Shown here: one piece after another, positions 1-57,025 of the stretch
How the letters are laid out: each line of letters starts with the position of its first letter
How positions within the stretch are numbered: position 1 is the first letter of the stretch
Source: Patescibacteria group bacterium
GTDB taxonomy: Bacteria > Patescibacteriota > Minisyncoccia > UBA6257 > 1-14-0-10-40-38
Direction: 5' to 3'
Assembly (NCBI GenBank): GCA_038064975.1
Contig: JBBTRX010000007.1
Location: forward strand, 1 to 57,025
DNA: 57,025 bases
The notes under the pieces: generated by a model
The model's database searches: none
The model's input: the letters and a program-made list of their open reading frames with translations, nothing else
Told to the model about the DNA's origin: nothing
Made by a program: the position numbers and the translations under genes

Positions 1-100
1 TCTTTCTACGCTTCCCGATTCCTTTGTGCGTTCTGAAGCAAAAGAAAGAGAGGGGACAAGAAATCCGAAGATAAGAAAAATAGAGAGAAAACGGAGCATT

Positions 101-340
101 TTACTGACTAAGAAAAAGATAAATTGCGAAAACTATCATCATTAGACCAGGAATCAAAGCTCTCAATGCTCTTGTAGTTTTGCTATAAATACGGTTATCC
201 TCTGCTGGGAAAATATTATATCCATCTTTTTGCATCTTTTCCTGCTCCTTTTTCTCAAAATCTGGCTTTAGCAACAGCGCTAAGCCATAAACTGCAAAAC
301 ATATACCGACAACTAGAAGTATAAACGGAGTCCAATCCAT
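101..340 (-). CDS. Small 2-TM membrane protein, candidate immunity protein of the upstream RHS protein (79 aa, start reassigned to ATG at 340)
   Basis: ATG at 340 lies 8 nt after the RHS stop. Two hydrophobic segments (FILLVVGICFAVYGLALLL; ALIPGLMMIVFAIYLFL). AT-rich like the RHS tip. Confidence 0.6.
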   Translation of the reverse strand: MDWTPFILLVVGICFAVYGLALLLKPDFEKKEQEKMQKDGYNIFPAEDNRIYSKTTRALRALIPGLMMIVFAIYLFLSQ

Positions 341-347
341 AAGATTA

Positions 348-3300
348 TTATTGTGAATTAAGCGACTGTAGATAATTGAGTTGATTTTGAATTTGCTGAA
401 TCTGTAAATAAATCTGATCAAGTTGTTGCTGATACGTGGAACCTATACTCACCCCAACCGAAGGCTTGTTTATATCATTTTTCTGACCAACGTTTTTATA
501 TATTTGACTTCCAAAACCTGCCTGATCCGCTAAGTCCAAACTTGTAGTGAGTGTATCAAGAAGAAGAGTCTGTGACCCAGACAATACATTTGAGAATCCT
601 AAGCCTATAGTTAATCCTCCAATTTTTACCTGATTAGCTGCGCTAGTTTTTTCTTGCTGTGAGAACTGGTCTGGATAATTATAATTCTTGATCTTGTAAT
701 CATATAAACTAACTCCAAAATTTGCGGCACCGAAATATGTCAAAATTTTTCCAATAAGAGGGAGAAAGGCAGGCGTAAATATCACCTCTCCACTCGGATC
801 CGTATACCTCAAAGAATTATTCATCACATACGAATACGAGTTCAGCTCTTGTGGATTAGCCAAGAAACTCTCTAGAGACCGACCATACCTATTTTCAAAT
901 CCCTGATCCCCTAACGCCAGAAACGCCGGATCCTCACTCAAAAACCTCCCCCAATCCGTATTCAGATATCTCGCTTTCGCATACGTATAGCTTAAGGCAT
1001 CTATATCATGCTCATGGCCCGTGTACTTTCTTCTTTCAATCGTTGTTCCGATATCGTTGTTCAAAGATCCAAATGCTCGATATTCAACTTCTTCTGTGAT
1101 ATTCGCAGAGTCATCGGTTACTAACGACGTTGAACGAAGATGATCTTGGGAATTCCAAGAGACAACGGGGTTACTAGTTCCCATTACAATTGTAGCAACA
1201 GGTACTCCGTTTACCGATATGTGTTCCGTGGTCGTTGCGTTCGCAGCTGTATATTCCTTGCTAAATGAGGGGAAAGCGAAACTCGTAGTAGCCGAGTTCG
1301 TGATATGGGAATAAACCCTCATTCCTCCTGTGTCATATCCATACGTAGCATATTTAGTTGGCTGTCCCGGGCCTCCGAAGGATTGGGAGGAAAAGCCGCT
1401 CGTTTGTTGGGAAGGAAGCTTGATTTTGACGAGACGGTTATTGTAGTCCCAGGTGTGAGTGAGATTGCCGGTACGATTCACGAGATTGCCATTTTTGTCG
1501 TAGGTTAAGGTTTCTGCACCAACTTTTGTTGCGGCATGGGGGTTCGCGAAGTTTTGAGTTGTTGTGCCTTGGTAGAAGTAGGAGCCTTGGGGAGAGGTTA
1601 CGATGTTCCCTATTCCGTCATAGGTAAAGGATTCCGTATATGAGCTTGGGGAGGAAGATGAAGTAAAGGTATGGCCCGTTAGTCTGTAGAGGGAGTCATA
1701 TGTGTAGTCTGCGATATGGTTCGGGAGGGTTGCCGTATCTGATTCTGCGACAATATGCGTGATATTCCCTACCTTGTCGTAGTCGTAGAGGAATTGTTGG
1801 AGAGTTTGAGTACCGTTGTCTATTGATTTTTGTTTCAGGCGATAGAGGGCGTCTGCGTCGTAGGTGTTGGTGACGGTTGTTCCGTTGGTATTGGTTTGAG
1901 TTGTGATGTCTCCTGTCGGGGCATAGTCAAAATCAGAAACGATCGTAGTAGTCGCTACCCCACTTTCTTTCCAGTACACCGCTTCAGGATGCCCTGCATT
2001 GTTATATTCGTAGGTAATCAAAGCATCGTTCGGATTTTTAATCGTGAGCGGATTCCCGAGATAGTCGTAGGTATAATCAGTAAGATATACATTTCCGTCT
2101 ATTGTTTTTGTTTCCTTACTGATATTCCCTGCATAGTTGTAACGGTTGTTCAAAACCATCTTTCCCGCCGTAATAGTTGTTGTTGTTGCGACACAGAGAC
2201 GCCCCACACCTTGGGAACAGGCATCGTAAGTGTATTCTGCTTCTAATCCAGAACCGGAAGATGCGTCTTCATTCAAGATTCTATTTAAATCATCGTATGC
2301 ATACGCAACAACAACGTTGTCTGGTTTAACTTTTTTTATCAGATTTCCCGCAAGATCATAGCTATAGGTTGTTGATCCAAATTGAGTATCAGCGACATGA
2401 TGCAAATCTTCCGCAAACGTGCGACGCCCGAGCATGTCATATTCAAAATTTCGTATATTCCCCGAGGCATCAGTGATTTTCTTGAGATTGCCGAGCGCAT
2501 CCCAATTGTAGGTTGTTGTCGCATACGGAGATGGGGCTGACGAACCGTATTCATCAACTTTTTTCAATCTCTGAAATGCATCTCGTTCTAATGTTTTCTT
2601 GTTATTCAATACATCGGTTGTGGTCGCATACCAATCGTCATACACGATTGTCGTCGTTCCAAAAACGTTACCAATATCAGTTGCCCGCCCTACGGCGTCA
2701 TAGACGTACAGGGTATAGAGATTATTATTACTTGTCGGACTCGTCTTATTCACGTCAGCGCTGAAATATGGCAAAGATTCTTTTGCCACGCGCCCTTGTT
2801 TATCGTAGAGCGTATCCCGCACCGCATATACCGCACCACCATTATCTTCCGCACGGGTGCGAGTTTGGATGACACGCCCGAAACCATCTACATAGGTTTT
2901 AGCATCGGTTGAGACGCTAGCTGAAAGATTATTTGTTTCATGCACGGCATATTGGTTTGGCGTATTGGTGTATGTAATCGTCTTTGTCGTAACCAACGAT
3001 CCGTCCGCAGGATGAGGAGTTTTTTGTGTTATTACGCGATCCAGAGCGTCATATGCCGTTTCATAGATTTCCCCGTTGGGCGCGATGGTTTGTATTGGTT
3101 TCCCCGAAGAATAATCGTAATAGGATTCTGTTTCGTGTCCGAGAGCGTTTGTACTTGTCGCAACATAGAGATTGAACGGATCATAAACATAGGTTGTCTC
3201 GTTAGCGTTTGGATCACGTTCGGAGAGCATTAACCCGAAACTATTATATGCATGCGTAGTAGAGGCATACGTCGTGCCTTCAATCAGATATTCTTTTTTG

Positions 3301-6300
3301 GTCGGATTCCCCGCTCCGACTTCTCCGAATGGAAGATTGTCGTACGTTATTTTTTGATCGGCAATGATTGCATTCGCATTATCCTTAACAACTTCCCTAG
3401 AGCGAAGTTCTATTGTATTTGCCGTACTTGAGGCATATTCATAGACGCTTGTCCTTGTATCCGCCCCAATATCGGTAAAGTTCAAAGGATCGGATGCCGT
3501 TATCTCTCCCCACTCTTTTTGTTCGGTAAGATTGCCGTTCGTTGCATTAAACGCAAACGTCGTTGCTATATCTCTATGCGTTCCATTACCATCATACGTC
3601 TCGGTAATAGTCTGTAGTGGGTATACGAAAAATCGATCTCCAAAGATTTCAGATGAAAGTACATCCTCTTCTATCTTATTAGTAATGAGAACCATCAAAT
3701 TGTCTCCTGCATCGCGACTATCCGTTCGGAATGACTTCCCAATCTTTGGATGGAAATCTTGATATTCATAGTTAGAAGAATTACTACTATTCCCTTGATG
3801 AAAATAATCAATCCTTTTTGATCCGTCGGGACGGGTCTGTGTAACGGTTTCAAATCCTGCGAATTTCCGATCATGTGGATCGTTAAAATAGTAAGATCCG
3901 CCGGCATATTCATACGTTGTCGTGCCCACAACTCCCATTACGGAATCGTATTCTCCAATAGCTTGGACGGTTTGAACTGTGATCGGAAGTTTTGCGTTTA
4001 GTAAAGTATTTCCACTTTTGTATTGAGGAGAAGCTTTATAGGCGACATTAATTTCCCCGCCTGTAGGCAACGTAATTTGAGAAAGTAGATCAGGAATTTT
4101 CCCTGTATTTAGATACAAAAACGTAATACAGTTCGGATATCTGCTATTGCACAAATTATAAATAACATCCAAAAGACCATCTCCATTCACATCCCCAACA
4201 TATCGCCTCCCGTTATTATCTTCTGCGTTAAATGTAAAAGTTGTTGTTGTAAAAGATTTATTATAACCATCATTCAAATACAATAGACCCTGACTATCTG
4301 AAATAAAATCAGGAAAATCATCTCCGTTTAGATCAGCTAAAAGTGCCTGCGTAATTCCATTTGTTGAGTTTTCAAATGTATTACTTAGATTATTTGATGG
4401 CAATACCCATTCTGTATCCTCAACAAATCCTTCTTCAAAGATAGTGGTATTAATGAAAACACCAATATCGTAGCCAATAGCCGGAGTACGATAGGCACGA
4501 TAGACATCATTAAGACCATCGTGATTCATATCTGCCATACGAAGACCAAAATAATCGGGAGTTTCGGATGAGATAGAAATTGACTCCATAGACAATCCGG
4601 TATTTCGATGCACGACAAATGCATTACCGCCAGAATCAAAAGCCCGTATATGATCAGGCAAACTATCGCCATTAATATCGGCAATCAGAGGACGGCTGTT
4701 ACTTAAAGGATCTATTTCTTGGACTTCTTCATCCCATAAGGATGAATGACTCCACCCACTTCCCGTATTCATATATACACTTGACGATGTCGTAGCTGGC
4801 CCCGGAGAGCGCACAAAAGCATTAGCTAAATCTCCCCGAATACTAAAGACGGCAACTCCTTCGGCGTCACAAGGGTCAGATGAAATCGGACGCGTGCAGA
4901 CAAAAACAGGATTTGATGTTCCTGCAATATTAGGAATAGAATATGTAGAGGTAGCGAGAATAAAGACAGAATTTCTGGTAGTAAAATTTCCGGTATTAAA
5001 CCAGACTTTCTTTTTTTCTGTGGAAGGCGATGCTATAAAAGAAGATTGAAGTACATCAGCATAACTATCAGCATTAACGTCTGTCACAATCACCCCATCA
5101 GTGTAATCAAGTTCATAAATATCGGTATCAATACTATCAAAATCAAAAGACAAAATATTAGGAGTATAGCTAAAACTTGTGGCTGGTAACGTAGTAGTTG
5201 CAGAACCATTAAATCCACTTTGAACAACCTCACTCAAAAGAGATTTATCATTCACGCTATCCTGAACATAAGAAAAATCATATTGCCCCGTAGATACAGA
5301 TCCGCTTTCTTCAATTTTGATTGTTTTTAAACGCTTTTGAGTTATTTCTTTAAACCCTCCGTAGAATGATGTGTGTATATCTGATCTATCTTCCCAAATG
5401 AAATTAAGAGAAAAAATTGAACTATTGGAATCTAGTGGAGAGTAGACGTACTCAATTTTATTAATATAAACCTGTCCTTGATCTTTAGAGTATATGAATT
5501 TAACTTTATTGCCGTCTGCATCTTGCATTCTATCTAACATCCAAAGATAACCCGTTGATGTTGCTGTTAGAAGAAATTGTCTTGCCTCCGTTGTTGTGCC
5601 AAACCAATACGTTTCTCCTGTCTTCGTTTCAAGCTTCCATGCATCCTCTAAGCCGCCCGTATGCGTGTACATATTGAACGATCCACTATCAACTTTTGGA
5701 CCATATTCATCTCCAGAAATATGAGCTAAAGGCCCATCAAGAGAAGATGAAAAACTCTGCGATGATGTATTATACATCTCATCATTCCCCCACTTATTCT
5801 CCCTCTGAATATACGGAATACTTAAATTCCAGCCGTAGCCGACGAGCGAGCCATCGCTTCTATCCTGCGAGTTATAGACAAGTGAAAGTTCCGGAGTAAA
5901 GCCGTTTCTGCCCGGTGGAAGGTTGATAGGATAACGATAGGTTAAAGCGCCCGAAGAAAGATCTACGTCAGGTTTAATTTGCTTTACATCCGCCGTTGGC
6001 TGAACAGTGCTGTATGGTGGGTCGGATGCGGCTTTAGTATCCCCACGGCCGTCTCTTGAGCTACCGCTTCCGTCTTGAGGCCGTGATTCCAAACTTGGCG
6101 TTGCCGCATCGCGTGAAGAAGCGTTTGCCGCATTATTTGCCGTATTGCCGGATACGTCTGAAACATTACTATCCGTATCTCTAGTATTGCCATCATCTGA
6201 AGACGGCGTATCAATAGAAAACGCCGATTCTTGCATCGGCGCCTGTGTTACTTCTCCCGAAGCATCAATAATTTGACCAAATACTTGTGGAGGGAAAACT

Positions 6301-6410
6301 AAAGAAAAAACCATTATTCCCGCAAGGAACGAAACACTTATTCTACGCATGCGTTCATTATTCCTCTTCATGATTTCTTCATTATCGCAAAAACAATTCC
6401 TTTCCGTCAA
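348..6410 (-). CDS. Secreted RHS/YD-repeat protein with SpvB-like N-terminus, FG-GAP/VCBS repeats, TcdB-mid-like region, RHS core and variable C-terminal tip
   Basis: Signal peptide; 'SGALTYRYPINLPPGRNGFTPELSLVYNS..GYGWNL' (SpvB/TcaC-like); DxNGDxxxD repeats; 'DRKFAGF'; many YD repeats; 'KYTGHEHD..ARYL..GRFLSEDP..NSYSYVMNNSLRYTDPSG'. The true start may be ATG ~6371. Confidence 0.9.
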   Translation of the reverse strand: MTERNCFCDNEEIMKRNNERMRRISVSFLAGIMVFSLVFPPQVFGQIIDASGEVTQAPMQESAFSIDTPSSDDGNTRDTDSNVSDVSGNTANNAANASSRDAATPSLESRPQDGSGSSRDGRGDTKAASDPPYSTVQPTADVKQIKPDVDLSSGALTYRYPINLPPGRNGFTPELSLVYNSQDRSDGSLVGYGWNLSIPYIQRENKWGNDEMYNTSSQSFSSSLDGPLAHISGDEYGPKVDSGSFNMYTHTGGLEDAWKLETKTGETYWFGTTTEARQFLLTATSTGYLWMLDRMQDADGNKVKFIYSKDQGQVYINKIEYVYSPLDSNSSIFSLNFIWEDRSDIHTSFYGGFKEITQKRLKTIKIEESGSVSTGQYDFSYVQDSVNDKSLLSEVVQSGFNGSATTTLPATSFSYTPNILSFDFDSIDTDIYELDYTDGVIVTDVNADSYADVLQSSFIASPSTEKKKVWFNTGNFTTRNSVFILATSTYSIPNIAGTSNPVFVCTRPISSDPCDAEGVAVFSIRGDLANAFVRSPGPATTSSSVYMNTGSGWSHSSLWDEEVQEIDPLSNSRPLIADINGDSLPDHIRAFDSGGNAFVVHRNTGLSMESISISSETPDYFGLRMADMNHDGLNDVYRAYRTPAIGYDIGVFINTTIFEEGFVEDTEWVLPSNNLSNTFENSTNGITQALLADLNGDDFPDFISDSQGLLYLNDGYNKSFTTTTFTFNAEDNNGRRYVGDVNGDGLLDVIYNLCNSRYPNCITFLYLNTGKIPDLLSQITLPTGGEINVAYKASPQYKSGNTLLNAKLPITVQTVQAIGEYDSVMGVVGTTTYEYAGGSYYFNDPHDRKFAGFETVTQTRPDGSKRIDYFHQGNSSNSSNYEYQDFHPKIGKSFRTDSRDAGDNLMVLITNKIEEDVLSSEIFGDRFFVYPLQTITETYDGNGTHRDIATTFAFNATNGNLTEQKEWGEITASDPLNFTDIGADTRTSVYEYASSTANTIELRSREVVKDNANAIIADQKITYDNLPFGEVGAGNPTKKEYLIEGTTYASTTHAYNSFGLMLSERDPNANETTYVYDPFNLYVATSTNALGHETESYYDYSSGKPIQTIAPNGEIYETAYDALDRVITQKTPHPADGSLVTTKTITYTNTPNQYAVHETNNLSASVSTDAKTYVDGFGRVIQTRTRAEDNGGAVYAVRDTLYDKQGRVAKESLPYFSADVNKTSPTSNNNLYTLYVYDAVGRATDIGNVFGTTTIVYDDWYATTTDVLNNKKTLERDAFQRLKKVDEYGSSAPSPYATTTYNWDALGNLKKITDASGNIRNFEYDMLGRRTFAEDLHHVADTQFGSTTYSYDLAGNLIKKVKPDNVVVAYAYDDLNRILNEDASSGSGLEAEYTYDACSQGVGRLCVATTTTITAGKMVLNNRYNYAGNISKETKTIDGNVYLTDYTYDYLGNPLTIKNPNDALITYEYNNAGHPEAVYWKESGVATTTIVSDFDYAPTGDITTQTNTNGTTVTNTYDADALYRLKQKSIDNGTQTLQQFLYDYDKVGNITHIVAESDTATLPNHIADYTYDSLYRLTGHTFTSSSSPSSYTESFTYDGIGNIVTSPQGSYFYQGTTTQNFANPHAATKVGAETLTYDKNGNLVNRTGNLTHTWDYNNRLVKIKLPSQQTSGFSSQSFGGPGQPTKYATYGYDTGGMRVYSHITNSATTSFAFPSFSKEYTAANATTTEHISVNGVPVATIVMGTSNPVVSWNSQDHLRSTSLVTDDSANITEEVEYRAFGSLNNDIGTTIERRKYTGHEHDIDALSYTYAKARYLNTDWGRFLSEDPAFLALGDQGFENRYGRSLESFLANPQELNSYSYVMNNSLRYTDPSGEVIFTPAFLPLIGKILTYFGAANFGVSLYDYKIKNYNYPDQFSQQEKTSAANQVKIGGLTIGLGFSNVLSGSQTLLLDTLTTSLDLADQAGFGSQIYKNVGQKNDINKPSVGVSIGSTYQQQLDQIYLQIQQIQNQLNYLQSLNSQ

Positions 6411-6463
6411 ACGACGATATTCACGTTTGCATTTTTAAACCTTTTTCCCTAATAAAGAGATTT

Positions 6464-8479
6464 TTATTTTTTCTTTACAAGACTTTTGTCTTTTGTCGTT
6501 TTTTCAAGTTCCCGAATCTCATCCCGAAGCAGAGCGGCTAATTCAAAATCAAGATTTGCCGCGGCTTCTTTCATTTCTTTTTCTTTTTGCTTTAAAAGCC
6601 TTTCCAGCGCAGTTTTTGATTTCGGAACCGGTTTTAATTCCATCTTCAGCACTTCTTCGGGAAGAATATCTCTGATTTCTTTGAAAATAGTTGTTGGCGT
6701 AATATTATGCTTCGTATTATACGCAAGCTGAAGGCTCCGTCTGCGATCTGTTTCCGAGATCGCGCGTTTAATAGAGCCGGTAATGTTGTCTGCATACATC
6801 AAAACCTGCCCCGCGACGTTACGCGCCGCGCGTCCGATAGTTTGTACGAGTGATGTTTCCGAACGGAGGAACCCTTCTTTATCAGCATCTAAAATTGCTA
6901 CTAGAGAAACTTCCGGCAAATCCAAACCTTCACGCAAAAGATTTACGCCAACGAGCACATCAAAATCCCCTTTACGTAATTTAGTAAGGATGCGGATTCT
7001 ATCCAATGTTTTAACATCGCTGTGGAGATACGCAACTTTTAATTTTTCTTTTTCAGATAAATATTCAGTTAAATCCTCCGCCATGCGCTTTGTAAGCGTA
7101 GTTACAAGAACGCGCTCTTTCCTTTCTACTCGTTCACGAATGCGCGGAATAAGGTCATCAATTTGGCCTACGACCGGTCGCACGATAATTTCCGGATCAA
7201 CTAGTCCCGTGGGGCGAATGATTTGCTCCACCACTTGCTTGCTGTTTTCTTTTTCGTATACGCCTGGTGTTGCCGATGTACAGATAATTTGGTCTACCCG
7301 AGCCATAAATTCCGGAGATTTAAGCGGACGATTATCTGCAGCAGACGGCAGGCGGAATCCATAATCAATCAGCGTCTTTTTGCGTGAAGCGTCTCCCGCG
7401 TACATTCCCTGGATTTGTGGAATAGTAACGTGCGATTCATCAATAACCGTCAGAAAGTCAGCTTTCCCAGTTTTTTTATCCTTAGGAAAATAATCTAACA
7501 GCGTGTCCGGCGCTTCCCCTGCCTTTCGCCCCGAAAGATGGCGCGAATAGTTTTCAATACCGTTGCAATAGCCGATTTCCGCTATCATCGCGAGATCAAA
7601 ATTTGTTCTGCGTTCAAGCCGTTCTGCTTCAAGTAGGAGTTTATCCTTTTCTAATTCTTTAAGGCGAGCATTAAGTTCGGCACGAATATCTTTAATCGCG
7701 CGCTCGCGTTCAGAAATCTCTGTAATAAAATGTTTTGCCGGAGAGATATAAATATCCGGCACCTGTGGAGTCTTTCCCGGACGGAAACCTTCCGTCGGAT
7801 CAACTTCGTAGATATTTTGAATAATTCCGTCGTGGACAAATATGGAATAAATCACTTCTCTATCCGGCGGCATAATTTCCCAATTTTCACCGCGGATGCG
7901 GAATGTACCACGCTTTAAGTCCGCGTTCGTGCGCGTAAATTGCAGTTCCACCAGCTTCCTCACAAACTTTTTTCTATCCAGCGTATCGCCTGCTTTGAAA
8001 TGAAAAATATTTTCCCGATATACTTCCGGCGCACCAAGGCCGTAAATACACGAAACAGATGCAACTACAATTACATCTTTTCTCGTTAAAAGCGCCATAG
8101 TCGCTGCGTGGCGCAATTTATCAATCTCTTCGTTGATCATCGCTTCTTTCGCGATATATGTATCAGAAGTCGGGATATACGCTTCCGGCTGGTAATAGTC
8201 GTAGTACGAAACAAAATAATTTACGGAATTGTGCGGAAATAATTCTCGAAACTCGTTCGTAAGCTGGGCGGCAAGCGTTTTGTTGTGTGCAATGACGAGC
8301 GTCGGTTTTTGGATACGTTCAATAACATTCGCTATCGTGAATGTCTTTCCTGATCCGGTAACGCCTAAGAGCGTTTGACGGTCATGCCCTTTTTTGAGTC
8401 CCTCGACGAGCTCATCAATCGCCTTTGGCTGATCGCCCGCGGGCTTATTATTTGAAACGATTTGAAATATGTTTTCCAT
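6464..8479 (-). CDS. uvrB: Excinuclease ABC subunit B
   Basis: [18 protein letters not shown] beta-hairpin, DESH, GRAARN, C-terminal UVR domain. Confidence 0.98.
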
Positions 8480-8559
8480 TATAGAACTAAAAACCCCCTT
8501 GCTTTTGGTATCGCTGAGGGTACACGAGCAACTCTAATGCATTTTATTGAAAAAACAAA

Positions 8560-8582
8560 CCTCGTCAGGATTTCTGACGAGG
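8560..8582 (-). terminator. Intrinsic terminator after two small membrane-peptide genes
   Basis: CCTCGTCAG-gattt-CTGACGAGG hairpin followed by a T-rich tract on the minus strand. Confidence 0.7.
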
Positions 8583-8600
8583 TGTAGAACTGCTAGTTCT

Positions 8601-8750
8601 CTAGAACGGATAGGGCCCTTCTGACCACTTGAACCCGAGGGATATCAGGACAATCAGAACAATCAGGAAAATTGCTGTTGCGAGTACGAAGATCTTCACT
8701 ATGGACAAATCTTCCTTGACGCTCGCAAACCGAGGATCTTTTTTCTCCAT
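8601..8750 (-). CDS. Small single-TM protein (49 aa, MEKKDPRF...)
   Basis: AAAGGGA RBS before ATG 8750; one hydrophobic helix; 14 nt downstream of the next small ORF. Confidence 0.55.
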   Translation of the reverse strand: MEKKDPRFASVKEDLSIVKIFVLATAIFLIVLIVLISLGFKWSEGPYPF

Positions 8751-8764
8751 GACCGTCCCTTTCG

Positions 8765-8932
8765 TCAAGAAGTGAAAGCTGAACGGATGAAGAACGAGAG
8801 CAAGAATCCCATGATTACGAAGACCACGACAGTGGACCCGATCATGACCGGAGTCCATTTCTTCTCCAGCTTCTTAAACCTCGGCCTTCCTGACGGCGGA
8901 CGAACCCCTCTCACTTCCGTAGATGTAGGCAT
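8765..8932 (-). CDS. Small single-TM protein (55 aa, MPTSTEVRGVRPPSGRPRFKKLEKKWTPVMIGSTVVVFVIMGFLLSFFIRSAFTS), below ORF-track cutoff
   Basis: GGGAGGAG RBS; TTGCAT-17-TATTGT promoter just after ftsX; basic N-terminus and one TM helix. Confidence 0.6.
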   Translation of the reverse strand: MPTSTEVRGVRPPSGRPRFKKLEKKWTPVMIGSTVVVFVIMGFLLSFFIRSAFTS

Positions 8933-9013
8933 CACTCCTCCCTAATGTTTCAGAGTTGTAGATTGGAAACGAACAAGATATTTACAATAACCCATACTTT
9001 AAAAGTATGCAAG

Positions 9014-9922
9014 TTATACTTTGAGATATCGCCGAATCGCGATGACTCCAGAAATAACTCCCAGAAAAACTCCGAACAAGACTTGGTATAAAAAGAGCAT
9101 TCCGATATTGGTCCAAAAATACGTTTGCAAATCCATAGGAGGAATAAATGCTTTAATGCTTCCGGAAATAATCGCGACAAAAGGAGCGAGAAGAATCAAA
9201 CTTAAGAGTGCGGATATGACGCCGAAAATAATCGCCTCTATAATATACGGACCGTTCAAAAAAATATTTGAAGCTCCGACAAGACGCATAATAGAAAGCT
9301 CATCGCGATTGGAATAAATCGCGAGGCGTATCGTATTAAATGTTACAAGTACGGAAGTGAGCGCGAGGAAAATAGCAACACCAAGACCTATGCGCTGTAC
9401 TCTGCTCACCATTAAATTCAGCCGCTCAATAGCGGTCCGGCTTTGTGTATACGTGACGTTTTCAATAAGTGAGGAAAATTCTTCTCCCTGCAAATAGGAA
9501 GCAATGAGGCCGTATTCGTTCGGATCATTCGCTTTCACATTCAGTGATGCGAGAAGTGGATTTTCGTCTAAAACATCTAGCGCCTGCGTAATAACAGTAC
9601 TCGCACCATTACGTTCGCGGAATAATTCTAAAGCTTTTTCGCGCGAAGTGTATTCTACCCCTTTTACCTCCTTCAATGTTTCAAGTGAGCGTTCAATTTG
9701 TAAAATCTGGTCTTCGGTTGCGCTGGTTTTAAAATAAACACTAATATCAATCTTATCCTGCAAGTGAGCAACGGCTATTTTAGTAACCGCGCCAAAAAGA
9801 ATTAGGCTAGCTGATGTAAGCAGGGCGATAACCATAACAATAACCGTTGCCGTCGAAAGCAAAGCGTTGCGTTTGAAACTTAGGATGCCATATTTGATTA
9901 TGCGATAAAGAGTTGTTGCCAT
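9014..9922 (-). CDS. ftsX: Cell division permease FtsX
   Basis: 4-TM layout; 'FNTIRLAIYSNRDELSIMRLVGAS..FLNGPYIIE'; follows ftsE. Confidence 0.93.
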   Translation of the reverse strand: MATTLYRIIKYGILSFKRNALLSTATVIVMVIALLTSASLILFGAVTKIAVAHLQDKIDISVYFKTSATEDQILQIERSLETLKEVKGVEYTSREKALELFRERNGASTVITQALDVLDENPLLASLNVKANDPNEYGLIASYLQGEEFSSLIENVTYTQSRTAIERLNLMVSRVQRIGLGVAIFLALTSVLVTFNTIRLAIYSNRDELSIMRLVGASNIFLNGPYIIEAIIFGVISALLSLILLAPFVAIISGSIKAFIPPMDLQTYFWTNIGMLFLYQVLFGVFLGVISGVIAIRRYLKV

Positions 9923-9999
9923 TTGAGGAAATCTAATATTTAAAATCTAAGATTTCATATCTTACACTATTATTTTAATCTTTGAGATTTTATATTTGA

Positions 10000-10020
10000 C
10001 CTGCCTGCCGGCGAGGCAGG
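10000..10020. repeat. CCTGCCTGCCGGC-type palindromic repeat
   Basis: cctgcctgccggcgaggcagg; related copies at 15485-15505 and 33035-33066. Confidence 0.7.
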
Positions 10021-10034
10021 GATTTTATTTTTTA

Positions 10035-10724
10035 TCATACCGTTCCGTATTTGCCTTGCTTTTCATCACGAACTATTTTTCCGTGTGCTAATTCTACCAC
10101 GCGCTTCTTTAAAAGATTCACGACATGGCGATTATGCGTAGCAAGGAGAACGGTCGTGCCAAGTTCGTTAATCTTCGCGATCAATTTAATAATATCTTCA
10201 GTATTTTTTTCATCCAAGTTGCCGGTCGGCTCGTCCGCAATCATAACCTTGGGATGATGGATAAGCGCGCGGGCAATAGCAACGCGTTGGCGTTCCCCTC
10301 CGGAAAGCTCGTGTGGAAAGCTTAATTGCTTATCACTCAAACCCACCATGTCTAAAACCTGCGGGACGAGCTCGTCAATTTCCGCCTGTGACCTTCCCTC
10401 AACTTCAAGTGCAAAGGCAACGTTTTCAAATGCAGTTTTTCTCGGAAGCAATCTGAAATCCTGAAACACCATACCGATCTGCCGGCGAAGCGACGGCAAT
10501 TCTTTGGAGCGCATTTTATTAACTTCGTAGGAACCCACGAGAATGCGACCCTTACTAGGACGCTCTTCTCCAATTAAAAGTTTCAAAAGGGTTGATTTGC
10601 CTGCTCCCGATCTTCCCACGACAGAGACAAATTCACCTGGGTGAATTTCAAGATTAATATCCTCAAGGGCAATAGAGGCCGCCTTACCTTCGTATGATTT
10701 GTAAACGTTAGTAAATCCGATCAT
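10035..10724 (-). CDS. ftsE: Cell division ATP-binding protein FtsE
   Basis: GRSGAGKST, 'IGMVFQDFRLL', LSGGERQR, ADEPTGNLD. Confidence 0.95.
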   Translation of the reverse strand: MIGFTNVYKSYEGKAASIALEDINLEIHPGEFVSVVGRSGAGKSTLLKLLIGEERPSKGRILVGSYEVNKMRSKELPSLRRQIGMVFQDFRLLPRKTAFENVAFALEVEGRSQAEIDELVPQVLDMVGLSDKQLSFPHELSGGERQRVAIARALIHHPKVMIADEPTGNLDEKNTEDIIKLIAKINELGTTVLLATHNRHVVNLLKKRVVELAHGKIVRDEKQGKYGTV

Positions 10725-10865
10725 AAGTATGCGAAAGCCTTAGCGAAAGGCACATGCGAAATGTTTAACAAAAGCAAAAATGAAATAACAGGAGAAATGC
10801 GCATGCCTTCATGAAGGCATATAAAAACCTATATTATTTTAGCATCATTCTCCTTCTCTATTCTA

Positions 10866-11603
10866 TCAACTATTAGTCTTTAATTGTAACTCACTTTCTA
10901 TAAATTTATCCAGATCTCCATTTAAAACCTTATCGGGATCGTGATGCTCAACTTTCGTGCGATGATCTTTCACAAGCTTATAGGGATGGAGGACGTACGA
11001 GCGTATCTGACTTCCCCATTCCGGTTTCACTTTCGTACGAAGCTCTGAGATTTTATTTTTCTGCTCGGTTTCCAGAAGGTGGATGAGCTTTGATTTTAAA
11101 ATCTGCATCGCCTTCTCGCGGTTCTGTTGTTGGGAACGCTCTACTCGTGAAGATATAACGATGCCTGTCGGTTTATGTGATACGCGCACCGCGGTTTCCA
11201 CCTTGTTTACGTTTTGCCCTCCCGGCCCTCCGGCACGTGAAAAACTTACATCAATATCTTCTTCCGGTATCACAATGTTGCGATATTCGATAGTTGGAAG
11301 AATGGGAACGATTTCCACGAGCGCAAATGACGTGTGACGAAGTTTTTTTGCGGAAAAAGGAGAAATGCGCACAAGGCGGTGTACACCCATTTCACGTTTC
11401 AAGCCGCCATATACAAAATCACCCTTAATTTCCATCGCACGATCGTCGGTCATGAATGTTTTCCATCCACGACGTTCTACGTAGCGCATATACATGCGGA
11501 AGAGCATGTCTGCCCAGTCTTTTGCATCATCTCCACCAACGCCAGGATATATCGTAAGGTGAGCGGAATATTTGTCGTATTTTTCTTGCAGGGGTTGAAA
11601 CAT
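10866..11603 (-). CDS. prfB: Peptide chain release factor 2, N-terminally short form
   Basis: '[11 protein letters not shown]' (SPF motif), GGQ, 'WGSQIRSY'. Likely start is ATG 11603. Confidence 0.9.
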
Positions 11604-11702
11604 AAATAACGAATGCAGTCTATCAGAGTTTGAGAGACAAAACAAAAACCCCGCAAAGCTTTATAAAAGCGAAGCGGGGTTTGAAAACCATCTTTAGTTT
11701 TC

Positions 11703-12104
11703 TTAGGAAACGAGAGTAAACCGAGGACCCCTGTAGTCCGGACGCTCAACGATGTCTTGAAACATTACGATTGGGCGAGCATATGATTTACCTCTACTGA
11801 AGACATAATATTGAGTCGTTTCTGGAATGAAAACTACCAACTCCTCATGCGTTTCTGTATGCTCTGCATTGCTACATACAATACCCACGAATAATCCATC
11901 CATGATAGCTTCTTGAACGCTTTTTTCAGATGCAGCACATAAGCTATCAAGAGAAACTGGCATGGGACAATAGTCTGCATCGAGAGTATAAATCACCAAC
12001 CTTTCGTCGGTTTCATCATGTCTCGCAATACCCAAAGTTCTATAGAGAGATCCTTTGAAATGCCGATAGAGTTGCCCCGTTTGGATAGTCTCTGACGTAA
12101 CCAT
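11703..12104 (-). CDS. DUF1653-family protein
   Basis: 'YRHFKG..Y..LGIARHDET.E.LVIY' and C-terminal 'YARP..MF...PRF'; AAGGAAGG RBS. Confidence 0.75.
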   Translation of the reverse strand: MVTSETIQTGQLYRHFKGSLYRTLGIARHDETDERLVIYTLDADYCPMPVSLDSLCAASEKSVQEAIMDGLFVGIVCSNAEHTETHEELVVFIPETTQYYVFSRGKSYARPIVMFQDIVERPDYRGPRFTLVS

Positions 12105-12151
12105 ATTCTGACCTTCCTTCCTGGGTTTGAAAAGAACTGGAAATTACTTTC

Positions 12152-12226
12152 TGGAGCCGGAGGTGAGAATCGAACTCACGGCCTGCTGTTTACGAAACAG
12201 CTGCTCTGCCCCTGAGCTACTCCGGC
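12152..12226 (-). tRNA. tRNA-Thr(CGT)
   Basis: gccggagtagctcagg...gctgt-ttCGTaa-acagc...gttcgattc...ctccggctCCA cloverleaf. Confidence 0.95.
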
Positions 12227-12389
12227 TGAATGAATTCAAATTTCGGCGGGCAGGTTTACCATCCGCCGGTTGGCGGATTGCTAAGGTGACCTAAAAGCCA
12301 GCCGATTGCGAAATTGAGCATATCACGGATATACGGTACCCTCAATATGGTACATTCGTAAATTTTCAACGAACCGGAGGAGAGTTCTC

Positions 12390-12698
12390 ATGTCTGAAGT
12401 CGATCCGTACGATCTTGATGGCACTGAGTATGCTCGTATTCTTCGTGAAGAGAATAAAGACCCTCTCAAAGATTCTGTTGATGAGGGTCCTCATCCGCTC
12501 CTTGAGCGAGATGCTCTCGTTGCAGACCTCATGGATCATCTCAATGAGTTCGAGAAAGATCTCAATAGTCGCCGATATCCAGAAGGCCGGTGGCGGACAG
12601 ATTCTTATCACGAATTTGATGAAGGATTTCTCTTGCGCCGAGAAATCTTGATCGCTGAAGTCTTGCGCTTCATTCACGAAGGAAGCAAAACTGTCTGA
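12390..12698 (+). CDS. Acidic hypothetical protein (102 aa)
   Basis: GGAGGAG RBS; downstream gcgcgct...agcgcgc-T6 terminator. Confidence 0.65.
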   Translation: MSEVDPYDLDGTEYARILREENKDPLKDSVDEGPHPLLERDALVADLMDHLNEFEKDLNSRRYPEGRWRTDSYHEFDEGFLLRREILIAEVLRFIHEGSKTV

Positions 12699-12772
12699 TG
12701 CCCCCGCGCGCTCTTCGCCTGAACAGCGCGCTTTTTTATATCCATTACTTAAATAAAGAACTACGTCAGACT

Positions 12773-12796
12773 CGTGAGCAGAATACGGGAATCCAA
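12773..12796 (-). pseudogene. Inverted partial duplicate of the tRNA-Gly 3' end
   Basis: cgtgagcagaatacgggaatccaa matches the reverse complement of 17596-17619 at 22/24 positions. Confidence 0.8.
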
Positions 12797-12831
12797 TATA
12801 GTTTGGTCCATAACAATTTTGCGGATGATGA

Positions 12832-12960
12832 GTATGTTTACGACTTCATTCGAACTTACTTTATAGTGAACTAGTCGAATCCACTTTATCAAAAATTCCT
12901 GGCTAAAAAAAGCCGCGCCGCGGAGGCACGGCTTCATCCTTTCGAAAAAAACAGAGATGG
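12832..12960 (+). repeat. Left arm of ~125-bp inverted repeat
   Basis: Reverse complement of 17412-17532, including a perfect 42-bp block aatccactttatcaaaaattcctggctaaaaaaagccgcgcc. Confidence 0.92.
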
Positions 12961-12961
12961 A

Positions 12962-14014
12962 TTATCCAAAAGTAAACGTAAACGCTTTGAGTCCGGGCTT
13001 TTGAATTTTCAGTTCAAGCGTGTTGGTTTCTGATTGATTGCCTTGAATAATTTTATAAAGGCGTGCTTCTTTTATCTTTAACACAGTCTTACCATCTAAA
13101 GTTCTAACAATATCCGACCCGGCTTCAAGTCCAAGCGGTTCTCCATCGCGGAGAACTTCTACAACTATTTCAGTGTCCGATTCCGCGACAAAGAAAACGT
13201 CCTTTGCAGTGTATTGATATATGATTCTTGCATCAGATGCAACGTTTTGAGCAAATTCAGGTGTTACATCCCAGCCATTGCTTGGAAAAAGGAAGTCTTT
13301 CTCGTTGGGTTCGCGTGCCGATCCAAAATATACCTCAGGGCTTCTTACACCACCCTGAACAGGGATTTCTTTGGTTATTGACTGATCTATTGTCCCGCTC
13401 TCCCCTAATACCGCCATTCTTTCGGCGAGCGCGTCCTGAATTTTTTGCTCCGTTTCTTCATAGCCACCTTCCCCGATATGGTCGTATACCACATAGCCAT
13501 CAATATCTATCAAGTACTTTCTCGGCCAGAATCGGTTCTGGTACGCATTCCATGTTGAATAGTCGTTATCAAGGACTACCGGATACTTGATCTCCAGTCT
13601 CTTCGTCGCTTCAAGAACATTTTGGTAAACCTTCTCAAACTCAAACTCCGGAGTATGAAGCCCGATAATAACAAGCCCCTTGTCTTTATATTTTTCATGC
13701 CACGCGTTTAAATACGGTGTCGTGCGCTGGCAATTAATACAAGAATAAGTCCAAATATCGAGGAGCACGACTTTTTTTCCGACAAATTCACCTATAGTGA
13801 CAGGGTTCCCGTCTGTATTGATGAAATCGTTGGGGGTCGTAATCTCTTTTGCAACAGAATAAAGCTTCGCTTTTTCTTCTTTACCTATCGTTGTTTTTAC
13901 ATCTACTTTTCCGCCGATTGTGTTGCGAGAAACTTTTTGCGAATTGAGATAGAAAATTCCACCGACAACGAGAATAGTGAGCAGTCCGAAGCTCATTATT
14001 TTTTGAGGGGACAT
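12962..14014 (-). CDS. Membrane-anchored redoxin, DipZ C-terminal-like thioredoxin protein
   Basis: 'WTYSCINC', 'IIGLHTPEFEFEK', 'WPRKYLID', C-terminal 'AFTFTFG'. Likely start is ATG 14014. Confidence 0.88.
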   Translation of the reverse strand: MSPQKIMSFGLLTILVVGGIFYLNSQKVSRNTIGGKVDVKTTIGKEEKAKLYSVAKEITTPNDFINTDGNPVTIGEFVGKKVVLLDIWTYSCINCQRTTPYLNAWHEKYKDKGLVIIGLHTPEFEFEKVYQNVLEATKRLEIKYPVVLDNDYSTWNAYQNRFWPRKYLIDIDGYVVYDHIGEGGYEETEQKIQDALAERMAVLGESGTIDQSITKEIPVQGGVRSPEVYFGSAREPNEKDFLFPSNGWDVTPEFAQNVASDARIIYQYTAKDVFFVAESDTEIVVEVLRDGEPLGLEAGSDIVRTLDGKTVLKIKEARLYKIIQGNQSETNTLELKIQKPGLKAFTFTFG

Positions 14015-14015
14015 A

Positions 14016-14798
14016 TTAAGCAAGCGTTTCTTTCTTAACAGCGGTTGAGGCAAGATAAGAAAGAAACCCGGGGATAAGCGGCAAAATGCAGGGACTTAAA
14101 AATGATCCGACTCCGGCAAGAAAAGAAACGCCGAAGTTAAAGATGGTAAGTGAGCTGATACCGCCACCAATTGATGTCGTTAAATTCAGAGCGAGAAGAA
14201 TATCTGTCAGGAATTGGAGATTCGCAACACGAGAGAGAGTTCCGGTAAAGACCAAAACACCCAGTGCGATAAGAATAACGCCGAAGAAATACTGGAAGTA
14301 GAGAAGTTTCTTGCCTAAGCGATTGATAAGCGCTTGCGCTTGGTTCGTGAAAAGCCCAACGAGAAGGAACGGGATTCCGAGCCCAAGCGTGTAGGCGACG
14401 AGAAGCAAAAATGCACTTCCAGCCGATGTTGTTGCGAGTGCCAAAATTGCGCCAAGCGCCGCAGAAACGCACGGGGTCCACCCCACGGCGAATGCCGCAC
14501 CAAAAACAAAAGAGGTAAGATAGTGGGAACGAAACCGACGCTTGACGAGAATCTTATGATCCGTCTTTAGGAACGCCGGAGTGAATAAGCCGAGTAAAAA
14601 AAATCCGAATAGAATAATAATAACGCCACCGAGTCTACCCAACCATTCTTGAACAGTGTAGGATGCGCTTGAAAGAACCGTCTGCAGGAGCACTCCAACA
14701 AGAGAGAACACCAGCGAGAAGCCAAGTACAAAGAAAACGCTTGAGAAGAAGATACTCCAATCGCGCGTAGGTTTTTCAGAAGATACGACTTGATTCAT
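14016..14798 (-). CDS. ccdA: CcdA/DsbD-beta family thiol-disulfide transporter, circularly permuted
   Basis: 'FAVGWTPCV' in the middle and 'FLAGVGSFLSPCILPLIPGFLSYL' at the C-terminus. Confidence 0.85.
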   Translation of the reverse strand: MNQVVSSEKPTRDWSIFFSSVFFVLGFSLVFSLVGVLLQTVLSSASYTVQEWLGRLGGVIIILFGFFLLGLFTPAFLKTDHKILVKRRFRSHYLTSFVFGAAFAVGWTPCVSAALGAILALATTSAGSAFLLLVAYTLGLGIPFLLVGLFTNQAQALINRLGKKLLYFQYFFGVILIALGVLVFTGTLSRVANLQFLTDILLALNLTTSIGGGISSLTIFNFGVSFLAGVGSFLSPCILPLIPGFLSYLASTAVKKETLA

Positions 14799-14810
14799 AG
14801 GTTCTATTTT

Positions 14811-15530
14811 TTATTGAGCGATTACTTTGTTTATCTCATTAAGATAGCGTGCCTTGTCCCATTGATCTGGCGCCTTGAGTAATTGTTTTCCGTTCTTCAC
14901 AAACACTTTTGTGTGCTGATAAGGAATGCCATATTTAACCGCCAGAGCTTTCTCGTCACTATCGGTGTCGCTATCTTTGTAATTAATGCGAATCCCTACC
15001 ACGTTGTCAGTCGTTAATTCGTTAAACGCAGGATACAAGGCGTTTGCCACCTCCGTCTTACAAGTCGGGCACCAGTTGGCATAGAAATAAAGAACCACAA
15101 GTTTGTCGGTTTTTATTGCTGCGTCGTAATCCGCTTTTGTAAAATCAAGAAGAGGCGCGGATTTTCCGGCAAGAACCATTCCTGTATATTTCGTCATCAT
15201 TGCTCCCTCCTCTTTTTTCATCGTTTCTCCCGCTTTCTTTTCCATCGTACCGTCTGGGTTTACCATAGTGCCATCAGGTTTAACCATGGTCCCATCGGGT
15301 TTCACCATCGTACCGTCTGGCTTTACCATAGTACCGTCAGCTTTTACAACTGTGCCGTCCTCTAATGTTTTTTCATTTGCTGGCGACTGTGCTGTTTGTG
15401 ATTGGTTGCGCGTAGCGAAATAAGAAATTCCGCCGATCACCACAACTAATGCAATTATTGCGATAATCATAGGCATCGCAAACCCCTGCCTGCCGGCAGA
15501 CATGGCTTTTTGTGAATTGTTGTTTGTCAT
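14811..15530 (-). CDS. Membrane-anchored thioredoxin-family protein with DGTMVKP tandem repeats
   Basis: 'FYANWCPTC'; N-terminal TM; 21-nt repeat array around 15240-15360. Confidence 0.85.
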   Translation of the reverse strand: MTNNNSQKAMSAGRQGFAMPMIIAIIALVVVIGGISYFATRNQSQTAQSPANEKTLEDGTVVKADGTMVKPDGTMVKPDGTMVKPDGTMVNPDGTMEKKAGETMKKEEGAMMTKYTGMVLAGKSAPLLDFTKADYDAAIKTDKLVVLYFYANWCPTCKTEVANALYPAFNELTTDNVVGIRINYKDSDTDSDEKALAVKYGIPYQHTKVFVKNGKQLLKAPDQWDKARYLNEINKVIAQ

Positions 15531-15545
15531 ATATTTTTTCGTTAA

Positions 15546-16400
15546 TTACGGATTCACAACGAACCAGACACCATTGACGTCCTGTCCTGTAGTGTCACCT
15601 GCCTTCATATCTTTAGACCAGAAATAAAGTGGTGCACCATTGTAGGTCGCCTGAATGGTCCCGTCTGCACGAGTAATTGTTCCAACTGCACCAGTCACTC
15701 CGGCTCCCGCAGAAATAGTCGCTCCCGCAGAAACGTTATATGCTGGCCATTTCGCGATGCAATCCCCCGCGCAGTTACTTACACCCGCACTGTCCTTTGT
15801 GAAGCGATACAATGTCATGCCATCTCCAGCAACGAGATATGTACCGATCTTTGAAGATGCTGAAACAACAGTATTTAAAGCGATAACATCGTGTGCCTTC
15901 TTTGACATCATCATTCCCTCGTCCTTTTTCATCATACTGTCTCCTTTGTTCATCATCGCCCCGTCTTTTTTCTGCATCATTACCTTCATCGCAGCGCGGG
16001 TTAGCGGACCGTAGTAGCCCGTCGACTTCACGCCGAGCATGGTCTGATGCTTCATCACCGCTGCTTTCGTAAGCGGGCCGAAATATCCCTTCGCGACTCC
16101 GGCGGGAATCATGAGAAGCCCCTTCTCTTCAAGGAGCATCTGGAGGGTCACGACTTTGTCACCGCGCGATCCGAAAAACAAATCCTCTTCGTGGGTCATG
16201 GTATCGCCCGACATCACGGCGTCTTTTTTCATCATTGAGTCGCCTGTACCCGTCATTGTATCTTTCTGCGTCATTGAGTCACTTTTCTTCATCATGGAAT
16301 CGCCCGTTGTTTCCACCGCAAAAACGCTTCCTGCTACAGCAAACATTGCAACCAACGCGAAGGTCGTCGCGCCAATTTTCAAATTCATTGTGTTGTTCAT
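15546..16400 (-). CDS. Secreted Met-rich protein with peptidoglycan-binding domain and COG4315-type Yx(F/W)xxD repeats
   Basis: 'GSRGDKVVTLQ..GYFGPLTKAAV'; 'GMTLYRFTKD..C...C...WP'; 'PLYFWSKD..GDTTGQ'. Confidence 0.8.
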   Translation of the reverse strand: MNNTMNLKIGATTFALVAMFAVAGSVFAVETTGDSMMKKSDSMTQKDTMTGTGDSMMKKDAVMSGDTMTHEEDLFFGSRGDKVVTLQMLLEEKGLLMIPAGVAKGYFGPLTKAAVMKHQTMLGVKSTGYYGPLTRAAMKVMMQKKDGAMMNKGDSMMKKDEGMMMSKKAHDVIALNTVVSASSKIGTYLVAGDGMTLYRFTKDSAGVSNCAGDCIAKWPAYNVSAGATISAGAGVTGAVGTITRADGTIQATYNGAPLYFWSKDMKAGDTTGQDVNGVWFVVNP

Positions 16401-16480
16401 ATAATTATTTTCTATTTTACTAAAAAAATATATTACTATATTCTCGACTACTTGCTTAATGATATGCCCTCATAAAAATG

Positions 16481-16501
16481 ATGTCAAGTATACTTTACAT
16501 A
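16481..16501 (-). promoter_or_regulatory. Putative XRE operator overlapping the -35 of a TTGACA-17-TATCAT promoter
   Basis: atgtcaagtatactttacata; near-identical to 17389-17409. Confidence 0.65.
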
Positions 16502-16517
16502 GCTATTGTGCATAACC

Positions 16518-16763
16518 CTACTTTACTAATGCATTATCCAGTTTTTGTTTATCAAATCCTAAAATAGAAATTTTGGATCCGTCGTCTTTCGTAATTACGG
16601 TAAACGGTACTCCCATCTGCCCGGACTCGGCAATCATTTCTTGAACAGCCTTTGGGTCTTTATCAACATAGATTTCTTCAAATGTAATTCCTTTTGATTG
16701 CAGGTACTCCGCTTCCATTTTGCAGTAAGGGCAAGTTGTTGTTTTATATATTTTAATTGTCAT
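16518..16763 (-). CDS. Glutaredoxin (NrdH/YruB-like)
   Basis: 'TTTCPYC', 'SGQMGVP', 'LGFD'. Confidence 0.9.
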   Translation of the reverse strand: MTIKIYKTTTCPYCKMEAEYLQSKGITFEEIYVDKDPKAVQEMIAESGQMGVPFTVITKDDGSKISILGFDKQKLDNALVK

Positions 16764-16775
16764 GGACGTTTTAAT

Positions 16776-17141
16776 TTAGTTGCTAATCCGACCATAGATA
16801 AGAGTAATAATTTTTGCTACGATCATTCCAGAGAGAACGAATACAAGCCACGGATCAAGATTATGATCGAAGCTTTGGACAATAATACCGAGTGTGAGTA
16901 GCGCAGTACCGACAAGAAATGCAATACGACCAGCCATCATTTTGTGAAGTCCCTCCCGTTCGTCTCTATGATTTTCCCTCCATACAAAACTCGCAAAAAA
17001 CGCAAAGACTACGACAAGTCCCAAAACCATCATCATGAGGAGCGCAGTCGGCATCCAAAAACCAAATGGATTGAGGAAAAGGATGAGTAGAATAATGAGT
17101 ATTCCGGAAATTGAGACTTCTTGTAGTAGATTATTTTTCAT
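16776..17141 (-). CDS. 4-TM membrane protein (DUF2178-like), partner of XRE regulator
   Basis: 'DERE' motif between TM pairs; overlaps the HTH gene. Confidence 0.7.
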
Positions 17142-17343
17142 ATTTTATTTGGAAAATATCCTCAACTGATTTTTTGAAAAATTTAGCTATTTTCAAGGCT
17201 AAAGTGATTGACGGAGTATAATTTCCTTTCTCAATGGCGATAATCGTCTGACGGGTTACTCCAACCGCTTCGGCCAACGCCTCTTGGGTAATATCAGATT
17301 TTGTCCGTAACTCGTAGACTTGGTTCTTGATGATTTCCTTCAT
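17131..17343 (-). CDS. XRE/Cro-C1 HTH transcriptional regulator
   Basis: '[38 protein letters not shown]'. Confidence 0.93.
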
Positions 17344-17388
17344 AATTCATATATCTGATATATTTCAGTATAGTGTCTGGGAATTCGA

Positions 17389-17409
17389 ATGTCAAATTAA
17401 CTTTACATA
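17389..17409 (-). promoter_or_regulatory. Putative XRE operator overlapping the -35 of a TTGACA-17-TATACT promoter
   Basis: atgtcaaattaactttacata upstream of the HTH gene. Confidence 0.65.
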
Positions 17410-17411
17410 AC

Positions 17412-17532
17412 CCATCTCTGTTTTTTTGAAAGAGTGAAGCCGGGGGCGCGGCTTTTTTTAGCCAGGAATTTTTGATAAAGTGGATTAGACTAGTTCACTA
17501 TAAAATAAGTTTGAGCACAGTCGTAAATATAC
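17412..17532 (-). repeat. Right arm of ~125-bp inverted repeat
   Basis: Reverse complement of 12832-12960; ends 12 nt before tRNA-Gly. Confidence 0.92.
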
Positions 17533-17544
17533 CCCAGTTTTGTT

Positions 17545-17615
17545 GCGGAATTAGTACAGTGGTAGTACGATAGCTTCCCAAGCTATAGACGCGGGTTCGA
17601 TTCCCGTATTCCGCT
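17545..17615 (+). tRNA. tRNA-Gly(CCC), CCA not encoded
   Basis: gcggaattagtacagtggt...atagc-ttCCCaa-gctat...ggttcgattcccgtattccgct. Confidence 0.95.
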
Positions 17616-17627
17616 CACGGATTAGAT

Positions 17628-18215
17628 CTACTTCCGAAAAACTATCTGTTCCCCGTTCCAGGTAAGCACGGGGTCAAGGATATAGATTTTAGCGTTTTTT
17701 CTTGTTTCAGCAAGCCAGGCAAGATATGCATCTTGCGTTTCAAACGCCTCCCCCGCCACGATCTCCTCGCGCGCCTGGGGAATAAGAACAAAAGTTTTGA
17801 ATTGATTGAGGGGAACGCCATAGAGCTCCTGAACTGCGTTTTCTAAATCTGGATTTTCCTGTTCCAAGGTCGCGATGCGATCCATAACGCGCTCGTCAAA
17901 ATCTGCTTTTTTTATTTCCTGGAATTTATTCAAGAGCAATTCGTTTTCAACAAGCTTATCTAACGTAACGCGCCGCACCTCGTGCCGGTTCACTTTATTT
18001 ACATCCTCTTCGCTTGCTCCAAAGAATTGTCCTGCTTGCGTATAGTAATGGAAAATTGACGTGCTCGTTTGTTCAAAACGGGATGCGCCTACTAATTTAC
18101 CGTTCACAATCGCGACAGGATACCATCCTTTTTGGATCGCAATATGCACGCCAATGCCGCACACCACCATCGCGAGAAAGAAAATGAGTAAAGGAATTCT
18201 TTTCATATTATTCAT
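17628..18215 (-). CDS. SurA N-terminal-like membrane-anchored chaperone domain protein
   Basis: TM then 'VAIVNG', 'TLDKLVENELL', 'QELYG'. Confidence 0.65.
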   Translation of the reverse strand: MNNMKRIPLLIFFLAMVVCGIGVHIAIQKGWYPVAIVNGKLVGASRFEQTSTSIFHYYTQAGQFFGASEEDVNKVNRHEVRRVTLDKLVENELLLNKFQEIKKADFDERVMDRIATLEQENPDLENAVQELYGVPLNQFKTFVLIPQAREEIVAGEAFETQDAYLAWLAETRKNAKIYILDPVLTWNGEQIVFRK

Positions 18216-18477
18216 TGTTGGGCACTAGGATAATAAGCCGCTCACCAGGTTTTTTATAATGAAACAAAGCCTTGATATCTTTTTCTAAATTTTCCAAATT
18301 CCCTAAATAATCAAGATTCTCTTTAAGTTTTGCATTCTCTTCTGTAAGCGCGGAGAGTGTTTCCTGCGCTTTGTTTCGTTTGCGCTCCTCTGCAAGGCGG
18401 CCAGTATTTAACCGGAGCAAGTGTATGCCGGCAAATATCGCAATTCCAAGAAGGATAACCGTACCGAAAATACGCAT
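18208..18477 (-). CDS. Septum formation initiator (FtsB/DivIC-like)
   Basis: TM, coiled coil, 'LEK..K..F.YKKPGE.LIIL'. Confidence 0.75.
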   Translation of the reverse strand: MRIFGTVILLGIAIFAGIHLLRLNTGRLAEERKRNKAQETLSALTEENAKLKENLDYLGNLENLEKDIKALFHYKKPGERLIILVPNNE

Positions 18478-18498
18478 ACCCTTATCATACCTCCCGCT

Positions 18499-20298
18499 CT
18501 ATCGTTTGAGAAGTTCTTTAAAAATACTGGCGGGAATTTTTACCTGACTACTCGTTCCCCGCTCTTCCAGCCGCTTTTTGCCCCGCTGTTGTTTCTTCCA
18601 CAACTTCATTTTTCGAGTACGATCTCCTCCGTAGAGATACCCTGTTACGTCCTTGCGGATCGCGGGGATGGTTTCACGGGCAATAATACGTCCCCGTGCG
18701 CTCGCCTGCAATGCCTGCTGGAATTGTTGGCGCGGGAGTAATTCTTTTAACTTTTCCACCGTCGCTCTGCCTTCCCGCTGGATATCGTCATCCGGAATAA
18801 TGCGCGTAAGGCCGGGAATGACCTGTTCCGCGACTAAAATCTCCATCTTAGAAACATGCGCAGGAATAAATCCGGAGAGTTCATAGCTGAACGATGCAAA
18901 CCCTTCTGATGCGGATTTTAATTTGTCATCCAAATCGCTTACCAAATCTGCGAGCGGAATCTTCGCCGTAATCAGCGTTTTTTGCCCAGCGGATTTAACC
19001 TCAAGACCGGAGAAGCGAAAAATATTTGAAAGTTGTAAAATTGCGCCGAGATATTCGGGCGGAGTCACAATTTCAATATCTGTTACTGGCTCTAATACTT
19101 CCCGATATTCATCGGGAAAATCTTTGGGATTCGTGATCGTAATCCACTCGTCTGCGTTTTTTTTAATTTTATACGCTACTGACGGAAAACTATGAACTGT
19201 TTCCACATGAAATTCCTGTTCAAGGCGCGCTGCCGTTATTTCAAAATGCAGACGGCCTAAAAATCCTCCCTTATATCCGCGCCCTAAAATTTCGCTTGTA
19301 TCCGGTTCAAACGTAAGAGCAGAATCCGTGAGACGAAGTGCAGAGAGCGCCTGTCGAAGCGTATCGTAATCACCCGCGTCTTCCGGATAAAAAGAAACGA
19401 AAACGACAGGATTCGGTTCGCGATATCCAGGTAACGGATCAATATGGAGAAAGCGATCGGCATGAACAGTAAGCGTGTCTCCGATTTTTACTGCATCAGC
19501 ATCTTTAATACCCGTTGCCACATATCCAATCATCCCTTCTTCCAGCACGGACTCCGTTTTCATTTGGGGGGCAAAAAAACCAACTTCTTTTATTTTAAAT
19601 GACGATCCGGTCGCTAAAAACTTCGCAGTCTCTTGAGGTCTGAACGATCCTTCAAAAACGCGAGCAAAGGCAATAACTCCCTTATGGTCGTCGTAGAGAG
19701 AATCAAAAATAAGTGCACGAGGCGGAGCATTTTCTTTACCCTCTCGCGGCGGCGGAACGGTGCGCACGATTGCTTCCAAAAGTTCGGGAACTCCATCTCC
19801 GGTTTTTCCCGAAACGCTCATAATGTCTTTCTCGCTCGCGCCAATAAGCTCTGCAATATCATGTCGAGCAGTTGCAACCTGATCGGCGTCGGCAACGTCA
19901 ACTTTATTTACCGCTCCAACGATAAAAAGGCCTGCGCGTTTTGCATTTTCATAATTTGCGAGCGTCTGTGCCTGAATCCCCTGCGTCGCGTCAACCAATA
20001 ATACCGCTCCTTCAACCGCCATAAGCGCACGGGAAACTTCGTAACCGAAATCAGAATGCCCGGGGGTATCTATTAGATTTAGGGTATAGGGTATAGCGTC
20101 TAGGGTATAGCGCATACGGACCGGCGCCATTTTAATCGTAATACCGCGCTCACGCTCTAAATCAAGCTGATCTAAATACTGCGGCTTCATAAGCCGTTTA
20201 TCCACCGTTCCGGTCGCCTCTAATAACCGATCTGCAAGCGTGGATTTGCCGTGATCGATGTGAGCTATGATTACAAAATTTCGTATTAAATGCTTCAT
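18499..20298 (-). CDS. lepA: Elongation factor 4
   Basis: 'IAHIDHGKSTLADRL', 'RERGITIK', 'YGGDRTRKMKL'. Confidence 0.97.
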   Translation of the reverse strand: MKHLIRNFVIIAHIDHGKSTLADRLLEATGTVDKRLMKPQYLDQLDLERERGITIKMAPVRMRYTLDAIPYTLNLIDTPGHSDFGYEVSRALMAVEGAVLLVDATQGIQAQTLANYENAKRAGLFIVGAVNKVDVADADQVATARHDIAELIGASEKDIMSVSGKTGDGVPELLEAIVRTVPPPREGKENAPPRALIFDSLYDDHKGVIAFARVFEGSFRPQETAKFLATGSSFKIKEVGFFAPQMKTESVLEEGMIGYVATGIKDADAVKIGDTLTVHADRFLHIDPLPGYREPNPVVFVSFYPEDAGDYDTLRQALSALRLTDSALTFEPDTSEILGRGYKGGFLGRLHFEITAARLEQEFHVETVHSFPSVAYKIKKNADEWITITNPKDFPDEYREVLEPVTDIEIVTPPEYLGAILQLSNIFRFSGLEVKSAGQKTLITAKIPLADLVSDLDDKLKSASEGFASFSYELSGFIPAHVSKMEILVAEQVIPGLTRIIPDDDIQREGRATVEKLKELLPRQQFQQALQASARGRIIARETIPAIRKDVTGYLYGGDRTRKMKLWKKQQRGKKRLEERGTSSQVKIPASIFKELLKR

Positions 20299-20339
20299 GT
20301 GAGGAACACTCTACTCTACCCCGTAAGCAAACGGAAGGG

Positions 20340-20501
20340 CAAACAAAAATCCCCCGATTATCGGAGGGTCTTTAGAATCCCGCTTGTACGAGTTCCTGGA
20401 ATGTTTCCAGGTGGGTGGGCTCGGCAAGAACTCCACGGAGCTCTGCAATTCGCCCTCCCTGTCAAGAGTTTTTGATCCGGAACTCTTGAAGCGGGACGTA
20501 G
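20340..20501 (-). ncRNA. ssrS: Probable 6S RNA
   Basis: TTGAAT-17-TATAAT promoter (20532-20504). Rod structure: tcccgctt-caa-gagttcc / ggaactc-gtac-aagcggga closing stem, central bubble, gggagggc/gcccaccc apical stem. Terminator follows. Confidence 0.6.
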
Positions 20502-20637
20502 TAATTATAAAAGAGCGCTCTAAAAAATTCAAGTTTGAAGACGACCCTCCTTTGCATAAAGCTTCGGAGGGTATCCGCTTGAGGCGGATAAAAAAACCAA
20601 TGCATGCGAAATGCATTGGTGGTTGAGGGTAGAGAAT

Positions 20638-20928
20638 CTACACAGTTTGAGGCAACTCTACTCTCGTGCGAGGTTTTTCATAAACTTCATTCCAAGAAAA
20701 CGATCCAATTGTAACATTCTCACGAAGCTCGTACGTCTCGTATCTGGAATGCTGTCCGGAACGAACGAACTGGGGCAATTCCTCAAATGCCCCATCTTCG
20801 TCTGCGGCCTCCAAGACTCCAAGCACTGTTCGCTCCTCGCCCCGAACGCCCACGACAATGAAAGGTTTGTAGGCCAGCGCGCTGACCAGTACTTTGGCTC
20901 TCTCGTCCTCCTTAGTCGCACCACTCAT
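20638..20928 (-). CDS. Hypothetical protein (96 aa, MSGATKEDER...)
   Basis: GGAGGAGGA RBS before ATG 20928; accaatgcat...atgcattggt-T tract terminator at ~20596-20620. Confidence 0.65.
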   Translation of the reverse strand: MSGATKEDERAKVLVSALAYKPFIVVGVRGEERTVLGVLEAADEDGAFEELPQFVRSGQHSRYETYELRENVTIGSFSWNEVYEKPRTRVELPQTV

Positions 20929-20988
20929 AGTGTATCCTCCTCCGGTGTTCTTAAGACCCAGAAAATCAGAGTACCACAAACTTACTAT

Positions 20989-21474
20989 TTACACAAGTTC
21001 GTCCGAGCTGTGGAGAAGATCGAAGTTGATTTTCTTATATGCAAAAAGTTCTTCGGATGTAAAGAAGCGAGCTACTTCTTCTTCTGGATTTTCTGCCGCG
21101 TCCGACGCATGGACAAGATTGGATTGCATACTCATACCAAAATCTCCACGAATCGTCCCCGGTGCTGCTTCATACCCTTTAGTAGAGCCAACGAGCGTGC
21201 GCACCACCGAAACAGCCCGGAGTCCGGAAAGAGCAATCGCTACAATCGGCGAAGACGCCATATATTTTTTCAATCCTTCAAAAAACGGCTTGTCAGCATA
21301 TTTGCCGTAGTGCGCCATCGCGAGCACATCGTCCATCTGCATCATTTTAAGACCAATGACTTTTAATCCCTTGCGTTCAAAGCGATGTAAAATCTCGCCC
21401 AAAAGTGCGCGCTGGAGAGCATCTGGTTTGATAAGTACTAATGTTTTTTCTTCTTTTGGATGGTTGCCGTTCAT
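20989..21474 (-). CDS. ndk: Nucleoside diphosphate kinase
   Basis: 'TLVLIKPD', 'PGTIRGDF', 'NLVHASD'. Confidence 0.97.
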   Translation of the reverse strand: MNGNHPKEEKTLVLIKPDALQRALLGEILHRFERKGLKVIGLKMMQMDDVLAMAHYGKYADKPFFEGLKKYMASSPIVAIALSGLRAVSVVRTLVGSTKGYEAAPGTIRGDFGMSMQSNLVHASDAAENPEEEVARFFTSEELFAYKKINFDLLHSSDELV

Positions 21475-21476
21475 AG

Positions 21477-22871
21477 TTATTTCTTTTCTTTCGTTACATT
21501 CAATCTCAATTCTTTGAGTTGCGCCTCATCTACTTCTGACGGAGCATCCATAACGGAAGTTCTGCCCGAACTTGTTTGAGGAAATGCCTGGACTTCGCGC
21601 AAATATTGTTCTCCTGTGAGTATCATCATCATTCGCTCAACGCCGTGTGCAATGCCGCCATGCGGAGGTGCTCCATGAGAAAGCGCAGTTATCATATGCC
21701 CAAATTCCCGATCAATATGCTCATCCGAATATCCTAATATCCTAAATGTTGCGCGAAGCATTTCTGGATTATGAGCACGAATACTTCCTCCGCCTACTTC
21801 ATACCCATTACATACCAAATCATATTGAGACGTTAAAATCTCGCCTATATTCTCGCCTCTCATAAGCCACTCAATATGTTCTGGCTTGGGATGTGAAAAT
21901 GGATTGTGCGTAAACGTCCATTTACCCTCTTTGTCTTTTTCAAAAAATGGGAAATCAGTAACCCAGGCGAAGGCGAGTGTTCCGTCCTTTTTTTCTTCTT
22001 CAGTCCGCAAATCAAACTTATCCGCGCCGAACTTTTCCATCGCTTCAGCATAAGTAAACACGGGGAATTGTTTGTCCTTAAGCTTATGTCCCATGTCAGT
22101 AACAACGGTTTTTACCATTGCCTCATCAAGGGCCATAACTTCTTCGCGAACCGCGAAACTCATTTCTAAATCAATTTGCGTATGTTCAAAACCACGATCC
22201 GCGCGCAAATCTTCATCGCGCACGCAACGGGCAATTTGAAAATACCGCTCAAAACCAGCCACCATGAGGAGCTGTTTATATTGCTGAGGGCTTTGCGGAA
22301 GGGCAAAAAACTTTCCCGGATATACGCGTGAGGGAACCAAAAAGTCGCGAGACCCTTCGGGTGTTGATTTCGTAAGGATCGGTGTTTCTATTTCTTTAAA
22401 GTCCTTGTCAAATAAAAATTGACGGATGCGATTAACAAATTCCGAGCGAAGACGCATATTGTTCTGCAAACGTTCGCGGCGCAAATCCAGATAGCGATAT
22501 TTAAGTCGAAGCTCCTCGTCAATTTCATGACCATCAGTATCCAGTGGAAACGGAGGAGTCTCAGCTTTGTTTATAACTTCAAGATAATTTGCTTGCAATT
22601 CAACTTTACCGCTCGTAATGCCTGGATTCCACATTTTTTCCGGTCTTGCCGCAACGACACCTCTAATCTTCACCACCCATTCAGGACGGAGTGTGGTCGC
22701 CGTTTCATATACTTCCTTTATTTGGGGAGTAAAAACTACCTGTGCGATACCCGTCCGATCCCGTAAATCAATAAAAATAATTTTGCCATGATCGCGGCGC
22801 GCATGCACCCAGCCGGACATTTCTAATTCCTGACCCTCAAGATGTGCGATTTCTCTCGTTAAAATTCTCAT
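21477..22871 (-). CDS. aspS: Aspartate--tRNA ligase (compact, no GAD insert; probably non-discriminating)
   Basis: OB fold 'RRDHG', 'LPQSPQQYKQ', 'GGGSIR', 'GAPPHGGIAHG'. Confidence 0.92.
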   Translation of the reverse strand: MRILTREIAHLEGQELEMSGWVHARRDHGKIIFIDLRDRTGIAQVVFTPQIKEVYETATTLRPEWVVKIRGVVAARPEKMWNPGITSGKVELQANYLEVINKAETPPFPLDTDGHEIDEELRLKYRYLDLRRERLQNNMRLRSEFVNRIRQFLFDKDFKEIETPILTKSTPEGSRDFLVPSRVYPGKFFALPQSPQQYKQLLMVAGFERYFQIARCVRDEDLRADRGFEHTQIDLEMSFAVREEVMALDEAMVKTVVTDMGHKLKDKQFPVFTYAEAMEKFGADKFDLRTEEEKKDGTLAFAWVTDFPFFEKDKEGKWTFTHNPFSHPKPEHIEWLMRGENIGEILTSQYDLVCNGYEVGGGSIRAHNPEMLRATFRILGYSDEHIDREFGHMITALSHGAPPHGGIAHGVERMMMILTGEQYLREVQAFPQTSSGRTSVMDAPSEVDEAQLKELRLNVTKEKK

Positions 22872-22918
22872 AAGAATAAAGAAACTGTATCACAAGGCGA
22901 TGAATAAAAAAATGGCCA

Positions 22919-23242
22919 GTGACCGAAGAATTACTTCGATCACTGGCACTATGGTGCCCGGAGTTCCCCCCCGGAAAACTGGAGGCACCGGCCTCCTCGC
23001 CGAACCTGCTCTCCGACGAAAAGGTATATTTGGGGCGTTATCTGATTCGACACACAGCTACGAGTGCATATCAAGAACCAGCTTCAGGACCTGCTACGAA
23101 ACGGCCAGTTCGCATCGTACGGCGCCCCGAGAAACGACGAAGTCCACCTATCGTTTTTCACCTGACCTTTAGAGGATACGGAGCCCCTCATAAGGTTTTA
23201 ACGATCCTCTTTGGTCGTCCAGAACCACCCGAAGCGACCTAA
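22919..23242 (+). CDS. Possible Pro-rich hypothetical protein
   Basis: Fills the aspS-comEC gap; no clear RBS, and a competing frame exists (22900..23172). Confidence 0.3.
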   Translation: MTEELLRSLALWCPEFPPGKLEAPASSPNLLSDEKVYLGRYLIRHTATSAYQEPASGPATKRPVRIVRRPEKRRSPPIVFHLTFRGYGAPHKVLTILFGRPEPPEAT

Positions 23243-23282
23243 GAGAACTTACGAGAAGTGTATCATATTCCATTCTTATTCT

Positions 23283-24119
23283 TCAATCGTTGTGTATCCT
23301 GATTTTAATTGTTCCGTTTATGTCAGTACGTACAATATTCTCTGCAAATACATTAATGCGATCAAGCGCCTCCTTCGTAGGATGTCCATAATTATTTTTA
23401 CCAACGCTCACTACCGCAAGACGCGGACTTACAGCTTTTAGAAATGCGTTACCAGAAGAAAATTTAGATCCATGATGCGGAACTTTTAATATATCTGACA
23501 CAAGACCAGTCCCCCGTGCTATGAGTTTTTGTTCCATCGCGATGGAAATATCTCCGGTAAAAAGAACTCCAAGCCCATTACCGTCGCTAAAGCGCGTTAC
23601 CACACTCGCGTCGTTTGGATCTTTTGGAAAAAATCCCTGCACAGGATTAAGAATGGCAAAATCATAATTTTTATACCGGATAGCATCTCCCGTATTGATT
23701 TGGATGTAGGGAATTTTTTTATCGTGAAGTGCGGAGACAAGTTCATGATATATATTACTCTCTCCGGGAATACCGTTGCCAACAAATGCCCCTACATCAT
23801 ACTCACTCACAACATCAAGAAATCCTCCAAAATGATCTGCTTGCGGATGACTCATCATGACCATATCAATATATCTGTCTCCCTGAGGGAGAATCTCTTG
23901 GATGCGCCTCAGTGCTAAACCGTTGCGCGGGCCCCCATCAATAAGTATTTGTACATTACCAGGGAGCGTGAGAAGGGACGCATCACCTTGTCCTACGTCA
24001 AGGAAAAAGAGCGATGACGTGTCATAGAGTCCCACGCTTCGCGCCACGGAAAACCAAACAATACTATTCGCAATTACTATAACCGCTATCACGAAGACTA
24101 TCCCTTTATTACTCGCCAT
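23283..24119 (-). CDS. ComEC-type MBL-fold hydrolase domain protein
   Basis: 'FLDVGQGD', 'SHPQADH', 'LFTGD', 'KVPHHGS', 'NNYGHP'. Confidence 0.9.
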   Translation of the reverse strand: MASNKGIVFVIAVIVIANSIVWFSVARSVGLYDTSSLFFLDVGQGDASLLTLPGNVQILIDGGPRNGLALRRIQEILPQGDRYIDMVMMSHPQADHFGGFLDVVSEYDVGAFVGNGIPGESNIYHELVSALHDKKIPYIQINTGDAIRYKNYDFAILNPVQGFFPKDPNDASVVTRFSDGNGLGVLFTGDISIAMEQKLIARGTGLVSDILKVPHHGSKFSSGNAFLKAVSPRLAVVSVGKNNYGHPTKEALDRINVFAENIVRTDINGTIKIRIHND

Positions 24120-25531
24120 ATGTTCTTCTTAATATAATGCACCCCGATTATGCCGGCTATAAGCGCCACCGCAAGGAGTATTCCGATACTATTTACCGAT
24201 ATGCCAAATGAAAAAGATGACGTGAATTCAATAATAGTAATAGCGTAACCGGAAAAGATATGAGTAATGAGCCCGATTGCTTGCGCAAAATATAACGAAA
24301 AGATTGAAGCGCAAAGCATAAGAAATCCGAAAAACATCGTAATAGGAATAATCGGCAATACGAGCATGTTGGTAATAACGGAAGTAAGTGAAACGAAATC
24401 AAAACGGAGCAATAATAACGGAAATACCGCCGCCTGCGCGGCAATCGTGTTTAAAAGGTTTTCCCGCCAGTGCAGAAATCCCGACTCTTCTTTAAATCGC
24501 AAAAATGTTTCAAGGCGCGGAGCGAGATATGCAATTCCAAAAACCGCTAGGAAGGAAAGCTGAAACCCAATATCGTATACAAGGATAAAAGGATTCTGTG
24601 CCACCATAACGAATGCAGAAACTGCGAGGGTATTCCGCAAGCTATAGGGACGGTCAACGACGTTCGCGAGCAAGAGTATGCCACCCATAATAGCTGCCCG
24701 CACTACGGATGCGGCAGCTCCCGTCATTATGACGAAAAGTGTTATCGCCGTAATTGCAACAATAAAACGCCATTTTCTTTTCAGAAAAAATCCTGCGATA
24801 AAAAGAATGCCGCCGGCAATGATCGTGATGTTATATCCAGAGAGAGCGATGAGATGTGTTGTGCCTGTACGTTTTAGCGCATCTTTAAATTCTTTACTCA
24901 TCGCTGCAGTTTCTCCGAAGAGAAGGCCGGAAACAAACGCTGCATGCTCTACCGGCAAGGCACGAGAAAGTACTTGCTCACTCGCGTGTTTTATCCTAAA
25001 TAATTTTTCTTTTATCGCATTCCCTTCATGCTCGCGAATGCGCACTACGGAAACTCTCGTACCCACACCGTACACGCCGTCTTTTTTGAGATATCCCGCG
25101 AATCCCCCCTCCGGAACAAGTACGGTACCTGTTAGTATTACCTTGTCTCCATACTTCATTTCCGGATACCGAGGAATCTTCGCGTATATTTTCCCCCGAT
25201 ATGCACCATCCACTTCTACAATAACAGTTTGATTTTCTCTCGCGTACGCGATGTCCTGTATAACGCCCGTCATTTCAACAGGTATGTCATAGGGGATGGT
25301 AAATCCGCTATTTCGCATTTCATATCCTTGAGCATACAATCCTCCCAAAATAATAATTCCCGCGAGCATCGCGAGTACTTTCTTATTCCAGAGATAAAAA
25401 ACGGCGCCCGTAAGTAACGCTATCGCAAACAGTACGACGATGCCATGCATGGATTGCGGAAGCATAGTCTGCACCGCAACACCTCCGAGGAAAAACACAA
25501 TAAAATAGAAAGCTCGATTATGGAGATGCAT
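24098..25531 (-). CDS. comEC: ComEC/Rec2 competence membrane protein (split from its MBL domain)
   Basis: 'GTTHLIALSGYN', 'SVVRAAIM', 'GFQLSF'. Confidence 0.93.
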   Translation of the reverse strand: MHLHNRAFYFIVFFLGGVAVQTMLPQSMHGIVVLFAIALLTGAVFYLWNKKVLAMLAGIIILGGLYAQGYEMRNSGFTIPYDIPVEMTGVIQDIAYARENQTVIVEVDGAYRGKIYAKIPRYPEMKYGDKVILTGTVLVPEGGFAGYLKKDGVYGVGTRVSVVRIREHEGNAIKEKLFRIKHASEQVLSRALPVEHAAFVSGLLFGETAAMSKEFKDALKRTGTTHLIALSGYNITIIAGGILFIAGFFLKRKWRFIVAITAITLFVIMTGAAASVVRAAIMGGILLLANVVDRPYSLRNTLAVSAFVMVAQNPFILVYDIGFQLSFLAVFGIAYLAPRLETFLRFKEESGFLHWRENLLNTIAAQAAVFPLLLLRFDFVSLTSVITNMLVLPIIPITMFFGFLMLCASIFSLYFAQAIGLITHIFSGYAITIIEFTSSFSFGISVNSIGILLAVALIAGIIGVHYIKKNIWRVIKG

Positions 25532-25629
25532 GACAGTTAAACAGTTGATCAGTTAATGAGTTGAATAGTTCACTTCAACATTCGAGCATTACAACATTAA
25601 TCATGGTTTTAGTATAAAACGAGACCATA

Positions 25630-25960
25630 AAAAAACCGAGTACATCACGTACTCGGTAGAGACATGCCTTTCTCCTAGACAGAGAGACGCTCTCCTTTGC
25701 CGTAACACTTCATACGACGAACAGCGCGCGGATGCAACGAATCTCTTGGAAAACCACGAGGCCCTTGCGTATGCGAGCGAAACCAACCAGGAGCTGGATG
25801 GCGAAGCTCATCCATCCGAAGCCACGTTATTTGATACCCCCCAAAGATTCCATGGGTGGGATCACAAAATCCGATAATGAGCAGAAGTTGAACAGGACGC
25901 TCTTTCACGGAAGCTCTCTTTCTTTTGACGAGTCACCAGGAAGAAACAGTCCAGTTTTTT
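25630..25960 (-). other. Terminated unit: either a 77-aa ORF (25675..25908) or a structured RNA
   Basis: accgagtac-gtgat-gtactcggt-T terminator; weak GTG start; possible long-range pairing agagag/ctctct. Confidence 0.35.
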
Positions 25961-25977
25961 ATATTAACAATCTCTTC

Positions 25978-26085
25978 TGAAAAAGAAAAGAACCCGACAC
26001 CCCTTGCGGGATGCCGGGCAACTCTCTTGGACGAGAGTTTAGCTTCGTACAGCGAAGGAGGAGCCAAGACTGCACGAAGTGTTCC
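25978..26085 (-). ncRNA. Candidate ~105-nt three-hairpin sRNA with anti-Shine-Dalgarno loop
   Basis: cttcgtgcag-[tcttggCTCCTCCTTcg]-ctgtacgaag; aactctc/gagagtt; cccggcatccc/gggtgtcggg-T terminator; TTGACT -35 upstream with a weak -10. Confidence 0.55.
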
Positions 26086-26124
26086 TATACTTTCGCATAT
26101 TTTTACAAATAGTCAATCCCTTAT

Positions 26125-26651
26125 AAAAGAAGAGGCCCGACGTCGTGAGACGTCGGGCCAGACAAGTTTTGTTATGCCGAGAAGCGTAGGGTGAGCGCTC
26201 CTCTCCTGTCTATGGCACTTTTTTAAAGAGAGCTTATTCTGGTCTTCTCCTCACCAAAGCGAGGCGAATCCAACGAGAGTCCTTGATTCCACGACTGCTT
26301 ACTCGCCATCCGCCAATGGACACCGCATCGTCAAGATGACAATGGTTGTTGCGAATGAGTATGCGAAGCTTTTTCGTGTTCACCAGGTTCAGCCCTTAGC
26401 ACCTTTCGGCAAATGGAAGCTGCTGACGTAATACGAGGATACTACCTCTTTTCACGCCTCATCGCTCCATCTTTATCTCAACACCCTTGGGGGGTGCATT
26501 GATACGCAGACTTCACGCCTGCACCGTCTAGTCCCTTCAGACTCGTTTTCGGCGATGTTGTCGACCCCTCTATGAAGAGGGCCATCGCCTCAAGTACACC
26601 GTATGTTCCGCCATTGACCCTCGGGTCCAACCGAAAGCCATTGACGTTGCT
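26125..26651 (-). ncRNA. Candidate large (~525 nt) structured ncRNA
   Basis: TTGACA-16-TATAAT promoter with extended TG (26685-26658); terminator 26134-26159; no minus-strand ORF in the track; multiple hairpins. Confidence 0.65.
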
Positions 26652-26742
26652 TTTGTCATTATAGCATACCTATTATTCTTGTCAAGTGCCCCCCTAACTT
26701 TTAGAAGGTTGGGAGGGCAAGCCCCTTTTAAACCCGTAAAAA

Positions 26743-27852
26743 CTAGAGAATTACGCCTCCTCCCAACATTTCACCGGATTTGGCATAAAACACAGCAGAT
26801 TGCCCCTCGGCGATGAATTTTTGCGGAACTGCAAAAATTAGTTTAGCGCGTTGTCCGGCAGGGCCGGATCCGGCTTTGCCGGACAAGTTCGCTTTTGCGA
26901 GCGGTGCGCGATATCGCACTCGAGCGTAGATGGAGGTGGAAGTAGTTAATTGGTGGATGGGATTAATGAAGTGCACGTTCGTAAGTTCAACTTCTTTGCG
27001 ATACAACGCTTTATTATTTTCTCCTTCGGCAACGGTAATGGTATTTGTCGCCATATCTTTACTTGCGACATAGTATGGACTCCCTGGGTGCTCTTTGCCT
27101 GCCTGCACGTTCAAATGGAGACCCTTGCGCTGTCCGATAGTGTAATTAAAAATGCCGTGATGCTCCCCTACAACTTTTCCATCCGTTGCTTTAATAACTC
27201 CAGTTTGCGCAGGAATATATTCACGTAAAAAATCCTGGAGCGTAATCTGTCCTAAAAAACATACACCTTGAGAATCCTTTTTCTCGGCGTTGGGAAGTCT
27301 AAATTTCTTTGCAAGCTTTCTCACTTCTGGTTTCGTATAATTCCCGATTGGAAAAAGACAATGCTTTAACTGTTTCTGTGTAAGCGTCCAAAGAAAATAA
27401 CTTTGATCCTTGTTCTTGTCCTTAGCCTGATACAGTGAATAACCAATCTTTTTATTTTTGAGATTTGAGATTTGAGATTTAATGTAGTGTCCCGTTGCCA
27501 CATAGTCCGCCCCCATTCCGAGTGCGTGTTCTAAAAACAATCCAAACTTTATTTCCTTATTACACATCACATCCGGATTTGGAGTGATGCCCTTCCGGTA
27601 GCCTTCTACCATATATTCAACTACGCGCTTTTTATATTCATCCTCAAAATCTAGTGTATAGAAAGGAATACCAAGCGTTTCCGCCGCACGGCGAGCATCC
27701 TCCGCGTCTCGATCCGCGCACCCGTCTACGTTCCAGCATTTCAAGTGTATACCTACTACGTTATATCCTTGTTTTTTGAGCAATGCGGCGGCTACAGACG
27801 AATCTACTCCTCCGCTCATTCCAACAAAAACTGTTTTTTTCTTGCCTGCCAT
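26743..27852 (-). CDS. mnmA: tRNA 2-thiouridylase MnmA
   Basis: 'MSGGVDSSV', 'TPNPDVMCN', 'ATGHY', 'KDQSYFL', 'DSQGVCF'. Confidence 0.97.
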   Translation of the reverse strand: MAGKKKTVFVGMSGGVDSSVAAALLKKQGYNVVGIHLKCWNVDGCADRDAEDARRAAETLGIPFYTLDFEDEYKKRVVEYMVEGYRKGITPNPDVMCNKEIKFGLFLEHALGMGADYVATGHYIKSQISNLKNKKIGYSLYQAKDKNKDQSYFLWTLTQKQLKHCLFPIGNYTKPEVRKLAKKFRLPNAEKKDSQGVCFLGQITLQDFLREYIPAQTGVIKATDGKVVGEHHGIFNYTIGQRKGLHLNVQAGKEHPGSPYYVASKDMATNTITVAEGENNKALYRKEVELTNVHFINPIHQLTTSTSIYARVRYRAPLAKANLSGKAGSGPAGQRAKLIFAVPQKFIAEGQSAVFYAKSGEMLGGGVIL

Positions 27853-28004
27853 ATTCCTTGCAAAGCTATCAAAAGAATATTATAATAGCAAGCACAAATT
27901 AGCGGTGGGACAAGTGATAAGTGACATGGAACATGTGCCTGACCACCCCGACGCGGAAATATTTTTGATCTCCTATTATCCATTATTCATCGTCTATTTT
28001 CTCA

Positions 28005-28577
28005 ATGTTAAATTATAATGAATTAAGAAAAGGAATCGTGTTTGTCCTTGAAGGCGAACCCCACCAAGTCGTAGAATACGAATTTTTACGCATGCAACAG
28101 CGCAAGCCTGTCGCAAAAACAAAACTCCGAAATCTTATTTCAGGGAAATTATTTGAGCGCACGTTTCATCAAAACGAAACGTTTGAAGAAGCGGATATGA
28201 CTCGCAAAACAGCAACCTATCTCTATAGTAATCGTGGTGAGTACTGGTTCTCTGAAAAAGGAAATCCTAAAAATCGTTTTTTACTTACAGAATCCATCGT
28301 TGGGGAAGGAGCGCAATTTTTGAAAAATAATACCGATGTTACAACACTCGTATTTGATGAAAAGGTTATTAGTATTGAACTTCCTATCAAGGTGGAACTG
28401 ACGGTAAAAGACGCCCCTCCAAGCATTAAGGGGAATACTGCACAGGGAGGAACAAAAGCCGTCACACTGGAAACCGGAGCAATGCTTAACGTTCCACTCT
28501 TTATAGACTCTGGCGACATTGTACGCGTTAATACTCAAACTGGAGAATACGTAGAGCGCGTAGAGAAAGCGAAATAG
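28005..28577 (+). CDS. efp: Elongation factor P
   Basis: 'KGNTA..GTK..LETG...VPLFI..GD.VRVNT..GEYVER'; loop reads RMQQRKP. Confidence 0.93.
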   Translation: MLNYNELRKGIVFVLEGEPHQVVEYEFLRMQQRKPVAKTKLRNLISGKLFERTFHQNETFEEADMTRKTATYLYSNRGEYWFSEKGNPKNRFLLTESIVGEGAQFLKNNTDVTTLVFDEKVISIELPIKVELTVKDAPPSIKGNTAQGGTKAVTLETGAMLNVPLFIDSGDIVRVNTQTGEYVERVEKAK

Positions 28578-28637
28578 CGAATAGGTATAAAGTATAAGGT
28601 AGTAAGTATGAAGCGAAGAAAATAATTAGATAGAGAA

Positions 28638-28662
28638 CGGCCGCCATGCGATATGGCGGCCG
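28638..28662. terminator. Hairpin between convergent efp and a small gene
   Basis: cggccgccat-gcgat-atggcggccg. Confidence 0.6.
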
Positions 28663-28679
28663 ATGTGTTCTTGATTGAA

Positions 28680-28922
28680 CTAGCGAGGTATCGTTCCCTC
28701 CTTTACCATTCTACCTTCCTGAATGTCCACGATTTGGTAAAGGTCAAACTTCCTACAGTTTTCGCTGTTCACGATTACCTCGAGAGCTTCCTCCGGTGAA
28801 TCGAAAGAGAGAGGTTCACCAGGTCCACGAAAGACTTCGTGATTGAAACTCAGGACATCTTGCCAACCTCCAAACTCTTCATACTCTTCCATCACAAAAG
28901 CGATGTAACGCTTGAGCGCCAT
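28680..28922 (-). CDS. Hypothetical protein (80 aa, MALKRYIAF...)
   Basis: TTGACT-17-TATAAT promoter (extended TG); AGGAGG RBS; 'GGWQD' and 'YQIVD' motifs. Confidence 0.75.
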   Translation of the reverse strand: MALKRYIAFVMEEYEEFGGWQDVLSFNHEVFRGPGEPLSFDSPEEALEVIVNSENCRKFDLYQIVDIQEGRMVKEGTIPR

Positions 28923-29036
28923 GACTACCCTCCTGGATTTAGAACTGAAAACGTGAAGAACCAACTCTATTATAGCATACCAATGTATATAAGTCAAGCT
29001 CCTTTTGGGGAGTGAATTAAGGCTATATATTTTGCC

Positions 29037-30602
29037 TTATTCTGCTTTTTTCTCGTCCTCCTTACCTTTATTCTGCAGGGCTTTTGCGAGACTAGAACGC
29101 AGATCGTCTATATTCACTTTTGCTTTAGGAAATTCTTTTCTCTGCTCGCGGGGACGATCCTGCCGTGGAGGCTGGGGCTGTAATCCCTGTTGCTCGCGTT
29201 CCTGTTTTTGAGGTTGAGACTGAGATTGAGGTTCGTTCCTATTCCCAGGCTTAGGAACCAACGTCTTTTTAAGCGAACGCTCATCTCTGCGCTTATTTTT
29301 ATCATCCATACTCTCGCCTGTTGCAAGCCACTCTCCGGCAATTTTTTCTTCTACTTTCGCGCGGGTCGTTGCGTACCGGTCCCGAGTATTTTCAATAATA
29401 AATTCACGCTGGGAATGTTCCAGTCGCTCAAAGGGCATCAAAGTCTGCGCGGAAAACGGTCGGGAAGAAACACCATCAATCATCAGTTTTACGTAAATAT
29501 TATATTTAGTGAGATTTATGAGGTCGTTTGCTTCAAATTCCGGCAGAAATTCCTTTTCCAAAAATTCGGCATCTTCCGCTCCCACGCGGAAAAGCAGCAT
29601 TGTTCCCACGTTGCCGAAAATTGCATCGCGCACTTTAGTATTGGAGTCATGCACTAACTGCCCGATATATTGGTGCGCCAAGATAAGACACAGACGATAT
29701 TTTCTTGCTTCGGAAAGGATGTTTGCGAAAGAATCTGTAGCAAAGTTCTGAAACTCGTCTACGTAGAGATAAAAATCTTTACGATCCTTTTCCGGAATAT
29801 CCACGCGAGACATCGCGGCGAGCTGGAGCTTGGTAATGATCATGGAACCTAAAAGCGCGGAGTTACTCTCGCCCATTTTTCCTTTAGAGAGATTTACGAT
29901 AAGGATCTTCTGCTTATCCATCACATCGCGCATATCAATCGTGGAATTGGTCTGCCCCAAGATGTTTCTAATGAGCGGGTTGGAAATCAATTGCCCGATT
30001 TTGTTTTGAATTGCCGCTGTCGCCTCCGTTTCAAAACGCTCGGAATAACGAGCAAATTCGTTTACCCAAAAACTTTTAATAACCGGATCTTTCAAGTTTT
30101 CAACTACTTTCGCGCGGTAATTCTTTTCCGCCAAAATACGCATAATACCCAAGATCGTTGCGCCGGGATATTCCAAAAGCGAAAGCAAGGCGTTATTCAA
30201 AATATATTCCATTCTCGCGGACCATACGTCCGGCCAGATTTTTTTAAACACGCCCATGATACCGGAAGCAACGAGATGCCGGAATTCCGGATCTACTTGC
30301 TCCAGAGGATTAAACGCAATCGGATGTGCAACATCCGAAGGATTGAAGTAAATCACATCCTCCATGCGCTCTTCGGGAATATAGTCCAAAATCTTTTCCG
30401 CAAATTCGCCGTGAGGGTCCACAATGCCCACGCCCTTTCCGGCGCGAATGTCTTCAATAACCATATTCTCAAGGAGCGTCGTTTTACCCATACCTGTCTT
30501 GCCAATGACATACATGTGGCGGCGGCGATCATCAATTTTGATGCCGAACTTTTTCCGTTCGTTCCTAAAATTTGTCTCTCCAAAGAGCGTGATTTCTTTC
30601 AT
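29037..30602 (-). CDS. VirB4/TraD/HerA-like P-loop ATPase (T4SS DNA-binding-domain family, typical of CPR)
   Basis: 'RHMYVIGKTGMGKT', 'DPHG', 'YVDEFQNF', 'EARKY', 'AHQY'. Confidence 0.88.
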   Translation of the reverse strand: MKEITLFGETNFRNERKKFGIKIDDRRRHMYVIGKTGMGKTTLLENMVIEDIRAGKGVGIVDPHGEFAEKILDYIPEERMEDVIYFNPSDVAHPIAFNPLEQVDPEFRHLVASGIMGVFKKIWPDVWSARMEYILNNALLSLLEYPGATILGIMRILAEKNYRAKVVENLKDPVIKSFWVNEFARYSERFETEATAAIQNKIGQLISNPLIRNILGQTNSTIDMRDVMDKQKILIVNLSKGKMGESNSALLGSMIITKLQLAAMSRVDIPEKDRKDFYLYVDEFQNFATDSFANILSEARKYRLCLILAHQYIGQLVHDSNTKVRDAIFGNVGTMLLFRVGAEDAEFLEKEFLPEFEANDLINLTKYNIYVKLMIDGVSSRPFSAQTLMPFERLEHSQREFIIENTRDRYATTRAKVEEKIAGEWLATGESMDDKNKRRDERSLKKTLVPKPGNRNEPQSQSQPQKQEREQQGLQPQPPRQDRPREQRKEFPKAKVNIDDLRSSLAKALQNKGKEDEKKAE

Positions 30603-30604
30603 GG

Positions 30605-31849
30605 TTATTCAATAGGCAAACTCTGCGGCGGCTCGCCTTTCTTCGTTTCAGTATAACGGATAAGCGGAGCTTCTACCGCAATAGACGGGAAGTGATAAAT
30701 AGTCGCGAGTTCTTCCGTATTTAATACAGAAGCCTTGGGCGGGATAAGTCGCAAGCGATATCGGTCAAACATTCTCCGTTTACGCAGATACGTCTTTCGA
30801 TCTTGGAAGAACCCTTTCTTGACTGAAGTCATGGTATTAGTATCCGGTCGGAAGGAATTCAAATTCTGCGTATTAAATTGATGGAACGCGCCTACAATCG
30901 CGGAGATGTTTGAACGGCTGAAACTGTCGCGGCTATCTACATAAGCAAAGCGGACCAGTGTTTCAAAGCCAACCTTAGATATCTTATGTTCAATAGCGGC
31001 GACAATATCTTTTTCTCCCGGTGTAAGTTCCGAAACTTTCCCCTCTTTCTTTTCTTCTTTTTTCTCTTCGCGAGGTGCCGGAACTTTAAACGGCGCTGCT
31101 GCTAAGTCTCCGATAAAGTTAGCGACAGGAGAAGATTTTGATGCCGGCTTTGATCCCCGGCCAATCATTTTGTTAATAATCTCCTTTGCTTCTTTTGTCC
31201 AATCATCACCCGTCGGGCGGATGAGTATTTGGATCATAATCATCTCGTCGTCTTTCAGACGGGACATGACTTCCGTTATCGCCGCGATTGGATCAATGAG
31301 GGCTTCTTCTGTTTTTTCTTCAAATTCCGGATAGGTCCGTATGGGATATGGGCTTTCACGAGCAAGAATAAGTTCCATACCAAAAAGATCATAGATATCG
31401 TTCGGAATGGTTAAACCCAAACGACTAACATAATCATCCGCCTCGCTGATTTCAGCGTCGGGATATTGGGCGTAGATAGAAGACTCTACTAAGTTGCGGT
31501 GGTCTTCGGGTGTACGTATAAAAAATTGCACTCCGCCGGCGTAGCCGACCATCTCGCAAGAGAACCAGATTTCTGATTTCCCTTTGACATATTTATCCTT
31601 AAATTTAATCCCGAATGAATACGTACTCCGGAGCGCCGCAAAAATCTGCTCCATTGCTTTCGGCGTTTTCTCAATACTGCGAGGAATATGAATTTCCAGC
31701 AGTTTCCATTTAATGCCTAAAAGAAACTTAATCCGAATGTATTGCAGCCAGATATCTGCCAGTGCAAAACCAAGCGCAACAGGAAGAATAATCCACCATG
31801 TGGCTTTAATAACGTCAAAAATACTGGTAAAGATATCTCCCACGGCCAT
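30605..31849 (-). CDS. Membrane-anchored conserved protein paired with the ATPase
   Basis: 'LEIHIP..TPKAMEQIF', 'AQYPDAEI', 'EELATIYHFP'. Confidence 0.75.
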   Translation of the reverse strand: MAVGDIFTSIFDVIKATWWIILPVALGFALADIWLQYIRIKFLLGIKWKLLEIHIPRSIEKTPKAMEQIFAALRSTYSFGIKFKDKYVKGKSEIWFSCEMVGYAGGVQFFIRTPEDHRNLVESSIYAQYPDAEISEADDYVSRLGLTIPNDIYDLFGMELILARESPYPIRTYPEFEEKTEEALIDPIAAITEVMSRLKDDEMIMIQILIRPTGDDWTKEAKEIINKMIGRGSKPASKSSPVANFIGDLAAAPFKVPAPREEKKEEKKEGKVSELTPGEKDIVAAIEHKISKVGFETLVRFAYVDSRDSFSRSNISAIVGAFHQFNTQNLNSFRPDTNTMTSVKKGFFQDRKTYLRKRRMFDRYRLRLIPPKASVLNTEELATIYHFPSIAVEAPLIRYTETKKGEPPQSLPIE

Positions 31850-31912
31850 TGCTATCAGTTTTACATGTTTTGGGTCCGTACACCAGGAGAACAGCTACGA
31901 CTCACGAGATAC

Positions 31913-32971
31913 TTACGCTTCCCGAACCGAATATCTGCCGTCAGAAAGTGTTGAAAAATGCTTTTTATTCTGGAGGTTAATAAGAATAGTGCCATCCTTC
32001 AAAATACGCTGTTCTTTTACTTTGGCGACAACTTCCTGTGAGTGAAGCGGTCCATGCTTTTTTAAGATGTGGGCGATAATTTCGCGTGCAGTTCCCGGAA
32101 TAGCTCCGAACTCATCAAGCGTATAAATTCCGCGACCGACAAGAACAAACCTATTATCCTTAATCAATTCGTTATGAATGGTCTGCGTATTTGTTTTCTT
32201 CGTTTTGCGATATTCCGCGATGCGTTTTGCAATCTCCGTAAAGTGGAGCGGAGCATTTTCGCGCTTCAAAATAAGGTATGCCCAATCGCGAGCGGTCTTT
32301 GGATTTACTTCCGCCCAATCAACAAGTCCGAAAGCACCGAATGGGCCTTCCGCAAATTTCTGTGAAATAGCGAAGAAGTTTTTTGCGATCGGAGAAGAAA
32401 CGCCATGTTCTTTAGCAAGCGATCCCACTACTTCGTCAAACGAACCACTGAGCACATCGCCCTTCCGGTTTTTCATTACTCCGGTAAGTTTTACGATAAA
32501 TTGCTGGGCACGCTTCTTGTCTGCCTCCTGCGCGTACCAAAAGGGATGCCAGTTACCATAAGCATCGCGATCCGGATGCGCAGATCCTGCGAGTTCAAGT
32601 AAAAAGGCGGAAACATTTTTAAAAACTTTAGCGTCAGCTTTTTCTCCAATTGCACCGTGCAAATAGTCAAAGAAAGAACGCTCTTCCTCTACTCCTCCAA
32701 CTTCGCGCAAACGGGCATTAGCAGCCTTACTAAGACGTGCGATAAAAGTATGGTCTTTTTCTTTTATAAGCAAACGGATCGCCGCAGATTCAATCTGGCG
32801 GACGCGTTCGCGGGTGATACCATACTTATCCCCAATGGTCTGAAGCGTTTCCGGGTTGCCGCCACCAAGTCCATAGCGAGCAACAAGAATATCGCGCTGG
32901 CGGGAATCCAGTTTGGTGAGAAAAGCCTTCAAAAAGGCTGAAATATTGGTACTTTGTGTTTGCACTGCCAT
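31913..32971 (-). CDS. Sigma70 region-4 plus HARE-HTH (RNAP delta-like) protein
   Basis: 'TLQTIGDKYGITRERVRQIE'; 'PLHFTEIA..TIHNELIKDNRFVLVGRGIY'. Confidence 0.85.
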   Translation of the reverse strand: MAVQTQSTNISAFLKAFLTKLDSRQRDILVARYGLGGGNPETLQTIGDKYGITRERVRQIESAAIRLLIKEKDHTFIARLSKAANARLREVGGVEEERSFFDYLHGAIGEKADAKVFKNVSAFLLELAGSAHPDRDAYGNWHPFWYAQEADKKRAQQFIVKLTGVMKNRKGDVLSGSFDEVVGSLAKEHGVSSPIAKNFFAISQKFAEGPFGAFGLVDWAEVNPKTARDWAYLILKRENAPLHFTEIAKRIAEYRKTKKTNTQTIHNELIKDNRFVLVGRGIYTLDEFGAIPGTAREIIAHILKKHGPLHSQEVVAKVKEQRILKDGTILINLQNKKHFSTLSDGRYSVREA

Positions 32972-33092
32972 ATCTTTAGTTGTGTTATATAAGCATATAC
33001 TAACTTTTAAATTACGTCAATACCCCTCCCCACCCCCGCCCGAACGTATCGTCCGGTACGGGCAGGCCTCATTTTCCCTGTTTAGACTACCC

Positions 33093-33983
33093 TTATTTCT
33101 TCTTCCAGAGCGTAAGTAACGGACTCGCTAAGAATATGGAAGAATACGTTCCGATAACCGTTCCTACACCGATCACAAGCATGAAATAGCGTAAGCTGGG
33201 AGCTCCCCAGAAGAAGAGCGCAACTACAACGAGAAATAGCGTAAGAGAAGTATTAATAGATCGAGCAAAGGTTTGGTTGACGCTCGTGTTTACGATGCCA
33301 TCAAATTCATCGCGAGCCGCAGATCCTGCGGAGCGAAGATTTTCCCGAATGCGGTCAAACACAACGATCGTGTCGTGCACCGAAAAACCGATAACGACAA
33401 GAATCGCGACGACAAAGTTCGTATCCACCTCTGCTCCATAGTAATAACCCAACACTGCATACAGTCCAGCGGGGACAAGCGCGTCATGGAAAAGAGAAAC
33501 GAGGGTAATGATGCCGTATTTCCAGGAACTTACGGGATGTAAAACCTTCCGAAATGCGAAAGCTATATAGAGAGAAATAGCGACTAAGACCAGAATAAAT
33601 GCCGTGAGCGACCGCGAGCGGAGCTCTTTGCCAATCGCGGAACCGATAGTTTCATAACGGAGCTCGGTTACTGCGCCGAATTCTTCAACTAGACTCTCGC
33701 GATGTTCACGATGTTCTTCTTCAGAAATTTCGGGCATACGGATAAAGAATGAATCCCCGCTTGTTTCTTCTGTAATAATCGGACTTTCAATTTTTAGCGT
33801 TTCTATCGTAAAGCTTTGGAGTTCTTCGCGGGTAACCGGCTCTTCAAATGAAAGCTGCCAGAGCGTGCCGCCGGAAAAATCAATAGCGAATTTGAACCCG
33901 AAGATCGCAATCGCAACGATACTCGCAATCGTAAGGAGGAGGGAAATACTGATAAAGATTTTTTTATTGCCGATGATATTCAT
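33093..33983 (-). CDS. secF: Protein translocase subunit SecF
   Basis: 'IDFSGGT', 'HDTIVVFDRIREN', 'RSINTS', 'GTYSSIF'. Confidence 0.96.
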   Translation of the reverse strand: MNIIGNKKIFISISLLLTIASIVAIAIFGFKFAIDFSGGTLWQLSFEEPVTREELQSFTIETLKIESPIITEETSGDSFFIRMPEISEEEHREHRESLVEEFGAVTELRYETIGSAIGKELRSRSLTAFILVLVAISLYIAFAFRKVLHPVSSWKYGIITLVSLFHDALVPAGLYAVLGYYYGAEVDTNFVVAILVVIGFSVHDTIVVFDRIRENLRSAGSAARDEFDGIVNTSVNQTFARSINTSLTLFLVVVALFFWGAPSLRYFMLVIGVGTVIGTYSSIFLASPLLTLWKKK

Positions 33984-33984
33984 A

Positions 33985-35229
33985 TTAGTTCCGTATGAAT
34001 GAGCGCATCATAGCGCGCGTTATGGTAATTGCGGAAAACATAGAAATAATTACCCCGATTAAAAGGGCGAGTGCAAATCCTTTGATAAACCCTGTCGTAA
34101 AATAGTACAAAATAACTGAAGTAATAATCGTCGTGATATTAGAGTCGCGAATAGAAAGCCAAGCTCGCTTAAAGCCGTCTTCAATAGCACCGAGACGAGA
34201 AACGCCCCGTTTCAATTCCTCCTTTGTGCGTTCAAAAATAAGAATGTTTGCATCCACCGCCATTCCGATAGAAAGCACGATGCCCGCGATACCGGCGAGC
34301 GTCATCGTGATGGAAAATATTTTAAACACTGCGAGGTTTAGTACTACGTAGATAACAAGCGCAAGAGCGGCAAAGACGCCGAACGTGCGGTAATAGAGGA
34401 TCATAAAGAGAGCGACAAATGCGGTACCAAGTGCGCCCGCGAATAATGTCTTCCTCAACGAGTCAGCTCCGAGCGTTGCGCCAATCGTCTGTTGAGTTAT
34501 GAGCGAAATCGGAGCAGGGAGCGCGCCTGCGTTAAAACGGGACACTAAGAGGCGAGCTTCGTCCGGCGTGAAGTTGCCAGTGATCTGCGCCTGCCCTCCG
34601 GAAATCTTCTGCTGTACAACGGGCGCGGTAATAAGATTGCCGTCAAGAAAAACAGCAATTTGTTTTCCAACATTCCGCTCGGTTAGCGTTTCAAAAATCT
34701 TTGCTCCCTCATCATTAAAATTAAGGCTTATCTGAGGCTTTCCGGTAACTTGGTCAAAGAAAACAGAGGCGCTGGTGATGTACCGGCCAGTAAGCTCCGT
34801 AGGGATAAAACTATCTTCTCCCGGAGTCTCTCCTTCCGCAGGAAGAACTTCTTTAACTTCCGCAAAGAGTAAAAAGGGAGTCTCTCCGATTTCATTAATT
34901 GCCTGTTCTACATCTTTAATGCCCGCGAGTTCAACGTTGATGCGATAAGAATCCCCGCTCCGTGCGGTAACGACTTGTGGCTCTGAAACGCCGAATAAGT
35001 TCACTCGCTTTTCCAGAACATCCCGAAGACCTTCCAATACCGTGGAACGATCAGCTTCCGAAACTGCACTCATATCCACTTCATACGCGAGGTGCGCGCC
35101 TCCCACCAAATCCAATCCTAAGCGCCACGGCAATACTTTGCCGATAAAGCTTGAGGGGTAAATAAAAAATCCCCCGACAACCGTGACAATCACGATAAGC
35201 ACCAGAATCCAGACAGAAGTTGATCTCAT
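33985..35229 (-). CDS. secD: Protein translocase subunit SecD
   Basis: 'LGLDLVGG', 'GVSEP', 'GMAVDANILIFER'. Confidence 0.96.
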   Translation of the reverse strand: MRSTSVWILVLIVIVTVVGGFFIYPSSFIGKVLPWRLGLDLVGGAHLAYEVDMSAVSEADRSTVLEGLRDVLEKRVNLFGVSEPQVVTARSGDSYRINVELAGIKDVEQAINEIGETPFLLFAEVKEVLPAEGETPGEDSFIPTELTGRYITSASVFFDQVTGKPQISLNFNDEGAKIFETLTERNVGKQIAVFLDGNLITAPVVQQKISGGQAQITGNFTPDEARLLVSRFNAGALPAPISLITQQTIGATLGADSLRKTLFAGALGTAFVALFMILYYRTFGVFAALALVIYVVLNLAVFKIFSITMTLAGIAGIVLSIGMAVDANILIFERTKEELKRGVSRLGAIEDGFKRAWLSIRDSNITTIITSVILYYFTTGFIKGFALALLIGVIISMFSAITITRAMMRSFIRN

Positions 35230-35350
35230 AATGTAAAAAGAATGGAACTATTATGCATGGGAGGAATGAAAATTGCAACTTCTTTCAAAAACAGAGCTGA
35301 AAGGTTTCCTTTAATACAACTAAATTTGACTCCAAGACGATGTAATGCAT

Positions 35351-35380
35351 AAAAAAGACCCGACGTTCGAAAACGTCGGG
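35351..35380 (-). terminator. GACCCGACGTT-family terminator, copy 1
   Basis: aaaaaagacccgacgttcgaaaacgtcggg. Confidence 0.75.
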
Positions 35381-35390
35381 ATAGTGATAC

Positions 35391-35714
35391 TCAGGTGTCG
35401 ACCATCCGGTCGGCCTGCTCCCATCCGGAGAGAATGATTTCAATACGGCGCTGCACTTGTTCGTGGGAGAAGCCAGCGGCCACGCGCAGAGATTCCAAAT
35501 CACTCTTCAAGGCGACCTCCATCCTCTTTTTCCAGCACTCATATTCCTTCGTACCCAGGATGGGATCGTTGCAATCAATACCGTCACTACTCTGACCGAT
35601 TTCCTGCTTCTCTGACCTAGACACAGCACACCTCCGAGAGAATATAGGTTTACTACCTGACTCATATGATGGAAACCTTTCTCCACGAAGTGAGGTCACG
35701 ACTTCAGAGATCAA
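35391..35714 (-). CDS. Hypothetical protein or fragment downstream of tRNA-Lys
   Basis: Stops just before a terminator; TTG start without a clear RBS. Confidence 0.4.
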   Translation of the reverse strand: MISEVVTSLRGERFPSYESGSKPIFSRRCAVSRSEKQEIGQSSDGIDCNDPILGTKEYECWKKRMEVALKSDLESLRVAAGFSHEQVQRRIEIILSGWEQADRMVDT

Positions 35715-35780
35715 CGCCCAGAAGTCTTTAGTGACTCTAATACTGCAATCTAGTCAGGTCGGCGGAAACATGATCTACGG

Positions 35781-35851
35781 TGCCCCCAAATGGAATCGAA
35801 CCATTGTCAACTGCTTAAAAGGCAGCTGCTCTACCATTGAGCTATGGGGGC
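35781..35851 (-). tRNA. tRNA-Lys(TTT)
   Basis: gcccccatagctcaatggtagagcagctgc-ctTTTaa-gcagt...ggttcgattccatttgggggca. Confidence 0.95.
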
Positions 35852-36019
35852 AATAATACAATGAAGAATAATGAAAAAACGAGTAAAAAGCAAGAATAAA
35901 AACTCTTTTTTATAATTAATTGAAAAACTATTTTATTAATAGATCATTGACGAATGAAATAAGAATGTGCTTTTTTGTTATTAGTATGTTCCAAAACCAC
36001 AACCAAGGAGACTCAAGCT

Positions 36020-36358
36020 GTGTTCCTACAACGCCTTCTTGCGCTTTGGGATAAGATCTTGTCGGAAATTTTGTATTCACCAATAGTCAATACTGGAAAT
36101 CAAAATGGAAAACATGAACGAACTTATCTCATTTACCCCGGTCGTTCTATTGCAATAGTAGGCACAGATGGAAAAATCCATACTATGACCGGCTTTTGGT
36201 CAGTGAATCACTATTATGATGGGAATAAACTTCTGAGGCGCATTCTTGCAAGAAAGGATCTTAAAACAGGAGAACGCCTGGCTACAGAAGAAGAGGTGTT
36301 GCAGTATCAAGAGAAGTTAAGAAAAGAATTTATTGGGGGTTTTGAAGATTATAATTAA
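36020..36358 (+). CDS. Hypothetical protein (start probably GTG 36020)
   Basis: AAGGAG RBS at 36005-36010; terminator at 36387-36413. Confidence 0.6.
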   Translation: MFLQRLLALWDKILSEILYSPIVNTGNQNGKHERTYLIYPGRSIAIVGTDGKIHTMTGFWSVNHYYDGNKLLRRILARKDLKTGERLATEEEVLQYQEKLRKEFIGGFEDYN

Positions 36359-36386
36359 CCTACGATCACACGAACCCTGTTCATAT

Positions 36387-36413
36387 CCCGATGTTTTCAA
36401 GCGTCGGGTTTTT
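36387..36413 (+). terminator. GACCCGACGTT-family terminator, copy 2 (diverged)
   Basis: cccgatgttttcaagcgtcggg-ttttt. Confidence 0.7.
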
Positions 36414-36543
36414 CTTTCTAAGCGCTTCTCGCTTTTTGTTAATAACATCCATGTATAGGAAGATGTAGTGCAGTCTGGAGTCTTCGTATTGGTTGCTATC
36501 TTTTTTATAATGCGACGAACTGCTTCCGTGATATTCTAAGGGT

Positions 36544-37152
36544 ATGCCACTAGAGTCACATCCAAAGCCAGCGCAGAAACCGATAGACTTCTCTCAAGAA
36601 AAGACTATTTCGAGTATCGTAAAGAGGGCTCTTCAGTATACGCAAATATCGCATGGATATGCCCTAGATCTTGGTTCCGGAGTTGGCCGTAATTCGTTTT
36701 TCCTAGCCGAGGAAGGATATTCAGTCGTTGCGGTTGACCAGGACTGCAATGTGCTAAGGAAACTTGCCCAAGAGGCACATCGACGAGAGTTGTTAATCGA
36801 AACCGTATGTACGGATATGACTTCATACAACGCTGACGCAGACCGATTCAACTTAGTTATCAGCATCAACACTCTTCACTTTCTCCCCAGAACAGACGTA
36901 TCAAAAGTTATCGCGCTAATGAAATCGAGCACTGCTATCGGAGGCATACACGCAGTTTCCGTACAAACTACACACAATAAACCGAATAAAGTGAAGCGAC
37001 TATTCGACGAAGGTGAGCTTAAATCGTATTACTCTGATTGGGAGATTCTCCACTACTCCGAGGATTGGGGAACTCCTTTTCGCCTAGCACCGCAAGGTCC
37101 AGTATTCACGAAACATCGGGCCGAAATAATCGCACGTCGGCGGGCAAAGTAA
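36544..37152 (+). CDS. TehB-like class I SAM-dependent methyltransferase
   Basis: 'ALDLGSGVGRNSFFLA..G..V.AVD', 'GELKSYY.DWEILHY'. Confidence 0.85.
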   Translation: MPLESHPKPAQKPIDFSQEKTISSIVKRALQYTQISHGYALDLGSGVGRNSFFLAEEGYSVVAVDQDCNVLRKLAQEAHRRELLIETVCTDMTSYNADADRFNLVISINTLHFLPRTDVSKVIALMKSSTAIGGIHAVSVQTTHNKPNKVKRLFDEGELKSYYSDWEILHYSEDWGTPFRLAPQGPVFTKHRAEIIARRRAK

Positions 37153-37200
37153 ATCTACAAGATACTTGACAAGCTAATAGCTGGATCGCTATACTATCAC

Positions 37201-37330
37201 CAGCATCAAGACATCTTTAGGGGTTTGGGATAGGACTCCGTGAGCCCCTTGGCTTACGAGCGTGGCAGTCGTACGACAGGTACCAGCAGTCAGCGCCTTC
37301 AATGAGCGTAGTCCTGAACCCCGCTTTTTT
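37201..37330 (+). ncRNA. Candidate ~130-nt sRNA
   Basis: TTGACA-18-TATACT promoter (37166-37195); ggggtttggga/tcctgaacccc closing stem then T tract; inner cgtgagcc/ggcttacg hairpin; no ORF. Confidence 0.6.
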
Positions 37331-37412
37331 ATGAACAGAAACTATACAGTATATTTAAAATAAAATTTTTAGCCGTCGTTCTCCATGCTAGTAAAATTTT
37401 TTTTATTGATTT

Positions 37413-37781
37413 TCATTCTTTCCACATCTCAATTTCTCCCCTCACAACTTCTTCAATGCTTCGTGAGCGACCAATAAAATAACCTTTGAATTTTGAATAG
37501 CTTTGATCGGGTTGCAAGACTCCGTTCGCATAATTCATAACGTCTGACTTTTCATTAACAATAGATATCTGAAGATATCCGCCTTCATCCATCAAACCAC
37601 GAACTTGGTATGATGCAACTTTTTCCACCTCATTGGTTTTTAATACTCCTTTAATCAAAGTGCCGTACTGGCTAAGTTTGCATTTGAATTGTTTTTCTCG
37701 CCGCGACTCCCCATAATGAACAACACCAAACCAAACTCCTCCAATTTTCTTTGGTGGTTTTTTGAATAAATTTCGTATCAT
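37413..37781 (-). CDS. AT-rich, beta-strand-rich hypothetical protein
   Basis: 122-aa ORF with GAGG RBS. Confidence 0.65.
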   Translation of the reverse strand: MIRNLFKKPPKKIGGVWFGVVHYGESRREKQFKCKLSQYGTLIKGVLKTNEVEKVASYQVRGLMDEGGYLQISIVNEKSDVMNYANGVLQPDQSYSKFKGYFIGRSRSIEEVVRGEIEMWKE

Positions 37782-37854
37782 ATATTTAACCCTCGTACTC
37801 CATGTATTTATTTTCTCACTATATTAAAAATGCATCAAATCTTATTTTCTTTTT

Positions 37855-38323
37855 AAAGAAAAAGACCCGACGTTCGAAAATGTCGGGTCGAGTGCGGGTC
37901 GCAGCCTCTTCCGTTGGTCAGCTCAAGGTCGAGCGACCGTTGCTGCAAGAAGACCCGTCATGGTCGGAGAGGTGAGGAGGACTGACGACATGAGACAGGA
38001 ACGCGTGGCCAGCAGGCGCTGACCACTGTTGTCAACAGGCGCGAACCAGTGATGGCGCGTCTCCTCCTCCGAGCCATGACGGGTGAAAGGTAGATGGAGC
38101 CCACTCCTTAGAGCGGGCTCCATTGGCAATCGAGACTCTCATTGTCCGATGAGTCTTCCCCGGCTTCTGCCAGAGTTGCTTGTGATCTCCTTTTACTCAT
38201 CCATCAAGCAGCTCATCCTTATCTCAAGGACAAGCGAGAGATGACTCACTACGAGACACGAAGAACTAGCGTGTACGGAACTACGAGAGTCAAGACTGCC
38301 ATCGAAAGGCGGCCCAAAGAACC
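37855..38323 (-). ncRNA. Candidate large (~470 nt) structured ncRNA
   Basis: TTGACA-18-TATCAT promoter (38359-38330); long helices; ends in GACCCGACGTT-family terminator copy 3 (37864-37889). Confidence 0.65.
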
Positions 38324-38403
38324 AAAATTATGATAGTAGATTTCTATGAATACTGTCAAGCAGCACTACTTATTGATTCAATAATATATGATACAATTTT
38401 TGT

Positions 38404-38649
38404 ATGACTACATGGACACACCCTGAAACACACTCTGGAGAAGTATTTTTTATCAATCTCACCTCTACAATGTTTGAGAAACTTTCTCTCCGTACAAAAC
38501 GGAAAGGAAATACCGCCCATGATGGCGAGGGTAATAAACTGGACCATGCCGATTGGTGGCCCGTATTTGTGCAGGTATCGGAACTTTCAGAACGCGAGCA
38601 AGATATTTCATCCGCACGACGGCAAATAAAAGAGATTTTATATAAATAA
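38404..38649 (+). CDS. Hypothetical protein (81 aa)
   Basis: ATG ORF ending at the hairpin agcccatctc-gtaa-gagatgggct. Confidence 0.45.
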   Translation: MTTWTHPETHSGEVFFINLTSTMFEKLSLRTKRKGNTAHDGEGNKLDHADWWPVFVQVSELSEREQDISSARRQIKEILYK

Positions 38650-38719
38650 AAAGAGCCCATCTCGTAAGAGATGGGCTTGGCTTTTCCAGCCGACACCGGA
38701 AACCCTTGTTCTTGAAGGG

Positions 38720-38806
38720 TTAGATGATGTCGTGCCAGGCCATGGCTGCGCTTGCGATTGTGATGCAAGCGGCCGCTGCGATGAAGAGTCGTGCGAAGTG
38801 CTTCAT
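38720..38806 (-). CDS. 28-aa peptide MKHFARLFIAAAACITIASAAMAWHDII (signal peptide plus 5 residues), below ORF-track cutoff
   Basis: GGAGG RBS at 38817-38821; n/h/c signal-peptide layout with A-M-A site; terminator ~38648-38680. Confidence 0.6.
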   Translation of the reverse strand: MKHFARLFIAAAACITIASAAMAWHDII

Positions 38807-38989
38807 CAGTTGTCGTCCTCCATGAAGAATCCTTCTTTCTGTGTTGTTCGTCACATAGCGTGTCCCTATCCTTGTGAGCCACCACTCTGCGACGATGCTC
38901 TTCTCATAATAAACATTATTATTGCAATATACCAGTGCGTTACTATACAGGTATTAAACAGTTTCTTTGTTGTCGAGTTTTCCCTTCTG

Positions 38990-39238
38990 CTAGATGTTTC
39001 CAGGCCAAGATGTCCGTCGACGCTCCCAGTCATTGTCTCCACCGATTATCAAGGGATTTTTTTGACGATAGCGTCGCTCTGCTTTCCCAGCTTGACGGAT
39101 AATATCCATTCGCGTGGGAGGAGACTTTCTATCCATTCTTGTTCTCCACGCCTCTCTTCGGCGATCTTTCTCAACCTCTCTCTCAGCTCGCCGAATAATA
39201 TCCATTAGCGGGAATGGCTTTTCATCCTTTTTCTTCAC
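38990..39238 (-). CDS. Small, very basic hypothetical protein with internal repeat (MDIIRRAE/MDIIRQAG)
   Basis: Purine-rich RBS, GTG start. Confidence 0.5.
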   Translation of the reverse strand: MKKKDEKPFPLMDIIRRAEREVEKDRRREAWRTRMDRKSPPTRMDIIRQAGKAERRYRQKNPLIIGGDNDWERRRTSWPGNI

Positions 39239-39316
39239 GAGGAAATCCCCCTTTCCCTTAGAATCTTGTCACCATGAAGTTCTCTCACAAATGCTTTTAA
39301 CAAGAGTATAAGAAAG

Positions 39317-39616
39317 TTATCGATCCAGTTGTCGGTCATGAGTCTCTCCGGTAAAACCTCTAGGACCATCTTTCCCATAAACCCTTGTGTACCATTGGAT
39401 GGATTCTAAATCATCAAAGAACCCCTGCATCGTGATGAGACGAGGAAGATGCTTCCCTTCTTGTTTGTCCCTTTCAACATCCTTTTCCTCCAGAAAAACA
39501 GTCTGACATTCAAGATCCGCCTCTTGTAAGGCCACCTTGGCTTGCTCACTGTCTGCGCCAGCATCAACGTAAAGCGTTCTCGGTTCGGATTTTCTCAATT
39601 TCCAGGTTGTTTCCAC
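39317..39616 (-). CDS. Small protein, possibly a Cys-motif-less glutaredoxin-like fold
   Basis: AAGGAG RBS before GTG 39616; 'TLYVD...S..AK..L' and 'LPRLIT..G' pattern. Confidence 0.6.
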   Translation of the reverse strand: METTWKLRKSEPRTLYVDAGADSEQAKVALQEADLECQTVFLEEKDVERDKQEGKHLPRLITMQGFFDDLESIQWYTRVYGKDGPRGFTGETHDRQLDR

Positions 39617-39691
39617 TAATCTCTCCTTTGTTAAAGAACGCAAAAAACCAGAAACTACCCTAAGGTTATTCTATCTTCTTTTATCTATAAA

Positions 39692-39860
39692 TGAAAAGAG
39701 CCACTAACCCCTGCGGGTTAGTGGCTGCGCTAGCCCCTTCCGAGGTAGCGGCTTAGAAAATGACCAACGGAAGGACTCTTTGTGCGGCCGCGATGAATCC
39801 CTGAGAATCAATCTTATGCTTTCGCACTCATCGACCTCTCAGCCGTTGGTTCAAGTACTA
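39692..39860 (-). ncRNA. Candidate ~165-nt three-way-junction RNA with terminator
   Basis: accaacgg/ccgttggt closing helix; ctgaga/tctcag arm capped by tgc-GAAA-gca; ggattc/gagtcc arm; agccactaacc/ggttagtggct terminator. Confidence 0.6.
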
Positions 39861-39945
39861 CCATACTACATCCATGCTGAAGCATTAGTAAATACTCTTA
39901 CAACACCGTTCTTGACATATTGATTTTATCTATGCGAGAATAACT

Positions 39946-40021
39946 CGACGGCTGGAGGTTGTCGTAGGGCGACCGCACATGAGCGCAGAAACCCTGACTC
40001 ATGACCAGCTGTCATTTTTTT
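39946..40021 (+). ncRNA. Candidate ~75-nt three-way-junction sRNA
   Basis: TTGACA at 39912 with TGn-GAGAAT; gacggctgg/ccagctgtc, ggttgtc/ggcgacc, catgag/ctcatg; T7 tail. Confidence 0.6.
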
Positions 40022-40081
40022 GCGCACTTAACCGTTTCGGTTTTAGAACCTGGTTGTACTCAATGATACCTTTCAGCTCAA

Positions 40082-40153
40082 ACTGACTACATAACTCTAT
40101 CAACCTGGCAAAAAGTGCATCCACAATTCGAGGTCTCCCTCGATACGGGGCAC
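40082..40153. repeat. 72-bp direct repeat, copy 1
   Basis: 65/72 identical to 42966-43037. Confidence 0.92.
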
Positions 40154-40228
40154 AGCCCATTTAGGACGTTTTGTTTTGCGTCAGTCGGCACAACTCGAGT
40201 ACTTAAATCGCCTCTGCTATACTAATAG

Positions 40229-40350
40229 CACTTGGTCCAATGGCAGAGCTCTAGAGCTCTGGAACTACCTGTGGCCACTTCAAAAGGTCCTCCCATTAGC
40301 CATTTTCAAGGCCGCCACTTCTCTCCGGAAGAGTGGCGGCCGCTTTTATT
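40229..40350 (+). ncRNA. Candidate ~120-nt sRNA
   Basis: TGn-TATACT at 40215-40223; cagagctc-ta-gagctctg palindrome; ggccgccact/agtggcggcc terminator; only a 4-codon ORF. Confidence 0.45.
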
Positions 40351-40445
40351 AAAACCTCTTGATTTCTAGTTGTGCAAACAAAAATAGCGGCTGAATCCAT
40401 TGTCGTAAGACGACAGATTCAACCGCTATGTAGCGCTGATAGAGA

Positions 40446-41699
40446 TCACGGTCGCGTAATGAGAGTCCACCTGCGCCCTGGTCGAAGCCATTGAAGCGCA
40501 TTACGAATATCACTCATTGTCACGCGCTCGAGATCGTTTCCGATTTCCGTGAGCGAAAGTATTCGCTGGTTCTCAGCAAGATCGATAAGCACACAGTCGC
40601 GAATACCATTGCCCGTCGAGTCAGTCATGAAGTTACCCGCGAGAGCTCGACGCTTGGTCTGCTCAAACAAGTCTTCACGTTCCCCCATAGAGGCAATGCA
40701 GATCTCGATGACTTCCTCGATCTCGTCGATCGCTTGGAGCGCCAACGCACCGCAGTTGATTGAGAACTCGTAGAAGTTCCGGAAATTGTACTGAGAACTA
40801 TTTATGGAGTAGCTCCACGCACGCCGCTCTCGCACCTCTTCGAAGAGCATTTCATTGAACATCTCCTTCAAGATACGAATCACTTGTTCATTGATGTTAC
40901 CTGGAATCTTCGCGACGCTTTGGTACGAACCAACCTCGATAGGAACCGTCATGTGTTTCGAGAATTCGAAGACGTGGCGAGTTTCTGACGGTGAGGCAAC
41001 ATCGAATGCTGGAGTCGGGAGCGGCGTTCGGCCCCCCTTCTTATTTGTCGCAAAAGGACTCTCGGAAAGAAGCTCGATGAGTTCTGACAACTGCATTCCG
41101 CCGACACCAACGATACTTATGTTCGCCGGCGCATAGTGTGTGTCGTAATGCGACTGCAAGTCGCCCTCTGTGATTCGTCCGATTGATTGGGGATTCCCAA
41201 GCGGGCGAGTGAATCTTTCGAGCCAATGCCCAGCATAGAGTGTCTTTTGCTTGCGCATATCCAGATCGTGCTTGAATATAATCGGATAGTGGCGATGAAA
41301 TTCGCCGACGATCACCTTACGCTCTCGCTCGATGCACTGTTCGAGTCGAGCCGACATTAACATGTGACCAAAAATTGAAAATGCTCCAGCCAGTATTTCT
41401 CTCTCTGTCGGAACAAAGAATCGATAGTGCGTATAAGCATAGCTAGTCGTACCGAGATTAACCTCTCCTCCGCAGTCCTCGAAGAATGCTTCCATTCTCT
41501 TCTTGGAGACATTGGTGTTCTCCAAAACGACATGTTCAACAAAGTGAGAGAGCCCTTCAAGGCCGACTGGATCATTTTCGGCTCCACTGTGAATCAGGAA
41601 TCCCATGGCTTCCCATGGACGTCCTGGCCAGTGAGCCCCATGCACCGTTAGTCCATTTGGCAAGGTCGCCGACTGGAATTCAGCGTACGGATCCCACAT
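40446..41699 (-). CDS. M16-family (insulinase-like) zinc peptidase
   Basis: 'GLSHFVEH' HxxEH, 'ERKVIVGE', 'LFEEVRERRAWSY'; GGGAGG RBS before ATG 41699. Confidence 0.9.
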   Translation of the reverse strand: MWDPYAEFQSATLPNGLTVHGAHWPGRPWEAMGFLIHSGAENDPVGLEGLSHFVEHVVLENTNVSKKRMEAFFEDCGGEVNLGTTSYAYTHYRFFVPTEREILAGAFSIFGHMLMSARLEQCIERERKVIVGEFHRHYPIIFKHDLDMRKQKTLYAGHWLERFTRPLGNPQSIGRITEGDLQSHYDTHYAPANISIVGVGGMQLSELIELLSESPFATNKKGGRTPLPTPAFDVASPSETRHVFEFSKHMTVPIEVGSYQSVAKIPGNINEQVIRILKEMFNEMLFEEVRERRAWSYSINSSQYNFRNFYEFSINCGALALQAIDEIEEVIEICIASMGEREDLFEQTKRRALAGNFMTDSTGNGIRDCVLIDLAENQRILSLTEIGNDLERVTMSDIRNALQWLRPGRRWTLITRP

Positions 41700-41855
41700 A
41701 GAGAACCTCCCTTTCTTGAGAGATATAGTTTTGGGAAAGAACGAACTTACTGTCATATAACAGCACCTACTCTCAAATATGTCAATCACGAACTCAAGCC
41801 AACAAACACCAAGAGCTTTGGGACACAAACAAAGCCCCCAACGGCTGTGCACGTC

Positions 41856-42311
41856 TTAGAGTAAGTGTAGGAGCTCCGTCAACGAGTGAATCACGTGCAT
41901 AGGGCTACCGGTATGGTCGTCAGGGAGTTCATTGCTGAACTTCCCGTTCTGAAACCAGATGGTCTGCGCTCCGTTTTCGTTCCCCCACTTGATTCCGCGA
42001 CACACCCGATCATCCACAATAACGACTTCGTCTCCCCGTAGATCGAGATCGTTCAATGTCGCGCGATAGCTCGCATCTTTGTCGTTTGCCGTGAAGCGAA
42101 TCGAGGAAAATAGTTGTTCGATTGAATGACTGCGGAGCACGCCCATCCTCGCCGCAACCTCCTGGTCGGGCGCTAGAGAGACAATGGCTAGCTTGTAGCG
42201 AGACGAAAGGTGGTCGAGTACAGCTTTTGTATCGGAAAAGAGAGTCTCCTTGTCGCGATCATAGAGTGTTCGTCCCCAATCAAAGATGATTGCCTTGTGT
42301 TGTCGTGGCAT
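41856..42311 (-). CDS. HAD-superfamily hydrolase
   Basis: 'IIFDWGRTL', 'AIVS', 'IVDDR..GIK.G...G.QTIW'. Confidence 0.85.
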   Translation of the reverse strand: MPRQHKAIIFDWGRTLYDRDKETLFSDTKAVLDHLSSRYKLAIVSLAPDQEVAARMGVLRSHSIEQLFSSIRFTANDKDASYRATLNDLDLRGDEVVIVDDRVCRGIKWGNENGAQTIWFQNGKFSNELPDDHTGSPMHVIHSLTELLHLL

Positions 42312-42510
42312 GAACTTAGACTACCACTGCAAGGATCGCGGTCAATACGAGGTTGACTGCAAACAACATTCTCCATGACAAGTAGTTGACAGATTTTTAT
42401 TAAAATTATATAATGATACGTATACATTTGACCTTTAGCAGTTGAATCCTCGTTGGCATTCGAGAGCGCGGCAATTTCTGTTTCGTTCTCGAGATGTCAA
42501 GGAGGCATCC

Positions 42511-42741
42511 ATGAAGACCGTGGCACGGGTGGATACCACCCAACCTTCCGATTCCTGTGCAGCAGAATTTCTTCGCGACTGTGAGAGGAAGCGCGGACCG
42601 ATCGACTACTATCCTCAAGGCACCCAGACAATGATCTTGGGTACCGAGCAATACTGCTACCTGTTCCTTCGTTGTGCTGAGTTCCTTGTCATCCGACCGG
42701 TCCGGTTCATCGAGCGGCAGTTCATGAAGTTTGCAGGGTAA
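42511..42741 (+). CDS. Hypothetical protein (76 aa)
   Basis: TTGACA-17-TATAAT promoter (42386-42414); AAGGAGG RBS; terminator at 42754. Confidence 0.7.
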   Translation: MKTVARVDTTQPSDSCAAEFLRDCERKRGPIDYYPQGTQTMILGTEQYCYLFLRCAEFLVIRPVRFIERQFMKFAG

Positions 42742-42753
42742 CGATAGCTAATC

Positions 42754-42784
42754 AAAGACCCGACGTTCAACGTCGGGTCTTTTT
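42754..42784 (+). terminator. GACCCGACGTT-family terminator, copy 4
   Basis: aaagacccgacgttcaacgtcgggtctttt. Confidence 0.75.
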
Positions 42785-42965
42785 CTTACTCTCATCATGC
42801 TCAAGTCCCCGAATGTTCGGGGACTTCATATTGGGTTGGAGCACGATTCTACACAGGTTCAGGGACGTTGTGGACTTCAGGGAGGTTGGAGCGAAATGGA
42901 TCAAGCCACCCTTCCCTTCTCTACGGTTACCTACTTGTTGCGCTCGAGGAAACTTCTGATCTCCG

Positions 42966-43037
42966 ACTGACTACATAACTCAACCAACCTCTCAAAGAGT
43001 GCATCCAAAGTTCGAGGTCTCCCTCGATACGGGGCAC
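42966..43037. repeat. 72-bp direct repeat, copy 2
   Basis: 65/72 identical to 40082-40153; last 27 bp identical. Confidence 0.92.
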
Positions 43038-43106
43038 TAAAATCTTTGCTTTTTCGCCTTAATTTCTATAGGATTTCGTAAGCACATTCCCAAAGGAGGG
43101 ATCCCC

Positions 43107-43337
43107 ATGCCCATCACTGCCTTTCTAGTGAGACTCCCCTTCATATTCTTACTTGCGCTTATCGGCGTTTGTGCCCCTATGCACGATCGCGTGTATTATA
43201 TGATGCAAGGTTTAGAAGGGCATATTCTGGAACATGACAATGAAGTAATCATAAGACGAAAACTACGTCCATTGAACCGTTTTGAAAAGTGGCTTTTCGG
43301 GCCTATCGTGGCGTCTGAACACAAAAGAAAGGGATAA
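43107..43337 (+). CDS. Small hypothetical protein with N-terminal hydrophobic segment
   Basis: AAGGAGG RBS. Confidence 0.6.
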   Translation: MPITAFLVRLPFIFLLALIGVCAPMHDRVYYMMQGLEGHILEHDNEVIIRRKLRPLNRFEKWLFGPIVASEHKRKG

Positions 43338-43613
43338 AAAAGTCATGTCTCCGCTCCCCCAGGAAGTAGAACGAGTGAAAGCCAATATCTCACATATTCC
43401 CGGAATCAGAGTTTTGCCTTCAATTGGTGAGTGGATATTGGTAGCGACTAGCGAGTCGCGGAAGTTCTGCGAGAAGCTGTACAAGCTTGATAATAAACCA
43501 CCTCCCCGAGCAAATTTTTGCTCGGTTTTTTTATTTCATTAATATTTCACAACAATAATAGTTATATTAAAAACAGTTCTCTGTTCTTCTACAACTCAAA
43601 GGAGGTAACTTAA

Positions 43614-43889
43614 ATGTCACCCGAAGAAAAAGAAAGGGCAATAGATCTATTCAAGGCAATTTCAGGTCTTTCCCTTACCACCGAGCCCGTAATTGCCAAC
43701 TGGATTGATGCAGTCGTCGGGCAACCAGAGAAAATTGAAAAATATGTGAATTTCCGACTTGAGCAAAAAGTTGTAGTTGTTCCCCGCCAAGGACCTGGCG
43801 GAGTGATCAGCATCAGAATCTCGGACGAACCAAGAGAAAACGACACAACGGCCACTCTACTTCGCGAAGCAATCCAGCAAGCTGCATAG
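43614..43889 (+). CDS. Hypothetical protein (91 aa)
   Basis: AAGGAGG RBS; gagcg...cgctc-T terminator. Confidence 0.7.
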   Translation: MSPEEKERAIDLFKAISGLSLTTEPVIANWIDAVVGQPEKIEKYVNFRLEQKVVVVPRQGPGGVISIRISDEPRENDTTATLLREAIQQAA

Positions 43890-43926
43890 CCGATCCGAGC
43901 GTCTCTCTTTGTGAGAGCGCTCTTTT

Positions 43927-45024
43927 TTATTCCAATTCTCCTTTTAAGTCTTCAAGAAGCTTTTTCGCGTTCGCAGTTAATTTCTTCGGGAATTTAATAT
44001 CCATATCCACGAGTAAGTTACCGCGAAGCGGACTCCCCAATTTCGGCATACCTTCGCCGTTTACTACAATTGTTTTTCCAAAAATAAAGTTAGGAGGAAC
44101 GTCAACAGAAATTTTTCCGCCTGAGAGCGTTTTGACTATAACTTTTCTTTCCAAGAGAATGTCCGCAAGATTTGCGTCGTGCCGGATACGCACGTCGTCC
44201 CCTTCGCGTGTAAATACCGGATGCGGTTTTACCCGAATACGAATATAGAGATCTCCTTCGGAAGCACTGTTCGGACCTGCTTCTCCGCCGCCCTGGATTT
44301 TTACGAGCTGGCCGTCATGCACGCCTGCGGCAATGCCCACCTGCACAGTTTTTTCTCCTTGAACACGTCCTGCTCCGGAACATTTGCCGCAAATTTTATT
44401 TGGAATCTTGCCTTGGCCCAAACACTTCGCACACGGCTTTACCTGCGCGAAATTACCGAAGAATGTTCTCCGGGACTCCTGAATCTCTCCTCTGCCGTCG
44501 CACGCAGAACACTCCGTAAACCCTTTCGCTTCAAAATGTCCTTTTCCCTTACACTCCGTGCAAGCGATAAATGTTTTAAATGTAATCGGCTTCGTAACAC
44601 CGCGAAACGCGTCTTCAAGCGCGATTTCCTGCACAAGCTCTAAATCAGATCCGCGTTCATACGCACGCCGTTTCCGCTTTACGCCCATACCTTCAAAAAA
44701 GGCGTCAAAAATATCCCCTAAATTTCCTAGGTCATCAACATTCACAGAATCAAACCCTTCTCCGAAATTGCGGAAATCAAAACCGCCTTGGCCGCCGCCT
44801 CCCATATTGCCGCCTTCAAACACACGGCCAAAACGGTCGTACTGGGCGCGCTTTTCTTTATTGCTTAAAATTTGATACGCTTCATTAATTTTTTTAAACA
44901 TGCCGTCATCCCCCCCGGATTTATCCGGGTGGTACTTGTGGGCAAGCTTGCGATAAGCGCGCTTAATCTCCTCTTCAGTCGCGCCTTTCTGGACGCCTAA
45001 AATTTTGTAGTAATCTTCTGCCAT
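43927..45024 (-). CDS. dnaJ: Chaperone DnaJ
   Basis: HPD J-domain, G/F region, four CxxCxGxG repeats. Confidence 0.97.
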
Positions 45025-45034
45025 AATGGCGTAT

Positions 45035-45961
45035 TTAATTAATAACGATTATTTCCTGGTCAACGGATTCCCGATGGATGTGGATAGCGTCCATACCTAC
45101 TAACACCTTAAAGACCATAAACGCAACTCCTACGATAAGCCAATTGAGGAAAAATGCAATGCTTTTCACGAATCCGAAGATAATGACGCCAATAGCAACG
45201 AACGCAACTGCTTTGAATGTTGGAGGGAGGGTTATGAATTTCCCGATCGTAATTTTATAGAGCACATCTAGAAACTTGTCTCCCGGACCAACAATGAACC
45301 CGAAGTTTTTGTGAATAGAATCCGCAAGAGAATCAATGGAGTCAGCAATCGCCTGTTCGGACTCTTCTCCAAATCGCGATTCAAAAATTGCACGTAAAGC
45401 GTCGTGGAATGACCCCTCAGACGAAAACCCCGGAGCAAGCTTCACGATAATCCCGTCAAAAGTTTTAAAGAACGTGGAGAACGTATCCTTTGATGAAGTA
45501 AATTGCCCGGCGCTCAACACCGTCATGAGCGTGAGCGTGATAAAAATAGCGATACCCGTCATAGCAAACGATTCAATGCGCGGAGCAATGCGGAAAAATT
45601 TTATTTTCACCGAATTTTCCACCAGCCGCCTTCCTGCGACGAAACTCATCCACAAAAAAACCGTAAGCAGTGCTCCCCCAATCGCTGCCTGGAGCGTAAA
45701 GCGCTGTTCAATCGGTATCCACACCATGATCGCCTGTAAGAGCGCGAACATTCCCAACATGCTCCGCGACGTGATGATCATGGGCTGAAGCACGACGACG
45801 GCAAGCCAGAGGATCGCCGCAAAAGACGTCATCACGAGCGATCCGAAGGAAGGATCTACAAAAACATTCCGAAGTGTGTAGCCAAAAAACAAAGCGAAGA
45901 GAGCACCGATACCGCCCAATATTGCTATAACCCGAGGATACCTGCGAGATGGTTCTGGCAT
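45035..45961 (-). CDS. Multi-pass membrane protein between dnaK and dnaJ
   Basis: About 7 hydrophobic segments; likely start is ATG 45961. Confidence 0.75.
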
Positions 45962-46021
45962 GGGAGTTATTATCTCCCAGTATACCATTTCGCCCGCCCT
46001 CACACGAAAGCCGTGCAATCT

Positions 46022-47926
46022 TTACTGCTTTGGCTCCTCTCTTTCATCTCCAGAAGTTGAGCTGTCACTTGCGCCATCTTGTGGATTTTGATCCCCTCCG
46101 CCAGCCGGCGGATTCTGATTATTGTCCTTACCATACATTACAGCGCCGATCTTCTGAATTTCCTGTGAAAGAGCTTCTGTTGCGGAACGGATCGTTTCCA
46201 CATTATTGCCGTCTTTCACGGATTTCAGCGCGTCTATTTTTTCTGTAACGCCATCACGGATGTCTTTTGTTATTTTGTCTCCGGCTTCTCGAACTGATTT
46301 CTCTGCGAGATAAATCAACTGATCGGCTTGATTGCGGACTTCCACGACTTCTTTTTTCTTTTTATCTTCTTCGGCGTGTGTTGCGGCTTCCTGCTTTAAG
46401 CGCTCAATTTCTTCTTTGGAAAGTCCGGTAGATGCCTCAATACGTACGGAGTGGCTCTTGCCTGTCCCTTTATCTTTTGCGGAAACATTGAGAATTCCGT
46501 TTGCGTCAATATCGAACGACACTTCAATCTGCGGTGTGCCGCGCGGTGCCGGCGGAATGCCATCCAAAACGAATTGTGCGAGCGTTTTGTTGTCTGCCGC
46601 CATCTCGCGTTCTCCCTGCAAAATACGGATTTCAACCGATGGCTGATTTTCCGCTGCAGTTGAGAAGACTTGAGTTTTCGCGGTCGGGATTGTCGTATTT
46701 TTCTCTATAAGCCGAGTAAAAACTCCACCCAAGGTTTCAATACCGAGCGAGAGCGGGGTAACGTCCAAGAGTAATACATCCTTCACATCACCCTGCAAAA
46801 TACCCGCTTGGACTGCGGCGCCCAAGGCAACCACTTCATCCGGATTGATGTTGCGATGCGGATCTTTGCCGAAATACTCGCGCACTGCTTTTTGGATCGC
46901 GGGCATGCGTGTCTGGCCCCCAACAAGAATAATTTCGTTGATATCCTTTTTCGCCATGCCGGAATCTTTAATAACCTGATCCATGATTTTCACAGATCTC
47001 TCTATAAAGGAGTGAGAAAGCTCTTCCAATTTCGCGCGCGTAAGCTTAAGCAAAAAGTGGCGCGGACCCGAAGCATCAGACGTAATATATGGAAGATTAA
47101 TTTCCGTTTCCATAGCGGAAGAAAGCTCATGTTTCGCGCGTTCTGCAGCTTCTTTCAAGCGCTGGAGTGCAAGTGCGTCCTTGGAAATATCAATGCCTTC
47201 AATGCGTTTATATTCTTTCGCCAAATATTCGTTAATCGTCTTATCAAGGTCGTCGCCTCCTAAGTGCGTATCGCCTCCGGTAGATTTAACTTCAATCGTG
47301 TCGTCGCCGACTTCAAGTACGGAAACGTCAAACGTACCTCCGCCGAAATCGTAGACCACGATCTTTTCGTTCTTTTTTTTATCAAATCCGTAGGCAAGCG
47401 CGGCCGCAGTCGGCTCATTTAAAATGCGACGGACGTTTAACCCCGCGATCTCACCTGCATTTTTGGTTGCTTGGCGCTGGCTATCATCAAAATATGCCGG
47501 AACAGTAATAACCGCTTCGGTAATCTGTTCACCAAGTTTCGCTTCTACATCCGCTTTGATTTTCGCGAGCGTCATTGCAGAGATCTCTTCCGGCTTATAT
47601 GCGCGGTCACCCATCTTAATTTCTATACCGCCATTCGCGCCTTCCTGAATGTCATACGGAAGCCAGCCTTTATCGCGAGCGATTTCTTCGTCAGTCCATT
47701 TGCGCCCAATCAAACGCTTCACCGAAAAAATAGTATTCTTCGGATTCGTAACCGCTTGCCGCTTTGCGAGCAAACCTACGAGACGTTCGTTTGATTTATT
47801 GATAGCAACAATAGAAGGCGTAGTATTGTTGCCTTCTGCGTTTTCAATAATTCTTGGCTGTCCGCTTTGGATCACGGCAACTGCTGAGTTCGTTGTTCCT
47901 AAATCAATTCCAATGATTTTACTCAT
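46022..47926 (-). CDS. dnaK: Chaperone DnaK
   Basis: 'GIDLGTTNS', '[11 protein letters not shown]', 'DFGGGTFD'. Confidence 0.99.
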
Positions 47927-48638
47927 ATTTTTTAATTATTTCTTTAATATGGTTTATCGGTTGACAGATTCCTATGTTCGCAGGAATGCGGACCATTTTT
48001 TGATCAGGAGATTGAACGGCTTGAGATACATTACCGCTAACCATTGCAATAACTTGACCACTTTCCTTTAGGAAAACGGGTGATCCGCTTACTCCTGGAT
48101 TTGTATGCGTATCAACCATTAAAAAATGCAACGAGTGATCACTCCCTTTATATTTCATTGCACTCAATATGCAATGAATTGATGTCATGGTAATACCGAA
48201 TCCCATCCCAATTAACTCAGTTGCTAATGGATATCCCATAAATAATAGATCATCTCCCTCCTGTAGCGCTGCTGGATCACCAAATTCGTCTGGTGAGATA
48301 TAAGCGAATTCATTTTTTTGATCAGATGCTGGAAGTAGTCTCATTAGAGCCGTATCGCTTTCCTTATTCATCTCCAAAAGCTCTACTTTATATGATAGAT
48401 AGTTATAAACTCCCTTTGATACTTCCTCATTCATTACTTGCGCTTCAAGCAATTCAAGTTCATTACTAGGAATACTATTGTATACATGAGCTGCTGTTAT
48501 AAACAGTCCTTTAGAGTTAACTATAAAGCTAGTACCTCTCACACTAATTTTCCCCTCCGCTTTATTGGCAAGACGTAAAAGAAGAATTGCCTTTTTATTT
48601 TTTTCAATAATCTCTTTATTTTTCATATTCATTTTCAT
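47919..48638 (-). CDS. Trypsin-like (S1) serine protease, no signal peptide
   Basis: Catalytic triad motifs 'ITAAHV', 'DTAL', 'NPGVSGSP'. Confidence 0.85.
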
Positions 48639-49191
48639 TTTTATGATTGTTTTTTAGACCAATAATTTTTCTTTTAAATTCATTTTTTAGAATTTCCGCC
48701 CCATCCTCGTTCTCAAGGAGAATTTTTTTCTTTTCATCGGATAGTCTATAAAGAACCGGTACTCCCATAACAGCAGCTATGACTGTTTCATGTTTATAAC
48801 CAGACGAGATCAATGTAAGATTTCTTTCTCGAGCAAAGCTTACTGAGCTCTTATCCTGTAAACTTCCAACTGGTAAAAAACCAATTGTGGTTGATGTTTT
48901 TTCTATCTTAAACTTTTCAATAATCTCTCTTTTTTGAGTATTCCAAACATGACTTCCATCTGAAAATGGATTTGTTGTTTCGCTTGTAAAAACATCTTCT
49001 GGATAGTATGTGCTATCCGGATAAGAGTTTGTTAAGACCCTTAGTTTTTCACCTGAAACTGCATTCAAAAATGCATTATCTGGTGTAATCCCATTCGTTC
49101 CATTTGTTTTTGGAATTTCAAAAGCTGCTTCTTCTTTAAGAAAGGCTATATTTCCCGATTTATAATACATATAAATATCTTTCTCTCTCAT
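48616..49191 (-). CDS. AT-rich hypothetical protein
   Basis: 191-aa ORF overlapping the protease gene. Confidence 0.7.
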   Translation of the reverse strand: MREKDIYMYYKSGNIAFLKEEAAFEIPKTNGTNGITPDNAFLNAVSGEKLRVLTNSYPDSTYYPEDVFTSETTNPFSDGSHVWNTQKREIIEKFKIEKTSTTIGFLPVGSLQDKSSVSFARERNLTLISSGYKHETVIAAVMGVPVLYRLSDEKKKILLENEDGAEILKNEFKRKIIGLKNNHKNENEYEK

Positions 49192-49203
49192 AGATTATTA
49201 ATT

Positions 49204-49707
49204 TTATTTTGCTAATTTAACCCGTGCGGCGCGGATGACTCTTCCGTGCATAGCGTATCCCTGCTCTATTTCCTCAGCAATCGTTCCCGGAGGATGAGTG
49301 GATACCACTTCACCAATTGCTTCGTGGAAGGCCGGATCAAACGCTTTACCAAGCTCTACTACAATCGGTTCCAGTCCCCTGCGCTTCAATATATCTAAGA
49401 GCTGTGTCCGTATGAGCCGCATTCCAGCGAGATCGCGTCCTGCTCCAGGTGCATTAGGCTCACTCATGAGTGCTCGCTCAAAGGCGGCAAAGCTGTCTAA
49501 TACGGGAATGAAGTCTTTCAATGTTTCCGTAAGCCCGAATTTGAGGATTTCCTCCAGCCGGCGCCCTTCGTCTTTTTGAAAATTTACGAGATCGGCTTTC
49601 GCGCGCTTCCAGCCATTCAAATATTCATCGCGTTCGGTTTCTAATTTCTTTATTTTTTCGCCGTTCGTATCTGCTTCGTTAGGGATTGTATTCAAATTAT
49701 CTTCCAT
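49204..49707 (-). CDS. grpE: Nucleotide exchange factor GrpE
   Basis: 'WKRAKADLVNF', 'FDPAFHEA', 'GY..GRVIRAARV'. Confidence 0.95.
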   Translation of the reverse strand: MEDNLNTIPNEADTNGEKIKKLETERDEYLNGWKRAKADLVNFQKDEGRRLEEILKFGLTETLKDFIPVLDSFAAFERALMSEPNAPGAGRDLAGMRLIRTQLLDILKRRGLEPIVVELGKAFDPAFHEAIGEVVSTHPPGTIAEEIEQGYAMHGRVIRAARVKLAK

Positions 49708-49708
49708 A

Positions 49709-50428
49709 TTATTCGTGATTATTCATGTGATCTTTTAATTGGACGAAGAATCGTATTCGACTTCCATAATCCATTCGCTTCGGCCCGATAACAGTAATCA
49801 GTATCTCCTCATCGCCAATTGAAAAGCGGTCTGCGATTACGGAGAGGTGCGGACTTTTCGTAATCGGATTTTTCCCAACAAACACTGATGGATTATCCTG
49901 TCGCGGTATCGTTTCAGAAAGTTCTCCCATGCGCGCGTCTAATGTTTCAAAATCGCGGATAATGTCATAGATCTCGTCCAAATCAGTAATAGTATGGCTT
50001 TTTACTAAATCCCCGATCAACTCATGGATATTACTTTTCACCAGCGATCGATTGGTTGGAGTGTAGCCAACACCCAGTACACCGAAATGTTCCGCTACAT
50101 TATTTACGAATCCGGCAAATTGCTGGCGCATTAGAGCTTCTTTGAGCGCCACGATCTTCTCGCTGGCTTTGCGATGCTCTTCGTGAAGATGATTTAAAAC
50201 TTCGTGAACAAAAAACTGGTAACCCTTGTCGGTAGGGATCCTGCCGCCCGAGGTGTAGGGCTGCATAAGATATCCCGATTCGGTGAGCGCGTTTAATTCA
50301 TTGCGGATAGTCGCCGGTTTTACGTCAAAGCCGTGCTTTGAATACAACTCTCCGGAGCTGATCGGCATACCCGTCTCAATAAATTCCTGAACCGTAGCGC
50401 CTAAAATTTTCGCCATTCGTTCCGTCAT
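49709..50428 (-). CDS. hrcA: Heat-inducible transcription repressor HrcA (short form)
   Basis: 'PISS..ATIRNEL..L...GYL.QPYTSGGRIPTDKGY', 'IGPKRMDY'. Confidence 0.92.
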   Translation of the reverse strand: MTERMAKILGATVQEFIETGMPISSGELYSKHGFDVKPATIRNELNALTESGYLMQPYTSGGRIPTDKGYQFFVHEVLNHLHEEHRKASEKIVALKEALMRQQFAGFVNNVAEHFGVLGVGYTPTNRSLVKSNIHELIGDLVKSHTITDLDEIYDIIRDFETLDARMGELSETIPRQDNPSVFVGKNPITKSPHLSVIADRFSIGDEEILITVIGPKRMDYGSRIRFFVQLKDHMNNHE

Positions 50429-50445
50429 TGTCCTATCCTAAAAAA

Positions 50446-50472
50446 TTAGCAGTCTTATGTCAAGAGTGCTAA
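50446..50472 (-). promoter_or_regulatory. CIRCE element overlapping TTGACA
   Basis: TTAGCACTC-N9-GACTGCTAA on the minus strand, upstream of hrcA. Confidence 0.92.
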
Positions 50473-50619
50473 ACGAACAGAAAACCTATAACTAACGACT
50501 TATAACAAAAACTCAACCCTCAGAGGGGATAATAATTGACAAAAATACTGTTTATATGCAATTATTTTCGTGATCCGGACAAACTCCGGGAACGAACCTT
50601 AACAAGAAAGGAAAGTCAG

Positions 50620-51540
50620 ATGAACGCACTAGATCAAGCGTTCGCTTGTGCCGCTCCTCCGATTTCCGAACCAGAACTTCAAAAGCGCCTCGCGAGAGTA
50701 TCTCACCAACTTGAACGTGTGCGGCAGGAGGAAAGCCAACTGCTCGGCATAGAATCAGAAGCAAAGAAGAAGCTTGCCGCGATTGCCAAGGAACTCGAGA
50801 AAGAACGATCAAGTCTGCAATGGGTAGCTAGCAGTCCTCATCGGATTGGCTATCGCCAGATGAGTATGGAGCCGCTCTCTTGGCGAGATAAACACGGCTA
50901 TCCGAGGATCGTTCCATTCTCTATTGATTCCCCGGAATTCAAAATTCATGTTAGCAAGGAGAAGTACGGTCTCAGCATTGAGGCAAAGGGGTTTGGTTGG
51001 TCGGCTAAAGGATTGCTTGTAGCCGGAATTGCATCTGCCTTTTTTGGTTATTACTGGAAAGGCAAAGCCACTCCGGAGAACTTCGAGAGTGTTGAGGGGT
51101 CGACAATGGTAATGTATATCTTTGCCGTACTCCTGCTCCTAAGAGGAACGTTCCTGTTCGCAGTGTCACGCCACTTTCTGGCGAAGAAACGGAAGCAAGA
51201 AAGGGAAGAAATTTTCCCTCTCCTCCCGGAACCCCTCGCTCATTGTTTCAACGATGTGCGATCTTTGTTCGAGAGAGAATTGGAGAAGAAATGGCTTGGA
51301 AGCAAAACCATCGGTGTGACCTACGCCGGCGTGATCCCCGCTCCTGTTCGAGACAATATTCGAAAAGCGAAGAAAAACTTCAAAGACGTTTTCATTCTCG
51401 CTGAACCTGGAGATTGGAACGTCGCAGAAGTGTTGATTGATCCGCTTGTCGTGGGCTGGGACGGATCGTCGCTCTGGCTCGTGGACAAATACGACACTAC
51501 TCCTACTGAGGATTACATCTCACAGGAATTCACTTCCTGA
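50620..51540 (+). CDS. Hypothetical coiled-coil plus 2-TM protein
   Basis: AAGGA RBS, ATG 50620; C-terminal 'DPLVVG...WLVDKYD.TP.E.Y'; terminator at ~51552-51590. Confidence 0.75.
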   Translation: MNALDQAFACAAPPISEPELQKRLARVSHQLERVRQEESQLLGIESEAKKKLAAIAKELEKERSSLQWVASSPHRIGYRQMSMEPLSWRDKHGYPRIVPFSIDSPEFKIHVSKEKYGLSIEAKGFGWSAKGLLVAGIASAFFGYYWKGKATPENFESVEGSTMVMYIFAVLLLLRGTFLFAVSRHFLAKKRKQEREEIFPLLPEPLAHCFNDVRSLFERELEKKWLGSKTIGVTYAGVIPAPVRDNIRKAKKNFKDVFILAEPGDWNVAEVLIDPLVVGWDGSSLWLVDKYDTTPTEDYISQEFTS

Positions 51541-51683
51541 GCTGATTACGAAGAGCGTCATACCGGAAACGGAATGGCGCTCATTTTTTTATTTTTAGTT
51601 ATCAGTTTCTAGCCTCGACTTTACATCGCGTTTTAAATGATTCAACTCCCTAACCCCTAATCCCTAGTGGCTAAACCCTATTG

Positions 51684-52283
51684 TCAGTTCAAAATACTTC
51701 TCCCTACCAAACAAATCAGAATGATACCCACCGTGTTCGCTATAAAAGAAACAGGAATTAAGTATTTCATTTCAAGTTTAGAAATACCCATCATAGTGAG
51801 TCCGAGTTCATCCGGAAGAGGAGAAGCAATAATAATCATACCCAGGAAGGTAAACAGCCAGCGAAATGTTTTAGCATGGAAAACCTTCAGGAATCGTTTC
51901 CGTTTCGGGTGGCTTAAAAGATGCACTAATTCATCCGTAACATGCGTTTTTAAAAGTTTGAAGAGTACGATGTCCCCCAACACCGCGCCCACGCCTCCTA
52001 CGAGCGCGATTAGAATAATTGAATTTGTTTGAGCAAGTTCAGCAAACGCAACCGTAGCGGGAGCCGTCGTGAAGAGTGATGTAAAAAAGAAACCTATTAC
52101 AAAACTTCCAAGGAGTTTCAGCTCTGTACTTGCGGAAAGAAAAAGTTTAAACGTAGGGCTCTGCACTAACATTACTGCAATAAAAATACTCGCCGCAAGC
52201 ATCGTTACGTTTTCCAGTAGATGGCTCCGAAGCGCGATTTTCTCACGATGAGAAAGAGGATGTGAGTGAGTCGTTGAAAGCAT
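51684..52283 (-). CDS. Membrane protein (DedA/VTT-like features)
   Basis: 'GFFFTSLFTTAPA', 'GAVLGD', 'IIASPLPDELG'. Confidence 0.75.
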   Translation of the reverse strand: MLSTTHSHPLSHREKIALRSHLLENVTMLAASIFIAVMLVQSPTFKLFLSASTELKLLGSFVIGFFFTSLFTTAPATVAFAELAQTNSIILIALVGGVGAVLGDIVLFKLLKTHVTDELVHLLSHPKRKRFLKVFHAKTFRWLFTFLGMIIIASPLPDELGLTMMGISKLEMKYLIPVSFIANTVGIILICLVGRSILN

Positions 52284-52341
52284 ACGTTAATTAAAAATTC
52301 GTCACTCTTCAAGATCCCCATAACCTGTCACGTATGACAGG

Positions 52342-55300
52342 TTATGGAATTGCATCATAAAAGAGATTGGCGATATTTTGGGTCGCAAGATCTAAAATAC
52401 CCGTTTGAGGAAGTCCATTTTTTTTCTGAAAACGTTTTACTGCGTCCGCAGTGGCACTTCCATATTGCCCAGTAATAGATCCTTCAGGGTATATAAGCTT
52501 ACTTTGCGCAAGATAGAGCTGTAAGAGCGTAACCGCTTCTCCGGAAGAACCGATAGTGAGAATGCTCGTGAACGGCTTCCCACCGGAAGCAGATCCGCCC
52601 GCGCAACCCGCGGCATTCATATATTTCCTGGTAGAAGCGCCGAAGAATCCAGTACCTCCTCCTGCCGGAATGCCGACTGGAATCAGAATTTCTGCCGCAT
52701 TTGCGTTTTGCAATGCCTTTACCGTCTTTGCTGTAAGCGATCCGAAGAATGGCGTTTCACTTCCTGCTGAGCCTGGTCCCGAGAGAGCAATGGTAAATCC
52801 TTTTTGATTCAGGCACTGTTGAAGCACTTTAACATCGGCACCAGTGTCGCCGACTTTCAAACTGCGCGTGAAGATAAAGGATGCCGTTCCCCCACCTCCT
52901 ACATTTTTTGTCGTGACTTCAACAACGTTTGCGTATCCGGAATTTCCATTCGCATTGTACGCACGAATGCGGAAGTAGTACTTCGTGTTAGCGGTAAGAT
53001 TTTTCTCGTTCCAGAAGTAATAATGCGGAGGTAATGTCTTAATTTCCGTAAACGTCGTACCATTTGTACTCATCTCTAGTTTGTATCCTGATTGTCCAAC
53101 AGTTCCACCCTGCCAGAATAGACGAACAGTGGTCGTATTTATCGCATACGCAACAAGCTGAGAAGGAGGTCCTGGAGGATCTTCTGGAGGCGGAGGAGGA
53201 TTCCCTGTATCAAGAGGAGTAGTAACCGTTATAGTGTTCGTATAATCCGAATTCCCCGCGCTATTGAATGCCCGTACGCGATACCAGTATGTTGTTTCGC
53301 CCTGCACGGTAACGTCATTGAAGAGCCCTTTATTTGCGAACGATGTATTAATTTCAGAAAATCCAGAAGATGACGAGCTCGTACTGCGCTCAATCTTGAA
53401 GCCATCTTCATTATCCGCATTATCAACCCATGTTAATTGGACATGTTTTGCTTGAATTGCCGCAGCAGCGAGATTTGATGGAGCGATAGGAATGACTTGC
53501 CCCGACGTGTCCATATCATTATCAAGAATACTGATCGTCGCAGTATTCACTGATCCGATACTGTATGCGGGATTCGTACTCAAGGACAACATAACCGTTT
53601 CCGTCGGCTCTTCAAAAAGATCATCAATCGGCGTTATGGTGATTGAAAGAGATGTCTGTCCCGCTGGAATTGTTTTAGGAGACGTTATTAATTGATAATC
53701 CACGCCATTTGTCGCCGTTCCTGAAACAGTGAAGTAGACTGGAAGATTGGCTGTTATTAATCCCGTGCGCGAGACGGTAAATGTCCCGGTATTACTATTT
53801 GCTTCTCCAGCAAACCCGTCAGAAGCATCAATGATAACTACTGGTAATTCAGGTCCGGAACAATCTTGAGCAGTAAACGAACCCACGATGGAATAAAGTT
53901 GTGTAGCAACATAAGATATACGCGCTTGATACGTTTGATTTGCGATAAACCCGAGCGGTTGAGTAATAACGGTTGGCGTAAAGTCATCAGGAGCAACCGT
54001 TGAAACAGTCCCTGTTGGAATAAATTTATACCAGAAACCGTTTACCCAATTATTATCATTATCAATATCAACGTAATATCCTTGAACGCCATTCGTGCTT
54101 GTGCCACCATCCGTCCATGCGACTGTTGCTTTAGAATTTGCACCCGAACAGAACGGAGTTATCGTCGGAGCCGGAGGAGAAGTAGCCACATCATTATCAG
54201 TGATAGTTACGGATCCTGTATCAGCAGAACCGATCGTGTACTCTGCGCTTGGTGAAAGCGTAAGCGTTGCACTTTCCGTAGACTCTACGAGAGCATCGTC
54301 AATAGGCGTCACAACAACCGTCGCAGACGACTGCCCCACAGGAATAATTCTTGAAGACGAAAGTAATTGATAATCAGTGCCGTTTGTCGCGTTCCCTGAA
54401 ATTGTGAAATTGACTGTAAGCGAACTTGTTGTCACTCCTGTGCGAGAGATAGTAAAGGTTCCTGCATCTATTCCGGTTTCGGATGCCGTAGCATCAGTCG
54501 GAGTAAGCGTAATCGTTGGCAAGGAAGGAGCGCTGTCGTCGTCAAAAATATCAACTGTCCCAGAGCTCTGCCCGAGTACGTAGCCAGATCCAGAAGTAAG
54601 TGTCACAGCAACCGTTTCCGTTCCTTCAATAGACGTATCATTGATTGGATTTACTATAATAGTTGCCGAAGAAGCGCCAATAGGAATAACTTTTGGAGAA
54701 ACTACTTGCTGATAATCAGATCCATTAGTAGCCGTTCCATTAATCGTGAAATTAACCGTAAGAGCACTTGTGGTTGGACCTGTACGCGTAACCGTAAAGA
54801 CGGCGGGGTCAGGCCCGAGCTCAAACGCAGTTGGGTCAGTGACAGAAAGAGAAACTGTTGGTGTAGATGGTGGAGCATCATCATCCACAATATTAACTGT
54901 TCCCGTGTTTTGCGTTCCAATACTATAATTTGCGCTTGTTACCAATGTCAGAATTGCAATCTCTGTCGCTTCACTAATTGCATCGTCAAGTGGCGTAACC
55001 GTGAGAGTAATAGACGTCTGGTTAATAGGAATAGTAATTGACGACCCAATTGATTGATAATCAGTTCCATTCGTTGCAGTTCCTGATATTCCTATATTAA
55101 CCACAAGAGCATTTGTAGTTGCACCTGTACGCGTGATTGTGAAAACTCCCGTATTTGTACCCGGCTCCGCAGCATTACCATCTGTGGTTGTAATCGTTAC
55201 TGTTGGGAGTGTGGGTGCTGATACTTCATAGAGATATACTATTTTCGTTACCTGATTCGCATTAACAGCAACTGATGTTACACAGAACGTACCGTCGCAT

Positions 55301-57025
55301 GTCGGAATAATGGTATACGTTGCAGGATTTGGTAGAGAGCATTCAGTTCCTCCTTTTGAATACGTACATGTTGCAACTCGTTCAGTAAACCCAGGCGCAT
55401 CGGTAGCCCGTGCGGTATGTGACCCCGTAGATAAATCCCTAAACACGGCTGGATTTGCGGTTGTAAGCGTCAAAGCATCAACCTGTGCCTGTGTGCCTAA
55501 TGGCGCGCTCGTCACAAGAAGGTCTGAGCCAACGCGTTTTACCATAATATCTCCCATACCCGTAGGAGGAGGTCCATCGTTATCCAAAAGACTGATTTGA
55601 CCAGGAGTAGTCCCGACAAGAATATTAGGATCGTTCGTACTTGTAATCGTAAGAATTATCGTCTCAGTAGACTCGCTTAATGCGTCATTAATAGGAGTAA
55701 CGGAAATATCAATACTCGTTCTATTTACTGGAATAGATATTACACCCGGAAGCGTTCCGTAATCAGTGCCAGTAATTGCTGTCCCCGCAACAACATAATT
55801 CACTTGCAATACTTGTGAAGTATCTCCTGTACGCAAAATAGTAAAACGGCCCACAACATTTGGCTCTGCGGCATTCGCGGAACCAGAAGTAGAAACTTGT
55901 GACGAAGTAACAACTTCAGAAGCACACGTACAACCTTGCGCAAGCGCGGTGAACGCAGGGACACAATATCCTTGTGCTTGGGATGCGTATTGTGGATTCA
56001 AAGGTAATACGCCACCAATTCCTCCGCAGGTATTTACTCCTCCTGGCGCTCCTGCGGGTCCGCCGGTACCTGGAGCATCACATTCTTCTCCTGGGTCTAC
56101 AATAAAGTTTCCGCAGAATCCTGCTTTAGGAATATTATTTACAAAACATCCGGAACCGGAATTAATGGGAACCCATGACCCATTATTCCATTGCATTCCT
56201 CCGCATGTTTTATCGTTGCAATCTATGAGGCCATCAGAATTATCGTCAATATTATTAGAACATTGCTCTTGTCTGCCAGGATTGATATTGAAATTATTAT
56301 CATTACTGTCTCCTGCGCAGGTTGTAAATCCATCGTTGTCATTATCCGAACAACTCGTTGCAACGCTTGACTGATAAAATCCATTTACAAAACCACCACC
56401 TGAACCTGTTGGGACTCCTTGCGCAAACGTAAGCCCACAAATTGTCTCGTCATAGATTTTATACAAATCAATACCATAGTAGGTCGGGAGTGGATAAGTA
56501 ATACCATCTGATTTAATAACCCATTTTCGCTTAAAGTTATCTCTAAATTTTACCAAGTATTCTTGGAATAAATCCTGTGCTCCATTTTTCAAAAAATTAG
56601 GATCAGTTTTTCTAATTTCGCTCGCAAGAACAAGTTCATAACAAAGCCCCGCATACAGTTCTTCGTCTGATTTGCCGTACGTAATCCACTTTGGATTCGG
56701 ATGGCTTGGGTCTTGCCATGTGAGAGGAAAAATATATGAAGCAAAACCAGGAGTACCTTCAAAAAAGAGTTGTCCATTTCCATTTAAACTTTGTACCCAA
56801 TTGCGCAATTGACTTGCGTCTTTATACATATAGGTATAGACGCCGTACAAATTCTTCTGAATATTATTTTTAATAGTATTCAAGACTCCAGTATCAACGC
56901 CAGGCGTAAACATTTCTCGATATGCGATAGCTTGTCCTTGAGCAAGGATGCCATCCATGTAAAACCGATTAGTTTGAGAAAGTGAATCAGATGACCCCGT
57001 ATCTCCTGACTCTCCATTTCCTCCT
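52342..57025 (-). CDS. Giant surface protein (5'-truncated by window): Cys-rich repeats, ~5 Calx-beta domains, 2 FN3 domains, 2 peptidoglycan-binding domains
   Basis: 'FTITRTG..L.V...SGTATNGTDY..PIDD..E..E' repeats; 'YRVRAFN' FN3; 'GADVKVLQ' and 'TADAVKRFQ' PG-binding. The frame stays open to the window end. Confidence 0.88.
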   Translation of the reverse strand, partial: GGNGESGDTGSSDSLSQTNRFYMDGILAQGQAIAYREMFTPGVDTGVLNTIKNNIQKNLYGVYTYMYKDASQLRNWVQSLNGNGQLFFEGTPGFASYIFPLTWQDPSHPNPKWITYGKSDEELYAGLCYELVLASEIRKTDPNFLKNGAQDLFQEYLVKFRDNFKRKWVIKSDGITYPLPTYYGIDLYKIYDETICGLTFAQGVPTGSGGGFVNGFYQSSVATSCSDNDNDGFTTCAGDSNDNNFNINPGRQEQCSNNIDDNSDGLIDCNDKTCGGMQWNNGSWVPINSGSGCFVNNIPKAGFCGNFIVDPGEECDAPGTGGPAGAPGGVNTCGGIGGVLPLNPQYASQAQGYCVPAFTALAQGCTCASEVVTSSQVSTSGSANAAEPNVVGRFTILRTGDTSQVLQVNYVVAGTAITGTDYGTLPGVISIPVNRTSIDISVTPINDALSESTETIILTITSTNDPNILVGTTPGQISLLDNDGPPPTGMGDIMVKRVGSDLLVTSAPLGTQAQVDALTLTTANPAVFRDLSTGSHTARATDAPGFTERVATCTYSKGGTECSLPNPATYTIIPTCDGTFCVTSVAVNANQVTKIVYLYEVSAPTLPTVTITTTDGNAAEPGTNTGVFTITRTGATTNALVVNIGISGTATNGTDYQSIGSSITIPINQTSITLTVTPLDDAISEATEIAILTLVTSANYSIGTQNTGTVNIVDDDAPPSTPTVSLSVTDPTAFELGPDPAVFTVTRTGPTTSALTVNFTINGTATNGSDYQQVVSPKVIPIGASSATIIVNPINDTSIEGTETVAVTLTSGSGYVLGQSSGTVDIFDDDSAPSLPTITLTPTDATASETGIDAGTFTISRTGVTTSSLTVNFTISGNATNGTDYQLLSSSRIIPVGQSSATVVVTPIDDALVESTESATLTLSPSAEYTIGSADTGSVTITDNDVATSPPAPTITPFCSGANSKATVAWTDGGTSTNGVQGYYVDIDNDNNWVNGFWYKFIPTGTVSTVAPDDFTPTVITQPLGFIANQTYQARISYVATQLYSIVGSFTAQDCSGPELPVVIIDASDGFAGEANSNTGTFTVSRTGLITANLPVYFTVSGTATNGVDYQLITSPKTIPAGQTSLSITITPIDDLFEEPTETVMLSLSTNPAYSIGSVNTATISILDNDMDTSGQVIPIAPSNLAAAAIQAKHVQLTWVDNADNEDGFKIERSTSSSSSGFSEINTSFANKGLFNDVTVQGETTYWYRVRAFNSAGNSDYTNTITVTTPLDTGNPPPPPEDPPGPPSQLVAYAINTTTVRLFWQGGTVGQSGYKLEMSTNGTTFTEIKTLPPHYYFWNEKNLTANTKYYFRIRAYNANGNSGYANVVEVTTKNVGGGGTASFIFTRSLKVGDTGADVKVLQQCLNQKGFTIALSGPGSAGSETPFFGSLTAKTVKALQNANAAEILIPVGIPAGGGTGFFGASTRKYMNAAGCAGGSASGGKPFTSILTIGSSGEAVTLLQLYLAQSKLIYPEGSITGQYGSATADAVKRFQKKNGLPQTGILDLATQNIANLFYDAIP

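Follow-up and report, generated by a model that had tools for sequence, protein, structure and literature searches.

What kind of unit is an operon of thiol-redox genes that lies between two long inverted repeats, with an intact tRNA gene beyond one repeat and an inverted copy of the same tRNA beyond the other? The question is raised by positions 12832-17532 of the window, by which we mean the whole 57,025-nt stretch of patescibacterial DNA analysed here. An earlier note, made from the sequence alone, offered three candidates: an invertible segment, a non-autonomous cargo element, or two element ends fused head-to-head. Our analysis favors the second, in that 12832-17532 is probably a horizontally acquired, non-autonomous cargo cassette whose ends are inward-facing copies of a conserved block, hereafter M, and which lies between a SurA-like gene and tRNA-Gly(ccc). 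The features referred to below are as follows.

12152..12226, minus strand: tRNA-Thr(cgt), resident gene on the left flank of the insertion hotspot (ARAGORN, Rfam)
12775..12822, minus strand: 48-nt decayed copy of tRNA-Gly(ccc) that has lost 17 nt and 8 nt internally (alignment)
12832..12975, plus strand: left arm; its inner edge, 12945-12975, overlaps the last codons of the 363-aa gene
12837-12864: M core of the left arm, reading inward
12865-12889: internal duplication of the left arm, 25 nt
12890-12902: CAAAAATTCCTGG of the left arm
about 12905-12932: predicted hairpin terminator of the cassette operon, in the left arm
12962..14053, minus strand: last cargo gene, 363-aa membrane-anchored TlpA/Redoxin protein with a Thioredoxin_10 C-terminal domain (Pfam)
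14016..14798, minus strand: 260-aa CcdA/DsbD-type transmembrane thiol-disulfide electron transporter (Pfam DsbD_TM)
14811..15530, minus strand: 239-aa secreted or anchored thioredoxin with 21-nt tandem repeats (PDGTMVK units, family D1) (Pfam)
15546..16400, minus strand: 284-aa exported protein, PG_binding_1 plus two Lipoprotein_15 repeats (Pfam)
16459..16487, minus strand: internal promoter-like site, TTGACA-17-TATCAT, 11/12 (promoter scoring)
16518..16763, minus strand: 81-aa glutaredoxin/NrdH-like protein (Pfam)
16776..17141, minus strand: 121-aa membrane protein of no clear family, with sub-threshold Pfam matches only
17131..17343, minus strand: first cassette gene, 70-aa HTH_3 (XRE-type) regulator (Pfam)
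17367..17395, minus strand: cassette promoter-like site, TTGACA-17-TATACT, 11/12, just inside the right arm
17397..17532, minus strand: right arm, with the same 25-nt duplication as the left arm and a shortened hairpin
17500-17527: M core of the right arm, reading inward on the minus strand
17545..17616, plus strand: intact tRNA-Gly(ccc) (ARAGORN; Rfam, 73 bits)
17628..18215, minus strand: SurA-N-like gene, resident gene on the right flank of the hotspot (Pfam, synteny)

Judged by its domain content, the cargo is a self-contained extracytoplasmic thiol-redox unit of seven genes, served by two similar predicted promoters and one predicted terminator. The internal promoter-like site overlaps one copy (16481-16501) of a 21-nt direct repeat, D7, whose other copy lies at the cassette promoter. 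The 363-aa TlpA/Redoxin protein has its best relatives in other families (70-87%), and its gene ends inside the left arm, with its last 4-5 codons in the repeat, rather than stopping at the inner edge of the arm as first described. The absence of a recombinase was read correctly: Pfam detected no such gene between or beside the arms, either among the seven cargo genes or among the flanking genes. The window unit is therefore not an autonomous large-serine-recombinase integrative element, which would hold its own recombinase within its boundaries; of the further traits expected of such elements, inverted ends are seen in the window arms, and 11 M pairs have no flanking direct repeats. A head-to-head fusion of two element ends is unlikely, since the space between the arms is filled by a single coherent unit of seven genes that has promoters and a terminator of its own and recurs elsewhere with both arms.

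Repeat search, BLAST and pairwise alignment bore out the inverted repeats of about 125 bp with a perfect 42-bp core. Positions 12832-12919 pair in inverted orientation with 17445-17532 (88 nt, 91% complementarity) and 12945-12975 with 17397-17427 (31 nt, 84%), BLAST joins 12832-12965 to 17407-17532 at 85%, and the full arms, 12832-12975 and 17397-17532, are 85-91% identical, with a longest identical run of 42 nt in the pairwise alignment. BLAST located only two arm copies in the 782-kb genome, both in the window, which rules out a high-copy dispersed repeat. The arms share a 25-nt insertion and both lack about 230 nt present in G400:C33, a contig discussed below; these shared derived characters show an apparent exchange of sequence between them.

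It is highly improbable that the inverted arrangement stems from chimeric joining or repeat collapse during assembly. Repeats of the M family do often end contigs, and de Bruijn contigs break within the core; nevertheless, each arm carries private differences, each was reproduced together with its own flank, with 0 differences, in assembled (Logan, de Bruijn) contigs from two studies, and at least 10 further genomes show the same architecture. The earlier note had named an assembly artefact as a possible undoing of its reading; an artefact of a single data set is ruled out. The Logan contigs break inside the 42-nt core and so do not fix the orientation of the inner segment.

This bears on whether the 4.5-kb cassette can be flipped by homologous or site-specific inversion between the arms, so as to switch, for instance, expression of the cassette or of tRNA-Gly. 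The identity of the arms, with its perfect core, and their shared derived characters would suit such an exchange, and in relatives one arm is flanked on its outer side by a serine recombinase gene, much as gin, cin and pin flank their invertible segments. We nevertheless consider inversion unlikely: the predicted promoters and terminator lie inside the arms, so that flipping would leave cassette expression unchanged; no recombinase is adjacent in the window; M has, by eye, no dyad symmetry of the hix/gix type; no strand-switching joints are reported, although the contigs could not show them across the 42-nt core; and direct M pairs (9 among the matches listed) are nearly as common as inverted ones.

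The preferred reading, an acquired cassette, gains from comparison of the locus with its relatives. All 8 family relatives carry the SurA-like gene followed by tRNA-Gly(ccc) on one strand, and then tRNA-Thr(cgt) and prfB; prfB is co-oriented in all 8, tRNA-Thr(cgt) is co-oriented with tRNA-Gly(ccc) in 7 of them and inverted in G002, and the gap between the two tRNA genes is only 1-107 nt in three. M is absent from the homologous locus in 8/8. The window cassette sits in the family's island hotspot, in the short stretch that separates the SurA-like gene from tRNA-Gly(ccc). The intact tRNA-Gly(ccc) outside the right arm, called by both tRNA searches, is the only one in the genome; 17 nt separate it from the arm and 11 nt from the SurA-like stop codon, and it is inverted with respect to all 8 family relatives. 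A tmRNA is present elsewhere in the genome.

Outside the left arm, BLAST recovered the inverted 22/24 copy of the tRNA-Gly 3' end that had been noticed by inspection (12773-12796, 92%), and alignment extended it to a whole inverted tRNA-Gly copy, called by neither ARAGORN nor Rfam at 12775-12822. This decayed copy has the ancestral orientation, with 14 nt between its 5' end and the left arm's outer edge. The similarity runs about 19 nt past the tRNA (12758-12796 against 17596-17634, 77%; 13/19 nt outside the tRNA). A classical tyrosine-integrase tRNA island was rejected, as the copy is inverted and full-length and not a direct 3' fragment, and partial direct tRNA copies were found in none of the recombinase-linked loci. 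The inverted copy is better read as the result of a repeat that spread outward over the neighboring tRNA than as an integration scar; in two other M pairs, G241 and G260, flanking host DNA likewise lies within the repeats.

The core of the arms, M, is a sharply bounded block of about 50 nt with the consensus tgGAGTaTc-TTTAcGAcT.CGCTCGAACcTAcTTTAT-CAAAAATTccTgA. Among 149 distinct instances, information falls to about 0 bits outside positions -8..+41, and upstream sequence is unconserved. The search of the arm across its own and related genomes that had been proposed at the outset returned the two window copies and, for core M (up to 3 mismatches), 34 of the 401 genomes of the order, with 0 matches to a reversed control pattern. 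Among GTDB species genomes, at least 120 contigs carry M; they are mostly labelled as Patescibacteria/CPR groups, and M often lies beside tRNA genes. Copy number is 1-3 per genome. Close pairs among the matches listed are inward-facing in at least 11 cases, direct in 9 and outward-facing in 0. The inward pairs (G000, G003, G054, G192, G241, G260, G400:C15, L126, L138, L156 and L195) enclose unrelated cargo, such as an ApaLI-type restriction-modification system, CysRS with a methyltransferase, DUF6282 with TrpR, an N6-methylase fusion, and proteins of unknown family. No direct target duplication was found in the 11 pairs, and no transposase in the cargo sets examined, so that of the hallmarks of a TIR transposon or MITE the terminal inverted repeats are present while target duplication and a transposase-bearing autonomous copy are missing; that candidate was rejected. 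M-bounded units form a widespread, apparently undescribed family of cargo modules in ultra-small (CPR) bacteria.

Within M, we saw by eye no dyad symmetry in the consensus of the 149 instances, and covariation is weak. A Xer dif/pdif site was discarded given this lack of visible dyad symmetry; M matches the XerD arm at only 8 of 11 positions. A reading frame in M is conserved family-wide (..EYLYDxARTYFIKNS followed by a stop) and varies mostly at third codon positions, that is, largely synonymously, which could hint at a further coding or decoding role. The similar short peptide tails that both arms had been said to encode lie in this frame and are correctly translated; their proposed origin as the remnant of an integrase 3' end is not supported, since the linked recombinase gene is transcribed away from M and no long conserved ORF precedes M in 163 instances.

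The same redox cassette is present in a genome of another family, on contig G400:C33, which has a long inverted repeat at both of its ends. Amino-acid identities to the window are 88% for the 121-aa membrane protein, 94% for the 81-aa glutaredoxin, 89% for CcdA, 69% for Trx and 67-75% for Tlp, and the DNA is 75-82% identical over nearly the whole cassette; LepA of the same two genomes is only 53% identical, against 67-94% for the cassette proteins. On contig G216:C1, M adjoins a Tlp homologue, and the flank is a 398-aa gene in place of the window's tRNA-Gly. The same bounded unit is thus found in unrelated genomes or loci at identity above that of core genes. Trx-CcdA-Tlp trios without M occur in many genomes. 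From the near-identical M in distant families and the high identity of the cargo, we conclude that the window cassette is, as far as such comparisons can tell, an arrival by horizontal transfer. The earlier interpretation therefore stands in part: the non-autonomous cargo element is well supported by the same cassette with its arms in another family, at identity far above housekeeping level, and the head-to-head fusion and the integrase remnant are set aside.

The distribution of M also bears on a different proposal, in which M is a host regulatory or insulating module, either a terminator-plus-leader or a structured small RNA, found at operon borders and tRNA genes and paired by local duplication. 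GC-rich hairpins with compensatory changes come after M, which often directly adjoins the terminators of upstream genes; the cassette operon is itself predicted to terminate at the left-arm hairpin, and G009 has an extended -10 box ahead of an M copy that lies upstream of a gene. We regard this proposal as improbable, because M occurs in so few genomes of the order and is missing from the same locus in the 8 relatives, its orientation is unbiased towards neighboring genes (upstream, 61 co-directional vs 67 opposite; downstream, 37 vs 54), the sequence preceding it is not conserved, no sigma-70-like promoter was scored within the arms themselves, Rfam at E up to 1 gave no match in the arms or in four related loci, and its near identity in distant families argues for transfer.

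How such a cassette might move is suggested by genes next to M in other genomes. In 10 of the 120 listed loci, and additionally in G054, G329 and G400:C15, a recombinase gene starts 200-335 nt from the outer edge of M. Its product has the Pfam domains Resolvase, Recombinase and Zn_ribbon_recom, and the gene is framed by terminal repeats of 114-138 nt (87-100%) that differ in sequence from M. In relatives this compact large-serine-recombinase element is wedged between a tRNA and M, one terminal repeat abutting the tRNA CCA end and the other abutting M, and in 23 of 29 loci the M-linked recombinase is associated with a tRNA 3' end. Where present, the recombinase lies outside the M pair, not inside. 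Perfect mirror stems of at least 14 bp bridge 8 of 13 tRNA-to-M junctions (shuffle maximum, 10), and the outer pentamer of M mirrors the tRNA end in 9/9 (TGGAG/CTCCA in 7, TGGTG/CACCA in 2). Junctions in which the tRNA 5' end faces M, as in the window, number 14, vs 20 of the canonical type with the 3' end facing M. Three genes for large serine recombinases lie on other contigs of the window's own genome (C2 and C3), the closest being 38% identical to the M-linked clade. The cassette was presumably moved in trans by a recombinase and, with no such recombinase adjacent in its own genome, is probably immobile unless a helper is present. No excision product, same-species empty site or circular junction was seen in the assembled contigs, which break within the 42-nt core.

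The position of the recombinase outside the M pair, and its own terminal repeats unlike M, mean that M may be the target flank of the linked recombinase rather than its substrate. In the strict form of this idea, the serine-recombinase mini-elements target the points where a tRNA 3' end meets M, and the cassettes travel otherwise, for instance by DNA uptake and homologous recombination at M or tRNA flanks. It would account for terminal repeats that abut M, for short perfect tRNA-M palindromes that resemble collapsed recombinase repeats (in L131 the palindrome consists of the first 15 nt of the L161 repeat and their mirror), and for repeats that include host flanks. We give it a low probability, as homologous exchange explains neither the absence of outward pairs, nor the sharp outer edge of M, nor the different loci reached (tRNA-Gly here, the 398-aa gene in G216).

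Returning to a cassette moved in trans, the following history may be reconstructed. Large serine recombinases of the clade associated with tRNA 3' ends and M would move cassettes to tRNA-adjacent sites. After insertion in the window, gene conversion between the arms may have let the repeat spread outward over the adjacent tRNA-Gly, a step that would have placed a second, inverted copy beside the SurA-like gene before the original tRNA-Gly copy decayed. Read outward, M would imitate a tRNA 3' half (GTTCGA, about 17 nt, CTCCA), and by virtue of this mimicry a circularized cassette would join its ends into a palindromic site. We tentatively raise the possibility of a CPR cassette-exchange system based on tRNA mimicry, in which M copies are outward pseudo-tRNA 3' halves, the circle presents a palindrome like two convergent tRNA tails, and IS-like large serine recombinase elements, with their 114-138-nt repeats between a tRNA CCA end and M, integrate and excise cassettes by tRNA genes. 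The model leaves the mostly synonymous conservation of the M reading frame unexplained. If true, it would describe a functional analogue of integrons for genomes below 1 Mb.

Several known systems share part of this design. The pdif modules of Acinetobacter plasmids are bounded by 28-bp XerC/XerD sites with two 11-bp arms, partial dyad symmetry and a 6-bp spacer, which alternate in arrays, so that outward pairs exist. M units resemble them in their varied cargo, lack of an own recombinase, inverted short-site bounds and presumed mobilization by a recombinase encoded elsewhere; M differs in being about 50 nt long, without dyad symmetry by eye, never outward-paired among the matches listed, and linked to serine recombinases and not to Xer. 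Large serine recombinase elements leave no target duplication, have end half-sites that are inverted copies, and carry the recombinase gene beside the att site. M units likewise have inverted ends and no target duplication, and the linked genes have the same three domains, but the recombinase lies outside the M-bounded unit and M is about twice the usual half-site length; to our knowledge, near-perfect terminal repeats of 114-138 nt are not known from described serine integrases. MITEs, other non-autonomous TIR elements and mobile insertion cassettes combine TIRs and passenger genes with the lack of a transposase. M units share these traits, a patchy distribution and contigs that break at the repeats, and depart from them in the absence of target duplication in 11 pairs, in that no autonomous transposase with M ends was found, and in having 1-3 copies per genome, not many. 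Invertible segments of the Gin/Cin/Pin type span a few kb flanked by inverted repeats, and a gene for a serine recombinase lies immediately outside one of them, an arrangement similar to that of related M loci; in the M loci, however, the enzyme is a large serine recombinase whose gene associates with tRNA 3' ends, as counted above, and the cargo consists of whole operons with their own promoters.

The last comparison is with the tycheposons of Prochlorococcus, whose sites are reported to be direct partial-tRNA repeats and which encode a tyrosine integrase in 910/937 cases, a minority using large serine recombinases (bioRxiv 10.1101/2020.12.28.424599). Unlike these, M cassettes end in inverted copies of a conserved non-tRNA block, showed no partial tRNA direct repeats in the recombinase-linked loci and mostly carry no recombinase. 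In both, streamlined genomes accumulate cargo elements and remnants beside tRNA genes in conserved hotspots, where degenerate element leftovers and tRNA pieces persist.

As the earlier note on this contig had proposed, the redox cassette at 12832-17532 is bounded by inverted repeats. A repeat search paired 12832-12919 with 17445-17532 (88 nt, 91%) and 12945-12975 with 17397-17427 (31 nt, 84%), BLAST within the genome paired 12832-12965 with 17407-17532 at 85%, and pairwise alignment confirmed a run of 42 identical nt between the arms. BLAST found two copies of the arm in the 782-kb, 98%-complete genome, which rules out the dispersed high-copy repeat that had been raised as an alternative. Beyond the right arm lies the following gene:

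17545-17616, plus strand: tRNA-Gly(ccc), the sole tRNA-Gly(ccc) of the genome

The inverted 22/24 match to this tRNA that had been noticed at the left is real but was drawn too short: by alignment it extends to a complete inverted copy (12775-12822), which retains acceptor, anticodon-loop and T-loop remnants and carries two internal deletions. Past the tRNA, about 19 nt more of weaker similarity link the two sides. Each arm together with its own flank is reproduced with 0 differences in contigs from two independent studies; the contigs of both end within the 42-nt core and therefore do not phase the orientation of the inner segment. In these contigs, which cannot phase the repeat, no strand-switching joint or empty site was found, and the apparent skips have short sides or belong to other organisms at 90% likeness.

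All seven cargo genes lie on the minus strand (domains from Pfam where indicated):

Cargo 1, minus strand: XRE-type HTH regulator (Pfam)
Cargo 2, minus strand: small membrane protein
Cargo 3, minus strand: glutaredoxin (Pfam)
Cargo 4, minus strand: exported protein, PG_binding_1/Lipoprotein_15 (Pfam)
Cargo 5, minus strand: thioredoxin with 21-nt repeats (Pfam)
Cargo 6, minus strand: CcdA/DsbD-type transporter (Pfam)
Cargo 7, minus strand: TlpA/Redoxin protein with a Thioredoxin_10 domain (Pfam)
17395-17367, minus strand: sigma-70-like site before the regulator, 11/12 consensus match
16487-16459, minus strand: sigma-70-like site before the lipoprotein gene, 11/12 consensus match

The two promoter-like sites are to be taken as consensus matches only, because the number of promoters in the region (10) equals the shuffle expectation (10.4). 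A direct repeat of 21 nt (86%; 16481-16501 and 17389-17409) has one copy at each of them and is a likely operator for the cassette's own XRE regulator. A terminator is predicted inside the left arm. We infer that the cassette is a self-contained, self-regulated system for extracytoplasmic disulfide reduction/isomerisation. Its TlpA-like gene has a paralogue elsewhere in the same genome, and the gene of the 239-aa thioredoxin holds five tandem 21-nt units (15221-15359) that encode PDGTMVK repeats, where Pfam also places DUF6799.

Comparison with other genomes indicates that this redox cassette was clearly transferred horizontally. The best matches of its 363-aa protein lie outside the family, and a 7-kb contig from another family (G400:C33) encodes, with gene order conserved, counterparts of the 121-aa membrane protein (88%), the 81-aa glutaredoxin (94%), the 239-aa thioredoxin (69%), CcdA (89%) and the 363-aa Tlp protein (67-75%), with 75-82% DNA identity to nearly the whole cassette; between these two genomes LepA shows 53% identity. 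That contig carries at one end the conserved block of about 50 nt that forms the arm core, hereafter M, and at its other end the mirror image of the inner repeat. The inner repeat edges, with the last Tlp codons at one side and a degenerate copy at the other, are common to both genomes, and thus the cassette and both arms travelled together.

The search of relatives for the left arm that the earlier note had suggested recovered not the arm as a whole but only a core piece of about 36 nt. The four genomes with this piece belong to other genera, and in one of them a perfect inverted pair of 49 nt is present, its copies separated by 4.1 kb. With a degenerate pattern (up to 3 mismatches), M was present in 34 of the 401 genomes of the order, at 1-3 copies each, many of them no more than a few hundred bases from the end of a contig; a reversed control pattern gave 0 matches in the same 401 genomes. 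An exact-pattern scan of GTDB species genomes found M in at least 120 contigs, most of those listed being labelled as Patescibacteria/CPR groups and some as 'TPA_asm' records with other labels. Across 149 distinct instances the conserved block extends from -8 to +41 around a 28-nt core, with information near zero on either side; beyond +41 follows a mosaic of GC-rich hairpins whose sequence varies between copies and whose pairing is kept.

Several readings of the block were tried and rejected. A viral origin is disfavoured by 0 exact matches in IMG/VR. As for known RNAs, an Rfam search with E values up to 1 returned the two tRNAs and a chance CRISPR-DR match on a terminator only (CRISPR-DR10 at 11636-11687, 21.7 bits, E 0.31, a palindromic terminator-like hairpin after prfB), and M does not represent the tmRNA of the genome, which is encoded on another contig (C2). 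Mutual information within the core does not exceed 0.22 bits, which speaks against a structured RNA; a 4-bp helix showing U-G to U-A/C-G changes does not suffice for a claim. ARAGORN with introns allowed gave mostly implausible calls of intron-containing or split tRNAs. One of its calls, a tRNA-Arg with a 213-nt intron (L018:6607-6892, on G003:C77), has a 3' end that abuts M and a T-arm and acceptor end visible by eye, and is uncertain. No sigma-70-like site in either arm passed the promoter scan, and the orientation of M relative to neighbouring genes has no bias. In 163 instances a frame from -7 reads ..E(Y/C/W)(L/I)YDxARTYFIKNS and stops exactly at the block end, its variable positions being mostly synonymous third positions; a coding function was nonetheless rejected, as the longest upstream frames of these instances are mutually unrelated and share no long ORF.

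Pairs, defined as two M within about 6 kb, also occur in other genomes. Inward-facing pairs were found in G000, G003, G054, G192, G241, G260 and G400:C15 and at loci L126, L138, L156 and L195, with three further inward loci merged by eye as duplicates of those in G241, G054 and G192; G400:C33 yields one more through the repeat at its contig end. Among the matches listed there were nine direct pairs and no outward-facing ones. Cargo differs between pairs without relation and so far comprises redox systems, restriction-modification, an aminoacyl-tRNA synthetase and methyltransferases. In G400:C15 the cysteinyl-tRNA synthetase gene (L056:2341-3750) lies inside the pair with a methyltransferase and a PLP-decarboxylase-like gene; in G372 one pair encloses only 236 nt. 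No direct target duplications were found around 11 pairs. On its outer side the repeat ends between -4 and -11 in five pairs out of seven. The repeats of G241 and G260 reach further, 34 and 44 nt into the terminator sequence that flanks them, and that of the window runs over the whole tRNA. Judged from these sequences, M-bounded units behave as mobile cargo cassettes, with patchy distribution, sharp bounds, uniform geometry, no target duplication and varied cargo.

M is also physically linked to large serine recombinases (Resolvase, Recombinase and Zn ribbon domains), whose genes start 200-335 nt from its outer edge and point away from it. Such genes adjoin M at 10 of the 120 GTDB loci listed as well as in G054, G329 and G400:C15, and homologues occur in 116 of the 401 genomes. 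M-like sequence adjoins four of the five closest homologues (at least 65% identity) with enough upstream sequence, and at most one of about 12 more distant ones, where it is weak (7 mismatches, about 1.2 kb away). On both sides of the recombinase gene lie terminal inverted repeats, 114-138 nt long and 87-100% complementary; one directly borders a tRNA CCA end and the other borders M, as in these compact single-recombinase elements of about 1.8 kb between CCA and M:

L086:172-2009 (G054:C2)
L184:5102-6939
L147:108-1908
L244:2714-4524

Of 29 recombinase loci retrieved, 23 have a convergent tRNA gene 17-219 nt past the match end, and these tRNAs are of many kinds; junctions with the tRNA 5' end toward M, as in the window, make up 14 entries. 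In the outward direction M looks like the 3' half of a tRNA (GTTCGA, about 17 nt, CTCCA), with about 13 nt in tRNAs, and its pentamer at -9 to -5 mirrors the tRNA terminus in 9/9 cases (TGGAG/CTCCA in seven, TGGTG/CACCA in two). Among 13 distinct tRNA-to-M junctions that lack a recombinase (e.g. L054, L038, L044, L214, L131 and L107), eight are spanned by perfect mirror stems with 14-26 bp per arm, where shuffled sequence reached 10 at most. The majority extend from the last tRNA bases to the first M bases, and one consists of the outermost 15 nt of a terminal repeat of a recombinase element and its mirror. Such stems could represent footprints of collapsed elements, or else attachment sites of palindromic form. 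No convincing partial direct tRNA repeats were found at far element ends.

The most economical model is that in a circularised cassette the outward tRNA-like M ends would form a palindromic site; serine recombinases of the M-linked clade would use this site to insert cassettes next to tRNAs. Its chief rival holds that M is no more than the preferred flank for these recombinase elements and that cassettes spread otherwise. The conserved reading frame of M and the location of the recombinase outside M pairs fit both poorly.

In 8/8 family relatives examined, a SurA-like gene is directly followed on the same strand by tRNA-Gly(ccc), then by tRNA-Thr(cgt) and prfB, co-oriented, with the tRNA-Thr of G002 as the exception. 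The two tRNAs are 1-107 nt apart in three of the eight, and in the other five islands of 2-10 kb lie in or beside the tRNA pair; none of the hotspot islands of these eight relatives contains M. In the window the intact tRNA-Gly beside the SurA-like gene is inverted and the decayed far-side copy has the ancestral orientation. The cassette would have inserted where only a short spacer separated tRNA-Gly from the SurA-like gene, exchange between arms would then have extended the repeat outward over the tRNA, placing an inverted copy beside the SurA-like gene, and one of the two redundant copies would have decayed. Arm exchange is evident from the shared derived characters of the arms: about 230 nt of the post-M hairpin part are missing and a 25-nt internal duplication is present, the latter also in G195, likewise at the tRNA-Gly/SurA locus. 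For annotation, the tRNA-Gly of the window should be regarded as a relocated copy and the left copy as a pseudogene. A 102-aa ORF beside tRNA-Thr (12390-12698; no Pfam match) is probably a hotspot resident rather than cargo, since by eye it resembles a 124-aa ORF in the same position in G007 (L065:1960-2334). In the M-free hotspot of one relative (L068; G004:C15:185000-196600) a 6.7-kb island separates tRNA-Gly from tRNA-Thr, and a CcdA-like gene lies between the latter and prfB; redox genes therefore reach the locus by more than one route.

CPR/Patescibacteria have tiny genomes with, by common assumption, few classical mobile elements; their accessory genes nonetheless turn over. The 50-nt end block offers a concrete, searchable marker of accessory-gene movement across CPR lineages, and it accounts for many contig breaks in CPR assemblies. 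Its linkage to compact recombinase elements that target tRNAs points to a mechanism testable in vitro with short DNA substrates, and serine recombinases that recognise tRNA-like palindromic sites could interest genome engineers. Full-text searches covering article main texts outside subscription journals found no account of M or, for CPR, of serine recombinase elements that bear long terminal repeats. Pdif modules, serine-integrase elements and MITE-like cassettes are near analogues, each with some features in common and at least one defining feature missing here. The same applies to tycheposon islands (bioRxiv 10.1101/2020.12.28.424599). Beside these systems, we place the M-bounded cassettes as a variant among recombinase-less cargo modules between inverted recombination-type sites, a kind already known.

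Follow-up and report, generated by a model that had tools for sequence, protein, structure and literature searches.

What, if anything, is encoded in the largest gene-free interval of a small bacterial genome? The window analysed here, a stretch of 57,025 nucleotides from a Patescibacteria group bacterium, is one contig (C7) of a CPR-type genome of 782,495 bp in 11 contigs, with a completeness of 98.4%. ORFs of at least 90 aa cover 89% of this genome, and among the 559 stretches lacking such an ORF the longest, at 1211 nt, lies between mnmA and comEC; the second longest is part of the 16S rRNA gene. A preliminary description of this DNA, made from its letters alone, had placed in the mnmA-comEC gap an unrecognised non-coding transcript of ~525 nt (hereafter the unit). 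The coordinates given there are correct, and the unit is read from the minus strand, as is comEC. Its neighbours are mnmA, comEC, efp and a gene for a VirD4-like ATPase. In the direction of reading, the locus is composed as follows.

26743-27852, minus strand: mnmA, the upstream neighbour of the ORF-free gap.

26688..26718, minus strand: G+C-rich palindrome or hairpin, GCCCTCCCAAC-9 nt-GTTAGGGGGGC, with its end 2 nt upstream of the -35 box.

26658..26685, minus strand: sigma-70-type promoter TTGACA-16-TATAAT with an extended -10 TG, a 12/12 match.

26126..26652, minus strand: predicted transcript body of ~525 nt, whose start would lie ~6-7 nt past the -10 box.

26609..26646, minus strand: 5' hairpin of 5 + 10 pairs (pair probability 0.98-0.99).

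26407..26526, minus strand: central three-hairpin domain, RNA nt 127-246 (inner helices 0.85-1.00), the basis of covariance model R1.

26290..26378, minus strand: long irregular stem, RNA nt 275-363, with four helices (probability 0.72-0.99).

26249..26264, minus strand: hairpin CCUCGC-UUUG-GUGAGG (probability 0.99).

26124..26159, minus strand: intrinsic terminator T1 with its tail, UCUUCUUUUA (pair probability 1.00).

25985..26133, minus strand: downstream 149-nt stretch with two hairpins and terminator T2 (folding z -6.25 on the minus strand, -1.98 on the plus strand).

25630..25984, minus strand: remainder of the ORF-free gap, ending in terminator T3 (25657..25635).

24098-25531, minus strand: the comEC ORF with the Competence domain, the downstream neighbour of the gap.

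The promoter consists of TTGACA at 26685-26680, a 16-nt spacer and TGcTATAAT at 26663-26658, and thus scores 12/12 with the TG in addition, fully bearing out its earlier description as near-perfect. Perfect TTGACA-N16-18-TATAAT sites number 15 in the 782-kb genome, both strands counted, against a chance expectation of ~0.7 by our own base-composition estimate; 10 of them precede an ORF led by a Shine-Dalgarno sequence (SD) and one precedes the tmRNA gene, and the promoter of the RNase P RNA gene is a one-mismatch version of the same sequence. Judged by these counts, perfect promoters are real signals in this genome, and that of the unit is likewise meaningful. Loose promoter-like sites (at least 9/12) show no enrichment in the 1.6-kb region, with 1 against 1.7 +/- 1.2 in shuffled sequences. 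Some of the other perfect promoters deserve mention in their own right. Two on contig C2, at ~158107 and ~38121 (minus), have no SD-led ORF or tRNA within 300-400 nt and no Rfam match at E<=0.1. Three others, at C1 ~43391, C2 ~24806 and C6 ~36714 (minus), share the leader word CATAGCYCTTTGATA and are followed 156-162 nt downstream by SD-led ORFs of 196-219 aa; together they have the look of paralogs sharing a long, conserved 5' leader.

At its other end, the unit closes with a stem of 11 pairs (9 G-C) at 26159..26134, which carries a 4-nt loop UCAC and is followed by the tail TCTTCTTTTA, in agreement with the GC-rich terminator of the preliminary description. The GC-rich interior claimed there is likewise found, with a G+C content of 0.52 for the ~525-nt unit against 43.7% for the genome. 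The stem of T2 (26019..25992) has 12 pairs and stands ~140 nt beyond T1; no promoter of its own was found for the 25985..26133 stretch, which we read as a back-up terminator region insulating comEC. A 360-nt stretch ends in T3; within it the plus strand looks weakly coding-like at 25700-25819, and no homolog was found for the plus-strand open stretch 25569-25874.

This arrangement bears on a reading in which the unit opens a leader of 1.1 kb that acts in cis on the comEC operon, with comEC fed by read-through of T1-T3 (attenuation or processive antitermination). The unit and comEC share a strand, three minus-strand terminators stand in series before comEC, 25400-27000 has no promoter-like site of at least 9/12 other than that of the unit, and in relatives comEC directly follows its upstream gene in an operon-like manner. 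However, T1, T2 and T3 are all strong, no alternative antiterminator pairing is visible by eye, no riboswitch, T-box or leader family matches, and the interval from T3 to the start of comEC has a weak promoter-like site (~8/12, by eye). Insulation is the better explanation for three strong terminators, and we regard the leader reading as quite improbable. The comEC gene itself is split into two overlapping ORFs in window 23283-25531, one with the DUF4131 and Competence domains (477 aa) and the other with a metallo-beta-lactamase fold (278 aa), a layout also present in relatives of the same family. An 8-nt tandem repeat, CAGTTRAW, in 3.6-4.8 copies (window 25533-25570) abuts its start codon, and more than 20 further sites of the genome have stretches that are 74-100% alike to this repeat over 21-60 nt.

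Does the unit belong to a known RNA family? Over the whole window, Rfam at its gathering thresholds returned 3 tRNAs and nothing else. At E<=10 the region 25400-26900 gave 6 weak matches, the best of which scored 19.4 bits where the cut-off is 44 bits; the terminator hairpin is covered by three of them, including the two best. The Rfam 15 models tested took in OLE, ROOL, GOLLD, HEARO, raiA, 6S, SRP, tmRNA, RNase P, group I/II introns, riboswitches and T-box, and all families were rejected for the unit, none reaching its gathering threshold; the preliminary description of the transcript as unrecognised thus holds. Three other stretches of the window (42742-43613, 39644-40445 and 37782-38369), of 588-872 nt each without an ORF of at least 90 aa, also have no Rfam match at gathering thresholds.

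The suggestion that the unit is neither tmRNA, RNase P RNA nor SRP RNA can be made firmer for each of the three. The first two are ruled out by genes found elsewhere in the genome, the tmRNA at C2:111626-111970 (122 bits) and the RNase P RNA at C6:51481-51856 (99.6 bits). Neither small nor large SRP RNA finds a match in this genome even at E<=10, the SRP_SPB and SRP54 domains (PF02978 and PF00448) are absent from it, and it holds no SRP-type DTAGR ORF. The unit is ruled out as an SRP RNA because the genome has neither Ffh nor FtsY. A search for Ffh/FtsY in 40 relatives gave weak matches only, the best at 23.6 bits and short in all but one, with the two best identified as an APS kinase and a Mur ligase; PF00448 at E<=1e-10 was found in 0 of 81 genomes of the phylum, and small SRP RNA in 0 of 41 genomes of the order. 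Absence of the SRP pathway from many CPR bacteria is already reported, one study describing SRP subunits as absent in many of them (PMC8080830), and its absence here marks the organism as CPR-type. The 6S RNA model (RF00013) has no match in this genome, a silence that says little, since the model detects 6S in only 5 of 14 control genomes.

Could the unit encode a protein, or be the remains of a gene that did? Its longest minus-strand ORFs, of 50 aa (TTG start) and 49 aa (GTG start), have no properly spaced SD, and no SD-led ORF was found in the ~525 nt, which upholds the earlier claim that no ORF there is backed by a ribosome-binding site. The six frames of the 1211-nt gap are stop-ridden, with 13 to 20 stops each, and TAA, TAG and TGA occur in every frame, so that no recoding opens a frame; a gene written in an alternative genetic code was accordingly rejected, as no frame is interrupted by one stop kind alone. 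A 3-periodic Markov coding model trained on 348 long ORFs of this genome scores the unit between -0.08 and -0.12 in all six frames, and the RNase P RNA, tmRNA and 16S rRNA of this genome fall within the same limits; for reference, real in-frame windows average +0.041 and the median for SD-led ORFs of 60-130 aa is 0.002.

Protein searches agree. Against Pfam, the six read-through frames gave nothing above threshold and two sub-threshold matches (E 0.028 and 0.087). The three minus frames had 0 matches in six-frame translations of 60 relatives; one of them had 0 matches by phmmer in 1.84 billion representative proteins, and the other two had 0 in a 5.8-billion protein collection. The plus-strand frames were searched against Pfam alone. 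No sign was therefore found of a decayed protein gene, which the preliminary description had named as a way in which it could be wrong: these searches gave no residual protein similarity, and no frame of the unit has a residual codon signature.

A coding role of another kind would be to supply very small peptides, one or more, from the unit as an mRNA or a dual-function RNA; the candidates are the 50-codon TTG ORF at 26630..26478 and a 28-codon ORF at 26309..26223. From an internal AUG with GAGG two bases upstream, 35 codons of the longer candidate can be read, and it is the least negative ORF in the unit at -0.036, between the 10th and 25th percentiles of 243 SD-led ORFs (60-130 aa). Three AUGs in the unit have G-rich, SD-like words before them. 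In addition, tiny ORFs may be used in this genome, since two SD-led mini-ORFs of 4 codons lie in a second ORF-less unit, on contig C6. Against such peptides, the SD spacing is 2 nt rather than the 5-6 nt of the sibling genes introduced below, none of the three minus frames has a homolog, the remaining small ORFs score -0.066 to -0.106, and ~370 of the 525 nt would stay untranslated. We consider this explanation distinctly unlikely.

If the unit is not translated, is it folded? Its minimum free energy (MFE) is -200.4 kcal/mol. In the direction of transcription this gives a z of -4.65, compared with -1.28 for the opposite strand, and leaving out the terminator still yields -4.1. Among 578 windows of 528 nt drawn at random from the genome, just 2 lie this far below the G+C trend, one of them at the tmRNA locus, and the unit ranks third lowest of the 579. 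For RNA controls from the same genome, z was -3.7 (tmRNA) and -6.0 (RNase P RNA), and two mRNA pieces gave +1.1 and -2.3. Of the four hairpins named in the preliminary description, three are in the MFE structure, CCCUCU/AGAGGG with a pair probability of 0.82, GCAGGC/GUCUGC with 1.00 and CCUCGC/GUGAGG with 0.99, but cc-GAAA-gg is not predicted as such. The 4-bp helix closing the central domain has a pair probability of just 0.12. A very negative z is not diagnostic here, because comparable predicted folding is reached by two protein-coding units of this genome that have their promoter module in common with the unit (z -4.69 sense and -4.86 antisense for one, -2.55 and -4.55 for the other). The contrast lies in the strands: the unit folds strongly on its transcribed strand alone, whereas these siblings do so at least as strongly in antisense. 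Thus, the unit looks like a structured RNA in these predictions, with the folding of the sibling units as a caveat.

Is the unit conserved? In blastn searches it matched only itself in its own genome, gave a single 27-nt match, in the promoter part, in 60 relatives, and had no homolog among phages and plasmids. Of 400 genomes of the order, 7 gave scattered matches of 22-40 nt; with per-genome E values from 1.7e-4 to 7e-3, these are no more than chance would produce in a search of that many genomes. Covariance model R1 found 0 matches at E<=0.1 in 100 relatives and reached at best E 0.48 at 8 syntenic loci. A comEC-based scan of metagenome contigs gave no homolog of the unit, and a scan of such contigs for the 20-nt palindrome of the promoter module gave 34 loci, all in unrelated contexts and none matching the 4-kb region by blastn. 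Since the unit has no internal repeats of note, a CRISPR, TIGR or ToxI-type array was ruled out. The stretch is contained in 7 public runs from 2 studies, all of DNA and including groundwater metagenomes; four of these runs were compared and contain only the identical strain: every listed contig piece that spans the gap has the same sequence, and none of the listed differences falls inside it.

The preliminary description had proposed collecting homologs between mnmA and comEC, and had offered the unit as a possible new class comparable to OLE and ROOL. Neither suggestion fared well: the stretches that follow mnmA in relatives are unrelated to the unit, and no family emerged in the 400 genomes of the order, the 100 relatives or the metagenome scans by comEC and palindrome. 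The unit belongs to no known family, and with one sequence and no relatives of it found, the term new class is not warranted.

To see what stands at this site in related genomes, we compared ~4.4 kb downstream of mnmA in 7 relatives of the family. In 6 of the 7 comEC is present there, each time with a ~180-aa, cobO/BtuR-like P-loop gene directly before it, and the start of the cobO-like gene is also visible at an eighth locus (relative G001). This gene is absent from the whole genome of our organism by tblastn. Three of its orthologs gave weak colinear tblastn matches at ~25820-25963 (E 0.064 to 4.8); a cobO relic in the gap was rejected, as a profile of 6 orthologs scores negative bits. Several relatives carry 300-700 nt of lineage-specific sequence directly after mnmA; small SD-led ORFs occur in part of it, and part folds strongly (G007, z -6.4; G004, z -3.7). 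No similarity was found among the post-mnmA regions of this genome, G001, G004, G007, G008, G009 and G010. These unrelated, lineage-specific stretches suggest that the site after mnmA is a hot spot for inserts with fast turnover. As a separate observation on mnmA, its match in one other genome of the order (G017:C5:2913-3980) contains two TGA codons in frame, which may reflect another genetic code or a broken gene.

The sequence just upstream of the transcript links the unit to two other places in the genome. A pattern search found a ~65-nt module of hairpin plus promoter at exactly three sites, window 26688-26724 and one site each on C2 and C6; by blastn, the copy at C2:131395-131459 is 79% identical over 68 nt and that at C6:129221-129302 is 64% identical over 84 nt. 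The module is absent from 60 relatives, and its 26-nt pattern does not occur in the genome-contig or viral-contig collections. The palindrome that it contains may be an operator or the 3' hairpin of the mnmA mRNA. Each of the other two copies heads a sibling unit, at C2 ~130870-131390 and C6 ~128810-129240, which, like the unit, ends in its own terminator, falls in the same size range (525 and 426 nt; 426-528 nt for the three together) and is inserted into a conserved gene pair: mnmA|comEC for the unit, ruvA|Mur ligase and secY|adk for the siblings. Unlike the unit, both siblings carry SD-led orphan ORFs, of 124 aa and 100 aa, with an SD spacing of 5-6 nt and gene-like in-frame coding scores of -0.018 and +0.001. 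In tblastn at E<=10 the sibling proteins match only themselves and three short stretches elsewhere, none of them in the unit. Neither a Pfam nor a PHROG family matches the 100-aa protein, whose structural model is of low confidence (pLDDT 53.5 and 0.52). Its nearest structural clusters in the ESM Atlas are, in 10 of 10 cases, sigma-70 region 4 proteins (TM 0.49-0.64, below the bar of the tool). Because these look-alikes are helix-turn-helix proteins of the sigma-70 region 4 kind, the 100-aa protein is a candidate for the factor that binds the shared palindrome, which we offer as a lead only.

These siblings raise the question of whether the unit belongs, dead or degenerate, to a set of small orphan-gene cassettes specific to this genome, its ORF lost, perhaps still transcribed, and without a function of its own. 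This is a real rival, since siblings with the same promoter module encode orphan proteins and fold as strongly. Several observations are consistent with it: (i) The module, the size range of 426-528 nt, the layout and the splitting of a gene pair are common to all three units. (ii) At its two other sites the module drives a protein gene. (iii) Relatives carry unrelated inserts after mnmA, some with SD-led small ORFs. (iv) The lack of conservation of the unit is what would be predicted for a dying gene. However, the six frames of the unit score -0.08 to -0.12 whereas the siblings score ~0 in frame; stop density in all frames is about that of random sequence of the same composition, by our own estimate; and the unit has no similarity to the sibling proteins and no protein match in any library searched. 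A relic old enough for this would not be expected to retain a 12/12 promoter and a perfect 11-bp terminator, and a streamlined genome of 782 kb would be expected to delete it, yet the unit sits in the largest ORF-free gap. We therefore judge a dead cassette unlikely.

Taken as a whole, the best single reading of the unit is that of a non-coding RNA. In its specific form, this is a stand-alone gene for a lineage-restricted, independently transcribed and structured RNA of ~525 nt, found so far in this organism alone, a proposal that we hold tentatively and put somewhat short of probable. Chance, or an explanation other than those set out here, takes up whatever likelihood the named readings leave. 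Under the non-coding RNA reading, RNA polymerase would start near 26651 and stop at T1 (26159..26134), and T2 would catch read-through of T1, sparing comEC from a strong promoter. The RNA is predicted to fold into at least 10 stable local hairpins, comprising the 5' hairpin, the three-hairpin central domain and the long irregular 3' stem. Most likely it would be a stable, trans-acting RNA that binds protein or has a regulatory task, and not a short sRNA working by base pairing. Because the palindrome upstream of the -35 box is common to those three units alone, the RNA is probably co-regulated with the genes for the 124-aa and 100-aa orphan proteins. A bolder version, which we think unlikely, would make the unit the first-seen member of a new kind of large structured CPR RNA, retained in a streamlined genome as the RNA part of a regulon of three units specific to that genome; the sibling protein, stand-alone and sigma-region-4-like, would read their common palindromic operator. 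Large orphan RNAs of this sort would then recur in these genomes, as a second ORF-less unit with the same perfect promoter type, on contig C6, suggests.

How does such an RNA compare with known ones? OLE RNA (Rfam RF01071) is a highly structured bacterial non-coding RNA of ~600 nt with its own transcription unit; it forms a conserved family with covariation, is found in Firmicutes and has an adjacent gene for a membrane-protein partner, oapA. The unit resembles it in large size, in high structure (here predicted) and in having its own transcription unit, but it has no Rfam match and no family, and its neighbours are mnmA, comEC, efp and the VirD4-like ATPase gene. An assignment to OLE was rejected, as no oapA lies beside the unit and the host has a 782-kb CPR-type genome. 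ROOL and GOLLD, of 500-800 nt and present in many genomes, had no known biochemical role when first described. The unit falls in their size class but was found in one genome, with neither an Rfam match nor a tRNA or phage neighbourhood. With 6S RNA it would have in common a strong sigma-70 promoter and abundance, both of which are only expected for the unit; it is about three times longer, and its predicted fold is multi-branched rather than a rod with a central bubble. Typical trans-acting sRNAs have 50-300 nt, so the unit is much longer, and it lies in a CPR genome. It also resembles the species-specific sRNA and ncRNA genes of bacteria predicted from promoters and terminators, which are likewise orphan intergenic units with no ORF and no conservation beyond the species. 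In the portions of the literature reached by a full-text search, no report of large non-coding RNAs in CPR bacteria was found.

CPR bacteria have tiny genomes and few recognised regulators. If the non-coding RNA reading is true, retention of a 525-nt RNA gene in the longest non-coding gap of a 782-kb genome would mean that these bacteria invest in lineage-specific RNA functions, and the RNA and the two sibling units would form a small, testable regulon. At present the unit is one sequence from one strain, a candidate and not yet a discovery.

The second ORF-less unit, outside the window at C6 ~149835-150461 (minus), is ~590 nt long, with a perfect TTGACA-16-TGcTATAAT promoter, a 14-bp terminator, a folding z of -3.30 and no Rfam match. 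Its two perfect SD-led mini-ORFs of 4 codons encode MGWP and MGWA, each followed by a stop. Paralogy between it and the unit was rejected, the best local alignment scoring 23 against a null of 20.1 +/- 2.1, with 28 of 200 shuffles as good. Given this second case, orphan units of this kind may perhaps occur repeatedly in the genome.

Follow-up and report, generated by a model that had tools for sequence, protein, structure and literature searches.

A probable lineage-specific accessory island between tRNA-Lys and dnaJ of a small patescibacterial genome, with one member of a predicted three-copy structured-RNA family

Results

The window, by which we mean the whole stretch of 57,025 nucleotides analysed, comes from a genome of 782 kb (98% complete), as small as the preliminary description of this DNA had presumed. 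Within it, a gene-poor interval of 8.7 kb (35230–43926, 1.1% of the genome) lies between secD and dnaJ, in a neighbourhood whose order (dnaK, a 327-aa gene, dnaJ, tRNA-Lys, secD, secF) is otherwise conserved, and the island itself extends from tRNA-Lys to dnaJ (35852–43926). The features are listed below, with promoters scored over 12 positions against an E. coli-like sigma-70 consensus that was assumed for this host, and ORFs scored with a dicodon model trained on the genome.

26134–26685, minus: second cluster; promoter 26685–26658 (12/12, with TG), then a putative RNA of ~517 nt without ORF up to a terminator at 26159–26134
35359–35380, minus: intrinsic terminator, CCCGACG...CGTCGGG hairpin
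35391–35714, minus: 107-aa ORF between tRNA-Lys and secD, doubtful coding (dicodon 4.7, ambiguous)
35779–35851, minus: tRNA-Lys(UUU), conserved landmark of the dnaJ–tRNA-Lys–secD neighbourhood
36020–36358, plus: 112-aa protein gene (ribosome-binding site, GTG start, dicodon 29); terminator 36387–36408
36544–37152, plus: TehB-like SAM-dependent methyltransferase (Pfam PF03848, 1e-26)
37166–37330, plus: unit A; promoter TTGACA-18-TATACT at 37166–37195 (11/12), then a putative RNA of ~125 nt without ORF
37413–37781, minus: 122-aa orphan protein gene (dicodon 28.7)
37856–38359, minus: unit B1; promoter TTGACA-18-TATCAT at 38359–38330 (11/12), then a structured putative RNA of ~460 nt without ORF
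38404–38649, plus: 81-aa orphan ORF, divergent from B1 (dicodon 16.3)
38654–38806, minus: 28-aa hydrophobic peptide ORF (38806–38720, GGAGGA ribosome-binding site); 10-bp terminator 38677–38654
38990–39238, minus: 82-aa very basic ORF, doubtful coding, internal 33-nt direct repeat (dicodon -1.7)
39317–39643, minus: orphan protein gene of 98–108 aa (ribosome-binding site, dicodon 20.3)
39699–39857, minus: unit C; ~160 nt without ORF, 12-bp terminator 39726–39699
39912–40023, plus: unit D; promoter 39912–39941 (10/12, with TG), then a putative RNA of ~75 nt
39999–40160, minus: 53-aa ORF without ribosome-binding site
40225–40350, plus: unit E; no ORF, strong terminator 40313–40345
40446–41852, minus: M16 peptidase (Pfam, NCBIfam), HxxEH motif present
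41856–42311, minus: HAD-family hydrolase (Pfam, NCBIfam)
42386–42414, plus: perfect promoter (12/12) ahead of the Cys-rich ORF
42511–42741, plus: 76-aa Cys-rich ORF, AAGGAGG site, atypical coding composition (dicodon -6.3)
42754–42782, plus: 13-bp terminator after the Cys-rich ORF
43107–43337, plus: 76-aa micro-ORF, ribosome-binding site, N-terminal hydrophobic stretch (dicodon 3.9)
43345–43542, plus: 65-aa micro-ORF, ribosome-binding site (dicodon -7.4); terminator 43506–43525
43614–43889, plus: 91-aa orphan protein gene (ribosome-binding site, dicodon 26.3); terminator 43903–43917

The island holds ~20 short units, mostly monocistronic and on both strands, and most of them are equipped with a predicted promoter of sigma-70 type or an intrinsic terminator of their own, or with both. 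In the secD–dnaJ interval, 47% of the sequence is covered by confident ORFs (64% with the doubtful micro-ORFs), as against 85% genome-wide, and five of the genome's 36 longest non-coding gaps (at least 622 nt) are found there. Its three near-consensus promoters (at least 11/12) are the genome maximum for any 8.7-kb window (mean 0.62; top 2.4%), and its six strong terminators, compared with a mean of 1.8, place it in the top 3%; counts from a looser scan were within chance (15 promoters vs 12.6 ± 3.3 expected, 14 terminators vs 9.0 ± 3.5). The dense array of short units reported in the preliminary description therefore largely holds, and its tRNA-Lys, M16 peptidase and peptide gene (28 aa) were all recovered, as was the lack of an integrase: neither Pfam nor NCBIfam searches detected an integrase or a recombinase among the island ORFs. 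The terminator hairpin at 35359–35380 is one of seven near-identical copies in the genome, five of them within the window.

Eight protein genes are credible, namely the methyltransferase (whose NCBIfam matches fall under the equivalog cut-offs), the peptidase, the hydrolase, one conserved small protein and four orphans, and the island genes score 0.14–0.29 per codon in the dicodon model compared with 0.43 for dnaJ. The 112-aa protein belongs to a conserved family of unknown function, for which the search gave 26 representative clusters with E<=1e-3, 18 of them with E<=1e-10; its homologues are mostly of similar length (85–146 aa), apart from one fragment of 57 aa and one protein of 661 aa. Among the orphans, the 122-aa protein was its own sole match among 5.8 billion proteins and has a confident Atlas model (pTM 0.76), the 91-aa protein likewise matched only itself, the 81-aa ORF had no family match in Pfam or NCBIfam, and the 98–108-aa gene has its own weak promoter (39697–39668, 9/12). 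Some six micro-ORFs have ribosome-binding sites, with doubtful coding signal and atypical composition; the dicodon score of the 28-aa peptide (-3.5) is uninformative at such a length. The 107-aa ORF beyond tRNA-Lys gave no family match, nor is its RNA unusually folded (z -0.76). Two decayed paralogous gene fragments and five units without ORF (A, B1, C, D and E) complete the inventory. The 53-aa ORF has a paralogous copy at 42934–43037, which is 82% identical in DNA, is open in the same frame and lacks a start codon, and a search for a longer homologue found none; from their sequences, we read both as probable remnants of protein genes.

All fold z-scores are relative to dinucleotide shuffles; for a control set of 31 coding windows (250 nt each) in this genome they were 0.17 ± 1.19 (minimum -2.25). 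Unit A has a branched core of 103 nt (37220–37322) that closes just ahead of a U-run, with z -3.45 and none of 200 shuffles as stable, and the structure is confined to the plus strand (-2.6/-3.45 vs +0.30 on the minus strand); A may also serve to terminate the methyltransferase gene, or may be just the 3' end of its transcript. Unit D is predicted to fold into a three-way junction with a 9-bp closing stem followed by U7, and overlaps the 53-aa fragment ORF at its 3' end in antisense orientation; being equally stable on both strands (z -3.60 plus, -3.64 minus), it could just be a bidirectional terminator. Unit C (z -2.98; -2.61 without its terminator, 2/200 shuffles as stable) has a promoter so weak (~8/12 by eye, missed by the scan) that it is possibly the 3' tail of an upstream transcript. 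Unit E, for which the scan gave no promoter, owes its fold to the terminator (z -3.08 with it, -0.68 without), its body is unstructured, and it is a weak RNA-gene candidate. These four units are single-copy in the genome and lack comparative support, all ORFs within A, B, C, D and E have negative dicodon scores (-1 to -13), and Rfam returned nothing but tRNA, with no model for the ORF-less units even at E<=5. Considering predicted promoters, folds and terminators together, A, B1 and D are well supported as candidate RNA genes, and C and E weakly. According to this, the proposal of five ORF-less units with promoter, fold and terminator stands for those at 37.2, 37.9–38.3 and 39.95 kb, and does not for those at 39.7 kb (weak promoter) and 40.2 kb (no promoter in the scan, and no structure apart from the terminator).

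Unit B1 is the most structured of these units, with z -7.04 (-6.67 without its terminator, 0/100 shuffles as stable), and both halves are stable separately (-5.65 for the 225-nt 5' domain and -5.11). It comprises this 5' domain (38325–38100), a family hairpin (38084–37953), a 3' hairpin and a terminator (37887–37866). The family has three copies in the genome, B1, B2 (C2:838-1064) and B3 (C2:92916-93100), ~70–74% identical to each other, in which an irregular hairpin of 125–132 nt is followed by a common terminator; single-fold z-scores are -7.0, -4.3 and -5.3. Evidence for a conserved structure comes from three paralogues of one genome: among 58 predicted pairs, B1 and B2 differ by three compensatory changes and ten one-sided changes to or from G-U, with none broken, and a model built from these two retrieves B3 at 45 bits (E 1e-12). 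The inner stem (7–8 bp) differs in sequence among the three copies and is paired in each when read from the printed folds, whereas the three-sequence alignment misregisters B3 there, so that four of seven inner pairs are counted as broken in one sequence. Furthermore, the hairpin is 2–5.6 kcal/mol more stable on the terminator-bearing strand in all three copies, G-U pairs favouring that strand. The two ends of the hairpin are perfect inverted repeats of 11 bp, and no sign of a target-site duplication was seen. An AUG lies within the stem without a Shine-Dalgarno sequence, and the frame that follows it varies from copy to copy. All three copies are within 2.1 kb of a tRNA, a threshold chosen post hoc that covers 16% of the genome. 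The family had no Rfam match, and a search of 60 relatives yielded no copy.

The second cluster, described previously at 25.6–26.7 kb, is also real: besides its 12/12 promoter and the terminator listed, there are two more minus-strand terminators (26019–25992 and 25657–25635), and the ~517-nt stretch folds with z -4.30 (5' half -4.11) and has no Rfam match. In line with the RNA density noted earlier, structured non-coding DNA is abundant for a genome of this size: 50 of the 167 gaps of at least 200 nt contain a 200-nt window whose stability exceeds that of coding windows by over 4 sd, a count that takes in the genes for tRNA, rRNA, RNase P and tmRNA. Across the genome, structured intergenic DNA and families of short repeats are common, and structure alone is not special to the island.

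Related genomes retain dnaK-dnaJ-tRNA-Lys-secDF with 0.5–6 kb between dnaJ and secD. The order dnaJ-tRNA-Lys-secD was found in all four metagenome loci having both genes, with intervals of ~1 kb (L020), ~6 kb (L024), 3.1 kb (L043) and 0.5 kb (L063), and contents that vary among loci (AbiEii-like protein, ThyX, M50 peptidase, cyclophilin). In GTDB relatives, for which loci were fetched around tRNA-Lys, this gene adjoins secD in five of six, and in the sixth it is ~0.7 kb from dnaJ. None of 15 island proteins matched any of 80 metagenome loci, and island DNA matched 41 genomes only in tRNAs and in the M16 gene, 67% identical to that of one genome from another family of the same order. The collections searched contained no genome of the same genus.

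Discussion

Because no related genome examined carries any gene of the stretch, we conclude that the region between tRNA-Lys and dnaJ is a lineage-specific accessory island, a variable island of an ordinary kind. As in other tRNA-adjacent islands and plasticity zones, lineage-specific DNA occupies a conserved site beside a tRNA and combines unusual codon usage with orphan genes, remnants of genes and units resembling sRNAs; unlike them, it has no integrase, a direct repeat of the tRNA-Lys end was not detected, and it lies 5' of the tRNA gene instead of on the usual 3' side. The reading that we consider probable, with some reservation, is a patchwork of mini-genes, decayed fragments, three RNA genes (A, B1 and D) and two weak ones (C and E), in which the units would be transcribed.

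According to the predicted structures, the B family is a new structured-RNA family of unknown function with one member inside this island, and several units, in line with the non-coding units suggested earlier, are most plausibly structured RNAs without coding function that belong to no described family. In B1, the near-consensus promoter would drive a transcript of ~460 nt whose core is the irregular hairpin, followed by the shared terminator. The B RNAs may be stable structured RNAs that work in trans, and the pattern of conservation leads us to guess that they could bind a protein or RNA by way of their 11-bp basal stem, which is invariant, together with the internal loop, which is conserved. 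GOLLD and ROOL tend toward the vicinity of tRNA genes, and the island units resemble these and other large, ornate non-coding RNAs (OLE, HEARO) in being ORF-less putative transcripts of 330–520 nt whose predicted folds are very stable and have several domains, some of them close to a tRNA gene. However, the B family has no Rfam match at E<=5 and, being known from a single genome, does not show the deep covariation by which those families are defined.

It is also conceivable, if rather unlikely, that none of the ORF-less units is a functional RNA gene, the B copies being selfish or neutral palindromic repeats (ERIC- or MITE-like) with a terminator and the others promoters, UTRs and terminators left by decayed island genes. 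Like ERIC, REP, Correia or RPE elements, the B copies are imperfect palindromes of ~125–130 nt, dispersed in intergenic DNA, with perfect inverted ends and the capacity to serve as terminators or form hairpins in RNA; moreover, all three are near tRNAs, one terminator hairpin is reused at seven sites and the genome has many short intergenic repeat families. Against this, there are only three B copies, of limited identity and without visible target duplication, their inner stems differ wholly in sequence and still pair, the G-U pairs favour the terminator-bearing strand, and B1 adds a strong promoter and a structured 5' domain; alphaproteobacterial repeats with the same 11-nt end show no further relationship (<=18 bits on both strands). 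As for decay, which the preliminary description had named as counter-evidence together with folds no more stable than shuffles, it is seen in part, in the two paralogous fragments, and fits the unstructured E and the lack of a good promoter in C; without its terminator, E folds no better than its shuffles (48/200 as stable), and A, B1 and D fold more stably than theirs.

That the ORF-less units encode unannotated microproteins, the island consisting purely of tiny protein genes, seems improbable: many adjacent units are micro-ORFs with ribosome-binding sites and each B hairpin has an AUG-led open frame of 39–55 codons, but these AUGs are buried in the 11-bp stem, the frames are not the same among copies, and the dicodon scores are negative throughout. 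As to the peptides, the 28-aa hydrophobic ORF with its strong ribosome-binding site recalls type I toxin-antitoxin systems, as does the antisense position of D elsewhere in the island; however, no antisense RNA over the peptide gene was identified, and the ORF opposite D is hydrophilic and has no ribosome-binding site.

The coordinated, mobile RNA/peptide cassette system proposed earlier, integron-like or for host interaction, is very improbable, for while dense, mostly orphan short units with hairpin-forming spacers and no integrase nearby resemble cassette arrays or CALINs, and the interval differs between lineages and reuses a terminator module, there are no attC-like core pairs (0 vs 1.7 expected), the units are unrelated, without a common architecture, and face both ways with their own promoters and terminators, and comparison revealed no shuffling, the contigs of a second study being letter-identical.

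Taken as an accessory island, the region represents 8 kb carried, among the genomes compared, by this tiny groundwater bacterium alone, with one member of what is predicted to be a new three-copy RNA family.

Gene content of the region and transcription signals

The window, positions 1-57025 of contig C7, belongs to a genome of 782 kb in 11 contigs (44% G+C, estimated completeness 98%), which was analysed with a dicodon coding model trained on 351 of its own long ORFs, which tells true gene pieces from wrong-frame ORFs. All public runs in which the region is present come from groundwater metagenomes of two studies, and no RNA run is listed among them. Rough gene calling with the dicodon model covered 47% of the secD-dnaJ region (35230-43926) versus 85% of the genome, and 64% of the region when every doubtful micro-ORF was added; these 8.7 kb also contain 5 of the genome's 36 longest gaps without a gene call. 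Three of the 54 promoters of the genome matching TTGACA-N16-18-TATAAT at 11 or more of 12 positions are located here, the genome maximum per 8.7-kb window, which is reached by 2.4% of windows, together with six terminators with stems of at least 8 bp, a number reached by 3% of windows. In a looser scan the counts alone were not significant (promoters, 15 vs 12.6±3.3; terminators, 14 vs 9.0±3.5), so the signal of the region lies in the quality of its sites and not in their number. The dense array of short units noted for this region in the preliminary description is mostly real. At the ends of the window there are also two very long minus-strand ORFs, 348-6410 (2020 aa) and 52342-56958 (at least 1538 aa).

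The interval between tRNA-Lys and dnaJ in related genomes

The order dnaK, a conserved 327-aa gene, dnaJ, tRNA-Lys(UUU), secD, and secF is kept in all four metagenome loci having both dnaJ and secD. The dnaJ-secD interval is about 0.5, 1, 3.1, and 6 kb in these loci versus 8.7 kb here, and the larger intervals carry other genes (coding for an AbiEii-like protein, ThyX, an M50 peptidase, and a cyclophilin). None of 15 proteins of the island (the stretch between tRNA-Lys and dnaJ, 35852-43926) was found in any of 80 metagenome loci. The tRNA-Lys adjoins secD in five related representative genomes, and is about 0.7 kb from dnaJ in one. When the DNA of the region was compared with 41 genomes of the family and order, nothing matched except tRNAs and a portion of the M16 peptidase gene; there is no genome of the same genus among GTDB representatives, and among metagenome DnaJ proteins the best match has 63% identity. 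Because relatives keep the site without the island proteins, and with intervals of different length, the 8.1 kb between tRNA-Lys and dnaJ are DNA specific to this lineage, at a site whose content changes from one lineage to another.

The 327-aa gene (45035-46018, minus strand, between dnaK and dnaJ) has no Pfam, PHROG, or NCBIfam match. As an uncharacterised member of the chaperone operon, it is kept in the same position in 27 of 80 related metagenome loci, with identities of 25-34%.

Being absent from relatives at a conserved site beside a tRNA, the island resembles tRNA-associated integrative genomic islands. It differs from the classical ones in that no recombinase domain was present in any island ORF scanned, in agreement with the absence of an integrase noted previously, the tRNA end is not repeated within the region, and the island is on the 5' side of the tRNA. 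A cassette-type array, as had been suggested, does not fit: integron arrays and CALINs have RYYYAAC...GTTRRRY attC sites and co-oriented promoterless cassettes, whereas the units of the island, where no integrase was found, lie on both strands with promoters of their own, and no attC core pairs are present (0 vs 1.7±1.9 in shuffles). Neither is there any sign of ongoing shuffling, because the contigs of the second study (four runs) are identical, with 0 differences in 31 of the 32 listed long pieces and 1 in the other; one joint skipping 37857-43923, present in a single run with a 21-letter side, was set aside as unreliable.

Protein genes, doubtful ORFs, and remnants

Eight protein genes in the island are credible by dicodon score, family matches, or both:

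36020-36358: protein gene with a GTG start; start and length backed by 26 related clusters
37413-37781: orphan protein gene with no relative among 5.8 billion proteins; the Atlas model is confident
38404-38649, 39317-39643, and 43614-43889: three further protein genes
TehB-like methyltransferase, M16 peptidase, and HAD hydrolase genes: three genes with family matches

Searches of 16-17 island ORFs against PHROGs and NCBIfam gave matches limited to the methyltransferase, the HAD hydrolase, and the M16 peptidase. The dicodon score per codon of the island genes is 0.14-0.29 versus 0.43 for dnaJ, which fits foreign or young DNA. Six other ORFs are of doubtful coding status, five of them with good ribosome-binding sites and neutral or negative dicodon scores:

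42511-42741: between a perfect 12/12 promoter and a 13-bp terminator
43107-43337, 43345-43542, and 38990-39238: good ribosome-binding site, neutral or negative score
28-aa hydrophobic peptide ORF: ribosome-binding site present
35391-35714: ambiguous score, no ribosome-binding site identified

The stretch 35385-35775 was ruled out as a further B-like RNA, with a z of -0.76 (z, fold stability relative to dinucleotide shuffles). A type I toxin-antitoxin system would combine a small hydrophobic toxin ORF with an antisense RNA overlapping or next to it; the 28-aa ORF and its ribosome-binding site are present, and the promoter scan showed no antisense promoter.

The segments 40050-40153 and 42934-43037 share 82% identity, with the same frame open in both and protein-like substitutions; we read them as gene remnants, one having no ribosome-binding site and the other no start codon. 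A search for a longer known protein containing the 53-aa fragment gave no match, which is weak evidence.

The ORF-less units of the island

At least five units with promoter, fold, and terminator but no ORF had been proposed in the island, those named being:

A, 37203-37330, plus strand: 11/12 promoter upstream; 103-nt branched core closing just before the U-run
B1, 38325-37856, minus strand: 11/12 promoter upstream, terminator at the end
C, about 39857-39699, minus strand: 12-bp terminator; weak promoter (about 8/12 by eye)
D, 39948-40023, plus strand: 10/12 promoter with TG; closed three-way junction followed by U7
E, 40225-40350: terminator present; unstructured body (z -0.68); no promoter found by the scan

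The dicodon model gave no positive coding score for any ORF inside A-E. The proposed anatomy stands for A, B1, and D, and does not for C, with its weak promoter, or for E, unstructured and promoterless. As a control, 31 coding windows of 250 nt drawn at random from the genome had a z of 0.17±1.19 (minimum -2.25). The core of A has a z of -3.45 (0 of 200 shuffles as stable) versus +0.30 for the opposite strand, and this plus-strand-only stability agrees with the direction of the promoter and the U-run; A may also serve as terminator of the methyltransferase gene. D could possibly be a bidirectional terminator, as its z is -3.6 on both strands, and C (z -2.6 without its terminator) may be a 3' tail because its promoter is weak. 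The objection that the units might be decayed coding sequences holds in part, since the island does contain the two paralogous remnant pieces; A, B1, and D fold beyond their shuffles, and E does not.

The Rfam check that had been recommended matched no family except tRNA: at the gathering cut-off tRNA alone passes in the window, and at E≤5 nothing credible was found in 35000-44200, in 25400-26900, or in the loci of B2 and B3 (paralogues of B1 on contig C2). SRP RNA, 6S, riboswitches, and GOLLD/ROOL/OLE were considered, and none reaches the gathering cut-off in the window. No match to 6S RNA was found in the genome, and the RNase P RNA and tmRNA genes are situated elsewhere in it. A was ruled out as SRP RNA, since the genome has neither Ffh/FtsY domains nor an SRP RNA match.

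The SRP targeting pathway was in fact not found in this genome: no SRP54-type GTPase domain, Ffh M domain, FtsY, or SRP RNA was detected (no PF02978 or PF00448; best TIGR00064 score 10.9 bits vs a cut-off of 260.7; no match to RF00169 or RF01854), and SecY (333 bits) and SecDF are present. RF00169 was found in none of 31 genomes (this one and 30 relatives of the order), and PF00448 gave only P-loop-sized partial matches of at most 23.6 bits in 11 of the 31; positive controls for this search matched in 12-14 of 14 genomes. A literature search gave no report of SRP loss in Patescibacteria; their only mention in the text available from PMC8321541 concerns the origin of a SecA sequence. If SRP were lost throughout the order, this would be unusual for free-standing bacteria.

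The B family

B2 (C2:837-1050) is a copy of the 3' half of B1, 74% identical by BLAST, with its own TTGACA promoter-like site (by eye). In the B1/B2 alignment none of the 58 predicted pairs is broken; 3 differ on both sides, and 10 on a single side, to or from G-U. The third copy, B3 (C2:92916-93100), was found with a covariance model of B1 and B2 (45 bits, E about 1e-12) and consists of a B-type hairpin followed directly by the common terminator; a further match at 35349-35442 (25 bits) covers little more than the terminator. The three copies share an invariant 11-bp basal stem (ACYCGUCAUGG paired with CCAUGACGGGU) and a conserved internal loop around UGUUG(A)CAAC, while the inner stem is wholly different in sequence in each copy and yet paired in each of the printed folds; the three-sequence alignment misregisters B3 at this stem. 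Folded singly, B1, B2, and B3 have z values of -7.0, -4.3, and -5.3; for B1, z is -6.7 without the terminator and -5.65 and -5.11 for its halves, and 0 of 100 shuffles are as stable. These data suggest that B1-B3 form a structured non-coding RNA family with compensatory changes, a support limited to three paralogues of one genome.

Each B hairpin contains an AUG-led frame of 39-55 codons. Its AUG falls inside the basal stem and has no Shine-Dalgarno sequence, and what follows in frame differs from copy to copy; we regard such frames as a side effect of the palindrome. The copies all stand within 2.1 kb of a tRNA gene versus 16% of the genome, which is only suggestive, the threshold having been set after seeing the data. 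The terminator hairpin behind them (CCCGACG...CGTCGGG plus a U-run) is present almost letter for letter at seven sites, five of them in the window (26136, 35359, 36387, 37866, and 42759) and two on C2 (848 and 92926), standing behind unrelated genes and behind B1-B3.

A 21-base exact B pattern was found in no genome contigs and no viral contigs, and the B covariance model R1 matched none of 60 related genomes and, at E≤0.01, none of 80 metagenome loci (best 11.5 bits, E 0.12). Matches to the stem-pair pattern in eight alphaproteobacterial loci were rejected as unrelated GC-rich palindromic repeats (R1 at most 18 bits on both strands), and none of the 14 loci in diverse phyla matching the stem-plus-loop pattern scored with R1 at the pattern site. 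The alphaproteobacterial repeats (loci L102-L109) are multi-copy, about 112-126 nt long, and nested in longer palindromes; they share with B only the 11-nt stem sequence used as pattern, and Rfam gave no family in the four of these eight loci scanned (L102, L104, L106, and L109).

Structured intergenic DNA elsewhere in the genome

Two other large ORF-less units were located:

26685-26134, minus strand (second cluster): 12/12 promoter with TG (26685-26658), ORF-less stretch of ~517 nt, terminator 26159-26134
C2:92555-92885 (L100:1140-1470), minus strand: TTGACT-17-TATAGT promoter by eye, ORF-less unit of about 330 nt, terminator

The second cluster, also noted previously, is real; its stretch has a z of -4.3, with two more minus-strand terminators downstream, and it resembles B1 in behaviour. 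The C2 unit, directly downstream of B3 and a tRNA-Arg, shows 5'-3' closure with a z of -5.8 and has no Rfam match. The DNA of neither (1.2 kb and 330 nt) is conserved in 40 relatives. Just downstream of a gene ending at 25531 there is also a ~36-39-nt motif (25533-25570) that recurs at at least eight other genome sites with 84-93% identity over 28-43 nt, besides one exact 21-nt match.

Structured intergenic DNA is not special to the island. Relative to 900 coding windows (control minimum -3.2), 80 of 167 gaps of at least 200 nt, a count that includes tRNA, rRNA, RNase P, and tmRNA genes, contain a 200-nt window stable beyond 3 sd, and 50 beyond 4 sd; B1 ranks sixth, and many of the other stable gaps are short repeat families. 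Several such families, of about 40-140 nt and 5-10 copies each, are spread across the genome (for example C2:90805, 124499, 70148, 169118, 169393, and 204860; C3:101; C1:19549), and the gaps bearing them rank among its most stable intergenic folds. A cluster of perfect palindromes is present at C2:203126-203901.

Discussion

The island itself is an ordinary kind of thing, and we consider it fairly probable that it is a patchwork of mini-genes, transcribed independently of one another, that this lineage acquired or gave rise to, in which A, B1, and D would give stable small or mid-sized RNAs and the B RNAs would act in trans via their sequence-invariant stem and loop, with a protein or an RNA as partner. 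The anatomy, the stability and, in the B paralogues, the covariation were observed directly; their transcription and an action in trans are what we infer.

A less probable explanation, which we regard as unlikely, takes the hairpins for selfish palindromic modules carrying a terminator, and the rest for remnants. The B hairpin has perfect 11-bp inverted ends, like MITE/ERIC-like repeats; these, however, have many near-identical copies and target-site duplications, whereas B has three copies of about 70-74% identity and no visible flank duplication. Moreover, the hairpin is more stable on the terminator-bearing strand by 2.0-5.6 kcal/mol in all three copies, which argues for a structure acting at the RNA rather than the DNA level. 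The remaining readings are given a lower probability than this one.

Beyond the patchwork of mini-genes, the ORF-less units could constitute a set of functional, lineage-specific structured RNAs, implying that the regulatory or host-interaction repertoire of ultra-small groundwater bacteria is unusually rich in RNA, a reading that we hold to be quite doubtful. Its candidate members are the B family, A, D, the ~517-nt RNA at 26.1-26.7 kb, and the ~330-nt RNA at C2:92555-92885, several of these candidates being large enough for ribonucleoprotein or ribozyme scale, in a 0.78-Mb genome apparently without an SRP pathway. As judged from database comparisons, neither the B family nor the remaining large units without an ORF match anything described, and so far they are confined to one genome. 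To our knowledge, what is known of ultra-small groundwater bacteria concerns almost exclusively their protein genes, with next to nothing charted of their non-coding RNAs; in a literature search on non-coding RNAs in the Candidate Phyla Radiation, none of the papers listed carried that term in the text available for them.

The dnaJ/tRNA-Lys/secD interval is a gene-turnover hot spot in the family, and the locus provides the positions of several candidate RNA genes, complete with promoter, fold, and terminator, and of one paralogous family with internal covariation. If functional, these RNAs would be new RNA families; if not, the region would be a clear case of orphan genes, remnants, and palindromic modules accumulating even in a streamlined genome.

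Follow-up and report, generated by a model that had tools for sequence, protein, structure and literature searches.

Very small genomes are usually expected to encode few functions that are not essential, yet the genome considered here (0.78 Mb) appears to give several promoter- and terminator-bounded, ORF-free stretches over to large folded RNAs. One of these, a GC-rich island in otherwise AT-rich DNA, raises two questions: whether it really encodes a structured RNA and, if so, what such an RNA might do. The island lies in the 57,025 nucleotides that we analysed (positions 1–57025 of contig C7, JBBTRX010000007.1, from assembly GCA_038064975.1; henceforth referred to as the window). The assembly comprises 782,495 bases in 11 contigs and is 98.4% complete, and its DNA is present in, and may derive from, groundwater metagenome runs of two studies. 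Between 37900 and 38199 the GC content is 0.58, against 0.35–0.39 in the flanks, and the whole region 37855–38359 is poor in ORFs. A first-pass annotation, made from the letters and their ORFs, had taken this region for a highly helical non-coding RNA of about 470 nt encoded on the minus strand. The folding z-scores, the transcription signals and the lack of Rfam or ORF matches described below all support that view, and we consider it very likely (with a probability of roughly 0.85) that the island is a real structured ncRNA gene, here called RNA A, and the longest member of a new family with three copies in the genome.

The predicted transcript would start near 38323 on the minus strand and end at about 37855–37860, giving a length of about 465 nt (Table 1). 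A promoter and a terminator enclosing the region had been proposed before; both were found, and both point in the same direction. Promoter-like sites number four in the region, compared with 2.5 ± 1.5 in shuffled sequences. The terminator of A went unflagged by the terminator scan because an A-C mismatch widens its loop, and the same scan flags the equivalent UUCG-loop hairpin in the two paralogs described below. We assign the RNA to the minus strand from the orientation of the promoter and terminator, from a 13-bp hairpin in which one G-U pair on the minus strand corresponds to an A-C mismatch on the plus strand (a feature already pointed out in the first-pass annotation and present in the sequence), and from a slightly better folding energy for the minus strand. 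Terminators of the CCCGACG..CGUCGGG type occur at seven places in the genome, five of them within the window between 26 and 43 kb. This hairpin type is also what A has in common with another large RNA candidate of the window, at 26 kb; BLAST finds no other similarity between the two, in agreement with what had been said of them.

Table 1. Predicted features of RNA A and its surrounding signals (window coordinates).
Feature	Position	Strand	Basis or remark
Sigma-70-like promoter, TTGACA/18/TATCAT	38359-38330	minus	11/12 consensus positions; predicted start near 38323
5' domain, multi-branched, closed by GGCAGUC..GACUCUCGUAG with CAAUGAGAGUC..GAUUGCC	38125-38300	minus	folding; unique to copy A
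13-bp hairpin, UAAG loop	38094-38123	minus	sequence and fold; G-U on minus, A-C on plus
Shared hairpin domain ("module"), ~135 nt	37949-38086	minus	model R1, folding, alignments
P1 5' arm, ACCCGUCAUGG	38074-38084	minus	same in the three copies except for one C-to-U in copy C (U-G pair)
P1 3' arm, CCAUGACGGGU	37953-37963	minus	identical in 3/3 copies
Purine-rich strand GGAGGAGGAG, paired with CCUCCUCACCUCUCC	38061-38070 with 37966-37980	minus	within module
P3b, conserved centre GGUYCGC..UGUUG(A)CAAC	38026-38038	minus	within module
P3c, variable hairpin	38007-38024	minus	within module
3' hairpin GGUCGCUCGACCUUGAGCUGACC	37916-37938	minus	alignment; 3' arm GAGCUGAC common to paralog B
Conserved tail AACGGAAGAGGCUGCGACCCGCACUCGA	37888-37915	minus	~90% identity to paralog B
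Intrinsic terminator, hairpin GACCCGACAUUUUCGAACGUCGGGUC (CCCGAC..UUCG..GUCGGG) then T-run UUUUUCUUU	37889-37855	minus	sequence

The predicted fold is unusually stable. Over 505 nt the minus strand reaches −213.4 kcal/mol, against −166.2 ± 6.3 for 100 dinucleotide shuffles, none of which folded as well (z −7.54), while the plus strand gives a z of −6.46. The 5' domain alone (38087–38325) has a z of −5.70 and the module of A alone, at its 3' side, one of −6.09. As a control against the genomic background, the folding energies of 417 segments of 400 nt along contig C7 were regressed on their GC content; the segment 37801–38200 ranked second of the 417 for GC-corrected energy (−3.0 sd), and the better-centred segment 37901–38300 folds with −185.3 kcal/mol. 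Among the helices listed in the first-pass annotation, the perfect 11-bp helix formed by the two P1 arms is present, together with its extension by GGAGGAG/CUCCUC pairing, and the smaller stems (gactc/gagtc, tcctt/aagga, ctctggc/gccgggg) are seen in the minimum-free-energy fold. The purine-rich strand GGAGGAGGAG has two alternative pairings, either with CUCCUC or with CGCGUUCC. When the whole RNA is folded, the conserved tail pairs with the 5' end of RNA A (CUUUCG/CGGAAG and GGCC/GGCU). No paralog or homologue was found for the 5' domain, so that its structure is argued from thermodynamics.

A different explanation for the island would be that one of its short ORFs (minus strand, 68 aa; plus strand, 63, 57 and 53 aa) is a true gene. 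The ORFs exist, and nothing more speaks for this possibility, which we find hardly credible. Most of the ORFs begin with TTG or GTG, and those on the minus strand, whose starts had already been described as poor, begin with one or the other and show no ribosome-binding site by eye. At E≤0.01 Pfam matches none of the seven local ORFs, a search of proteins of 37–119 aa returned no homologue of the 68-aa ORF, and no conserved ORF came out of either search. Furthermore, copies A and B of the module differ by indels of 1, 1, 7 and 13 nt, through which no reading frame could survive.

Known RNA families did not account for the island either. At the gathering threshold, the 4227 models of Rfam, which presumably include retron msr, OLE, GOLLD, ROOL, HEARO and raiA, recovered three tRNAs in the whole window and no other family. 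At E≤10, the region 37300–38900 yielded 13 matches, all far below their gathering scores, the best of those inside RNA A reaching 15.1 bits against a threshold of 70. RNase P and tmRNA are both encoded elsewhere in the genome, so that A is neither of them. The small and large Rfam models of SRP RNA found no SRP RNA in the genome. The 6S RNA deserves some attention, given that the module is likewise a long irregular hairpin of 130–140 nt and that no 6S gene was found elsewhere in the genome. Unlike 6S, however, the module occurs in three copies, its predicted folds lack a large central bubble, and RF00013 gives no match at E≤1 across the genome; we therefore rejected this identity. An omega RNA of TnpB or IscB was also rejected, since PF07282 has no match in the genome; the genes neighbouring A encode a TehB-like methyltransferase and small proteins without family.

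In size and setting, A resembles GOLLD, ROOL, OLE and raiA, large structured bacterial ncRNAs of variable or prophage regions that are often found near tRNA genes. Like them, A is several hundred nucleotides long, has a multi-domain fold with its own predicted promoter and terminator, and lies in a variable region beside a tRNA gene. It differs from them in matching no Rfam model at the gathering threshold, with nothing credible at E≤10, in a far narrower distribution (one genome plus near-identical metagenome copies) and in belonging, through one sub-domain, to a family of paralogs.

This family, as well as the retron neighbourhood of one of its members, goes beyond what the first-pass annotation had described. 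Copy B lies on contig C2 at about 1085–845 (BLAST match C2:837–1050, with 74% identity to the 3' half of A) and copy C on the same contig at about 93100–92915 (BLAST match C2:92919–93082, 66% identity over the hairpin domain, plus the terminator). What the three have in common is a domain of about 135 nt closed by a helix of 11–12 bp, ACCCGUCAUGG/CCAUGACGGGU, followed by a terminator of the UUCG type. The closing helix is a perfect 11 bp in A and is extended to 15 bp in C. Copies A and B also share the 3' hairpin and the ~90%-identical tail down to the terminator; in copy C the domain runs straight into the terminator. A covariance model of the module (R1) finds exactly three places in the genome, with 126 bits for A and 139.8 and 125.1 bits for the paralogs, compared with 21–27 bits on the reverse strands of the same three copies. 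Paralogs B and C are also predicted to be stably folded (z −4.76 and −4.63), and A is the one copy with a promoter that passes the scan, none having been found for B and C.

The tail and the conserved centre of the module have changed less than the variable hairpins, and the hairpins are retained even so: P3c reads GGUCAGC/GCUGGCC in A, GGCGAGC/GCUCGCC in B and GCGAUGA/UCAUCGC in C. In the P1–P2 helix, 13 of 16 pairs never vary. Covariation among homologs, suggested in the first-pass annotation as a check, gave no significant signal on three copies (80 of 500 shuffles reached the observed score); the structural case is consequently built on thermodynamics and on the retained hairpins. In the alignment the hairpin of copy C stands one column out of register.

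Beyond this genome the element is rare. BLAST found it in none of 40 related genomes, of which 11 represent the same family and 29 represent other families of the order, all outside the genus. With R1, the 11 family genomes likewise gave no match at E≤0.01. An exact-pattern scan of metagenome contigs gave three matches that were GC-rich, coding-looking by eye and judged unrelated. In genome contigs the tail motif had no matches and the helix pattern two, in Propionibacteriaceae and Novacetimonas, one of which was the same contig as a metagenome match. Viral contigs had no match to the tail motif and 14 to a looser helix pattern, the best of these scoring 16.3 bits with R1 versus 125–140 for the real copies. 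The metagenome contigs that carry the module are source-like copies, paralog B and one short soil contig (268 nt, depth 2, from one run). The soil sequence is 98% identical to A over 37855–38067; of its four differences, one (at 38022) replaces a U-G pair of P3c by C-G. Past the T-run, which ends at 37855, the similarity is lost completely.

Could such a family be a relic or a selfish repeat, i.e. duplicated palindromic DNA, MITE-like or left over from lost retrons, that folds well just by virtue of being an inverted repeat and has no function as RNA? The P1 arms resemble terminal inverted repeats and do not vary (apart from the change given in Table 1), there are three copies only and all are in variable regions, the soil contig has the element with a different flank, and the plus strand is almost as stably folded as the minus strand. 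On the other hand, the similarity between A and B ends at the 5' arm and continues for about 90 nt past the 3' arm to the terminator, no target-site duplication is seen by eye at the arms, the internal hairpins are retained despite sequence change, and A has a strongly structured 5' domain of its own behind a near-consensus promoter. We regard this explanation as improbable. A MITE proper was rejected because the inverted repeat does not delimit the repeat unit; the number of copies (three) and the absence of a visible target-site duplication were further reasons.

As regards its genomic setting, A is located inside a gap of about 8.1 kb (35852–43926) that adjoins tRNA-Lys. The SecD gene (33985–35229) is kept at 64–70% identity in 9 of the 11 family genomes, and the M16 peptidase gene (40446–41852) is found in none of the 11. 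We compared the SecD region in four relatives: in three of them a homologue of the 365-aa gene (43927–45024) lies about 56 nt, 0.7 kb and 3.4 kb from tRNA-Lys, respectively, and in the fourth it is absent from the stretch that was fetched. By this comparison, the gap holding A is a lineage-specific insert at a variable spot beside tRNA-Lys. Accessory and defence elements tend to reside in inserts of this sort. A search for attachment sites detected no repeat of tRNA-Lys within the insert, and as regards a phage origin, none of 10 small neighbouring ORFs matched PHROGs.

A 122-aa gene (37781–37413) on the same strand as A begins 75 nt downstream. Its protein is described as "hypothetical" in the Atlas, and the neighbour cluster is commonest in Candidatus Saccharimonadota. 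Given this co-orientation, and with no passing promoter-like site between the terminator and the gene, A might be a leader whose terminator acts as an attenuator controlling the gene. However, copies B and C share the terminator with no equivalent gene downstream (downstream of B the sequence is convergent, and downstream of C comes the promoter of another RNA, D, described below), and no riboswitch or leader family was matched. We think it distinctly improbable that A works in this way.

Functions in trans are more plausible candidates, and here the most specific lead comes from copy C. Reverse transcriptase (RT) domains are encoded at four places in the genome (on contigs C1, C2 and C3), none of them in the window. 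Three of these places represent two enzymes, one of them split, that resemble the RTs of group II introns or diversity-generating retroelements, and the fourth, at C2:92477–91542, is the sole retron-type RT. Its best PADLOC model is RT_II-A (3.8e-25), followed by RT-Toprim_I-C and Ec107-like models, all below the curated cut-offs; the best NCBIfam model, retron_St85_RT (1.2e-25), is also below its curated cut-off, and Pfam RVT_1, at 25.3 bits, falls short of its cut-off of 29.6. The translation contains NALIH, VVTG and YIDD, and NAXXH and VTG are given as signatures of retron RTs by Mestre et al. 2020 (PMC7736814) and by Gonzalez-Delgado et al. 2021 (PMC8632793). Copy C is on the same strand as this gene, about 440 nt upstream of its start. 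Read along the minus strand, the order is tRNA-Arg, a terminator, copy C, its terminator, a promoter (TTGACT/18/TATAGT, 10/12 consensus positions) and RNA D, after which come a terminator-like hairpin, a weaker promoter-like site, a Shine-Dalgarno sequence and the RT gene.

RNA D is an ORF-free stretch of about 330 nt that adjoins the RT and is closed by a 13-bp helix, AUCCGAAGGUGAG/CUCACCUUCGGAU, spanning 244 nt. Among 400 other genomes drawn from the order, 11 have homologues of the RT (27–45% identity), a patchy spread that fits an accessory element. Half of the 12 RT loci thus available (the 11 homologous ones and that of the genome itself) have a helix of 12–17 bp with a span of 206–247 nt, located 6–121 nt upstream of the RT start. 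Of the other six, two have a 12-bp helix (with spans of 77 nt and 412 nt), one has a shorter helix of 10 bp over 260 nt, and three have none of this kind. A long closing duplex would thus be the local architecture of the retron ncRNA, and the module has such a duplex too. The same upstream helices indicate that the cognate retron ncRNA is matched, in both position and architecture, by D rather than by the module. In sequence D resembles none of A, B and C, and R1, run with its filters off, found no module at the 11 homologous RT loci (best score 14.8 bits, E 0.05).

A retron ncRNA is the template and primer RNA of the retron RT. That one of only three copies of the module lies less than 0.5 kb from the only retron RT in 782 kb, taken together with the duplex architecture, is what leads us to suggest that the module family may act in trans as folded RNA, tied to the single retron of this genome. 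The invariant closing helix would then play the part of the a1/a2 duplex by which retron ncRNAs are closed, the RT encoded beside copy C would bind the RNAs A, B and C, and the bound RNAs could serve as extra templates or else as decoys or regulators of the RT. We infer transcription, RT binding and cDNA alike from sequence. The evidence on function being thin, the retron is a leading but unproven candidate, and we hold a retron-linked function of this kind (binding of the RT in trans, as extra template or as regulator) to be a tentative reading, at somewhat less than even odds.

Several observations agree with it: copy C is not only close to the RT but co-oriented with it, the long closing duplex of the module is of the type found in the RNAs beside this RT family, and the tRNA-Lys-linked insert in which A resides is a typical setting of accessory or defence elements. 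It is nonetheless the points against, as they emerge from the RT relatives, that keep our estimate where it is. The RT already has a cognate ncRNA in D, directly upstream, and D-like leaders are conserved at its homologues; the module is dissimilar to D and absent from the 11 homologous loci; and in G099, G176, G392 and G196, four further RT-bearing genomes, the RNAs upstream of the RT have no dispersed paralogs (0 extra copies in each). In addition, between copy C and the D–RT pair stand the terminator of copy C and a new promoter, A and B are far from any RT (A on another contig), and the adjacency of copy C could have arisen because both elements are in tRNA-linked variable regions. The lack of significant covariation and of a passing promoter for B and C also weighs against it. 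Finally, G residues follow the P1 helix, two to three unpaired bases on, in all three copies, and none of them is singled out, so that no branching G can be assigned.

In architecture, A comes closer to known retron ncRNAs (msr-msd) than to any other class. The closing duplex is long in both (11–15 bp in the module, 12–17 bp beside the RT family), one copy of the module is upstream of an RT and in the same orientation, and the surrounding DNA is accessory. The differences are nevertheless substantial. A and B are away from the RT, each copy has its own terminator and the RT has a separate ncRNA, so A itself lacks the contiguity with an RT that characterizes retrons, only paralog C being upstream of one, and with D in between. 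An a1/a2-like duplex closes the module and not the whole 465-nt RNA. Typical retron ncRNAs are far shorter than this, and A carries an unrelated 5' domain, no assignable branching G and no known msDNA.

Alternatively, the family might be made of trans-acting RNAs independent of the retron, which bind or sequester a protein through the closing helix and the conserved centre or base-pair with targets through the tail, the position of copy C beside the retron being a coincidence in island-rich DNA. The promoter and terminator of A, the stronger conservation of tail and centre relative to the variable hairpins, the location of all three copies in tRNA-linked or variable regions, and the 11 other RT loci that lack the module would all be expected of such an RNA. 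However, no complementary target was identified: the reverse complement of the tail motif (11 nt, one mismatch allowed) had four matches, of which two are the copies themselves and two have no obvious relation to a start codon. Nor is a candidate protein partner encoded beside all three copies, and a rough estimate makes it improbable that one copy out of three would land within 0.5 kb of the single retron RT of a 782-kb genome. We judge this alternative only slightly less probable than the retron-linked function.

The stronger version of the retron-linked function, in which one RT serves, besides its cognate D, several dispersed RNA genes (the three module RNAs, among them A with its additional domain) in trans via the closing duplex, making extra cDNAs or being regulated by them, seems to us unlikely. 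Such a multi-template retron would sit in a reduced, probably episymbiotic bacterium. In the portions of the literature available to us there was no report of retrons with dispersed ncRNA genes, or of RNAs of this kind in this lineage. If the retron link is true, a retron enzyme can use RNA genes encoded far away, and both the searches for retrons and the definition of their templates would change. If RNA A and its paralogs are expressed, they represent a new class of structured RNA with a built-in comparison set, three paralogs sharing one domain. If neither is true, the locus would be a clean example of lineage-specific RNA genes arising in tRNA-linked variable regions.

Set against the points that weigh on a retron link is one further observation from the RT loci of other genomes. 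In two species (G099 and G176) a second structured RNA is present upstream of the D-like one, with a closing helix of 12–13 bp and 76% identity between the two, which indicates that a distal second RNA at the RT locus is not peculiar to the genome studied here.

Window positions 35852-43926 form an ~8.1-kb lineage-specific insert, bounded by tRNA-Lys and a 365-aa gene. Besides the RNA candidates, it holds genes for a TehB-like methyltransferase, an M16 peptidase and a HAD hydrolase, as well as small ORFs without a family. In three relatives the same spot spans 56 nt to 3.4 kb, and the M16 peptidase was found in none of the 11 genomes of the same family. Within the insert we also observed a ~700-nt stretch without an ORF (39690-40390, minus strand), ending in a hairpin and T-run. 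Two of its windows are folding outliers after GC correction (-2.5 and -2.4 sd), and the stretch could represent one more large structured RNA, the third.

The other large RNA candidate, the "26-kb RNA" of the first-pass annotation, lies at 26130-26685 on the minus strand (~520 nt, no ORF). No Rfam family matches it, and its sequence is not similar to that of A, the predicted ~465-nt structured ncRNA at ~38323-37855 of the window. Immediately 3' of it (26118-25985) there is a further unit of ~100 nt that has a promoter-like site and a terminator of its own. Seven places in the source genome, G000, five of them between 26 and 43 kb of the window, hold a near-identical terminator hairpin (CCCGACG-UUCG-type-CGUCGGG), which recurs behind unrelated genes as well as RNAs. 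As for housekeeping RNAs, the whole of G000 (assembly 98% complete) gave no match at E<=1 to SRP RNA (RF00169, RF01854) or 6S RNA (RF00013); its RNase P scored 99.6 bits, slightly below the 100-bit cut-off.

Coordinates of RNA-associated features in G000 (C2 and C7, contigs, the window being C7:1-57025; L019, extract around the RT gene)
Feature	Position	Strand	Detail
Promoter, 26-kb RNA candidate	C7:26685-26658	minus	TTGACA/16/TATAAT
Terminator, 26-kb RNA candidate	C7:26158-26136	minus	CCCGACG..CGUCGGG, type as in A
Hairpin and T-run, ~700-nt stretch	C7:~39724-39690	minus	
Terminator hairpin copies	C2:848, C2:92925, C7:26135, C7:35358, C7:36385, C7:37866, C7:42757		
Retron-type RT and ncRNA D	C2:91539-92907 (L019 1267-2635)		

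The retron-type RT of G000 (312 aa, with NALIH, VVTG and YIDD present) is adjoined by ncRNA D, of ~330 nt, which has a 13-bp closing helix and its own promoter. No obvious effector gene stands beside this RT, only a 55-aa ORF followed by tRNA-Gly. After the tRNA come two ~180-nt units (C2 ~90790-91160; L019 ~515-890), each ending with a copy of the tRNA-Gly 3' end and holding the reverse complement of its T-arm. G000 encodes two more RTs, group II intron or DGR-like, at C1:~40720-41750 and C3:~8450-9520, the latter split over two frames; PMC8632793 describes DGRs as the majority of RTs in these lineages.

Homologues of the retron-type RT were present in 11 of 400 genomes sampled from the order, and at other loci of this RT family additional structured RNAs lie upstream of the one nearest the RT. 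The G099 and G176 loci (L026/L027) carry a ~245-nt RNA with a 12-13-bp closing helix, the RNAs of these two species sharing 76% identity, and in G196 (L024, G196:C24:1-830) a ~90-nt structured unit is duplicated. Units like the ~180-nt ones of G000 were also seen in the upstream region of the G010 locus (L022), behind tRNA-Arg and tRNA-Gly.
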